From IMG/VR virus record IMGVR_UViG_3300000116_000126, positions 1-29,482 of that record: a stretch of 29,482 nt of DNA. One strand, 5' to 3'. The position numbers were made by a program, and so were the translations under genes. The stretch comes from a virus. Below the pieces are notes generated by a model. It was not told the origin of the DNA. It did not search any database and was given only the letters and a program-made list of their open reading frames with translations. Position 1 is the first letter of the stretch. Each line of letters begins with the position of its first letter. Of the stretch, positions 1 through 29,482 are shown piece by piece.

Positions 1-70
1 TTTTTTATAAGCTACTTCGGCTTTTCTTAAATCATCTATAAGGCTAGTTCCTATTTTTGTATCTTTATCT
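1..70. repeat. Terminal direct repeat, copy 1 (identical to 29413..29482)
   Basis: Read base by base: ttttttataagctacttcggcttttcttaaatcatctataaggctagttcctatttttgtatctttatct occurs at both window ends. Confidence 0.95.
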
Positions 71-171
71 AAAGCAGAATTAAATGCTTTATCGAAATCA
101 TCTACAATACCTAACTTTAATTTTTCAGCTTTGCTAAACTTTCTAAGTTCGTTGTAAAATTTATTCTCCAT
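1..171 (-). CDS. N-terminal 57 codons of a 115-aa small helical protein (paralogue A), split by the window ends
   Basis: ATG is the reverse complement of 169..171. Translation: MENKFYNELRKFSKAEKLKLGIVDDFDKAFNSALDKDTKIGTSLIDDLRKAEVAYKK. The frame continues without a stop through the 70-nt overlap into 29412..29236, because the 29412-nt unit length is divisible by 3. Confidence 0.75.
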   Translation of the reverse strand, partial: MENKFYNELRKFSKAEKLKLGIVDDFDKAFNSALDKDTKIGTSLIDDLRKAEVAYKK

Positions 172-201
172 AATATAAAATATAAATAAGTTTGATTTGT
201 T

Positions 202-1473
202 TTATTTTCGGTCTATTTGGTCTAGCTTTTTTATTGCCCACTCTACACCACTCGTACCACCCCAAGCATCGTACATTATACCACCACAACCCTCGCTATA
301 TGGTACGTCTTTATGTTGTTCGTGTCTTTTAAATGATGCCATACGAGCAATAGTATCTCTGCTTATAGGATTTTTATCTGCTAGTTGTCTTGCTCTTGTC
401 CAACCTACCTTAGTGCCACAATCGCTACCATTTTCTTCTTTGTACTTAATAGCTTTTTTAGCGTTGTTACTAGCACTTTCAGGATAGTCAGTATAGCTTT
501 CTAGTTCTACTTCTGCTTCAATAGGTACGCAGTTAGGTACTTTACGACCATCTTTTATCTTATGTCCTATTGGCTCATACCCCTCTTGACAAGGGTTGGG
601 AGTAATCAAGTCAGTATCAAAGCAGTTGCAATCTTCTTCTAAGATAGTTGCTAGTGTGTCTAGTATCTCGTGGTCAGAGCAAGGCATATATACTTTCTTA
701 TCCTCTAATTCGTGTTCGTGATAACCCTCACAACCTAACTCTTTAGCAACCTCAACTGCATCTTCTGCATTGTCAAATACAGGGAAGCCATCTATCTCGC
801 CTACTTGTGCGTACTTTTTCTTCTTCTTCTTTTTCTTATCAGTCTTTGCTAGTGTTTCCATCTTATCGACAAAATACCCCTCTATACTCAAACCTTTTAA
901 CTCGCCACTCTTAATGCGTTCCCATACCTCATCGTTGTTTACTCGCATAGATACAAACCAAGTACCTTTAGGCAATTCATAGCCATATAAGTTGCTCTTA
1001 TCGTTTTTGCTATCTTCTACTATCCAACTCTCTACTGTATGCACTCCTGTAACCTTTTCTTCGTGTTGTAAGGTCGCATTGTTAGTGTTTTGGTGTTTCA
1101 TATACGCTTCGGCAGCCTTACGGACTGTATCAGCAGTAAAATACACATAGTAGTTTCTATCTTTGTTAGCATCGTATCTGTATATCTGCTTGTAGGGTAT
1201 CAAAGCTGGACTTACTAGCAGTCGTTCTTCTTCGTTTACCTTTGCAAGTGTTAAGTTGCTCTCTATGTCGTTAAAATATACAAAGTCAGTTTCTATTGCT
1301 GGACTTGTTACCAAAGATATAGCATCTATTGCTAATTCTTCGTTGTTCTCATCTACAATCAGTTCTACGATGTCATAAGTGTCGTGTGCTTTCTCGCACT
1401 CTTGTAGGGTGTCGTACTTACATTCACCATCACCCCATTTATACTTTCCGTTATCACATTCTTTACAAGGCAT
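202..1473 (-). CDS. Composite prohead protease: XkdF-type (Peptidase_S78_2-like) domain with Cys-rich N-terminus, poly-Lys linker and three C-terminal modules
   Basis: 423-aa ORF. Residues ~85-200 (LVSPALIPY...HTVESWIVED...KGTWFVSMRVNNDEVWERIKSGELKGLSIEGYF) match my recollection of the XkdF family. It lies upstream of the scaffold and capsid genes. Confidence 0.75.
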   Translation of the reverse strand: MPCKECDNGKYKWGDGECKYDTLQECEKAHDTYDIVELIVDENNEELAIDAISLVTSPAIETDFVYFNDIESNLTLAKVNEEERLLVSPALIPYKQIYRYDANKDRNYYVYFTADTVRKAAEAYMKHQNTNNATLQHEEKVTGVHTVESWIVEDSKNDKSNLYGYELPKGTWFVSMRVNNDEVWERIKSGELKGLSIEGYFVDKMETLAKTDKKKKKKKKYAQVGEIDGFPVFDNAEDAVEVAKELGCEGYHEHELEDKKVYMPCSDHEILDTLATILEEDCNCFDTDLITPNPCQEGYEPIGHKIKDGRKVPNCVPIEAEVELESYTDYPESASNNAKKAIKYKEENGSDCGTKVGWTRARQLADKNPISRDTIARMASFKRHEQHKDVPYSEGCGGIMYDAWGGTSGVEWAIKKLDQIDRK

Positions 1474-1483
1474 AATCTTATTT

Positions 1484-3190
1484 TTAAATTGTTGCTTTTC
1501 TTCTTATTTTACTTAATTTATCTTGTTGCTTAGTCATGTCATCAGCTACTACAAAGGCTTTTACAACTCCCATAGTCGTACCTCCTACACCCTCGCCACT
1601 TGCGAATGACCTACCACCACCAGCTTCGTTAATTGCGCTTAGAAGTGGTTTAAACATTCTTGTACTACGTGCATTTATTACACTCTCACCCTTAGATAGT
1701 CTAGCACTAACACTATCACTCGTTCCTGTACCATATCCACCTACAAAACCACCTTGTGCAAATTGTGGCTCTTCTACTGCAAGTATCTTATCAATGTTAG
1801 CCATACCAGCTAAAAATGTAGAACCAGCTAATATAGGACCAAATACAGGTCCAGCACCGACAGGTGGTGGTGCTAGTGCAGCAGTCATAGCCATATAAGT
1901 ATTTATAGTTGTTTCAGCGACTGCTAATGCTTTTGCTGCTTTACTTTCTTCACCCATAATACTTTTAATGTTAGCAATACTTTGTAAAACTATATCAACA
2001 TCAGTCTGCGTTTGCGTTCTACGTATTTCATTAAGTTTATCTGCTTTACGTTGTTCAAGTGCAGTTATATCTGTACCACTCTTTTCAGCAAGTCTAAACA
2101 ATTCTTCATATTGTTGCTCTACTTCTAATAACTCTCTTTCTCTTTCGCTTACACCCTCTAATGCTAATTCTTTCTTTACATCTTGTAACTCTCGTTGTAA
2201 AGATACTTGATTAGTAAGTTGTTCTGATTGAAAGCCTGTTATTTGTGCTTCAATAGCTAGTAACTCATTTTGTGCTTCTGTAAGTGCTATTAAGTTCTCT
2301 TGATTTTTTAATTTATCATATTCAATTTGTGCTGCTTGTACTTGTATCTGTTGTAAAGCTAACATCTCTTTGGCTTGTTTTTCTAATACTACACCAAGTT
2401 CTTCATTAGCCTTTATTCTATCTTCAAAAGTTTGGTTTTCATCATCTCTTACTTGCCTTAACTTTTCTGCTTGTCTATCATAGCTCTCTATAAGACCTTG
2501 TATCTTAACTTGTGATAGTTCGGCTTGTTTTTGTAGTGCTACATTAGCCTTTGCACTATTTATAGTTTCTTTAGTATAATCTACTACTGCTTCTGTTACC
2601 TCGTTAAATGTTTTTGCAATTTTAGTAGTGCTATCATCAACACCTGTAACTACATCTACCATTTCTTTACCAGCCTCTTTGATAGTTACACTAGCTTCTT
2701 TAAATTTACCAGCAACTAATAAGCTAATAGTATGACCAAGCAAATTAGCAACTTCTATGGCACTTTCAAATCGTTCTATTAGATTGTTTTTTAATGCAGT
2801 ACCTAAAAGTCTAATACTACTTACAGGATTTTCAAAAACATTTTTAAAAAATTCTGCAACTTGTCCGAAATTATTAAACACAAAGTTTACAAAATCATTG
2901 ATAGCTATACTTGTAGCCTCAAATACAGTATTAAAGAAGTCAGCAGTCTTTTGGTTCTGCATAAATATTTCTTGCAATAAGTTAAGTGCTTTTATAGCTA
3001 AACCAATACCAGCAGCTTTTAATGCTAATCCTACACCTTTTATTGCTGCTACAAATGTAGAAGTAGCTTTAGCAGTAACAGTAGCTGATGCTCCTATACC
3101 TACAACTGCTGTTTTTACTTCTTCTAAATTATCTTTTGCATCGCCTACATCAGCGACTAATTTCATTACTACTTCTTCTTGTATTGCCAT
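1484..3190 (-). CDS. Tape-measure-like or internal virion protein (long coiled coil)
   Basis: 568-aa ORF with a hydrophobic Gly/Ala-rich N-terminus, ~250 aa of heptad-like E/K/Q/L sequence, and a C-terminal GGFVGGYGTGTSDSVSARLSKGESVINARS motif typical of tape-measure C-termini. The start could instead be the second ATG at 3166. Confidence 0.5.
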   Translation of the reverse strand: MAIQEEVVMKLVADVGDAKDNLEEVKTAVVGIGASATVTAKATSTFVAAIKGVGLALKAAGIGLAIKALNLLQEIFMQNQKTADFFNTVFEATSIAINDFVNFVFNNFGQVAEFFKNVFENPVSSIRLLGTALKNNLIERFESAIEVANLLGHTISLLVAGKFKEASVTIKEAGKEMVDVVTGVDDSTTKIAKTFNEVTEAVVDYTKETINSAKANVALQKQAELSQVKIQGLIESYDRQAEKLRQVRDDENQTFEDRIKANEELGVVLEKQAKEMLALQQIQVQAAQIEYDKLKNQENLIALTEAQNELLAIEAQITGFQSEQLTNQVSLQRELQDVKKELALEGVSERERELLEVEQQYEELFRLAEKSGTDITALEQRKADKLNEIRRTQTQTDVDIVLQSIANIKSIMGEESKAAKALAVAETTINTYMAMTAALAPPPVGAGPVFGPILAGSTFLAGMANIDKILAVEEPQFAQGGFVGGYGTGTSDSVSARLSKGESVINARSTRMFKPLLSAINEAGGGRSFASGEGVGGTTMGVVKAFVVADDMTKQQDKLSKIRRKATI

Positions 3191-3321
3191 TTGCCTAGTA
3201 TTATCTCGTTATAATCTGTTTTATCTTTATACTTAGTTATCAAAGGTAGTACATCTTTAAATGCACTAAACCCTACTGCGATAACATCGCCCATTAGTTT
3301 AAATTCTATCGCTTTACGCAT
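3169..3321 (-). CDS. Small ORF (50 aa), hypothetical
   Basis: Hand-translated as MRKAIEFKLMGDVIAVGFSAFKDVLPLITKYKDKTDYNEIILGKWQYKKK. It is below the track's size cutoff. It fills the 3191..3313 gap and overlaps both neighbouring genes. Confidence 0.3.
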   Translation of the reverse strand: MRKAIEFKLMGDVIAVGFSAFKDVLPLITKYKDKTDYNEIILGKWQYKKK

Positions 3322-4084
3322 ATCTTACTTCTGTTACTTTTAAATCTACTGTCCAATATACTGTATGTCCTGTATCACCTGTTACCTTAACCTCTATGTA
3401 ATCAGGTGTATTGACTATTGGTGCAAAATCTATATCATACTGGTTAGCACTACTATCTCTAATTGTTGTGCTTTTCTCGTGTCCTACTTCTGTAAGTGTA
3501 TTGTTGGTGTATTTATAGGTAGCGTGTCCGTAGCTAGTAAATATATCGTTACTACTAGGATTAATTCCTACTGCTGTATAGTCAATAGCATAGCCACTTT
3601 CGTAACTTTGATTTATGTAAAGTCTTGCGCCACTATGACCACCTAAATATAATTCAGTAGCAGTATTATCAGTTGTAACACCATCGAATTGATAAAAGCT
3701 AAACTTTGCTCTATTAGCTATCTTAGATGCACTAAAGGCTATCTCACCAAAGTTCTCTGCGTATGCGTTCTTACCTATTGCAGTTGCATTGTCAGCGTTC
3801 TTTTGTATAAGGTTTCTAAATCCTAATGCTACGTTATTTATACCACTTGTAATTTTATTACCTATACCTACTGCAAAGTTGCCATCGTTTTTAAGTATAT
3901 TACCTTTAGCTTTATTCTTATCGCTATCAGGTTTTATAGTAGTGTCATAGCAATAACATACACTATTACGAAACTTAAAGCCATAGCCTAAACAATCTTG
4001 CTCTGAACCATCAGTAGTACCTGTACCTTTGTCATCTACAAATAATACTTTGCCATTCTCTATAATTCTAGCTATTTTTCTCAT
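3314..4084 (-). CDS. Tail fibre or spike-like protein
   Basis: 256-aa ORF with repeated N-x-A-x-G type motifs (GIGNKITSGINNVALGFRN, ATAIGKNAYAENFGEIAFSAS) like those in fibre and adhesin beta-helices. ATGA overlap with the upstream gene. Confidence 0.45.
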   Translation of the reverse strand: MRKIARIIENGKVLFVDDKGTGTTDGSEQDCLGYGFKFRNSVCYCYDTTIKPDSDKNKAKGNILKNDGNFAVGIGNKITSGINNVALGFRNLIQKNADNATAIGKNAYAENFGEIAFSASKIANRAKFSFYQFDGVTTDNTATELYLGGHSGARLYINQSYESGYAIDYTAVGINPSSNDIFTSYGHATYKYTNNTLTEVGHEKSTTIRDSSANQYDIDFAPIVNTPDYIEVKVTGDTGHTVYWTVDLKVTEVRYA

Positions 4085-6150
4085 ATTCTAAGTAGTTCTA
4101 CTTTTGCTAAATTATTCCTATCTGTATTATACTCTATCTTATTAACTCGATAGTGCTGGTCTTTAACTTTTACTAAATCACCAAAGCTAAAGTTATAAAT
4201 ATCTGTTGGCTTTAGATTAAATTCTGCTTTTAGTATCAAGCCATCAGTAATGTTAAACTTTTCATCTATATAATCTGCCCAAAAGAAGTTATACAAAGTT
4301 CTACTAGGTATATTGCCTAGTGTTGGTGTATATATAGGATTGGTAAAGCCAAATAATAAAGAGTATGAGTTTGTTTCTACTTGTGGTAATGGTGGGTTGT
4401 TGTCAGCACTACCATAGTATTGTGTACCATTATTTATAAATTGATAATCAGCACCAAATATGTCGCCTGTATCATCTTGCACATCTAAATCTATATCAAA
4501 GCCATTGTCATTTTTAAATATTAATCTAGGTGCATTATCAAACGCTTCTAGTTCTTCACCATTATCGGTAGCTATGTGTTGTAAGTTTATGTTACTATTA
4601 TCTAGTTGTTTAGTAAAAGGTGCTGCAAATACGCTTAACTCTATTGTATTTACCTCATCGCTATCTACATCAAACTCTAATACTTGACTACCATACTCTG
4701 TATTGTGTGCGTTCTTATATCTTTCGTGGTAATAGTCATCACTATCTTCTGCATGTTTAAACTCTATGCGCTTAGGTATCTCGATAGGCTCTATTACAAA
4801 TTCGTTAGCGTTTATTTTCTTTGTCCAATCTATTACATTGTTAGTAGTGAAGTTATAGTAAGGCTCTATTTTAAGTAAATTGTTTTGCTTACTCTCTAAA
4901 GTCAGATTAAATGCAGTTACTACATCTTTTAGTATATCAGCTAACTTAATATCACCTCTATTAGCTTTTATTAGAACATCAGTTGGTGTGTTTAATAAGT
5001 TTAATGATAAACTAGCATCTGAATTAGCTATCATTAAATCTGCCATAGGTGCTACCCATTGTAAAGTAACTGTATTACCACTAGCTACGAATACACTACC
5101 TGTAAAAGTCTTTGTTTCTACTGTTGGGTTACCAAGTGCTACTGCTTCATTTATATAGTGTTGCCCTAAATTTTCATCATTAGCATATAATCTCAATATA
5201 CCATATTGAAAATCATTTTCGTTATATATTTTTACTGTGTATTCTATGTTTAAGTAACAATCGTAAGGTGCAGTAAATACACTTGTATCGTGGTTAAAGT
5301 TACTATCAGTATCACCACTCTCATTTACAAAGTCTATTACTGTTGCACTCTCTATACTATCACCTATATTAGTACCATTGTTTACACCTACACTATCTGT
5401 ACCACTACCAACTGTTGCAATTATTGTATCATCTTCAAAATCGCTACTATTATTATTTAATCCTATATCAAAAAATATATCTTTAAAATAGTCAGTTTCA
5501 AAAAAACCACTATCATAACTAAATCCAGCATAATCAAATATCTTATCTATAACATATTTAAGGCTTATGTTTAGTATATAGTTTTCTTGATAGCTACGCA
5601 TATATAAATTTTCAGCATCTACATATATTTGCCCATCATTTATTAATGGATAGAAAACTTTATCAGTAGTACCACCAGCACTTAATGTAGTCAAGCCAAA
5701 CCAACTTTGTATAATATTAGTTGGTGTTAGTTCGTGGTCTATATCTGTAAAGTCTAAATCGTTTATAGTAGCATCTGCAAGTGTTTCTATAATATTAGCA
5801 ACATCATTAAACAATACCACATTGTATGTAACCTCTGTATCTTTATCTACGACATTTAAGAGCCTTAAAAAACCCTCAAGTACTAATACATCTTCGCTAT
5901 ACAGAAATGCTTTTACGTTCTTATATACGTTAAAATTAGTCTTATATCTATCTACGTTGTAGTAATGCTCAAAGAACTTATTGTTACGCTTAGTAGCTGG
6001 TAGGTTAAAGTCTTTAGAGTATGATGCGTTCTTGCTTTCTATATCTCTAACATCATCTACTTGTAATGTTAAGTTGATATTCTCATTACCAAACGTATCT
6101 AACTCTTGCAACTCATTAGTTACTTGATTTTGTACTACTAATCTTATCAT
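4081..6150 (-). CDS. Large virion or tail structural protein
   Basis: 689-aa ORF, translationally coupled (ATGA) on both sides within the tail-gene block. N/T/S/D-rich beta-type composition. No catalytic motif recognised. Confidence 0.4.
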   Translation of the reverse strand: MIRLVVQNQVTNELQELDTFGNENINLTLQVDDVRDIESKNASYSKDFNLPATKRNNKFFEHYYNVDRYKTNFNVYKNVKAFLYSEDVLVLEGFLRLLNVVDKDTEVTYNVVLFNDVANIIETLADATINDLDFTDIDHELTPTNIIQSWFGLTTLSAGGTTDKVFYPLINDGQIYVDAENLYMRSYQENYILNISLKYVIDKIFDYAGFSYDSGFFETDYFKDIFFDIGLNNNSSDFEDDTIIATVGSGTDSVGVNNGTNIGDSIESATVIDFVNESGDTDSNFNHDTSVFTAPYDCYLNIEYTVKIYNENDFQYGILRLYANDENLGQHYINEAVALGNPTVETKTFTGSVFVASGNTVTLQWVAPMADLMIANSDASLSLNLLNTPTDVLIKANRGDIKLADILKDVVTAFNLTLESKQNNLLKIEPYYNFTTNNVIDWTKKINANEFVIEPIEIPKRIEFKHAEDSDDYYHERYKNAHNTEYGSQVLEFDVDSDEVNTIELSVFAAPFTKQLDNSNINLQHIATDNGEELEAFDNAPRLIFKNDNGFDIDLDVQDDTGDIFGADYQFINNGTQYYGSADNNPPLPQVETNSYSLLFGFTNPIYTPTLGNIPSRTLYNFFWADYIDEKFNITDGLILKAEFNLKPTDIYNFSFGDLVKVKDQHYRVNKIEYNTDRNNLAKVELLRI

Positions 6151-7565
6151 AGTCTTTGTACTCTTGTGTTATGACCTTTTTCTATTGTTATGATATACTG
6201 CTTTAACATATCGTTAGCAGTAGTTTGTTTTATGTATTCTGTTTCATTAATGACAACAGGCTCGAATGTAGTGCCTGTCTGCATATAAACATCAGGACTT
6301 AAAAATAATTCCTCTAATATAGCTGCTTCATCTTCTGTAATAAAATCTGTATTAGCTTCTATGGTTTCTATTGCGTTTACATTAAATGCTCTTGTACCAC
6401 CATTGTATGTACCTTGCGTGTAATAATCAAAGTTAAAAGCATCGCCTGATGATGTAGTAGCTAGATATGGTGTAGTACCATAGTTTTGTTTTATAGCAGT
6501 CTTGTTTATTTGTGTCTTTCTTACTGACTTCTTAGTAAAGTTGTAATAATCCCAAGCACCTAGACTATTTAAAAATGCTAACCTAATAGTTTCAAAGCCT
6601 TTGCAGTCTGCATCTTGTATAGTAAAATAGTAAACTTTACTAACAGATGTGCTTACATTTAGTGCAGTTACAGTATAGTAAGCTACGTTAGTAAGGCTAA
6701 CCCCTAATTGTGTTAATTGAGCAGTACCACAACCAAAGTATAACAAACCCTCGTTAGTATTATCACCACCAACTTGTGTAGCAGTAATAGCTGAACCGAA
6801 AGGAGCACCACCATTAAGCGTAGTGTTATCTACATATTCAGTGTCTAACATAGTATCTGAACTATTATAGGTTCTAATTCTAATTCTAGTTACTTTACTA
6901 TCTAAGTAATGCTTACCATTTAAAAAAGCCATCGTGTGATATTGTCCAGCTTGTATTTTCTGACCTGATAAACCTGTACTAGCAAAGTTTTGTGGAAACT
7001 TAGTTAAGAACTTCTTAGTACCACCTGTTAGTAGATAACCACTAAAATCTTCTGTACTATAACCAGCATTGTGCTGCAATACTGAATTAAAAAAGTTAAA
7101 ATTAACATCTGTACTTATTGAAAACTCTTGTATGGTAGTACCACTACTATTGGTGTATTCATAACCCCCTAAACAAGTACAATTATTAAGATTGTTTCTA
7201 TTCCTTGCGTACTTGTCTATCTGATGTATAGCGTGGTTGTTTTCATACATTGTGTCAGTATTAAATGTACTATTTGCACCACCAGCTAAATCATAACCAC
7301 TCTTATCAGTTTCTGTATAATCTTGCAATATAGATGATATTCTAAATAATGCTTTGTCGTTAGTATCAACAGGTGCTTTAAGTGTTGCTACTGTTTGAGC
7401 ATTAACTGCTACTACACAAATGTATTTTAAGTTAGATACTACCCCAGCAACTTGTTGTGCAATTAATAAAGGTGGTATATCTTCTGCGTATATTACTATA
7501 TCTGAATAAGCTGGTGCAAGGAATTGTGCGTTGCCTTGCATTGTTGTTCTTAAATTTACTGCCAT
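6147..7565 (-). CDS. Virion or tail structural protein
   Basis: 472-aa ORF, coupled to neighbours by a TAATG overlap at 7565 and an ATGA overlap at 6147..6150. Composition is typical of tail proteins. Confidence 0.4.
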   Translation of the reverse strand: MAVNLRTTMQGNAQFLAPAYSDIVIYAEDIPPLLIAQQVAGVVSNLKYICVVAVNAQTVATLKAPVDTNDKALFRISSILQDYTETDKSGYDLAGGANSTFNTDTMYENNHAIHQIDKYARNRNNLNNCTCLGGYEYTNSSGTTIQEFSISTDVNFNFFNSVLQHNAGYSTEDFSGYLLTGGTKKFLTKFPQNFASTGLSGQKIQAGQYHTMAFLNGKHYLDSKVTRIRIRTYNSSDTMLDTEYVDNTTLNGGAPFGSAITATQVGGDNTNEGLLYFGCGTAQLTQLGVSLTNVAYYTVTALNVSTSVSKVYYFTIQDADCKGFETIRLAFLNSLGAWDYYNFTKKSVRKTQINKTAIKQNYGTTPYLATTSSGDAFNFDYYTQGTYNGGTRAFNVNAIETIEANTDFITEDEAAILEELFLSPDVYMQTGTTFEPVVINETEYIKQTTANDMLKQYIITIEKGHNTRVQRL

Positions 7566-8083
7566 TATTCTATCTCTTTACTTACGAATTTTAAAAATTG
7601 TTGTGTGTCTTGTGCGTATGCCTTGATAAAGTCTTTAGGTAAATCTCTATATGCTACATTAAAAGCATCAGTAAAGAAGTTGCTAGGCTTAACACCATAT
7701 AGCTTTATATTCCTAGCTATGCTAAACACTAAACTCTTGCGTGGTATAAACCTACCCTTTTTATCTCTAACACCTTGTATGCCTTTGCGTACTGCCCACT
7801 TGTCTATAACTCCTGATGGTGGTTGTTTTGTAGTGTACTTGTAAGGCGAGTTAGGTGCTTTAGCACTTGACTTACTACCCTTAACCCCTTTATCTACAAA
7901 CTTAGCGTAACCCTCTGCTACAAAAGACATATCTACTGCACCACTAGGATAAACCTTAATAAAGTACCCTAGACTACTACCTAAATCGCCACTAGCATTT
8001 CTGCCTTTAGCGTTTAATATACCTCTAGCAGTCTGTACTACCTTTTTGCCAAAGGTGTCTAATACTTTATCTACATTACTCAT
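7565..8083 (-). CDS. Head-tail joining or tail-completion protein (HK97 gp10-like)
   Basis: 172-aa ORF. ASGDLGSSLGY...AEGYAKFVDKGV resembles the TG-L...YA..VE.G signature of the HK97 gp10 family (recollection only). Confidence 0.4.
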   Translation of the reverse strand: MSNVDKVLDTFGKKVVQTARGILNAKGRNASGDLGSSLGYFIKVYPSGAVDMSFVAEGYAKFVDKGVKGSKSSAKAPNSPYKYTTKQPPSGVIDKWAVRKGIQGVRDKKGRFIPRKSLVFSIARNIKLYGVKPSNFFTDAFNVAYRDLPKDFIKAYAQDTQQFLKFVSKEIE

Positions 8084-8544
8084 TATGCAGTTGCTATTAC
8101 TACCTCAATATCTAAAGTAACAGTAGCAGTTGCACTATAAGCGTATAACGCTTCTATCTCTGCTAATGCAGTTTGTGCTGCTTTACTTGTTGCGCCTTTT
8201 ACATCTTTTGCGCCATTTATCATATAAATACTACCACCAGCTCTGACTTCTTCTGCTGCCGATGTAGCGTTACTAGCTTTAGTAATTATTACAGAGTTAG
8301 TATCATCTAAATTAGTAATTCTGATATACTTAATATCATCATAGTCAAATTCAGGTGAAGTAGGTGAACTATCAAAGTTTGCTAATGTTGTAGCAGTTTG
8401 TGCAGTTAGAGTATATATCCTTTTTGATATATTACCTACACTTGCAATAGTATGCGTTGTAGTTGTGTCATAGGTTGCTCCACCTAATGTTAGTTCTTCT
8501 TTTACTTGAACTGTTAAAGTACTTGGTGTAATTGTTGTTGCCAT
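8083..8544 (-). CDS. Abundant-looking structural protein (T/S/A-rich, 153 aa)
   Basis: First gene downstream of the TA-rich control region 8545..8686. Beta-rich T/A/S composition. TAATG coupling to the next gene. Confidence 0.4.
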   Translation of the reverse strand: MATTITPSTLTVQVKEELTLGGATYDTTTTHTIASVGNISKRIYTLTAQTATTLANFDSSPTSPEFDYDDIKYIRITNLDDTNSVIITKASNATSAAEEVRAGGSIYMINGAKDVKGATSKAAQTALAEIEALYAYSATATVTLDIEVVIATA

Positions 8545-8686
8545 TTTTTAATTAATTTTCTTTATTATATATATTATTATTATATTACTATTATATATCT
8601 ATATATATATATTATATAGTGTATATATTCTTGTTTGTGTCCTTTTGTTGTTACGCATTTGATGTAACTCATTCATTTTGAGATAG
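8545..8686 (-). promoter_or_regulatory. TA-rich intergenic control region R1, with a conserved 34-nt box at 8626..8659
   Basis: 142-nt gap that is almost pure A/T from about 8545 to 8625. The box tattcttgtttgtgtccttttgttgttacgcatt matches 18911..18944 at 28 of 34 positions with no gaps. Confidence 0.55.
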
Positions 8687-9181
8687 TTAGGATATTGCGA
8701 CATTTCCACTACAATTACTTGCATTAAATCCTACCTCTATACTGACATTAGCAGTCCACCCACTAACCTCATTGTCGAACCTTTCTGTAAAAGGCTCACA
8801 ACTAACACTAGGACTTATTGCAACCTCTGTTTGAAAGTCAGGTATGTTTTCGTACTCTCCTGTTCTATTCTTTAGCAGACTAATAACATCGCCAATAGTT
8901 TCTAGCGTATCACTCAACACATCTCTCTCGTTGCTCTCATCTTTGCTTACTAAGTCCATTACAATAATCTGAAACGAATATGTTAGCGTGTGCTGTGCAA
9001 AGTTAGCAGTAGCAGTAGAAACGTGAAGTAGTGGGTATGTGGTTTCTGTTAGGTCAATCTCAAATATATCGCCTATGGTCGTTGTGTTTATTTGAAAGTG
9101 TGTGTTTCCTATTTCTTCAAATATGCCATACAACATTTGTAGCGTTATGTTTTTAATCTCTGTTCCTGTTGTTAGTATCAT
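8687..9181 (-). CDS. Hypothetical virion-associated protein (164 aa)
   Basis: ORF whose ATG forms an ATGA overlap with the stop of the -1 frame of the upstream gene. Confidence 0.45.
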   Translation of the reverse strand: MILTTGTEIKNITLQMLYGIFEEIGNTHFQINTTTIGDIFEIDLTETTYPLLHVSTATANFAQHTLTYSFQIIVMDLVSKDESNERDVLSDTLETIGDVISLLKNRTGEYENIPDFQTEVAISPSVSCEPFTERFDNEVSGWTANVSIEVGFNASNCSGNVAIS

Positions 9182-9435
9182 CTTCTATTCTGTATGTGTG
9201 TTAAATCTTTTTGGTACGCTAAGAAGTTAAAGCATTCGTTTACCGATAACTCTAACACCTCATCAAATTTTAATATATCGCCATTTGCTAAATTATAAAT
9301 TAAACTGTACCAGCCATATTTTTCGTTAAATTGTTCTTCTTCTGTCTTAAAAGTTTGCGCCTCTCTCGCCTCGACAGGCTCTTTGAATAAACTTGCGTAG
9401 TGGCTATGTAGTCCGTTGCGATAGTCAAAAAAAAA
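9178..9435 (-). other. -1 frame continuation (82 sense codons plus TGA) entered at the T9 run
   Basis: Hand-translated as DYRNGLHSHYASLFKEPVEAREAQTFKTEEEQFNEKYGWYSLIYNLANGDILKFDEVLELSVNECFNFLAYQKDLTHIQNRR. It has no Met, no stop, and ends in an ATGA overlap with the next gene at 9178..9181. Confidence 0.6.
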
Positions 9436-9950
9436 CTAGCAGCACCATTAACAGTATCTACGCTAAGATTGTCTTTAAATATCTTTGCTCGTTTCTTAGC
9501 AGTTCTAAAGTCATAATCTTCTACCTTATACTTATCACCCTTTTGTTCTGTGATAGGTCTGTATAGTATAGCCATTACACTATCCATAGCACTCCAGCCA
9601 TCGCCTAACTTATTATCTAAATCTACAAACTCTTTTAACTTTAGTTCGTGTAGGTTAGGGTGGAAACCATAATCTATACCATCTATTGTGATAACTAAGT
9701 TAAGGTCTTTGTTAGCTTCGTTCTCCATTAGCTTACCTAGTTGCTCCATTACTGCATCTATATCTGACTTCTTACAACCTTGTAATAGTTTCTTAGGTGC
9801 ATTAGTAAAAGCACTAATAGTAGCTATTGTCTTTTCTAAATCATCTTCAACACCATCTACGCTTAACATAAAGTCCATATACTTACCAAGAGATACTTGC
9901 GACCAGCTTGTAGGTATTGCGTAATTGATGTTGTTAATAACTAAATCCAT
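9300..9950 (-). CDS. Hypothetical protein, zero-frame product (216 aa), possibly tail-assembly-chaperone-like
   Basis: ORF starting after the terL-proximal hairpin. It contains a T9 run on the coding strand at 9427..9435. After that run the zero frame gives an odd basic tail, SLSRRERRKLLRQKKNNLTKNMAGTV. Confidence 0.55.
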   Translation of the reverse strand: MDLVINNINYAIPTSWSQVSLGKYMDFMLSVDGVEDDLEKTIATISAFTNAPKKLLQGCKKSDIDAVMEQLGKLMENEANKDLNLVITIDGIDYGFHPNLHELKLKEFVDLDNKLGDGWSAMDSVMAILYRPITEQKGDKYKVEDYDFRTAKKRAKIFKDNLSVDTVNGAASFFLTIATDYIATTQVYSKSLSRRERRKLLRQKKNNLTKNMAGTV

Positions 9951-10024
9951 ACTATAAAATATAAAAGTTAAAATTTGAGTATAATTGCAACGTTTTGTTA
10001 ATTAAGATTGTTTGTTTGTAAAAG

Positions 10025-10052
10025 AGAGTAGTTGTTTAGCTACTCTTTTTTT
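10025..10052. terminator. Hairpin abutting the terL stop codon
   Basis: The stem pairs agagtag (10025..10031) with ctactct (10040..10046). It is followed by T7 on the plus strand but only CTTTT on the minus (coding) strand. Confidence 0.4.
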
Positions 10053-11358
10053 ATTGTATATAGTAAACACCTTGTGGCTTTAGTTCATAGTACATTCGCA
10101 TAGCCAAAGCATCACTAAAGTCAGGAGAACGACCAATAGCATTCTTTACCTCATCTTTACTTATCAGTTGTAGCTTAGTATCTTTGTCAAAGTTCTTGCG
10201 CCTTACTTGCTCTAATTCTTGCACTATAAAGTTCTTGTACGTTATGTTAGTGCAGTTAATATATAGCTTAGACTTATTTAGAGCATCGCTAAGGGCATAA
10301 TAGCATTGCGTCTTTAGATTGATATAGTTTTCTTTTTTAAGTGCCTTAGAATTGTTTACAAAGCCTTTGCATCTCAATATGTCCTTAACACCACCACCCA
10401 CACCATCATCATCGACTATAATATTACCTAGTGCTACATTGTAGTTTCTCTGTATGGTGCGTATCTCATCTGCTGCTTGTGTTACGCTATTAGTGTCTAG
10501 CACCTTAAAGTATTCGGCTCTTAGTCCGTTCCAATAGATTATTACTGTCTTATCTTTACCAAACCTTGCGATGTCAGCAGTAATGTATCCTATGCCACTT
10601 GGTGTATCATCTAATTCAAATGCGCCTAGTATAGCATTATAGTCTATTAGCTTATCTTCGCTATCATCATACTCCCAATTACCATATAGCAGTCGTTGCT
10701 TACTGATGTGGTCTAGTTTCTCTAGCTGGTCTTTGTAATGCTTAGAAACGTGCTTATTATCGGTTACTAGCGATTGTATGAACTTGCGATATGGTAGTAA
10801 TCTATTCTCTTTATGTGGTTTGTAGAACGTGCTATATACCCATTCCTTACTTGGGTTGCAAGTCATAAGCACCTTTGGTATTAGATTGTATTGGTCTAGC
10901 TTATATCTTATCCTACTGCTTACTATCTGCTTTGCTTTCTCTGTTATTTGGTTGCACTCATCTATAAATGCAGCAGTAAGTTCTAATGAACCTAGACTAT
11001 CGAAGTTCCTATCTGATGGGTATTGGAATAAGTCTTTTAGTATAACCTCTGAACCATTGTAAAACGTAATGATGTTGCTTGATGCATTGTATTTGTAGTG
11101 TGTGTTGGCTTCTATCCCCCATTGGCTACATACATCAAAGAAAGTGTTTAGTGTGGTTTTCTTTAGGCTGTCTAGCTTACTACGACCTATCATACATCTG
11201 ATGCCATCGTGTGAGGTGCATAGCCATATTATCCAAGCACACCCCAAGAAACTCTTACCACCACCAGCAGCACCACCATACAGTACTTCTGTTGTGGTCT
11301 TGTCTGTTAGGTAGTCAATCGCTAACCATTGTTTATCCGTTAGTTTCGCTTTCATCAT
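10051..11358 (-). CDS. terL: Terminase large subunit
   Basis: 435-aa ORF. Walker A-like motif YGGAAGGGKSF near the N-terminus and acidic nuclease-half motifs (IIVDDDGVGGG). It directly follows a small HTH protein. Confidence 0.85.
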   Translation of the reverse strand: MMKAKLTDKQWLAIDYLTDKTTTEVLYGGAAGGGKSFLGCAWIIWLCTSHDGIRCMIGRSKLDSLKKTTLNTFFDVCSQWGIEANTHYKYNASSNIITFYNGSEVILKDLFQYPSDRNFDSLGSLELTAAFIDECNQITEKAKQIVSSRIRYKLDQYNLIPKVLMTCNPSKEWVYSTFYKPHKENRLLPYRKFIQSLVTDNKHVSKHYKDQLEKLDHISKQRLLYGNWEYDDSEDKLIDYNAILGAFELDDTPSGIGYITADIARFGKDKTVIIYWNGLRAEYFKVLDTNSVTQAADEIRTIQRNYNVALGNIIVDDDGVGGGVKDILRCKGFVNNSKALKKENYINLKTQCYYALSDALNKSKLYINCTNITYKNFIVQELEQVRRKNFDKDTKLQLISKDEVKNAIGRSPDFSDALAMRMYYELKPQGVYYIQ

Positions 11359-11704
11359 CTCGCATTAGAGTTATTGTAATAGGCTTAAACTCTCCTGATA
11401 CATCTAACTCTTGTTTCTCTACATAACCTCGCTTCTTACCTTTGGTCTTTAGGTAGAAGATTGTGGCTTGTGTTTTACCTTTGCCTATCTGCTTATGTAG
11501 TTGGCTCTCTGCAAAGTCTATCGCTACATCATCAATACTCTTAACTGCTAACTTATATGCTTCATCTTCTTTGAGCCATCTATAATGTGTTTCTCTTGTA
11601 ATATTAACTAACTTACAAGCTGATGTAACTACTCCCAATGTTTTCTCTAATGCTTCTAGCATCGCTATCTTACCTTTCTCTGTTCTATCTTGCATAGGTG
11701 TCAT
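11333..11704 (-). CDS. terS: Terminase small subunit (HTH type)
   Basis: 123 aa. The motif LEALEKTLGVVTSACKLVNITRETHYRWLKEDEAYKLAV is typical of HTH small terminases. It overlaps the terL start by 26 nt. Confidence 0.65.
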   Translation of the reverse strand: MTPMQDRTEKGKIAMLEALEKTLGVVTSACKLVNITRETHYRWLKEDEAYKLAVKSIDDVAIDFAESQLHKQIGKGKTQATIFYLKTKGKKRGYVEKQELDVSGEFKPITITLMRDDESETNG

Positions 11705-11713
11705 ATTTTGTAA

Positions 11714-12154
11714 TTATTTACCACACAAGGCGCATACTATTTTGTCCTTTGGTTGTGGTTCTTCTTCTTCTTGATTGTTATATATATCATCTTCATTGAG
11801 CCATACATCTAAACCCCAATCTTCTAATTCTACACTATCCCATTCATTAGCTAGTATATCCCAATCCCAATCGCCAAAGCCTAAGTTGTCTTTAATTATA
11901 AACTCTTGCTTTTGTTTCTCTGTTAGTTTGTCTGCTCTTATTATATTTACTTCTGTATGTCCTAACTCTACTATTGCTTTGTATCGCATATTGCCACCAA
12001 GTATATACCCTTTGTCATCTACTACGATAGGTCTTAGCTTTAGCATTTCAGGAAAGTCTTGTATAGATTGCTTTAGCTTTTCAAACTTAGCTTTATTTAC
12101 AAGTCTAGGATTGATAGGGTTATTGCGTATGCTATTAATAGGTACTTGTTCCAT
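11714..12154 (-). CDS. ParB-like nuclease domain protein
   Basis: 146 aa. INSIRNNPINPR...LRPIVVDDKGYILGGNMRYKAIVELG matches the ParB N-terminal (ParBc) signature. Confidence 0.7.
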   Translation of the reverse strand: MEQVPINSIRNNPINPRLVNKAKFEKLKQSIQDFPEMLKLRPIVVDDKGYILGGNMRYKAIVELGHTEVNIIRADKLTEKQKQEFIIKDNLGFGDWDWDILANEWDSVELEDWGLDVWLNEDDIYNNQEEEEPQPKDKIVCALCGK

Positions 12155-12413
12155 TGTACTTAAATATCTTATTGTTTATTCTATCTATGTCGCTTTGTTC
12201 TTCGTTCAGATGCTTTTGCCTTTTAAGTTCAAAGTTAAGATGGTCTATTGCCTTTTGTATGTCCTTAGATATATCGTTGTCTTGTTTCTTACCAGCTCTC
12301 ATAAGGTAGGCTAGTGCTACTCCTAAGTTATAACTGTTGCCACAAAAGTCCTCTATGACTTCGTGCGCTTCCATTTTGTAGTAAGTTCCTTTGTAGTAAT
12401 TTGGTGTGTTCAT
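12135..12413 (-). CDS. DUF3310-like protein
   Basis: PNYYK...EAHEVIEDF...NLGVALAYLMRAGKK...DISKDIQKAIDHLNFEL fits DUF3310. I chose the ATG at 12411..12413 because it forms an ATGA overlap with the upstream stop, instead of the track start at 12470. Confidence 0.6.
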   Translation of the reverse strand: MNTPNYYKGTYYKMEAHEVIEDFCGNSYNLGVALAYLMRAGKKQDNDISKDIQKAIDHLNFELKRQKHLNEEQSDIDRINNKIFKYNGTSTY

Positions 12414-12622
12414 AATGTTTCTACTATCTTTTTTATTCCTTGATAACAAGTGTTTATGCAACTGCTGCAATTAGATGTTGTCTTGTATCCTGTTCTATGT
12501 ATCTCGTTGTATAGCGTTATTAGTTCTGCTTTAGCATTTCTATTCTGCGCTACACCTGTCTTGCATAGTTCCCACACATCTAATATGCGTTTCTTTTGTT
12601 CTTCTGTTATAGGTGTTTCCAT
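12410..12622 (-). CDS. Hypothetical small protein (70 aa)
   Basis: ORF in the operon, with a C-terminal Cys cluster SNCSSCINTC. Confidence 0.45.
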   Translation of the reverse strand: METPITEEQKKRILDVWELCKTGVAQNRNAKAELITLYNEIHRTGYKTTSNCSSCINTCYQGIKKIVETL

Positions 12623-12861
12623 TTTCCTTTAGGGCATTTCTCTGATTTCCAACTTGCTTTAGTTTCTATTGGGCAACCACATAGGCTGCACTCTACATCA
12701 GGTGTAAGGTGTGGGCATCGTGAGCAGATGTATGTTCTATCATAGTATGTTGTTACATCTACGTTCTCAAAACCCCCTAACACTCTCTTGCTGACTGCTT
12801 TGAGATAGTTATAGGTCTTTACCATCAAGTTTGGAGTGTCCATTTTCTTTCTGTTGTCCAT
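12607..12861 (-). CDS. Zinc-ribbon-like small protein (84 aa)
   Basis: Cys pattern CSRCPH...CSLCGCPIETKASWKSEKCPKGKW. The true start may be an internal Met. Confidence 0.45.
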   Translation of the reverse strand: MDNRKKMDTPNLMVKTYNYLKAVSKRVLGGFENVDVTTYYDRTYICSRCPHLTPDVECSLCGCPIETKASWKSEKCPKGKWKHL

Positions 12862-13036
12862 ATCTATACAATTTAATAATTCCTATTGGTGCGTGTTCAT
12901 CGCTTAGTACTATATCTACATCATCAAAAGTCATTTCATCTAGGTTTATTATGTATTCTAATTGTCCTAGTTCGTCATAACATTCTATGATGCTCAATCC
13001 ATAGCCTACTAATCGTTGTAAATCATCATAAATCAT
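12809..13036 (-). CDS. Small, strongly acidic protein (75 aa)
   Basis: ORF directly downstream of the sigma-like gene. The first ~50 residues are very D/E-rich (DDLQ, ECYDELGQLEYIINLDEMTFDDVDIVLSDEH). Confidence 0.4.
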   Translation of the reverse strand: MIYDDLQRLVGYGLSIIECYDELGQLEYIINLDEMTFDDVDIVLSDEHAPIGIIKLYRYGQQKENGHSKLDGKDL

Positions 13037-13547
13037 TACGCTTTTCTTTTAATCTATCTTTTATATATTCTTTTACTTTCTTTATTGTTATGTAGATATT
13101 CATTCTGCTTATCTTGGTCTTTTTACTAAGGCTAGAATAGGTATATTTTCTGCCATCATTATCACCAAGTACATACAGTCTAAATAGTTCTCTATCATAC
13201 CAATACAACTCTGACAGAATTTCATTAATCCTATCAGCATCTTGTATAAAATATAAATCTTCTGCTTTTTGTTTTAATCCTAGCTTCATTAAATCATCAT
13301 CAAAGCTAACATCTTTGTATGCTCTATTGTATTTGTAGTAGTATCTTGATGTCTTAGAATAGTAGTTATTCTTGCATAGCCTTATAAAGTAGTACTTAAT
13401 CTTTTTATCTCTTATAAGTTGCTCTAGCTTTTCGGTATCTTCGCATAGATATATAAATACCTCTTGGGTAACATCATCTAAGTCTTTTGCTGGTATGAAG
13501 TTCGCAGCAGTATCTTTCAGTTGTGTAAATAGTTCATTATCAATCAC
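13026..13547 (-). CDS. ECF-like sigma-70 family sigma factor (phage-encoded)
   Basis: 173 aa. Region-2-like DDVTQEVFIYLCE...YFIRLCKNNYY and a region-4-like HTH, RELFRLYVLGD...YTYSSLSKKTKISRMNIYITIKKVKEYIKDRL. GTG is the only possible start in this frame. Confidence 0.55.
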   Translation of the reverse strand: MIDNELFTQLKDTAANFIPAKDLDDVTQEVFIYLCEDTEKLEQLIRDKKIKYYFIRLCKNNYYSKTSRYYYKYNRAYKDVSFDDDLMKLGLKQKAEDLYFIQDADRINEILSELYWYDRELFRLYVLGDNDGRKYTYSSLSKKTKISRMNIYITIKKVKEYIKDRLKEKRNDL

Positions 13548-13609
13548 ATAGCATTATACGCAAAAAAGAATATAAGTTTATAGGTGTTGATAAATAGTTA
13601 TGAACTAAG

Positions 13610-14464
13610 TTATAAACCACAGTAACCACTATCACAATCAGTAAAATCATCATCAAATAGTTGAATTTGATTAAAACTATTTTTTATGTCTTTATATTTT
13701 ATTTCACTTTTAAATCTAGCCTTATTACTATCGTATGTTTTTTCTTCCTGTTTAATAAACCAATCAAATTTTTTTTCTTCTTTATTGCTCATATGTTTTA
13801 ACATAATAGTATTTCTATGAAAGCAACCAACACAATTATTAGCATAGGCAAATCTTACAGGCTTATCTATCCAATATTGCTCTATGTTATCTTTAAATAT
13901 AGCATCTTTAATTAATGGAAATGTAGGAACTCTGTAAGGTATTGTTTCCCATTTGTTTCTACCATTCTTAGATTTTTCCCAAGTACCTTTCATATATTGA
14001 ATGCCGTTTGTACATCTTTCTAGCATAGCTTTGGCTCTGCGTTGTTCGTTTGCTCTAAAGCCTATACGCATCTCAACAGGCTCTTGATTAAACTTATCAG
14101 CCCACCAATAAAATATAGGCTTAATCTTCATCTCAATAGTGCAAAATCTTTGCACCTTATTAGGTAAGTAAACCTTATCGCCTCTTTTTATTACCTCATC
14201 AAATGTTTTGCCACTTATCCAATCTATCTTTTGTCCTATGTATTGCTCTAGGTCTAGCATAGTATATATTATAGTATCTTGCTCTAAAGTACCTATAAAT
14301 TCTTTGCCTATCTTGTCACTTACTACTTGTCTTATTTTTTTGTCTGGGAATAGACAATCTTTGTCGTCTGTTCTAACTAGTGCAAATACATTAGCATCAG
14401 CAGGATAGTGTGCTGCTATGTAACTTGATGTTTTACCACCACTTAATGAGTTTACTGTTTTCAT
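13610..14464 (-). CDS. PAPS-reductase family (PP-loop) protein
   Basis: 284 aa. N-terminal PP-loop SLSGGKTSS, an FCTIEMKIKP motif (compare CC..RK..P in CysH), Cys pairs NNCVGCFH and DCDSGYCGL, and a C-terminal CGL like the ECGLH end of CysH. Confidence 0.7.
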   Translation of the reverse strand: MKTVNSLSGGKTSSYIAAHYPADANVFALVRTDDKDCLFPDKKIRQVVSDKIGKEFIGTLEQDTIIYTMLDLEQYIGQKIDWISGKTFDEVIKRGDKVYLPNKVQRFCTIEMKIKPIFYWWADKFNQEPVEMRIGFRANEQRRAKAMLERCTNGIQYMKGTWEKSKNGRNKWETIPYRVPTFPLIKDAIFKDNIEQYWIDKPVRFAYANNCVGCFHRNTIMLKHMSNKEEKKFDWFIKQEEKTYDSNKARFKSEIKYKDIKNSFNQIQLFDDDFTDCDSGYCGL

Positions 14465-14859
14465 AATAAATCTTTTACTTTCTGTTTGTATATTTCTATC
14501 AGATATTCTAAGTCAGTCTTTGAGTATTTAACAGATTTGTGGCTAAGTTGTATTATTTCTTCTGCTTCGTGTTCGCCTATCTCACTACACAATCTTCTGT
14601 AAAAGCGTATCTTTTCACCCTCCGAATAAATATTACACTTTACACACTGTGGGCGACAATTATGCTCGTGCCATCTCGTGCTAGTATGTTTCCTAGACTG
14701 CATATGACCATTTTGCATCTCTTTAACGTGCTTGACTACACCACAAGTATAACACTCTACCATTCCATTATCATCAGCGTAAGCCCACCGAATGTATTGG
14801 CTAAAGTGTTTGTCTAGTTCTTTTTTAAGTTGTGCGTGTGTTTTTGCCTTTTTAGCCAT
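14461..14859 (-). CDS. ninG: NinG/Rap-like recombination endonuclease
   Basis: 132 aa. FSQYIRWAYADDNGMVECYTCG...QNGHMQSRKHTSTRWHEHNCRPQCVKCN matches the NinG Cys/His pattern. Confidence 0.65.
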   Translation of the reverse strand: MAKKAKTHAQLKKELDKHFSQYIRWAYADDNGMVECYTCGVVKHVKEMQNGHMQSRKHTSTRWHEHNCRPQCVKCNIYSEGEKIRFYRRLCSEIGEHEAEEIIQLSHKSVKYSKTDLEYLIEIYKQKVKDLL

Positions 14860-14954
14860 TCTTTATATTGTTTATCAGTTCTATGTTGAAAGTATAGCGT
14901 AAGTCCTGTATATGCTATCGCTAGTATCAATGCTATTAAATATATCTCTCTCAT
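14814..14954 (-). CDS. Small single-TM ORF (46 aa)
   Basis: Hand-translated as MREIYLIALILAIAYTGLTLYFQHRTDKQYKEWLKRQKHTHNLKKN. ATGA overlap with the upstream stop, and a 46-nt overlap with the ninG-like gene. Confidence 0.3.
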   Translation of the reverse strand: MREIYLIALILAIAYTGLTLYFQHRTDKQYKEWLKRQKHTHNLKKN

Positions 14955-15343
14955 TTTAATCTCTTTGCTTTGTTAATAGTTTCAGCTATTGCCTTTTGTC
15001 CTTGCTTGTGTAATTGGAATGCAGTTAGTCTGTTCTGCCCTCTCATTCTTATTTCATTTTGCTTGTGGTCATTAATCCATACAGACCAAGTACGCACATT
15101 AACAAAAGCACTTGTACCTTGTTCAGGATTGCGTAAGCCTATATCGAATGCAAACTTAATTTCTTCCATAGTTAAATTAGTATGGTAATTTATCAAGTCA
15201 TAGTACAAGAGTTGTGCCATTCCTAACATCTGTTGTTTGTCAGGCTTTTGCCCTAGTGCAGCATAACACATACCCACTAGGTCGACACTATCTTCTTTTA
15301 GTCCATTTATATCACCAGCTTTTAATCTATCAAATATCCTCAT
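14951..15343 (-). CDS. Hypothetical protein (130 aa)
   Basis: ORF in the early operon. No motif recognised. Confidence 0.5.
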   Translation of the reverse strand: MRIFDRLKAGDINGLKEDSVDLVGMCYAALGQKPDKQQMLGMAQLLYYDLINYHTNLTMEEIKFAFDIGLRNPEQGTSAFVNVRTWSVWINDHKQNEIRMRGQNRLTAFQLHKQGQKAIAETINKAKRLK

Positions 15344-15450
15344 TTCTTTTTTTGCGTTTGTATCGTTTGTTATAAGTCATTCTATCCTTTTTGTATTCGT
15401 ACTCCCAACCCATAAGTAGTTTGAATGGTGAGCAAGTTACTAATTTATTT

Positions 15451-16041
15451 TTAGTCATTTAACATCTCGTTTCTAACACTTTGCCAAGTGTCCATTACAT
15501 TATTCTTTTTAGTTCCGAACTTACTTTCGTTCTTACTCCAAGTCTTTAGCCTACGAGCAATATCAAAAGTCTTTTGTAGTTCATACCTTAACCTAGTCTT
15601 TGACTTGTTAGGCTCTGTCCAATAGTCCACAAACGCTTCTAACATCTCTACACTATATAGTTCTTTGAAAGCAGATACCTCTATAATAAACTTATTGCTA
15701 ACTGTATCTAAATTGCGCTTCTTAGGCTTGTCATTAAGCTGGTACGATTTATAGTTTACGACTGTTATGAGAGAGTTTTTAGTAGTGCTTGATATATCTA
15801 TATACCCTTGCGCTTTTAATCTCTGTAAACGCTTGTAAATAGTAGAGGGTTTTAGGTGTAGTTCTTCACTTGCAGTTATCCTACCTGTGATAAACTCACC
15901 CACCTCAACCTTTCTACCATAGACTACATTGGGTGTCGTGTTGGCTTTGAGTATGCACCACACGAACACCTTTAGTAGTTCTGCATCTGCAAATACTCCG
16001 TTATCTAATATCTTACGATGTAGCTTAATGTAGCCTTGCAT
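15451..16041 (-). CDS. Replication initiator or replisome-organizer-like winged-helix protein
   Basis: 196 aa. The N-terminus GYIKLHRKILDNGVFADAELLKVFVWCILKAN...GEFITGRITASEELHLKPSTIYKRLQRLKAQGYI follows the pattern common in phage replication-organizer proteins. Confidence 0.45.
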   Translation of the reverse strand: MQGYIKLHRKILDNGVFADAELLKVFVWCILKANTTPNVVYGRKVEVGEFITGRITASEELHLKPSTIYKRLQRLKAQGYIDISSTTKNSLITVVNYKSYQLNDKPKKRNLDTVSNKFIIEVSAFKELYSVEMLEAFVDYWTEPNKSKTRLRYELQKTFDIARRLKTWSKNESKFGTKKNNVMDTWQSVRNEMLND

Positions 16042-16256
16042 TACTTAGTCAGTTTATATTGTGCGTATCTTACAGGCTCACCAAACTTGTTTTGACTTTT
16101 TAACATTATAGTTTCTATATCATAACCATCTTCTTTTAGTTCAAAGATGCGTGTAGCTAATCTCATAATACTATAATCGAAGAACGCTTGAACAGGAGTT
16201 AATGCACCTACCTCTTGCAGATGTCTTAGTACTTTTTCTTTTTGTGTCAATTTCAT
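16041..16256 (-). CDS. Small winged-helix DNA-binding protein
   Basis: 71 aa. LRHLQEVGALTPVQAFFDYSIMRLATRIFELKEDGYDIET...VRYAQYKL is typical of small phage HTH proteins. Confidence 0.55.
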   Translation of the reverse strand: MKLTQKEKVLRHLQEVGALTPVQAFFDYSIMRLATRIFELKEDGYDIETIMLKSQNKFGEPVRYAQYKLTK

Positions 16257-16260
16257 AATT

Positions 16261-16509
16261 TTATTTGTTAATGGTTTGTTTTACTTCTACAATAATATCC
16301 ATCAGACTATCATAGATAGTTTCTACATCTTCATTATTGTTGGTAAATTTAATAATTTCTTTTTCATATTGGTCTGCTACTTTCAAAAGTCTGTTAAACT
16401 TTAGCTTTACTATCTTGGAGTGTGTACCCTTGAGATTGTATAGCTGCTCGTTAAAGCATCTAAAGGTAGCTATTAGTAATTGTAAATCTATTGTATGTTC
16501 TTTTGTCAT
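16261..16509 (-). CDS. Hypothetical protein (82 aa)
   Basis: ORF in the operon. No motif recognised. Confidence 0.45.
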   Translation of the reverse strand: MTKEHTIDLQLLIATFRCFNEQLYNLKGTHSKIVKLKFNRLLKVADQYEKEIIKFTNNNEDVETIYDSLMDIIVEVKQTINK

Positions 16510-16904
16510 TACGCTAATGCTTTACGAATTTGTATAAGGTCTGATATTGCTCTATCTACCTCATCTAATGCTTGTAGTTCGTTAATACGTTCTATGCGTT
16601 CAGATTTGCTCTTATACTCTGCAAAGACTAAATCAAACGCTTCAATGTATTCAGGATACATCTTAGGGTTTTGTATGTATTGCTTGTGCAGTTTAAGATA
16701 GTGGTAGAAGTTAGTCCTATGCTTACAGAAGTGTGTAGCTAGTTCTGCTGGTTTCATACCACATTCCATAAGAATATTACATATTACCATTCTTGCCATT
16801 ACTTGTTCCTTATGCTTTGTCTTAACATTTATATCTTCTTGCTCGATAGATATATGTTTTGTTGTTATATACATAAGTAGTTCAATCTCTTTTTGTAAAT
16901 CCAT
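16509..16904 (-). CDS. Hypothetical protein with a DnaA C-terminal-like HTH (weak)
   Basis: 131 aa. VMARMVICNILMECGMKPAELATHFCKHRTNFYHYLKLHK resembles DnaA domain IV. Confidence 0.35.
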   Translation of the reverse strand: MDLQKEIELLMYITTKHISIEQEDINVKTKHKEQVMARMVICNILMECGMKPAELATHFCKHRTNFYHYLKLHKQYIQNPKMYPEYIEAFDLVFAEYKSKSERIERINELQALDEVDRAISDLIQIRKALA

Positions 16905-17104
16905 TACCTTGTAGTTTTGTGGTTATCATCATCGTTTAAAATCTTGTAAATGTCAGGCTCTATCTCTTTTATCTTTCGATAGATTGCCCTCACATCTTTC
17001 ATCACCTCTTGTCTAGTAGTCTTAGGTATGTCCGTTCCTGTAACTGTTGTTACTAAGGATTGTGCATCTGCTAGTAGTTTATGCGTTATTTTCTTCATAA
17101 TCAA
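16904..17104 (-). CDS. Hypothetical protein (66 aa)
   Basis: ORF in the operon, with a TAATG junction at 16904. Confidence 0.4.
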   Translation of the reverse strand: MIMKKITHKLLADAQSLVTTVTGTDIPKTTRQEVMKDVRAIYRKIKEIEPDIYKILNDDDNHKTTR

Positions 17105-17435
17105 AAAAATCTTTAATGTTATAACCTTTACTCATTAATTCTAATGCGTACATATCTAACTGTTTGTCTGTTCCTTTAAATACAATACCATTAACGCTTA
17201 TGTTATCTACATAGCTACGACCTGTGAACAAATCACCTTTAGCAACCCCACCAAAGAGATTGCCTTTAAATGTTATCAATGTCTTTTTAACTATTGTATC
17301 ATCTGCTGGTGGTATGGTTTTTATAATAAACCTTTTATTAGCGTAGTCTAAAGAGCCATACTCGTTTCTAGCACACTCATAGTCAATGCCTTTGTTAACA
17401 CCATCTTGTGTGTAATATGGGAATGTCTCGTACAT
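17079..17435 (-). CDS. Hypothetical protein (118 aa)
   Basis: ORF in the operon. No motif recognised. Confidence 0.45.
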   Translation of the reverse strand: MYETFPYYTQDGVNKGIDYECARNEYGSLDYANKRFIIKTIPPADDTIVKKTLITFKGNLFGGVAKGDLFTGRSYVDNISVNGIVFKGTDKQLDMYALELMSKGYNIKDFFDYEENNA

Positions 17436-17438
17436 ATC

Positions 17439-17771
17439 TTAAAAGGGATTATCTTCGCCAAAAGCATTATCAAAACTCTCTAAGGCTTCTGTATTAGACT
17501 TCTTGAACTTCCAAGCATCAGCAGATGTGTAATAGTTTCCCTTATACTCTCTTGATGATAGATTGAACAATACAGTAAACTCATCGCCTATTGCCACATC
17601 TTTTAGTAGTGCTACTTTTTCTTCACCGAATAGATTGAAGCATAACTCTGAATTGTATTGATTACCTGTGTCAATTACAAACGATTGCTTTACCCATTGC
17701 TTACCAGCTTTGCTAGTTCCACTTTGTAAGTCTAATACTTTGACTAACTTACCTTTCATTTCTAAATTCAT
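17439..17771 (-). CDS. DUF3127 OB-fold, SSB-like protein
   Basis: 110 aa. KGKLVKVLDLQSGTSKAGKQWVKQSFVIDT...FNLFGEEKVALLKDVAIGDEFTVLFNLSSREYKGNYYTSADAWKF closely follows the DUF3127 pattern I know from Bacteroidota. Confidence 0.75.
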   Translation of the reverse strand: MNLEMKGKLVKVLDLQSGTSKAGKQWVKQSFVIDTGNQYNSELCFNLFGEEKVALLKDVAIGDEFTVLFNLSSREYKGNYYTSADAWKFKKSNTEALESFDNAFGEDNPF

Positions 17772-17794
17772 AATGTTTAATTTAATTGGTTAAT

Positions 17795-18184
17795 TTATCT
17801 TTTAAATTTTTCACTATCATCTTCGCCAAACACACCTAATGCGTATAGTCCAGCTAACTTTAAGACTGCTCTACTCATTGCTCTTTTCTCTGCCATCTCC
17901 ATAACATACCAAGAGTTAGTATTACCATCTTTGTAATTGGCAGCCTTTAAGGCACTTCCAAAGGTTTCTATGGCACTTTCTTCGTGCAAGTTAGCACTAG
18001 CCTTAACTACTGCAAAATTAGGCTCACATCGTATAACCTCGTAAGAGATGTATATACTTAGGTTTGCTTGTATCTTGTCTATGCCACTACGAGTAATGAT
18101 AGTGTAGTGTTGGTGCTTAAATAAATCATCAGAAGTTAATCCGTTCTCTTTAAACACTCTGTTTAATGTTTCTTGCTTTGTCAT
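17795..18184 (-). CDS. Possible Rad52/Sak-like single-strand annealing protein (weak)
   Basis: MEMAEKRAMSRAVLKLAGLYALGVFGEDD resembles the A.K.A..DA.KRA...G.G tail of Rad52-type annealases, and the gene sits next to the SSB-like gene. I chose the ATG at 18182..18184 over the TTG at 18196. Confidence 0.3.
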   Translation of the reverse strand: MTKQETLNRVFKENGLTSDDLFKHQHYTIITRSGIDKIQANLSIYISYEVIRCEPNFAVVKASANLHEESAIETFGSALKAANYKDGNTNSWYVMEMAEKRAMSRAVLKLAGLYALGVFGEDDSEKFKR

Positions 18185-18185
18185 A

Positions 18186-18287
18186 TTAATATGCAACTAG
18201 ATTAATAATTCCTAATATGTCTAGCACTATGAATAGGGTTGCTAGACTTAACCCTAATACGATTGTAATTTTAGTATCTCTTTTCAT
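18186..18287 (-). CDS. Small single-TM ORF (33 aa)
   Basis: Hand-translated as MKRDTKITIVLGLSLATLFIVLDILGIINLVAY. It exactly fills the gap between two neighbouring genes. Confidence 0.35.
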   Translation of the reverse strand: MKRDTKITIVLGLSLATLFIVLDILGIINLVAY

Positions 18288-18288
18288 A

Positions 18289-18546
18289 TTAAAGATTGTT
18301 ATAAATGTTTACTAAGTCTTTTGCAAGTCCTAATGATAGCTTATAGGCTTCTATTTGACCTTGATACCATTCTACAAGAGTTTCGTTTTCCATCTCTTTG
18401 TACTCTACTTGTTTTTCTTCTGCTCTTAGTAGTTCATCTTCTAGTATCGCAACTCTGCAATTAGCGTGGTAAGTTACATCGCCTAGTTTGACTTTTTTTA
18501 CTTGTACTCTACAAGTGTCGTTATAAATTTCTGAATATTTGTGCAT
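18289..18546 (-). CDS. Hypothetical early protein (85 aa)
   Basis: ORF near the start of the early operon. No motif recognised. Confidence 0.45.
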   Translation of the reverse strand: MHKYSEIYNDTCRVQVKKVKLGDVTYHANCRVAILEDELLRAEEKQVEYKEMENETLVEWYQGQIEAYKLSLGLAKDLVNIYNNL

Positions 18547-18617
18547 AAGATAATTGTTTAGTTATACCACCAAAGCCCCCTATTTATTTCAGTAGGAGGT
18601 GGTGAAGTTAGTTACTT

Positions 18618-18764
18618 TTATATAATTTGTAAATCAGTTACTTTTTTATTATTTTCTTTACAAGACTGTAATAACAGTATAGCGTTTGGCATTACTAAAC
18701 TTTCGTGTGTTCCAGCTTTTCTCAATAAGTTACATAAGTAGTCAATTTTTTGTTCTGTTGTCAT
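18618..18764 (-). CDS. Small ORF (48 aa), first gene after the early promoter
   Basis: Hand-translated as MTTEQKIDYLCNLLRKAGTHESLVMPNAILLLQSCKENNKKVTDLQII. Its ATG lies 35 nt downstream of the promoter -7 box. Confidence 0.35.
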   Translation of the reverse strand: MTTEQKIDYLCNLLRKAGTHESLVMPNAILLLQSCKENNKKVTDLQII

Positions 18765-18799
18765 TGTTAAATGTTTAAATTAATAATTGTTTTGTTTGG

Positions 18800-18832
18800 C
18801 AAATATAAACACTTTTTTTAAATATAAACAAA
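18800..18832 (-). promoter_or_regulatory. Bacteroidota-type sigma-A promoter candidate (TTTG-N21-TATATTTG)
   Basis: On the minus strand, TTTG lies at 18832..18829 and TATATTTG at 18807..18800. This matches the published -33 TTTG / -7 TAnnTTTG consensus. Confidence 0.5.
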
Positions 18833-18840
18833 TTTTTGTA

Positions 18841-18960
18841 AAAATATTTATATAAATATATATATACTAGATAGTATTATATATATAAACTATAATATAT
18901 ATATAGAGTATATTCTTGTTAGTGTTACTTCGTTGTTACGCTTTAAGTGTAAGTAACTGA
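18841..18960 (-). promoter_or_regulatory. TA-rich control region R2, with a conserved 34-nt box at 18911..18944
   Basis: Second copy of the box (tattcttgttagtgttacttcgttgttacgcttt), again flanked by a (TA)n-rich tract and placed just after the stop of the preceding gene. Confidence 0.55.
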
Positions 18961-19680
18961 CTATAAGGGCATTAGGATATTTATAGGAAGTGTGCCATTT
19001 TCTTTGACTACCATACACCCTATTGCTGGTTTCTTTCCAGCTTTAGCGTATGCCATAGCGTAGCTTTCGTGGTCGATACCACAACCTACTTGACTGCCAA
19101 AGATACGGTACTTCTGACCTACATAGTGTTCGGTGTAGCATTGTGTGTGTAGGTGTCCTTGTATTGTATTCATCATATCGGCTCTGCATTTAGTTCTTGC
19201 AGTACCAGCTTCTCCGTGTATGTATTGCACATCATCTTTCACATAGCGTTCTACAAAATCCCAATTAGGAGTTTCTAAGACATCTTTGTAGCTTTTAATC
19301 CACTTACTAGGGATTGCACTAGTTTGTGCCTTACGCATTATTATTCTGTCGTGATTGCCTATTAATACAGTTGCATACTCAAAGGCTTTGTACCACTTTG
19401 CTATTTTGCTAATAGCTAGGTCAAGTTCATCACCACCACCCATACCATCAGCAGATGTTTCGTGATAGCTTGAGTAGTGGTTATCTATAACATCACCAAT
19501 AAATACAACCTCGTTGCAGTTGTGTGTATGGTATTGCTCTAGGCAAAATTCTAAATAACCATCAAGGCAAAATGGTTCGTGTATATCGCCTATGACTAAT
19601 ACGTTGTTAGTCTTGTGTTTGCGATAGTTTTGTAGTAGTTGTTCTTCATCAGGTTTTAATCGGTAACGATTGTTAGGCAT
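18961..19680 (-). CDS. Calcineurin-like metallophosphoesterase
   Basis: Motifs VIGDIHEP, GDVIDNH, GNHD and GHLH occur in the canonical order. I chose the ATG at 19678..19680 (MPNNRY), which overlaps the upstream stop by 8 nt, rather than the track start at 19722. Confidence 0.75.
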   Translation of the reverse strand: MPNNRYRLKPDEEQLLQNYRKHKTNNVLVIGDIHEPFCLDGYLEFCLEQYHTHNCNEVVFIGDVIDNHYSSYHETSADGMGGGDELDLAISKIAKWYKAFEYATVLIGNHDRIIMRKAQTSAIPSKWIKSYKDVLETPNWDFVERYVKDDVQYIHGEAGTARTKCRADMMNTIQGHLHTQCYTEHYVGQKYRIFGSQVGCGIDHESYAMAYAKAGKKPAIGCMVVKENGTLPINILMPL

Positions 19681-20080
19681 TGCGTTGGTTTTGGTTACTA
19701 CTGCCACCAAAGAAAAAGTCAATGATGGTATTTACTTTACTAGACATTGCACCGAATACTGTGCTAATAAATCCTATCTCATAGTCAGATAGTTGTATAT
19801 TATTTGTAACAAAATATCTAAATAAAACGTAAGATAGTCCAAAATATGCACAAGTAAATAATGTTGCAAGTATTTTTTGTATTAAAGCATCTGTACTATA
19901 CAACTCTCTAGCACTTTTTCTATCTTCTACCTCTTTACTAAATATCTCTCTTTCTTGTTCAAGCAGTAGCCTTTGCAGTTCTAGCTTTAAACGCTGCTTT
20001 TCTTCATCAGATGTATGTAACTCATCTACTATCTCTGATACTTGTGGTACTAAGTTCTTGAATAAATCTAATATAACCAT
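19673..20080 (-). CDS. Holin-like membrane protein (coiled-coil N-terminus plus TM segments)
   Basis: 135 aa. The charged helical N-terminus (EEKQRLKLELQRLLLEQEREIF) and the hydrophobic segments ILATLFTCAYFGLSYVLF and IGFISTVFGAM recall the 3TM GTA-type holin family. It lies immediately downstream of the endolysin. Confidence 0.45.
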   Translation of the reverse strand: MVILDLFKNLVPQVSEIVDELHTSDEEKQRLKLELQRLLLEQEREIFSKEVEDRKSARELYSTDALIQKILATLFTCAYFGLSYVLFRYFVTNNIQLSDYEIGFISTVFGAMSSKVNTIIDFFFGGSSNQNQRNA

Positions 20081-20439
20081 AGGGCATTGGGTTTATCGTG
20101 GTCTAAATCACTGTGTATGAACGACTTATGTATGCCAATTCGCCTAAAACCGACTTGTATAAGCGCAGTAAGTATCTTTACTCTATCGCCACTATTGTTA
20201 CAAGCAATATCAACTGCTAATCCTTTACAATGGCTAGAGCCTACTCTACCACCTACATCTAAATTGTGTTGTGGTGTTCTATATCCACTCGTTATAACAA
20301 AAGGCACGTTAGCTATCTCTCTTGCTTCATCTAATTTTTTTAAGAAGTCTATGCACATCTTACCACCATCGCTAGTAGGTAAGCCACTACCCTCTAATGT
20401 AGGGCAGTCAAATTCTTCGAAATCAAAATGTTTTAACAT
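20068..20439 (-). CDS. Endolysin, zinc D-Ala-D-Ala carboxypeptidase fold (Peptidase_M15-type)
   Basis: 123 aa. FEEFDC...ITSGYRTPQHNLDVGGRVGSSHCKGLAVDI...HSDLD carries the H/D/H zinc-ligand pattern. Confidence 0.8.
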   Translation of the reverse strand: MLKHFDFEEFDCPTLEGSGLPTSDGGKMCIDFLKKLDEAREIANVPFVITSGYRTPQHNLDVGGRVGSSHCKGLAVDIACNNSGDRVKILTALIQVGFRRIGIHKSFIHSDLDHDKPNALWLY

Positions 20440-20600
20440 TATTTTCTTTTACGATATGATATATACTTGTCAAGTGTATAGATGATAGATACGCATAACA
20501 GAACGATTTGCAGTACTTGCTCAACCTCTGTAAAACTAATCATTAGCGTTACGCTATTTAATCCTAGTACATCTGCGTTTTGACTTATCAGACTTTTCAT
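20439..20600 (-). CDS. Small TM protein (53 aa), candidate holin or antiholin
   Basis: Hand-translated as MKSLISQNADVLGLNSVTLMISFTEVEQVLQIVLLCVSIIYTLDKYISYRKRK. TAATG overlap with the endolysin start. Confidence 0.4.
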   Translation of the reverse strand: MKSLISQNADVLGLNSVTLMISFTEVEQVLQIVLLCVSIIYTLDKYISYRKRK

Positions 20601-20653
20601 TATCTTTCTTTGTTAAATAGCTTTTTAGCTTTGTTATATTTTCTTCTTTAATC

Positions 20654-21214
20654 TTATATATCGAAACTCGCATCTAAGAAACTTCTAAGTGTTATTCTAT
20701 TACTTTGCTCGTGTCTATCCAATACTATACCACTAAAGTAAGTATCTTTTGTAGGTGCTAAATCCCCATTACTGTTTGTAGTATATTCAGGGAACAAATG
20801 GTTATTGTTACATAGATAATCTACTAACCTTGTTGCGTAGTATTCAGCAGTATTCTTTACTATCTCTCGCATATACTTAATATCTTCAAGTGAAGCTGGT
20901 GTAGATGTTTCTGAAATTTTACGCACTATATCCTTATTCATTATCTTGTATGATAAAAAAGGTAAACACTCATACAAAGCGTAGTGGATTAGTACAGGCT
21001 GAATGTAGTCATCGGTAAATGTTTTGTAACTACCTGTAAGTGTATCAGCAGTTATATCTGCTTGTATCTTGTCGTACAAGTCAGTACCTAACAACTGATG
21101 TATATGAATATCTTGTGCTACCTTAATGTATGGTAACAATAACTCTACATCTACATTACCATTGATAGTAGTAGATTTCTTTATAGTGTCCTCACTTACA
21201 AATAATACTGCCAT
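20654..21214 (-). CDS. Head-tail connector or adaptor (gp6-like)
   Basis: 186 aa. LLLPYIKVAQDIHIHQLLGTDLYDKI...DDYIQPVLIHYALYECLPFLSYKI follows the pattern of gp6-type connectors (recollection only). Confidence 0.4.
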   Translation of the reverse strand: MAVLFVSEDTIKKSTTINGNVDVELLLPYIKVAQDIHIHQLLGTDLYDKIQADITADTLTGSYKTFTDDYIQPVLIHYALYECLPFLSYKIMNKDIVRKISETSTPASLEDIKYMREIVKNTAEYYATRLVDYLCNNNHLFPEYTTNSNGDLAPTKDTYFSGIVLDRHEQSNRITLRSFLDASFDI

Positions 21215-21215
21215 T

Positions 21216-21602
21216 TTATCCCTTTATCTGTTTATTTAACTTATCGATTTCACTCAAAACTGCATTAATACTATCGTCTAGTTCTCTGTACTCTTGGTTC
21301 ATTTTATAGTCTAAACCTAAGTCTTTTGCTTTTTGTTCAAATTCGTTATATACTGCATACGCTTTATCTAACATTCTACCAGCATCATTTTCCAATCTTT
21401 TAGCATCGTTTATTTGGTCATCAAGTTTCTTTCTATTGACCATTAAGTCTATTTGTGTTTCATACAAATTTGCATATAGACCAACTAACTTATCAGACTG
21501 TGTTCGCATTTCTTTTAAACTACCTAACTCTACCTTATGCGTGTCTAGTTCTATACCATTGAATAGTTTACCTAGTGCTATGTTTAATTCTTTATTGTTC
21601 AT
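21216..21602 (-). CDS. Small helical protein, paralogue C
   Basis: 128 aa. Shares HKVELGSLKE and QKAKDLGLDYK with the paralogues at 21604..21960, at 26173..26592 and across the window junction. Confidence 0.6.
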   Translation of the reverse strand: MNNKELNIALGKLFNGIELDTHKVELGSLKEMRTQSDKLVGLYANLYETQIDLMVNRKKLDDQINDAKRLENDAGRMLDKAYAVYNEFEQKAKDLGLDYKMNQEYRELDDSINAVLSEIDKLNKQIKG

Positions 21603-21603
21603 T

Positions 21604-21960
21604 TTAGCTTTTATATATAAAGTTATAATATCTTACATAATCATCAAATGCTTTAAGCATACTATCTGTACCAGCTTCTATACCACCTACATCGACTTTT
21701 ACACCTAATTCTTTAGCTTGGTCTTTTAGTTTTTTTATGTCTTTTAATATTTGTTTAGATAATTCACTACCTTGTACGCTATCTTGCACACCTTTATTTG
21801 CAGTATTTTTCAAAGGCACAACGTGGCTTTCTGTATTATCCATTATTTTGTTTAATCTTTTGTAGTCTGCTTCTATATCATTTAATAAAGATAACTCTAC
21901 CTTTTCAGACTTTAGGTTAAGTCTGTTTTGTTCTTCACTTAAATTCTTAAAGTAATTCAT
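21604..21960 (-). CDS. Small helical protein, paralogue D
   Basis: 118 aa. Contains SEKVELSLLND and DQAKELGVKVD. In tandem with paralogue C, directly after the portal gene. Confidence 0.6.
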   Translation of the reverse strand: MNYFKNLSEEQNRLNLKSEKVELSLLNDIEADYKRLNKIMDNTESHVVPLKNTANKGVQDSVQGSELSKQILKDIKKLKDQAKELGVKVDVGGIEAGTDSMLKAFDDYVRYYNFIYKS

Positions 21961-21961
21961 T

Positions 21962-23806
21962 TTAATATCCTTTTTTATTTACAAATCCATTTTTAGGCAT
22001 TCTCTTTGGTGCAACAGGTACTTCTTGCTCGTTAGTTTCAGGCTTAAAACCCATACTCCTAGCTTTAGTAGTTGTAACTATCTTATCTGCACTACTAGCC
22101 TTTTCACCAGCTTGTAGGTAAATCCTACGAAACCATTTATGGTGGCAGTTGCCCCCACCTTTAAATTTCCATATAGAATAGTTATCTGCGCCATTCAATC
22201 CCCAACCTTTGTTTACACCTCTACTACCCATTCTAATTATATCCTCTTTACGATATACCTTACCAGTAGACATCATCTTAGTACAGAACTCTCTCTGTTG
22301 TCCACTAGAACGAGTTAAGCCTTTATCTTCTGTATATACATAACGTACTCTAAACTTACTCTTGTGTTCTTGTTGGCTTTGCCCATCTTGCTCTGACTTA
22401 GCATTGGGTATTGCTCTACCTGTCGTTGCTAACTCTAATTTTTCTAAGTTGTACTCAAAGTCAAAATCTTCGTGTTCGCCCTCTGCATCATCTTCGTCTA
22501 TGAGTTGCCAATTCTCTAAGTCCTCATCTTCGCCAAACTCCATTATACATTTATCTAACTCTGTGTATTCAGCTAGGTTTTGTTCTTCGGCTACTGCTTG
22601 TTCGTTTTTCTCTAATGGCTCATATCCAAGTTCCTCTCTAATCTCATCTTGCGTAAGAACTTCTTTCAGCGTTTCAGCATCAAACATAGAATTTAAAGGC
22701 TGAACGTCTTTTATGCTCAATGGTATGGTAACACCATTTATTGCTAAAAGTTTCTTAAACGTCTTTAAAAGCTGATTTTGGAATGGTTTTACTACACTAT
22801 TCATATATAACTCATACGCTTGTAGTAATTCGTTACGACCACCTAACTGCCCCTCTGTCTTAACACCTAATAGCATAGGACTTGTTACCCTATGACCAAT
22901 CATAATGTTTTGTATCGTTAGTTCATTGAGTACTGTGTATTGCTTATCTGCATCAGATACTGCGATAGGTACTATTTCAGGCTTACTATTTGCATCATCA
23001 CTAAATGTCAATACAAACTTACCAGCGTTGTTAGCACCTGTGAATTTATTAGCTATCTGTCTTTCTATCTGTACTCGTTCCTCTCTTGTTGGTATCCCTG
23101 ATGCGAAATTAATAAAGTACGAGCCACTAAAACCATTAGTGATATTGTTTAAATGAAAGTCAGATGTAAGGTTATCTATCTGTATCCAATTCGTACTAGC
23201 TACATAGTCAGGAGTGTGGTACAATTCCATTGCTGGAGAGTATAAACCACTATATAATAATTGGCTACCCTCACTTCTATCCATCATATTAAATGGTGCT
23301 ATGTGCTTGGGTGCGTATTCTTTCTTTCTGTATTGTGTCCAATCAGAGCATAAGTAATAGCAAGGTACTTTACCATCTTGGTCAGGCACTCCTATTCTTA
23401 CTTGCTCAACAGGTATGTGGTGTAGTTCGGCTATCTTAGTCTTATCCTTAGACCATATTACATTAATAGCGTATGCACCTTGTAGTTTTAAATCAAAGGC
23501 TAACTTAACAAATAGTTCGTGTGCGCTTTCTTGTCCGTTTACTGCTGCTAGAAACTTCTTTAACTCTACATATTGTGCAAGGTCTTTACTATCCTCACAT
23601 ATAAAGTCCTCACCAGCTATCATAGCACTCGTAGCATTAACGATAGCAGCATTGGTAGCACTATTGTTATATAAATCTATTATATATTGTGGGTAGTTGT
23701 TTTTGTACTCACCATCGCCAAAGCCAATCCAATCAGCACCATTAACCTCAACACTTTTAGGTTGTACTTCGTTTGTTAGATTTATATTTATTAGTCTTTC
23801 TTTCAT
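21962..23806 (-). CDS. Portal protein with acidic linker and C-terminal Cys/His module
   Basis: 614 aa. The N-terminal ~400 aa look portal-like (GADWIGFGDGEYKNNYPQYIIDLYNNSATNAAIVNATSAMIAGEDF ... GHRVTSPMLLGV). Residues ~420-455 are an acidic linker. Residues ~460-614 contain REFCTKM...GGGNCHHKW. Confidence 0.65.
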   Translation of the reverse strand: MKERLININLTNEVQPKSVEVNGADWIGFGDGEYKNNYPQYIIDLYNNSATNAAIVNATSAMIAGEDFICEDSKDLAQYVELKKFLAAVNGQESAHELFVKLAFDLKLQGAYAINVIWSKDKTKIAELHHIPVEQVRIGVPDQDGKVPCYYLCSDWTQYRKKEYAPKHIAPFNMMDRSEGSQLLYSGLYSPAMELYHTPDYVASTNWIQIDNLTSDFHLNNITNGFSGSYFINFASGIPTREERVQIERQIANKFTGANNAGKFVLTFSDDANSKPEIVPIAVSDADKQYTVLNELTIQNIMIGHRVTSPMLLGVKTEGQLGGRNELLQAYELYMNSVVKPFQNQLLKTFKKLLAINGVTIPLSIKDVQPLNSMFDAETLKEVLTQDEIREELGYEPLEKNEQAVAEEQNLAEYTELDKCIMEFGEDEDLENWQLIDEDDAEGEHEDFDFEYNLEKLELATTGRAIPNAKSEQDGQSQQEHKSKFRVRYVYTEDKGLTRSSGQQREFCTKMMSTGKVYRKEDIIRMGSRGVNKGWGLNGADNYSIWKFKGGGNCHHKWFRRIYLQAGEKASSADKIVTTTKARSMGFKPETNEQEVPVAPKRMPKNGFVNKKGY

Positions 23807-24171
23807 TAGAATTTATATAAGTTATAGTCTAATCCCATAAATGAGTGTACTCCGTTACCATCTATGTTTACAGAGTATGTTTTCCAACCTCTAGGGTGGT
23901 CGTATTCTAGTACCTCTGCTTCTGCATCTTTAGGCTCTAGGTTTTTCCAAAGTACGTCTAAATGGTACTTGTCAGAAAGTATAGGTGCTTTTGTTTCTTC
24001 GTCTTCTTCGTTGTATTCTCCTTGCTCTAAGACGATATAACCAAGTTTAACGATACAATGACTGTGTGTTGGGTATGTGTTACCATCTTCATCAGTAGAT
24101 ACCCCTAAAGCGTTTATTTTGCTTTCTGCTTGTTCTAAGCTATCAAACTCGTATTTACCTATCTTCTTCAT
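23806..24171 (-). CDS. Hypothetical protein (121 aa)
   Basis: ORF coupled to neighbours at both ends (TAATG junctions at 24171 and 23806). Confidence 0.45.
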   Translation of the reverse strand: MKKIGKYEFDSLEQAESKINALGVSTDEDGNTYPTHSHCIVKLGYIVLEQGEYNEEDEETKAPILSDKYHLDVLWKNLEPKDAEAEVLEYDHPRGWKTYSVNIDGNGVHSFMGLDYNLYKF

Positions 24172-25892
24172 TAGCTTGTTAAATTTGTAAGTTCTGTATC
24201 ACTTAAAGCCTCATTAAATACTGCTAGTGATTTGCATTTACCATAGAAAGGCTCATTACCTCCACCTCTATTAAAATCTAAGCTAGTAAAATCATTTGCA
24301 CTAAAAGTACCTCTTGATTGCACAGTACTTTTAACTCCATTTACATAAAAGTAATAATCACCATTATTATAAACAATAGCAATTTTATTATTTATTGATA
24401 AATCAATCGTAGCACTATTATAATTAAAATCATCTGTTGAACCTACAACAGTAAGTTGAATTTTACTAATATCAGGTCTAACTCTTGCAGTTATCCTCTT
24501 AGAACTACTACCATCGTTTATACTTAAAGAATTTGCATTATCATAAAAAGATGATAACTCAAAGTATAACACACCCTCTGTTGAGTTTATTAATGTACTA
24601 TTACCACTACCTGTTAGTGTTTCTGTTGCTCTTGTAACACCTACTGCTGTTCCGTGATTTGGTATGTACGATGTAGCGTAGGGTAGCTTTTCAAATTGCG
24701 CTCCCCATATATAGATAGGAGGATTTGTTGATGAGTAAGCTTCTATTTGTGGATATAAATTTACAGTTCCTGATGACACCGACCCTGTTATTTCAAATCT
24801 TTGCCAATCGCTAGTTGCTGTTCTAGCTTCTGCACCTCCACTTGCGTAACCTATCTCCATTTCAAACTGCACGTTTTCGCTTGTAGTACTTTTAGCCCAA
24901 ACGCTAAATGTGTAAGACCCTGCTGTTTGACTTGTGATTTCCTTTTCTATTCTTGTGGTTGTTGAACCCTGATGAAAGCTTAATTTAGAAGCATTTTGTG
25001 TTCCATCAGGAGATACAACTACGTTTGGGTCAATACTAGCGCTAACCTTGTGACTCCAATTTGGAGCGCTAAAATCCTCACTATAAGGTATAAGATTAGT
25101 AGAAGTAGGCTCTAACAATATATGACCATTCTCTCCATTACTATCATAGTTTATTCTAGCTAAATCTACTTCTTCACTAAATGTAATGTCTTTTATAGAT
25201 ATGTTGTCTATTGTAGCAGATGTACCACTACCACCAAAACCAATTCTTAAATAAGATGTTGTAGATGTAGCAGTAAAATAAATGCTATAACTTGTGTTAT
25301 CTTCAATGCTTCCTATGTTTTGATTTGCAACATTATTTCCATTTTGAGCAGTGCCTACTTGCATATAAACATCTCCACTACCTATTCTATTTATACAATC
25401 AAAACGATAAAGATATTTACCACCAACAACTGTTTCAAAAGATGACGTTGAGTTTAAATATCCAAAAATCGAAGTTGAACTAATTTGACAAACACCATTT
25501 GAAATATTAATAGTAGAGTTTGTTGCACTCCAATCACTATCAGTATCAAATGTACCATTAGTAACTAATTCAGGGTCAGTAATACTCTGCATATCTTGTA
25601 CTAAACCATCAGAGTTTATTCTTGTAGCACTACTTGCTCTATCGAAGTCAAAGTCGCTATCGCTTGTGTTGTCTTTTACACAATGTACTAACGCATCACT
25701 ATACGCAGTAGGTGTAAGTAGTATAGATGCTTTGTCTAGTATATCAGCATCATCTATTGCCTTAATAGTAGATTTAGATGCACTACCATTCTCATAGTAC
25801 GTTGCCCTACCTCTTAACGCAGATAATAAGCTATCTATGGCATCGCCTAGTACTCTCTTACCTATGCTTAATGCTAAACCTAGTCCTAACAT
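24171..25892 (-). CDS. Tail fibre or receptor-binding protein with CBM-like and LamG-like jelly-roll modules
   Basis: 573 aa. Contains NGTFDTDSDW...IDNISIKDI (carbohydrate-binding-module-like), NLIPYSEDFSAPNWSH...IWGAQFEKLPYATSYIP, and a C-terminal ...FNEALSDTELTNL (LamG-like). Confidence 0.5.
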   Translation of the reverse strand: MLGLGLALSIGKRVLGDAIDSLLSALRGRATYYENGSASKSTIKAIDDADILDKASILLTPTAYSDALVHCVKDNTSDSDFDFDRASSATRINSDGLVQDMQSITDPELVTNGTFDTDSDWSATNSTINISNGVCQISSTSIFGYLNSTSSFETVVGGKYLYRFDCINRIGSGDVYMQVGTAQNGNNVANQNIGSIEDNTSYSIYFTATSTTSYLRIGFGGSGTSATIDNISIKDITFSEEVDLARINYDSNGENGHILLEPTSTNLIPYSEDFSAPNWSHKVSASIDPNVVVSPDGTQNASKLSFHQGSTTTRIEKEITSQTAGSYTFSVWAKSTTSENVQFEMEIGYASGGAEARTATSDWQRFEITGSVSSGTVNLYPQIEAYSSTNPPIYIWGAQFEKLPYATSYIPNHGTAVGVTRATETLTGSGNSTLINSTEGVLYFELSSFYDNANSLSINDGSSSKRITARVRPDISKIQLTVVGSTDDFNYNSATIDLSINNKIAIVYNNGDYYFYVNGVKSTVQSRGTFSANDFTSLDFNRGGGNEPFYGKCKSLAVFNEALSDTELTNLTS

Positions 25893-25895
25893 ATA

Positions 25896-26171
25896 TTAGT
25901 TGCTATATCCTACTGCTACTCCACTTGTTAGTGTGATGTCAGTAATGTTCAAAAATAAAACTGTACCAGCAGCTATCGTTGTTCTTAATATTGCTGAATT
26001 TGCACTACCACTTTCTAAGTCAGAAACAGAAATAGCATTGATAACGCTTTCTGTTACAAAGTGTACTGCATAAAAGTCTTGTGATGTTACTGCCGATGTG
26101 CTAATTAGGAATGGTTTACTTTTCTTACCTAATTGCTCTTTTAATAAGTCTGTTGTATTTTTTACTGCCAT
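25896..26171 (-). CDS. Hypothetical small beta-rich protein (91 aa)
   Basis: ORF located between paralogue B and the fibre gene. Confidence 0.45.
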   Translation of the reverse strand: MAVKNTTDLLKEQLGKKSKPFLISTSAVTSQDFYAVHFVTESVINAISVSDLESGSANSAILRTTIAAGTVLFLNITDITLTSGVAVGYSN

Positions 26172-26172
26172 T

Positions 26173-26592
26173 TTATAATTCTTTTTCTAATAATTTTGTA
26201 ACTTTTTCTAATGCTTTAATATCATCTTGTACTATTTTTACACCTCTTTCTACATCAGCGTAATTTTTAATATCTTTAGTATTTAAGCCTAATTCCTTTG
26301 CAGCATTTTCTGCTTTTACTAAAGCCTTTTCTGCTAATTCTAATTTAGATTTACTACTTTTAAATATTTGTTTATTAGTATCAATTCTTGATTTAATTCT
26401 TTTAGATGCGCCTTGTACTTCATTATACAATTTACTTGTTTCTCCGTAGCTATCAGTCATCATATTACTGTCTGCTGCTAAAGAATTAAAAGACCTTTGT
26501 AAATCATCTACAATGCCTAATTCTACCTTTTGTGCTTTTAGCGTAATTCTATCTAATTCGCTTTTTGCTTTATTTTCAAAGTTTAAATCCAT
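26173..26592 (-). CDS. Small helical protein, paralogue B
   Basis: 139 aa. KAQKVELGIVDDLQRSFNS and NAAKELGLNTK. Shares a 14-nt identical string with paralogue A (26501..26514 = 95..108). Confidence 0.6.
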   Translation of the reverse strand: MDLNFENKAKSELDRITLKAQKVELGIVDDLQRSFNSLAADSNMMTDSYGETSKLYNEVQGASKRIKSRIDTNKQIFKSSKSKLELAEKALVKAENAAKELGLNTKDIKNYADVERGVKIVQDDIKALEKVTKLLEKEL

Positions 26593-26996
26593 TATATACT
26601 TATGTATTGTGTGTTACTATTTGTTGTGTTCTTATTGCTTGTAGGTGTGTATTGTGTATATGATACCTCTGTTACATCAGCATCTTTCACTAATGCCTTA
26701 CCCCTCTCTATAATCTGATTGTCATTCAAGGTGCTATCATTAGTTAAATCGTTAGTGGCAACTTGATACACTACATAAGTGTAAAAACCCTCTGCACCTA
26801 AACTAATATCTACACCCTCTGTAAATTCTACTATGCTATATCTTGGCTCCACTTGTTCGGTAGGATTAAGATAGTAGCTTACTTTAGTCATATCGTTGGT
26901 AAACTTAATAAAAATATATGGACTTAATGGCAACTTTTTCTTACTTGTAAGATTAAAGTATAACTCATTTTCTACACCTTGATTTATTACTACCAT
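26592..26996 (-). CDS. Hypothetical virion-module protein (134 aa)
   Basis: First ORF after the terminator at 27038..27062. TAATG junction with paralogue B. Confidence 0.45.
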   Translation of the reverse strand: MVVINQGVENELYFNLTSKKKLPLSPYIFIKFTNDMTKVSYYLNPTEQVEPRYSIVEFTEGVDISLGAEGFYTYVVYQVATNDLTNDSTLNDNQIIERGKALVKDADVTEVSYTQYTPTSNKNTTNSNTQYISI

Positions 26997-27037
26997 AATA
27001 TAAAATATAAAAAACTATGTTTTATTTACAATTAGTC

Positions 27038-27062
27038 AAAAAAAAAGTGGGATAAACCCACC
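27038..27062 (-). terminator. Rho-independent terminator after the capsid-proximal genes
   Basis: On the minus strand: GGTGGG-TTTAT-CCCACT followed by T9 (plus-strand A9 at 27038..27046). It lies 24 nt past the stop of 27086..27631. Confidence 0.65.
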
Positions 27063-27085
27063 TTTTCTTTAAATTATATTGGTAA

Positions 27086-27631
27086 TTACGAAATAGTTAC
27101 TGTAAAATCACCATTGTCAAATGGTTCAGTAGTATAGTCTGCAACTACTAAAGCTGGACTATCTTCCATACCTACGAAACTTAAATCGTATCCGTTCATA
27201 TCACCAAACGCTACACCACTATTTGCAGTACCTGTTGTTAACTCCATACCATTAGTAACACCTAAGCAAAAGATAACTCTCTTACCAGCAGAATTAGTAC
27301 CATTTGTTTCAACAAATACTAACAATCTGTTTTGTGCCAATAATTTAATTTCGTTTTGGTCTGCTACACTTAGTTTGTGTAGTTTTACGTTTACTGATGG
27401 CTCATAAAATACTGTACCATTCTCTGCACTTGCAGTAACTGTTTCAGTAAATGAAGCAGTACCCCTTACTACGTTGTATTTAAACAAGTCCGTAGTAATA
27501 TCCAAGTCAGAAACAGAACCAGCACTATGAGTAACAGTAGCATCTTCTAGTTGTGCAAAATAAACTGCTCTAACACCACCGATGATGTCTTTACAATCTA
27601 ATGCTCTACCTGTTGTTAATTCACAAGCCAT
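27086..27631 (-). CDS. Abundant structural protein, possibly major tail or tube protein
   Basis: 181 aa, immediately after the capsid gene and followed by a strong terminator. GRALDCKDIIGGVRAVYF...NGYDLSFVGMEDSPA resembles tube-protein patterns (recollection only). Confidence 0.4.
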   Translation of the reverse strand: MACELTTGRALDCKDIIGGVRAVYFAQLEDATVTHSAGSVSDLDITTDLFKYNVVRGTASFTETVTASAENGTVFYEPSVNVKLHKLSVADQNEIKLLAQNRLLVFVETNGTNSAGKRVIFCLGVTNGMELTTGTANSGVAFGDMNGYDLSFVGMEDSPALVVADYTTEPFDNGDFTVTIS

Positions 27632-27652
27632 ATTCTTTTGTTTTATTAGTTA

Positions 27653-27672
27653 AGGGGGGCGTTAACCCCCCT
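27653..27672 (-). promoter_or_regulatory. GC-rich hairpin between the capsid gene and the next gene
   Basis: aGGGGGG-cgttaa-CCCCCCt forms a 7-bp stem containing six G:C pairs. It sits in a 54-nt gap of an otherwise AT-rich genome, with no U-tract on the coding strand. Confidence 0.5.
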
Positions 27673-27685
27673 GTACTTATTTTAA

Positions 27686-28588
27686 TTATGATTGGTGTAC
27701 GATGTCTGCACCAATTCCGTGTTGGCAACCAGCCGTAAATTTAGCCACTACTCTTAAATTATCGCTACCATCTAGTGAACTCATATCTAACATACGAATT
27801 TCAGAGTGGTCAGAGATTAAGTCTGTACCAAAGAATAGGTTAGATTTTTGTGCTGCTACCATTTGGTTGTCAGGCATACCTTGACAAACTGCAATCTTAA
27901 CACCCTCAAATTCAGGAGTGTACTGCCCCATATGATTGAATGGGAATGCAGATAAAGCAGAGATAGCAGAAATATAAAAACGATAAGTTTTAGCGTTCAT
28001 ATAAATATACAAATCTTCTTTAGTGTAGATTGTAGATGGTACGGCAGCAACTAAGTCTTGCAACTCACCAATTACGTTGTCAGCATCATAAGCACCAGCA
28101 GCACTATCAGTACCAACTGTACCATCGTTAGCAAAGTAACCTGTACTAGCAGTAAGGAAACCCTCGAACTGACCAGCAGTAGCCTCTGCACCACTCCATA
28201 TAGAAGTTTCTACTGCATCAGCAATAGTACCACTTAGGTAAGACATTACAAAAGCAGTAAAATCACCACTCATATCTCTGTTGTGTGCACCAGCTCTCAT
28301 TTGAGCAGCTTGCCAATCCTCTAGTAAGTCTTTCTTACAAAGGTCAACATTGATTTGTAATTCTTTTGGGTTTAGTACTCTCTCTGTTAAAGTTAGTGTA
28401 CCAGCATCAGTGAAATCACAAGATGCGTTACCTACTAAAGATGCACCAGCAACCTTAGTAATATTTCTTTTGAATTTTACATTCTCTAGTACGTTTAAGT
28501 ATTCTAAAGATGTAGCAGATTTTAACGCAGCAGCTATATACTGACCAGCGTGTTCACCTGAATAGTTTGAAGTAATATCGAAACTCAT
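27686..28588 (-). CDS. Major capsid protein (HK97-fold type)
   Basis: 300 aa, directly downstream of an acidic scaffold-like gene. Length and sequence character fit small HK97-fold capsid proteins. Confidence 0.75.
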   Translation of the reverse strand: MSFDITSNYSGEHAGQYIAAALKSATSLEYLNVLENVKFKRNITKVAGASLVGNASCDFTDAGTLTLTERVLNPKELQINVDLCKKDLLEDWQAAQMRAGAHNRDMSGDFTAFVMSYLSGTIADAVETSIWSGAEATAGQFEGFLTASTGYFANDGTVGTDSAAGAYDADNVIGELQDLVAAVPSTIYTKEDLYIYMNAKTYRFYISAISALSAFPFNHMGQYTPEFEGVKIAVCQGMPDNQMVAAQKSNLFFGTDLISDHSEIRMLDMSSLDGSDNLRVVAKFTAGCQHGIGADIVHQS

Positions 28589-28594
28589 TTTTAA

Positions 28595-29233
28595 TTATTT
28601 ATTTAGGTTATACATATATTTCTCTTGTGCAGATAACTTAGCGTATTCTGCTTTACTTAATTCTACTTTCGTAAAATTGTTGGTGGCAAACTTTCGTGCT
28701 TTGATAGGCTCTGCACTAGGCTCACTACCTAATTCGTTTACTTGCTTAGATAACTCTACGTTTTCTGTTTGCAAATCAACTATGTTTTCATCTTTAGCTA
28801 AATTTTCACCTCTTAGTTCGTCTAATTCAGCTTTGATTGTATTTAGTTCGCTAGTAACATTTTCTAGTAATTCTCTTACTACGTTACCAACTTCTTCGAG
28901 CATAGTTTCATCAGTAGTAGTTTCTTCTTCCATTTCTACTTCTTCTTCTTCTTTTTGCTCTACTTCTTCTTCTTCTTTTGCAGATACTTCTGTTACTACA
29001 CCATTCTCATCAGTAGTAAACTCTGTACCATCTTCTAAAGAGTAAGTACCTTGTGGCATTGGAGTTTGCTCACCATCTTCTGATAAGATGTTAAGTACTA
29101 CACCCTCTGCTAACTCATCTGCTTCTGATACGATAATAGTACCATCTGCTAACTTAGCTTCGTAAGCTAACTTTACTTCTTGTTCTTCGGTATCTATACC
29201 TAAAGCAACTTTTATACGTTCTTTTAAATCCAT
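28595..29233 (-). CDS. Scaffolding protein
   Basis: 212 aa, very acidic (EEEEVEQKEEEEVEMEEE) with a coiled-coil region. It lies immediately upstream of the capsid gene. Confidence 0.6.
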   Translation of the reverse strand: MDLKERIKVALGIDTEEQEVKLAYEAKLADGTIIVSEADELAEGVVLNILSEDGEQTPMPQGTYSLEDGTEFTTDENGVVTEVSAKEEEEVEQKEEEEVEMEEETTTDETMLEEVGNVVRELLENVTSELNTIKAELDELRGENLAKDENIVDLQTENVELSKQVNELGSEPSAEPIKARKFATNNFTKVELSKAEYAKLSAQEKYMYNLNK

Positions 29234-29235
29234 TT

Positions 29236-29482
29236 TTAAAATATATTATACATTGATTTTATTTTACTAGCTATTTTACTAGCTTCTTTGATGCCAGCTT
29301 CTGCACTAGCTATTTTATTTATAAATGTTTTAGGTAAATCAATACCTAAATCTTTTGCTTGTGCTTTAGCTTTATCACCTAATTTAATAGCTTTAGAATA
29401 ATCATCTTCTATTTTTTTATAAGCTACTTCGGCTTTTCTTAAATCATCTATAAGGCTAGTTCCTATTTTTGTATCTTTATCT
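29236..29482 (-). CDS. C-terminal part of paralogue A (wraps to 171..1)
   Basis: Hand-translated as ...IEDDYSKAIKLGDKAKAQAKDLGIDLPKTFINKIASAEAGIKEASKIASKIKSMYNIF, with the stop at 29236..29238, 2 nt before the scaffold ATG. Confidence 0.75.
   Translation of the reverse strand, partial: DKDTKIGTSLIDDLRKAEVAYKKIEDDYSKAIKLGDKAKAQAKDLGIDLPKTFINKIASAEAGIKEASKIASKIKSMYNIF
29413..29482. repeat. Terminal direct repeat, copy 2 (identical to 1..70)
   Basis: Read base by base. See copy 1. Confidence 0.95.

Follow-up and report, generated by a model that had tools for sequence, protein, structure and literature searches.

Genome organisation

The DNA described here, referred to as the window, is the whole of an analysed stretch of 29,482 nucleotides (IMG/VR record IMGVR_UViG_3300000116_000126) and represents a complete circular phage genome of 29,412 bp, the first 70 bases of which are repeated at the end. 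All of the genes in the window lie on the minus strand, such that transcription runs from higher to lower coordinates. On the basis of PHROG, Pfam and NCBIfam scans, the map in transcription order begins with a non-coding region, R2 (18960..18765), which is followed by the early and replication genes. These include the gene for SSB (17771..17439), an HTH_39 protein, a putative initiator (16041..15451) that is placed between the SSB and NinG genes of the replication module, NinG itself, a PAPS-reductase-like protein and a 173-aa protein (13547..13026). A ParB-like nuclease and the small and large terminase subunits come next, with a hairpin terminator behind them, and ordinary hairpin terminators are in use elsewhere in this genome. 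A 216-aa gene and a 164-aa gene then lead to the second non-coding region, R1 (8686..8545), beyond which lie the structural genes, starting with a 153-aa gene and continuing with a tape-measure-like protein, the protease, capsid, tail and portal. The lysis genes and a metallophosphoesterase complete the circle back to R2. The gene map holds no helicase, primase or polymerase of the phage's own.

The phage belongs to a group without a cultured close relative. The nearest cultured phages are the Nonlabens phages P12024S and P12024L, with 31% identity in the portal protein and, since these are the closest cultured phages and the genome has a single TTTG/TAnnTTTG promoter, the evidence points to a host within the Flavobacteriia. 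Searches of cultured phages with megablast, blastn and tblastn returned no relative with either the box described below or the sigma factor, and the box is absent from the 185,579 bacterial and archaeal genomes that were searched. R1 and R2 are the largest intergenic regions of the genome, as a first-pass annotation of the sequence had proposed, once a 214-nt gap (20440..20653) that contains a 53-aa ORF and the gene that spans the circular junction are discounted.

Anatomy of the two units

R1 (8545..8686, minus strand) is the entire non-coding region between the 164-aa and 153-aa genes. R2 (18765..18960, minus strand) extends from the last late gene, encoding the metallophosphoesterase, to the first early gene, and houses a similar unit followed by a host-type early promoter. 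The core of the similarity is a 34-nt box, where 8626..8659 and 18911..18944 are identical at 28 of 34 positions without a gap; 200 shuffles of both regions gave a best match of 24 and a mean of 14.7, so that the conserved box of the earlier description stands. In the same register the likeness of R1 and R2 extends over 91 nt at 70% identity. Read on the gene strand, both copies contain the motif GCGTAACAAC-N6-ACAC-N-AACAAGAATATA (8656..8624 and 18941..18909), and these are its only two matches in the window even when 3 mismatches are allowed, with 0 expected. The spacer in this motif is 6 nt; the variable spacer of 8 nt that had been reported gives a pattern that matches nothing. Measured from the stop codon before it, the box as first delimited begins at a distance of 27 nt in R1 and 16 nt in R2, and these distances were reproduced.

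Within the box, short hexamer half-sites on the minus strand are arranged as direct repeats. In R1 a distal half-site, GTAACA (8649..8654), is followed 11 nt downstream by a proximal half-site, AGGACA (8638..8643), and then by the tail CAAACAAGAA (8628..8637), which corresponds to profile positions 20-29 that are invariant or nearly so in 38 distinct variants. In R2 both the distal (18934..18939) and the proximal (18923..18928) half-sites are GTAACA and the tail is CTAACAAGAA (18913..18922). Upstream of each box there is a GTTAC (8668..8664 in R1, 18957..18953 in R2, also on the minus strand), an inverted copy of the GTAAC half-site core that had been correctly recognised from the outset.

Downstream of each tail the DNA becomes almost exclusively T and A. 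The TA-only tracts, which carry no strand and are the proposed DNA-unwinding elements, span 8545..8627 in R1 and 18839..18912 in R2. Counted over the TA-rich segments of the original description, which again hold up, there are 5 G/C in 79 nt at 8545..8623 and 7 G/C in 71 nt at 18838..18908. No 60-bp duplex segments of the genome are less stable than the R1 tract (z = +5.35) and, after it, the R2 tract (z = +5.23), whose dG values are -49.7 and -50.3 kcal/mol against a genome mean of -73.3 (sd 4.4), and the next segment has a z of 3.0. The R2 tract also includes a CTAGTA motif (18870..18865) that is common to R2 regions of all types.

What other signals accompany the units? The sole intergenic canonical TTTG/TAnnTTTG pair of the window (18832..18829 and 18807..18800) lies downstream of the R2 TA tract, where it forms a Bacteroidota-type early promoter, TTTG-N21-TATATTTG (18800..18832, minus strand), outside the unit itself. 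These Bacteroidota elements occur neither in R1, in agreement with what had been noted for TAnnTTTG, nor within the R2 unit. An antisense TAnnTTTG promoter that can be picked out by eye in the box has an unsuitable spacing. Neither R1 nor R2 has an intrinsic terminator in the form of a G+C-rich hairpin with a T run, no Rfam family matches the window at or above its gathering score, and sigma-70 and terminator scans gave results at chance level. DnaA boxes (TTATCCACA), with 1 mismatch allowed, are found at 9 sites in the window against 8.7 expected, with 0 in R1 or R2. A scan of the replication module gave no iterons and no AT-rich candidate origin, and the unit nearest to the initiator gene is 2.9 kb upstream of it. 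R1 is situated 60-80 nt upstream of a start codon, and the gene concerned has a promoter region of its own in distant phages.

The unit among uncultured relatives

The unit recurs in dozens of uncultured relatives. A search of IMG/VR contigs with the exact pattern gave 40 stretches, each set in surroundings like those of R1 or R2, and several contigs contain both. For a wider comparison relatives were fetched through the flanking proteins, without conditioning on the box, and were then scanned with a profile. All units share one design, consisting of 2-6 hexamer half-sites with a strict 11-nt period, an invariant CACAAACAA(G/T)AA, a hexamer that starts with TA, and finally TA-only DNA of 50-130 nt. 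The period of the half-sites is exact, with 0 indels in the 38 distinct variants, and their number rises to three in L399 and L363 and to six in L409. A TTAC(A) has also been kept, at a distance of 6-10 nt on the upstream side of the box. The half-sites themselves fall into classes, being GTAACA, AGGACA, TTAACA or TAGCA in some units and CCGACA, CCGTCA or CCAACA in others, with one class per unit (but see L406, L407 and L409 below), and the two units of a genome switch together, as seen in L223, where each has half-sites of the TAGCA type. In the CC-type variants the pairing of GTTAC with GTAAC is lost and a third direct repeat is present instead; the notion of a GTTAC/GTAAC RNA hairpin was dropped on account of these variants.

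The TA tract behaves in a different manner, in that its sequence and length drift fast with its composition kept, alongside a box that stays fixed. In the relatives checked such tracts occur only beside boxes, except in L314 and L328, where the tract is found alone. The unit is also facultative. The R2-type copy is widespread and the R1-type copy is confined to a subclade, and in relatives without the R1 unit the flanking genes are 14-51 nt apart. L237 and L247 have neither copy, and relatives with more distant or different initiators lack the unit. The surroundings of both copies are variable, since the gene right after R1 is a swapped allele with about 50% identity against 90-99% for its neighbours, the early genes after R2 are mosaic, and the distance from box to early promoter in R2 differs among relatives, with TA tracts of about 45 to 130 nt.

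Which phage protein goes with the unit?

The first-pass annotation regarded the box as the recognition site of a phage-specific factor and nominated as that factor an ECF-like sigma encoded at 13026..13547 (173 aa, minus strand). The general idea, of such a site with a functional TA tract behind it, is supported by the strong conservation of the box and by half-sites that co-vary with a phage protein, but the sigma factor is not supported in this role. The identification of the 173-aa protein, for its part, seems sound. It has no sequence match in Pfam, PHROG or the PDB, a search of the PDB with a sigma profile was without significant match, and NCBIfam TIGR02937 aligns to it with an E-value of 4e-8, which is below the curated cut-off; the JGI name for its homologues is sigma24. 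The top 50 PDB matches returned by Foldseek for its AlphaFold model (pLDDT 78) are all sigma factors, the full-length ones being ECF sigmas. It is through this comparison of folds, the PDB sequence search having given nothing significant, that the protein appears to be a divergent ECF-like sigma.

As a partner for the box the sigma factor fares poorly. It is a core gene of the phage family that no relative is without, not even those with the unit at neither position, and it does not track the unit. The sigmas of genomes with and without a unit are 85-87% identical (L242 against L247, L240 against L237). The sigma-4 helix, considered as a reader of the half-sites, bears no consistent relation to their type, given that the helix ISRMSIYTTIKG goes with both GTAACA and TAGCA half-sites and the close ISRMSIYSTIKG with CCAACA. 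The fit to the proposed promoter layout is mixed. A GTAAC is at hand, with a conserved CAAGAA located 16-17 nt downstream from the distal half-site, but a second half-site falls inside the supposed spacer, there is no CGT-type -10, and the element as a whole is a series of 2-6 half-sites with an 11-nt period. The box is absent from related phages that carry the sigma gene, which the first-pass annotation itself had named as a refuting condition, and the link between the two is therefore not supported and seems improbable. A separate promoter-like element that follows the terminase terminator and is conserved across the whole family is a better match than the unit for a core sigma. Motifs common to the tail of the box and this post-terminase element (AATATACTC and ACAAACAA) occur at chance frequency in the window. 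Transcription starts at TTTATATTTTATA sites would assign the sigma factor away from the box.

The protein that does follow the unit is the 196-aa initiator (15451..16041, minus strand), which has a predicted N-terminal winged helix and a DnaD-like C-terminal domain and is the proposed binder of the half-sites. In PHROG it matches a DnaD-like helicase loader (E 5e-22) and replication-initiation families that include lambda-O-like proteins (E 2e-5). Residues 51-105 give sub-threshold Pfam matches to the winged-helix families PadR, HTH_24, LexA_DNA_bind and DnaD_N, and JGI labels the homologues as PadR-family regulators. Its AlphaFold model has a pLDDT of 40, for which only homologues that are at least 79% identical had been submitted. 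Among loci that contain both the R2 position and the initiator gene, a set that is partly redundant, the unit is present in 40/40 with a full-length initiator homologue, against 0/13 where only the C-terminal part (residues ~113-191) is conserved; genomes without the unit have a C-terminal-only homologue or none. Starting from the boxes instead, and considering those of R2 type for which 4.5 kb or more of downstream sequence is available and the genes in it can be recognised, a full-length initiator lies within 6.5 kb in 50/50; L025 is an additional locus where this does not hold. The redundant loci contain 25 distinct N-domain sequences. None of the other early genes (those for the 133-aa protein, SSB, the 131-aa DnaA_C-like HTH protein, the 66-aa and 75-aa proteins, DUF6171 and HTH_39) tracks the unit consistently.

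This association is partly phylogenetic, but an independent contrast is available. L242 and L240, which have the unit and the N-domain, and L247 and L237, which have neither, share most of their other early genes in addition to their near-identical sigmas, a contrast that singles out the initiator domain within the early region. The units also change in step with the protein. The putative recognition helix covers approximately residues 65-77 (P65-A77), within a Pfam HTH match at residues 58-83, and in the present phage has a lysine at position 70. In 7/7 helix variants that go with half-sites starting with YC (CCGACA, CCGTCA, CCAACA and similar) residue 70 is Asp, whereas it is Lys, Asn, Ala, Thr or Ser when the distal half-sites are GTAACA, TTAACA, TAGCA or similar. 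The switch has taken place in two separate clades and is seen, for example, between L240 (STVHNRLK, with ATAACA/TTAACA) and L242 (STVHDRLK, with CC-type half-sites), the proteins of which are otherwise near-identical. The placement of residue 70 on the recognition helix is putative and depends on the sub-threshold Pfam alignments. There are exceptions, in that L406, L407 and L409 have a helix with Asn or Cys and yet a CCAACA as the half-site nearest to the tail. L025 combines the same GTAACA box and TA tract with 4.7 kb of available downstream sequence that has no initiator homologue, and encodes instead another winged-helix protein and a primase/helicase-like gene. In L410-L415, where the initiators are about 43% identical and the genome architecture is different, no unit was found within 6 kb upstream.

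A candidate pair of replication origins

What, then, might such a unit be for? Its anatomy, conservation and thermodynamic instability, together with its co-occurrence and co-variation with the initiator domain, are features of the genomes themselves, and from these it can be argued that the R1 and R2 units are, on balance, probably iteron-plus-unwinding-element replication origins, two per genome. This reading is favoured because the repeats are phased, the adjoining tracts are the easiest to melt in the genome, the replication module has no iterons and the replisome would be borrowed from the host. It was also the first alternative that the first-pass annotation had listed beside its sigma hypothesis. 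The phased half-sites (GTAACA-N5-GTAACA or AGGACA, plus the inverted GTTAC upstream) would dock the N-terminal winged-helix domain of the initiator. The period of 11 bp would line up neighbouring initiators along a single face of the helix, from where they could melt the adjoining 75-80 bp of TA-only DNA, after which the DnaD-like C-terminal domain would recruit the host helicase and replisome. The steps of initiator binding, tract melting and replication initiation are thus predictions from sequence. R2, at the junction of late and early genes, would be the older and more widespread copy, and R1 a second copy, the proposed second origin, placed before the structural genes of the late region in one subclade.

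Some features of the unit sit less easily with such a role. The invariant CACAAACAAGAA tail has no explanation in the initiator model and, at 6 nt, the half-sites are short for iterons. There are no DnaA boxes near the units, which is counted against an origin. The fixed orientation of the units with respect to the genes, with R1 60-80 nt before a start codon, would suit a promoter too.

It is from the side of transcription that the main competing explanations come. In one of these, which we regard as rather unlikely, the winged-helix protein is a regulator and the unit its operator, forming an activator-dependent promoter akin to a class II PhoB box with a TATA-type hexamer 10-11 bp downstream, or else an origin where a transcript begun at the box primes replication in the TA tract, as in T4 oriF/oriG or the T7 primary origin. 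The two direct repeats with their 11-bp period do end 10-11 bp before the TA-start hexamer (TATACT, TATATA or GTATAT), in a layout that matches PhoB/OmpR-type sites, and the PadR label of the homologues, the fixed orientation and the insertion of R1 just before a gene with a promoter of its own elsewhere all fit. Furthermore, co-occurrence and co-variation identify the probable binder and not the effect of binding. What tells against a regulator is its DnaD-like C-terminal domain and the position of its gene in the replication module between SSB and NinG, and a long, strictly G/C-free tract would be unexpected for a plain promoter; the variable distance from box to early promoter in R2 also means that there is no fixed phasing with that promoter. 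The original proposal, in which host RNA polymerase is guided to the box by the sigma (13547..13026), GTAAC being the -35 element and the TA tract the place where transcription starts, so that R1 would serve the late genes and R2 a second early/middle wave, is improbable. GTAAC is a known ECF -35 core, as in the TGTAAC of Bacillus subtilis sigma-X, the 173-aa protein is very probably an ECF-like sigma, and with one canonical host-type promoter in 29.4 kb others are needed. The fixed orientation and the location of R1 60-80 nt upstream of a gene with a promoter region of its own in distant phages count in its favour as well, and phage ECF-like sigmas that read TA-rich motifs exist, for example with TAATGTATA in phiEco32 (PMC4331800). 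Such a promoter offers no reason for the 50-130 nt of G/C-free DNA downstream, including that of R2, where no gene start follows directly, and it is opposed by the core status and near-identity (85-87%) of the sigma with and without the unit, by a sigma-4 helix that does not follow half-site type, by repeats of 11 nt without -35/-10 geometry or a CGT-type -10, and by a post-terminase element that suits a core sigma better.

Explanations at the level of RNA or of DNA processing are less probable still. That the unit is a transcript boundary element, such as a factor-dependent terminator or insulator, or an antitermination or RNA-processing site, at the ends of two long co-directional operons is very improbable. 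The boxes do follow operon-like blocks of genes, 16-27 nt behind the final stop codon, a circle transcribed in one direction needs boundaries, and the box is rich in C and A and poor in G on its sense strand, with a UAACAA that resembles part of the boxA antitermination sequence of ribosomal operons. Set against this are the missing terminator-like hairpin and Rfam family, the GTTAC/GTAAC pairing that is not kept in the CC-type variants, the ordinary hairpin terminators that the phage has elsewhere, and the 11-nt direct repeats whose co-variation with a DNA-binding helix points to DNA and not RNA. A packaging signal bound by terminase (pac), or a recombination hot spot or homology patch for module exchange, is highly improbable. 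The swapped allele after R1 and the mosaic early genes after R2 would agree with it, and repeated motifs in bendable, AT-rich DNA are a frequent form of small-terminase site. However, cutting at two pac sites of the same orientation that are 10.3 kb apart would yield genome pieces of unequal size, the presence of the unit is not linked to the terminase genes (which belong to the core in relatives without it too), and a conserved box beside a freely drifting TA tract points to a sequence-specific function and not to mere homology.

The origin interpretation can be taken a step further, although the extension is an unlikely one. The unit may be a portable origin cassette that moves with the DNA-binding domain of the initiator, with R1, once bound by initiator, acting as a programmed fork barrier in the change from circle-to-circle to concatemer replication and/or as an initiator-dependent late promoter. 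Were R1 such a late promoter, it would couple the onset of structural-gene expression to replication. For widespread uncultured marine Flavobacteriia phages, a cassette of this kind would be the earliest description of how replication and regulation are organised, with a single-residue (K70/D70) recognition code that is directly testable.

Implications

To our knowledge, the replication origins of Bacteroidota phages are essentially undescribed. A two-copy phage origin with iterons and an unwinding element is a known kind of element; new are this element family, the 11-nt phasing of hexamers, the pure-TA unwinding tract and the host group. If correct, the origin assignment would provide a sequence signature for origins in hundreds of marine viral contigs and a candidate minimal replicon, consisting of unit and initiator, for genetic tools in marine Flavobacteriia. 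It would also offer a compact natural case of a protein and its DNA site evolving together, in which a single residue of the helix varies with the two bases that open the half-site. The analysis corrects a tempting mis-annotation, in which a sigma factor plus a conserved box is taken as a promoter, and it supplies a testable annotation for widespread uncultured marine phages without invoking a new principle.

Comparison with known systems

In its pairing of a divergent ECF-like sigma in the early region with a TA-rich motif upstream of late genes, the genome is reminiscent of phiEco32 and its gp36/TAATGTATA system (PMC4331800), but here the unit does not co-occur with the sigma gene and its repeats are unlike either a -35/-10 pair or a single -10-like element. 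PhoB/OmpR boxes are similar in architecture only, as direct repeats of hexamers or heptamers with a 10-11-bp period that are read by a winged helix, and they differ in that no response regulator is encoded here and that there can be up to six repeats. T4 oriF/oriG and the T7 primary origin consist of a promoter and then an unwinding element. What they share with the present units is a recognition site for a specific factor that immediately precedes a 50-80-bp AT-rich tract and keeps one orientation, and elements of this kind can serve gene expression as well. No phage RNA polymerase or MotA-like activator was identified here, however, and a promoter in the units is only putative.

Closer in logic are the lambda ori with its O protein and the iteron plasmids. 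In both, the N-terminal domain of an initiator reads repeats beside an AT-rich region and its C-terminal domain recruits the helicase, and the iterons co-evolve with the DNA-binding domain and are swapped together with it, which parallels what is proposed for the unit and the initiator. The iterons of lambda are 19 bp long and lie inside the O gene, however, those of the plasmids are 17-22 bp, and the PHROG similarity to O-like proteins is weak here (E 2e-5).

[quoted passage not shown] SPP1 oriR breaks up the run of virion genes and occupies an intergenic region that is among the longest, and fork stalling at this origin has been proposed to bring about a change to concatemeric replication (PMC6316719). 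In sequence the two systems are not similar. SPP1 oriL lies inside the initiator gene, as opposed to the 2.9 kb that separate the initiator from the nearest unit located upstream of it here, and SPP1 encodes its own helicase and helicase loader and infects a Firmicute rather than a member of the Bacteroidota. The 6-nt half-sites with their 11-nt period and the almost pure TA unwinding element also set the present units apart. [quoted passage not shown]

Genome form and the probable divergent sigma factor

The two ends of the window (1..70 and 29413..29482) are identical, and this 70-nt terminal overlap marks it as a circular assembly that is complete at 29,412 bp; the circular junction is crossed by a gene of ~116 aa. 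The product of the gene at 13026..13547, on the minus strand, is very probably a divergent ECF-like sigma factor, which is missed by Pfam and PHROGs and whose identity is visible only by fold comparison together with a sub-threshold match to TIGR02937. Ahead of this gene, at 13548..13609, lies a region that is kept in close relatives, with the form TGT[GT]AATAAC..TTATCAACAC..(T)GAAAC-N15-cGTATAAT, and in these relatives it ends 5 nt short of the GTG start codon of the sigma gene. This suggests a TATAAT-type promoter, from which the mRNA would be leaderless or near-leaderless.

Promoter-like and operator-like motifs

What, then, might the sigma factor itself recognise? The exact 13-mer TTTATATTTTATA occurs on the minus strand at 9953..9965, 26999..27011 and 174..186, in each case 2 nt before the ATG of a gene, and two of these three copies sit in gaps that contain a hairpin terminator; a fourth copy falls within the sigma gene. 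The site following the terminase gene is a piece of a promoter-like element that is conserved family-wide. This element makes a stronger candidate for the target of the sigma factor, the product of a core gene that does not track the unit (the box of phased hexamer half-sites and TA-only tract proposed as a replication origin), and it would imply leaderless transcripts here too.

A different motif, CTAGTA, lies on the minus strand at 18865..18870 within R2, the non-coding region that separates the last late gene from the first early gene. This motif, or its fuller form TACTAG(A/T), recurs after the last late gene and ahead of the early promoter in the R2 regions of uncultured relatives (L121-L200), and is found in relatives of every type, whether or not they possess the unit. 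In relatives where the unit is missing, the early promoter is overlapped by 3-4 direct TTGTTAAT(AAC) repeats with a period of ~12 nt. Since the same motif also precedes the sigma gene, as TGTGAATAAC, it is probably an operator for an early regulator.

Surroundings of the two units

The 10-mer AATATCCTAA is found on the gene strand at 8687..8696 and 18972..18981, in register upstream of both units, where it forms the end of a 164-aa gene at R1 (the non-coding region 8545..8686) and lies within the phosphoesterase gene at R2. Among R1 regions it is seen only in those of the closest relatives, so it may have been left behind when sequence was copied, or converted, between R2 and R1. Directly downstream of R1, the 153-aa gene at 8083..8544 (minus strand) behaves like a swapped allele, being ~50% identical in relatives where the genes on either side are 90-99% identical. 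It is without family annotation and has hundreds of homologues, with the N-terminal start MA(T/S)T.

Other small proteins and the unit in another setting

Further small DNA-binding candidates in the replication module, both on the minus strand, are an HTH_39 winged-helix protein (16041..16256; E 2e-14), which overlaps the start of the DnaD/lambda-O-like initiator gene, and a 131-aa protein (16509..16904) with a weak match to DnaA domain IV (E 5e-4); across relatives, the presence of neither follows that of the unit. Elsewhere, a seemingly large intergenic gap (20440..20653, minus strand) contains a 53-aa ORF (MKSLISQNADVLGLNSV...), which sits immediately ahead of the endolysin and holin-like genes, and its predicted product looks hydrophobic.

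At one locus, L025 (IMGVR_UViG_3300025141_004938), a GTAACA-type box at 636 is joined to a TA tract as in the window, and the genes downstream are unrelated to those of the window; among their products are a different winged-helix protein, of the 'ASN-motif' kind, and a zinc-finger primase/helicase-like protein of 564 aa. Either L025 arose by recent recombination, or it is a sign that the unit is able to function alongside a different replication module.

What the first reader, a model, noticed from the sequence alone, without database searches (positions are those of the whole stretch)
9178..9950. T9 run joins a 216-aa ORF to an open, Met-less -1 frame that ends in an ATGA overlap with the next gene
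On the coding strand the sequence reads GCT AGT TTT TTT TTG ACT (plus-strand A9 at 9427..9435). The zero frame then runs 41 more codons of atypical basic sequence to a stop at 9300, leaving a 118-nt apparently non-coding gap. The -1 frame stays open for 82 codons of ordinary-looking protein (…FNEKYGWYSLIYNLANGDILKFDEVLELSVNECFNFLAYQKD…). It contains no start codon and stops at 9178..9180, overlapping the ATG of the next gene exactly.

There are two explanations. One is a programmed -1 ribosomal frameshift on a T-TTT-TTT-type slippery site, as in the G/GT tail assembly chaperones. The other is a homopolymer length error or phase variation, in which case the true gene is one ~257-aa ORF. The gene is not next to the tape-measure-like gene, which would be unusual for a G/GT pair.
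Basis: partly seen in the sequence, partly recalled or inferred. Interest (0 to 1): 0.7.

Follow-up and report, generated by a model that had tools for sequence, protein, structure and literature searches.

The report
Conserved T9 recoding site, phage gene
A run of nine T's inside a marine flavobacterial phage gene is a conserved, deliberate frame-switch signal, not a sequencing error, that lets one gene make a short and a long protein, and its pattern of conservation points to RNA polymerase slippage rather than the classical ribosomal frameshift.

Summary
The minus-strand gene 9950..9300 (216 aa) contains a T9 run at 9435..9427. A Met-less -1 frame runs from that run to a TGA at 9180..9178, which overlaps the next gene's ATG.

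It is not a sequencing error. Of 90 distinct related loci, 87 need the same -1 shift. The run is exactly T9 in 66 of 69 distinct sequence contexts and T10 in two further lineages that still need the shift. Proteins in these loci have diverged to about 27% identity. They include isolates (Nonlabens phages P12024S/L) and a Flavobacterium chromosome.

The -1 peptide is conserved from the first codon after the run. It aligns with homologues that are single in-frame ORFs (L072, Polaribacter phage Leef_1 gp02).

The run keeps its length in all three reading-frame registers. It is never shortened to the seven bases a ribosome needs. No conserved downstream RNA structure exists. I therefore favour programmed transcriptional slippage (U9 to U10), about 55%, over purely ribosomal U_UUU_UUU frameshifting, about 35%.

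Function is unproven. The gene opens a conserved neck/tail operon after TerL and behaves like a G/GT tail assembly chaperone. It is not next to the tape-measure-like gene and matches chaperone families only below threshold.

The parts
9300..9950 (-). Zero-frame ORF encoding the short isoform (216 aa). It comprises the shared N-terminal domain (residues 1-174) and a 42-residue zero-frame tail (LTIATDYIATTQVYSKSLSRRERRKLLRQKKNNLTKNMAGTV).
   Evidence: Homologues of 215-216 aa dominate the protein database. AlphaFold pLDDT is about 90 over the N-domain of a 76%-identical fused homologue.
9427..9435 (-). T9 run (plus-strand A9), the recoding site. It contains U_UUU_UUU in phase (9435..9429), and its length matches that of known RNA-polymerase slippage sites.
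   Evidence: The run is invariant in 40 unique close relatives while flanking synonymous sites vary. It is T9 in 66 of 69 distinct contexts across three registers.
9178..9435 (-). The -1 frame extension: FFF plus 82 codons plus TGA. The long isoform (257 aa) is complement(join(9178..9429, 9429..9950)), or equivalently the ordinary translation of an mRNA with U10.
   Evidence: The -1 peptide is conserved from the run onward (FF[FL]x[FY]R...KWGWY...ECLTWL) in alignments A1, A2 and A4. It aligns with the in-frame homologues L072 and Leef_1 gp02.
9300..9426 (-). Dual-coding overlap, where both the zero frame (short-form tail) and the -1 frame (start of the long-form C-terminal part) are read.
   Evidence: Codon-position periodicity of diversity is damped here: 0.32/0.22/0.34 against 0.24/0.15/0.44 in the -1-only part. 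Both frames show conserved hydrophobic periodicity in distant lineages.
9178..9181 (-). ATGA overlap between the stop codon of the long form and the start codon of the downstream 164-aa gene (8687..9181).
   Evidence: In 81 of 84 loci with a detectable next gene, the -1 frame stop lies between -26 and +2 nt from the next ATG.
9948..9966 (-). 19-nt motif TTTTATATTTTATAGTATG ending in the gene's ATG. It is a putative late promoter or leader marking the start of the operon.
   Evidence: There are three copies in the window, each abutting an ATG, against 0.31 expected.
10020..10051 (.). A 14-bp hairpin with T/A tracts on both sides, lying between TerL and the recoded gene. It looks like a terminator and separates the packaging genes from the operon that the recoded gene opens.
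   Evidence: the sequence is shown.

Best explanation
This is a conserved, programmed recoding site. One gene yields two proteins that share a 174-residue N-terminal domain.

**The two products**
- Standard expression gives the 216-aa short form, which ends in a short amphipathic/basic tail.
- A shift to the -1 frame at the T9 run gives the 257-aa long form. It carries an ~80-residue helical C-terminal domain with a KWGWY...ECLTWL-type motif.

**Most likely mechanism (inferred)**
- The host RNA polymerase slips on the nine-base homopolymer. A fixed fraction of mRNAs then carry U10.
- Ordinary translation of those mRNAs gives the long form, whose stop overlaps the next gene's ATG.
- Tandem tRNA-Phe slippage by the ribosome on U_UUU_UUU may contribute. 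It would give the identical protein.

**Function (inferred)**
- The protein is probably a virion-morphogenesis factor that works like the G/GT tail assembly chaperone pair. The recoding rate would hold the two forms at a fixed ratio.
- It is encoded as the first gene of the neck/tail operon, directly after the terminase genes.

**Shown:** the anatomy, the conservation of the run and of both frames, the register independence, and the absence of a conserved RNA structure.
**Inferred:** the slipping enzyme, the ratio of the two forms, and the function.
For: **1. Not an error**
- T9 plus a -1 C-domain occurs in 87 of 90 distinct loci.
- It also occurs in Nonlabens phages P12024S/L at 27% protein identity, in 5 MAG contigs, and in a Flavobacterium chungangensis isolate contig.

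**2. Selection at the nucleotide level**
- All nine positions are invariant in 40 unique close relatives, while neighbouring synonymous sites vary (diversity 0.26-0.6).
- TTC never replaces TTT in the run in any of 69 contexts, although 16.5% of Phe codons in this genome are TTC.
- 6 of 10 Phe-Phe pairs elsewhere in the genome are TTC-TTT.

**3. Length conserved independently of register**
- T9 occurs as AGT TTT TTT TTG (29 contexts), GTT TTT TTT TGG/TAC (34) and AGG TTT TTT TTT GCT (3).
- T10 occurs in L100 and L118, which still need the -1 shift.
- No locus that needs the shift has T7 or T8.
- A ribosome needs only 7 bases. P2 E/E', a proven ribosomal case, has just TTTTTTG.

**4. Matching precedent for polymerase slippage**
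- Bacterial RNA polymerase slips efficiently in vivo at runs of 9 A/T.
- Thermus dnaX (a 9-base run) and Shigella mxiE (Tn, n>8) use this mechanism (PMC5009743; PMC3711429).

**5. No stimulatory RNA structure**
- The window fold has z = +1.34.
- RNAalifold on 31 diverse loci predicts 0 pairs.

**6. The long form is a real protein**
- The -1 peptide is conserved from the run onward.
- It aligns with single-ORF relatives (L072; Leef_1 gp02, hhalign probability 92%).
- AlphaFold models one helix spanning the junction (H164-188).
- The -1 stop abuts the next gene in 81 of 84 loci.

**7. Tail context**
- The order TerS-TerL-[this gene]-164-153-172-472 is conserved.
- The P12024S homologue of the 172-aa protein weakly hits HK97-gp10_like.
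- The C-terminal part of the 472-aa protein matches baseplate-complex chains (phi812, phiCD508, E217, Algoriphagus eCIS) with probability 0.99-1.00.
Against: - No transcript or protein data exist, so the slipping enzyme is inferred from sequence statistics only.
- In every register, T9 also contains an in-phase U_UUU_UUU heptamer. Ribosomal -1 frameshifting is therefore always possible.
- The 'extra' T's are partly constrained by hydrophobic or aromatic residues in both frames. Some of the length conservation could therefore be protein-level.
- The register classes are largely clade-specific, so the number of independent register changes is small (about 4).
- Function: the gene is not between a tail tube gene and the tape-measure-like gene (1484..3190).
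- There is no significant match to any solved structure.
- Only sub-threshold hits to chaperone families were found: Pfam Phage_TAC_7 at E 0.047 and 0.16, and a BFVD 'tail assembly chaperone' entry at E 0.017. hhalign against P2 gpE was not significant.
- A few relatives are single ORFs with no slip site. That is unusual if both forms are essential.
Confidence: 0.55

Rival explanations
1. Classical programmed -1 ribosomal frameshifting. Two tRNA-Phe slip back on U_UUU_UUU (or U_UUU_UUG) as in lambda G/GT and P2 E/E', on an mRNA that faithfully copies T9.
For: - An in-phase X_XXY_YYZ heptamer exists in every register.
- The architecture matches tail assembly chaperone pairs: a shared N-terminus, a -1 extension of about 80 aa, and a zero-frame stop soon after the site.
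- P2 E/E' slips on a T-rich site, GGT TTT TTG.
- Many phage G/GT sites work without strong stimulators (my knowledge of Xu et al. 2004, cited in PMC5009743).
Against: - It does not explain why two bases beyond the heptamer are invariant in three registers, nor why no T7 or T8 site exists among the loci that need the shift.
- There is no conserved downstream structure.
- Runs of 9 T are reported to make bacterial RNA polymerase slip efficiently. Transcript heterogeneity is therefore expected at this site whatever the ribosome does.
Confidence: 0.35
2. Sequencing or assembly error at a homopolymer. The real gene would be a single ~257-aa ORF with T10.
For: - Three in-frame versions exist: L003 (T10, same protein as the window), P0002 (FFF junction, consistent with T10) and P0001 (FF junction, consistent with T7).
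- Homopolymers are error-prone on some sequencing platforms.
Against: - T9 is found in 66 of 69 distinct contexts from many independent projects and assemblers, and in isolate genomes.
- Lineages with T10 (L100, L118) still need the -1 shift.
- The zero-frame tail has a conserved length and conserved hydrophobic pattern.
Confidence: 0.02
3. DNA-level phase variation. Replication slippage would switch individual genomes between short-only (T9) and long-only (T10/T7) states.
For: - Long A/T runs are hypermutable.
- Rare T10 and T7 variants are seen in assemblies.
Against: - The consensus length is fixed at T9 in nearly all lineages, not polymorphic among close relatives as in contingency loci.
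- A lytic phage needs both products in each infected cell, if the G/GT analogy holds (inference).
- The same run length is kept over deep divergence.
Confidence: 0.03
4. Two separate genes. The -1 ORF would be translated by independent initiation, as annotated for P12024S gp39.
For: - P12024S/L annotate a separate 55-aa gene starting at an internal ATG.
- Gene callers often report 80-130-aa ORFs for this region.
Against: - The window's -1 frame has no ATG and no start that gives 40 aa or more.
- The conserved -1 peptide begins at the run itself, upstream of any such start.
- Single-ORF homologues are collinear through the junction.
Confidence: 0.03

Closest known systems
Lambda G/GT and P2 E/E+E' tail assembly chaperones (programmed -1 ribosomal frameshift; Xu, Hendrix & Duda 2004; Levin et al. 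1993, as reviewed in PMC5009743)
   Same: - Two products share an N-terminal domain.
- A -1 frame extension of about 80 aa is added near the 3' end.
- The site is T-rich, as in P2 (GGT TTT TTG).
- The gene lies in a tail/neck gene block of a tailed phage.
- The arrangement is conserved far beyond the limits of sequence similarity.
   Different: - The site is a strictly conserved nine-base homopolymer in any register, not a minimal heptamer.
- The gene is the first gene after TerL, about 6 kb upstream of the tape-measure-like gene, and is not between tube and tape-measure genes.
- The N-domain is larger (174 aa) and appears to be an internal duplication of a beta-hairpin plus helix unit (my reading of the secondary structure).
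- There is no significant sequence or fold match to known chaperones.
- Some relatives are single ORFs.
Programmed transcriptional slippage (realignment) genes: Thermus thermophilus dnaX (9-base run), Shigella flexneri mxiE (T9), and IS-element transposases with A/T runs
   Same: - A homopolymeric A/T run of 9 sits at the frame junction.
- No RNA structure is needed.
- Adding one nucleotide to the mRNA gives access to the -1 frame.
- Run length, rather than reading phase, is what is conserved.
   Different: - The known cases are cellular replication, secretion-regulator and transposase genes. I found no described case in a phage morphogenesis gene in the literature I could search.
- Slippage here is inferred, not measured.
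PHROG families phrog_32199 and phrog_38404 (unknown function; P12024S gp38 and gp39)
   Same: Direct homologues. The N-domain matches phrog_32199 (E 7e-12 for the window, 4.5e-105 for P12024S). The -1 part matches phrog_38404.
   Different: The database treats them as two unrelated families of unknown function. The evidence here shows they are two parts of one recoded gene.

Membership tests
G/GT-type tail assembly chaperone pair | [quoted passage not shown] | tested here: met
   87 of 90 distinct loci keep the -1 arrangement. The junction is conserved.
G/GT-type tail assembly chaperone pair | In-phase slippery heptamer X_XXY_YYZ at the junction | tested here: met
   U_UUU_UUU is in phase in all three registers of the T9 run.
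G/GT-type tail assembly chaperone pair | Gene located between the major tail (tube) gene and the tape measure gene | tested here: not met
   The gene follows TerL and is followed by the 164-, 153-, 172-, 472-, 689- and 256-aa genes. The tape-measure-like gene is at 1484..3190. The same order holds in relatives, and in Leef_1 the tape measure gene is about 10 kb away.
G/GT-type tail assembly chaperone pair | Sequence or fold similarity to known chaperone families (Pfam Phage_TAC_*, solved structures) | tested here: inconclusive
   - Pfam Phage_TAC_7 hits are below threshold, at E 0.047 and 0.16, and collinear over N-terminal residues ~17-80 in 2 of 16 members.
- phrog_166 'tail protein' hits at E 8e-4.
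- A BFVD 'Tail assembly chaperone' entry hits at E 0.017.
- PDB sequence and fold searches are empty.
- hhalign against P2 gpE gives probability 0.2%.
G/GT-type tail assembly chaperone pair | Binds the tape measure and tube proteins, is required for tail assembly, and is absent from virions | not testable with these tools
   Needs genetics, proteomics or pull-downs.
Programmed transcriptional slippage site | Homopolymeric A or T run long enough for RNA polymerase realignment (about 9 or more) | tested here: met
   T9 at 9427..9435. Published thresholds are runs of 9 A/T, Tn with n>8.
Programmed transcriptional slippage site | Run length conserved irrespective of reading-frame register, and not reduced to a heptamer | tested here: met
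   T9 occurs in registers 0, 1 and 2, and T10 in two lineages. No T7 or T8 occurs among loci that need the shift.
Programmed transcriptional slippage site | mRNA population heterogeneous in run length while the DNA is homogeneous | not testable with these tools
   No transcript data are accessible here.
Phase-variable contingency locus | Tract length polymorphic among close relatives, switching the gene on and off | tested here: not met
   All nine positions are invariant in 40 unique close relatives. Only 3 in-frame variants were seen among more than 200 sequences.

The most novel reading that the evidence does not exclude
A very large family of marine flavobacterial phage morphogenesis genes (2,422 cluster representatives at 50% identity) sets the ratio of two protein isoforms by programmed RNA-polymerase slippage on a strictly conserved T9 run. 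This would be the first widespread use of transcriptional slippage in a phage structural/assembly module. It would functionally replace the ribosomal G/GT frameshift in a chaperone gene that has moved to the head of the tail operon.
Probability: 0.4. Interest if true: 0.75.

Novelty: new variant of a known kind. Interest (0 to 1): 0.62.

Why it matters
**Annotation.** The family is large (2,422 cluster representatives at 50% identity). It is annotated as a truncated hypothetical protein plus an orphan small ORF, or as two unrelated PHROGs. Recognising the recoding gives the correct 257-aa product.

**Mechanism.** The conserved tail-chaperone frameshift is the textbook case of ribosomal recoding in phages. 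This family's signal is a homopolymer of fixed length in all three registers. That gives a clean natural test of transcriptional against translational slippage. A culturable system exists for it: P12024S/L on Persicivirga (Nonlabens) sp. IMCC12024. If RNA polymerase is responsible, it extends programmed transcriptional slippage to phage morphogenesis and to Bacteroidota.

**Genome organisation.** A G/GT-like gene at the head of the tail operon, away from the tape measure gene, would relax a synteny rule widely used to annotate siphovirus tails.

Tried and rejected
- **Sequencing error and phase variation.** Rejected by comparative data.
- **Independent initiation of the -1 ORF.** Rejected: there is no start codon, and conservation begins at the run itself.
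- **Downstream stimulatory RNA structure.** Single-sequence folding was no better than shuffles (z = +1.34). RNAalifold on 31 loci predicted no pairs.
- **Function by homology.**
  - Pfam, NCBIfam and PDB sequence searches gave nothing significant.
  - Foldseek against PDB gave nothing for the recoded protein.
  - BFVD gave only uncharacterised phage proteins.
  - hhalign of the family profile against P2 gpE was not significant.
- **Diverse P2 gpE profile.** An attempt to build one from IMG/VR returned only 99-100% identical prophage copies. It was useless for a profile comparison.
- **DNA-level search of isolated phages.** This found only TerL similarity. tblastn with three family members found only P12024S/L and Leef_1.
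- **The second coding-strand T9 (27038..27046).** I checked it as a possible second recoding site. It is the U-tract of an intergenic terminator.
- **'Fused' cluster representatives in the 50% library.** I considered them as natural fusions. Most have the FFL/FFF junction expected of rare T10 variants, probably picked as the longest cluster member. Only L072/P0360 and Leef_1 gp02 are clearly natural in-frame forms.
Full report
**1. The observation**

The finding is accurate.
- On the minus strand, the gene starting at 9950 reads ...GCT GCT AGT TTT TTT TTG ACT... The T9 run is plus-strand A9 at 9427..9435.
- The zero frame ends at TAA 9302..9300, giving a 216-aa ORF.
- The -1 frame has a TAG immediately before the run. 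It is then open for FFF plus 82 codons to TGA 9180..9178, which overlaps the ATG (9181..9179) of the next gene.
- The +1 frame stops at once (T-G-A).
- About 0.18 coding-strand T>=9 runs are expected in the window. From the composition, an 85-codon open frame has a probability of about 7e-4 (my arithmetic).
- The only other coding-strand T9 (27038..27046) is the U-tract of an intergenic hairpin terminator.

**2. It is a conserved feature, not an error**

- A search with the hypothetical fused protein found 38 IMG/VR loci. A profile search found 520 or more relatives, of which 80 were kept.
- I built HMMs of the N-part and the -1 part and searched all three forward frames of every locus. In 87 of 90 distinct loci the C-part lies in the -1 frame relative to the N-part.
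- The run at the junction is exactly T9 in 66 of 69 distinct sequence contexts.
- Two lineages (L100, L118) have T10 and still need the -1 shift.
- One contig (L003), encoding the same protein as the window, has T10 and is in frame.
- One lineage (L072) is a natural in-frame fusion with no T run.
- The isolated Nonlabens phages P12024S/L are only 27% identical in protein. They have CTT TTT TTT TAT at the same place, and their -1 frame encodes a recognisably homologous peptide. It is currently annotated in part as a separate 55-aa gene.
- Five MAG contigs and a 386-kb contig of the isolate Flavobacterium chungangensis also have T9 and the -1 frame.
- In the protein database, about 118 of the best 120 clusters are the split 215-216-aa form. 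Two are fused: P0002, with an FFF junction consistent with T10, and P0001, with an FF junction consistent with T7.
- An exhaustive profile search finds 2,422 cluster representatives at 50% identity with E <= 1e-3.

**3. Both frames are coding after the run**

- The -1 peptide is conserved from its first codons (FF[FL]x[FY]R xx[LI]xxx[YF]xx[LI]F), through a variable acidic linker, to a KWGWY...ECLTWL[SA]Y motif.
- It aligns collinearly with single-ORF relatives: L072 (...YVEFRNNIYKEFEELF...) and Polaribacter phage Leef_1 gp02 (hhalign probability 92%, aligned through the junction).
- AlphaFold2 on a 76%-identical fused homologue gives mean pLDDT 82, about 90 over the N-domain. One helix (164-188) spans the junction, and the linker (187-201) has low confidence.
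- The zero-frame tail has a conserved length class (24-25 or 38-42 codons). By my reading of the sequences, it also has a conserved hydrophobic periodicity in distant lineages.
- Among 40 unique close relatives, the codon-position pattern of diversity is damped in the overlap. Values at -1 frame codon positions 1/2/3 are 0.32/0.22/0.34, against 0.24/0.15/0.44 downstream. This is weak evidence for dual constraint, because the region also contains the variable linker.
- The -1 stop overlaps or abuts the next gene's ATG (-26 to +2 nt) in 81 of 84 loci. The zero-frame stop leaves 100 nt or more.
- The +1 frame always terminates within 2-17 codons.

**4. Mechanism**

The product is the same whether RNA polymerase adds one U or two tRNA-Phe slip back by one base, so the protein sequence cannot decide between them. 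Four sequence features bear on the question.

(a) Run length is conserved but phase is not.
- T9 occurs as AGT TTT TTT TTG (29 contexts), GTT TTT TTT TGG/TAC/TCN (34 contexts) and AGG TTT TTT TTT GCT (3 contexts).
- Register changes also occur inside clades. For example, L077 and L109 are register 0 while their C-domains resemble those of register-2 loci (my reading).

(b) The run is never shortened.
- No locus that needs the shift has T7 or T8, although seven bases suffice for a ribosome.
- The proven ribosomal site of P2 E/E' is only GGT TTT TTG.

(c) Nucleotide-level selection is evident.
- The nine positions are invariant while flanking synonymous sites vary.
- TTC never appears in the run, although 16.5% of Phe codons in this genome are TTC.
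- Elsewhere in the genome, 6 of 10 Phe-Phe pairs are TTC-TTT, which breaks up T-runs.

(d) No conserved RNA structure follows the site.

The literature adds two points.
- Bacterial RNA polymerase slips efficiently in vivo at runs of 9 A or T.
- Thermus dnaX and Shigella mxiE exploit such runs (PMC5009743; PMC3711429).

Taken together, I favour programmed transcriptional slippage (about 55%) over purely ribosomal frameshifting (about 35%). The two may act together.

Three caveats apply.
- T9 always contains an in-phase U_UUU_UUU.
- The extra T's are partly constrained by hydrophobic or aromatic residues in two frames.
- Independent register changes are few.

**5. Context and function**

- The window has a 70-nt terminal direct repeat, so it is a complete circularly assembled genome of about 29.4 kb.
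- Gene order on the minus strand:

| Feature | Coordinates / size | Evidence |
|---|---|---|
| ParB-like | 11714..12154 | |
| TerS | 11333..11704 | |
| TerL | 10051..11358 | |
| Hairpin terminator | 10020..10051 | |
| 19-nt motif ending in the ATG | 9948..9966 | |
| Recoded gene | 9178..9950 | |
| Downstream genes | 164, 153, 172, 472, 689, 256 aa | |
| Tape-measure-like protein | 568 aa | |
| XkdF-type protease | 423 aa | |

- The portal gene is far away, at 21962..23806.
- The order TerS-TerL-[recoded gene]-164-153-172-472 is conserved across the family.
- The Flavobacterium chromosome copy has the same downstream block without TerL.
- The P12024S homologue of the 172-aa protein weakly matches HK97-gp10_like (E 0.03).
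- AlphaFold2 of the 472-aa protein (pLDDT 88) shows beta-sandwich repeats. Its C-terminal ~170 residues match baseplate-complex chains of phi812, phiCD508, E217 and an Algoriphagus contractile injection system with probability 0.99-1.00.
- The recoded gene therefore opens a neck/tail operon.
- Its own homology is uninformative:
  - No Pfam, NCBIfam or PDB hit.
  - BFVD matches are all uncharacterised phage proteins.
  - Only sub-threshold, collinear hits of the N-terminal ~80 residues to Phage_TAC_7 (E 0.047 and 0.16) and to phrog_166 'tail protein'.
- No other G/GT-like pair lies next to the tape-measure-like gene.
- I rate a tail-assembly-chaperone-like role at about 50%. It works like G/GT (two isoforms, -1 extension, tail module). 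It fails the positional criterion and has no demonstrated homology, so I do not file it as a member.

**6. Comparison and novelty**

- The closest systems are the G/GT and E/E' chaperone frameshift, and the transcriptional-slippage genes dnaX (Thermus) and mxiE.
- I found no description of this family, or of transcriptional slippage in a phage morphogenesis gene, in the searchable literature. That library is incomplete.
- I class the finding as a new variant of a known kind.

**7. Verdict**

| Claim | Probability |
|---|---|
| Observation | Confirmed |
| Sequencing error or phase variation | Rejected |
| Programmed recoding with two products | about 0.93 |
| Principal mechanism is transcriptional slippage | about 0.55 |
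| Principal mechanism is ribosomal frameshifting | about 0.35 |
| Tail-chaperone-like function | about 0.5 |

Interest: 0.62.

Noticed in passing
window 169-187, 9948-9966, 26994-27012 (minus strand): A 19-nt motif, TTTTATATTTTATA(G/T)TATG, ends exactly in an ATG start codon three times, against 0.31 expected. The copies at 9948-9966 and 26994-27012 lie just downstream of a terminator-like hairpin. It is probably a phage late promoter or leader that defines operon starts.
   Followed up: partly
window 27038-27046 with hairpin at about 27047-27065 (minus strand): The only other coding-strand T9 is the U-tract of an intrinsic terminator (GGTGGGTTTATCCCAC + T9). It lies between the 181-aa gene and the 134-aa gene. 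It is not a second recoding site.
   Followed up: yes
window 1-70 and 29413-29482: A 70-nt exact terminal direct repeat. The window is a circularly assembled, apparently complete phage genome of about 29.4 kb. Related contigs cluster at 28-30 kb.
   Followed up: partly
window 21962-23806 versus 10051-11358: The portal gene (phrog_33693, E 1e-77) is about 10 kb from TerL and lies downstream of the tail, protease and capsid-like genes in transcription order. This module order is unusual for a tailed phage.
   Followed up: no
window 6147-7565 (472-aa protein): The AlphaFold model (pLDDT 88) shows Ig-like/MG-like beta-sandwich repeats. Its C-terminal ~170 residues match baseplate-complex chains of phi812, phiCD508, E217 and an Algoriphagus contractile injection system. 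It is probably a tube, tube-initiator or distal-tail protein.
   Followed up: partly
L125 (Flavobacterium chungangensis NZ_JBHSFY010000005.1) 5995-12317: A bacterial chromosome carries the recoded gene (T9 at 6471) followed by the same tail block, with two paralogues of the 472-like gene (488 and 327 aa) and a 712-aa protein. No TerL lies immediately upstream. It could be a prophage with a different layout or a tail-like element.
   Followed up: no
window-wide Phe-Phe codon pairs: Outside the recoding site, 6 of 10 Phe-Phe dipeptides are encoded TTC-TTT, although TTC makes up only 16.5% of Phe codons. This suggests avoidance of long T-runs in ordinary genes.
   Followed up: partly
L072 2905-2983: The naturally in-frame homologue has an in-phase A_AAA_AAA (TTA AAA AAA TTA) about 25 codons upstream of the junction position. 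Its -1 frame stops after about 15 codons. This could be a different way of making a truncated form, or just AT-rich sequence.
   Followed up: no
window 202-1473 and 28595-29233: The N- and C-terminal halves of phrog_24921 hit two different genes: the XkdF-type protease gene and the 212-aa gene upstream of the putative capsid gene. These lie on either side of the contig junction. This suggests a split or duplicated protease/scaffold module.
   Followed up: no
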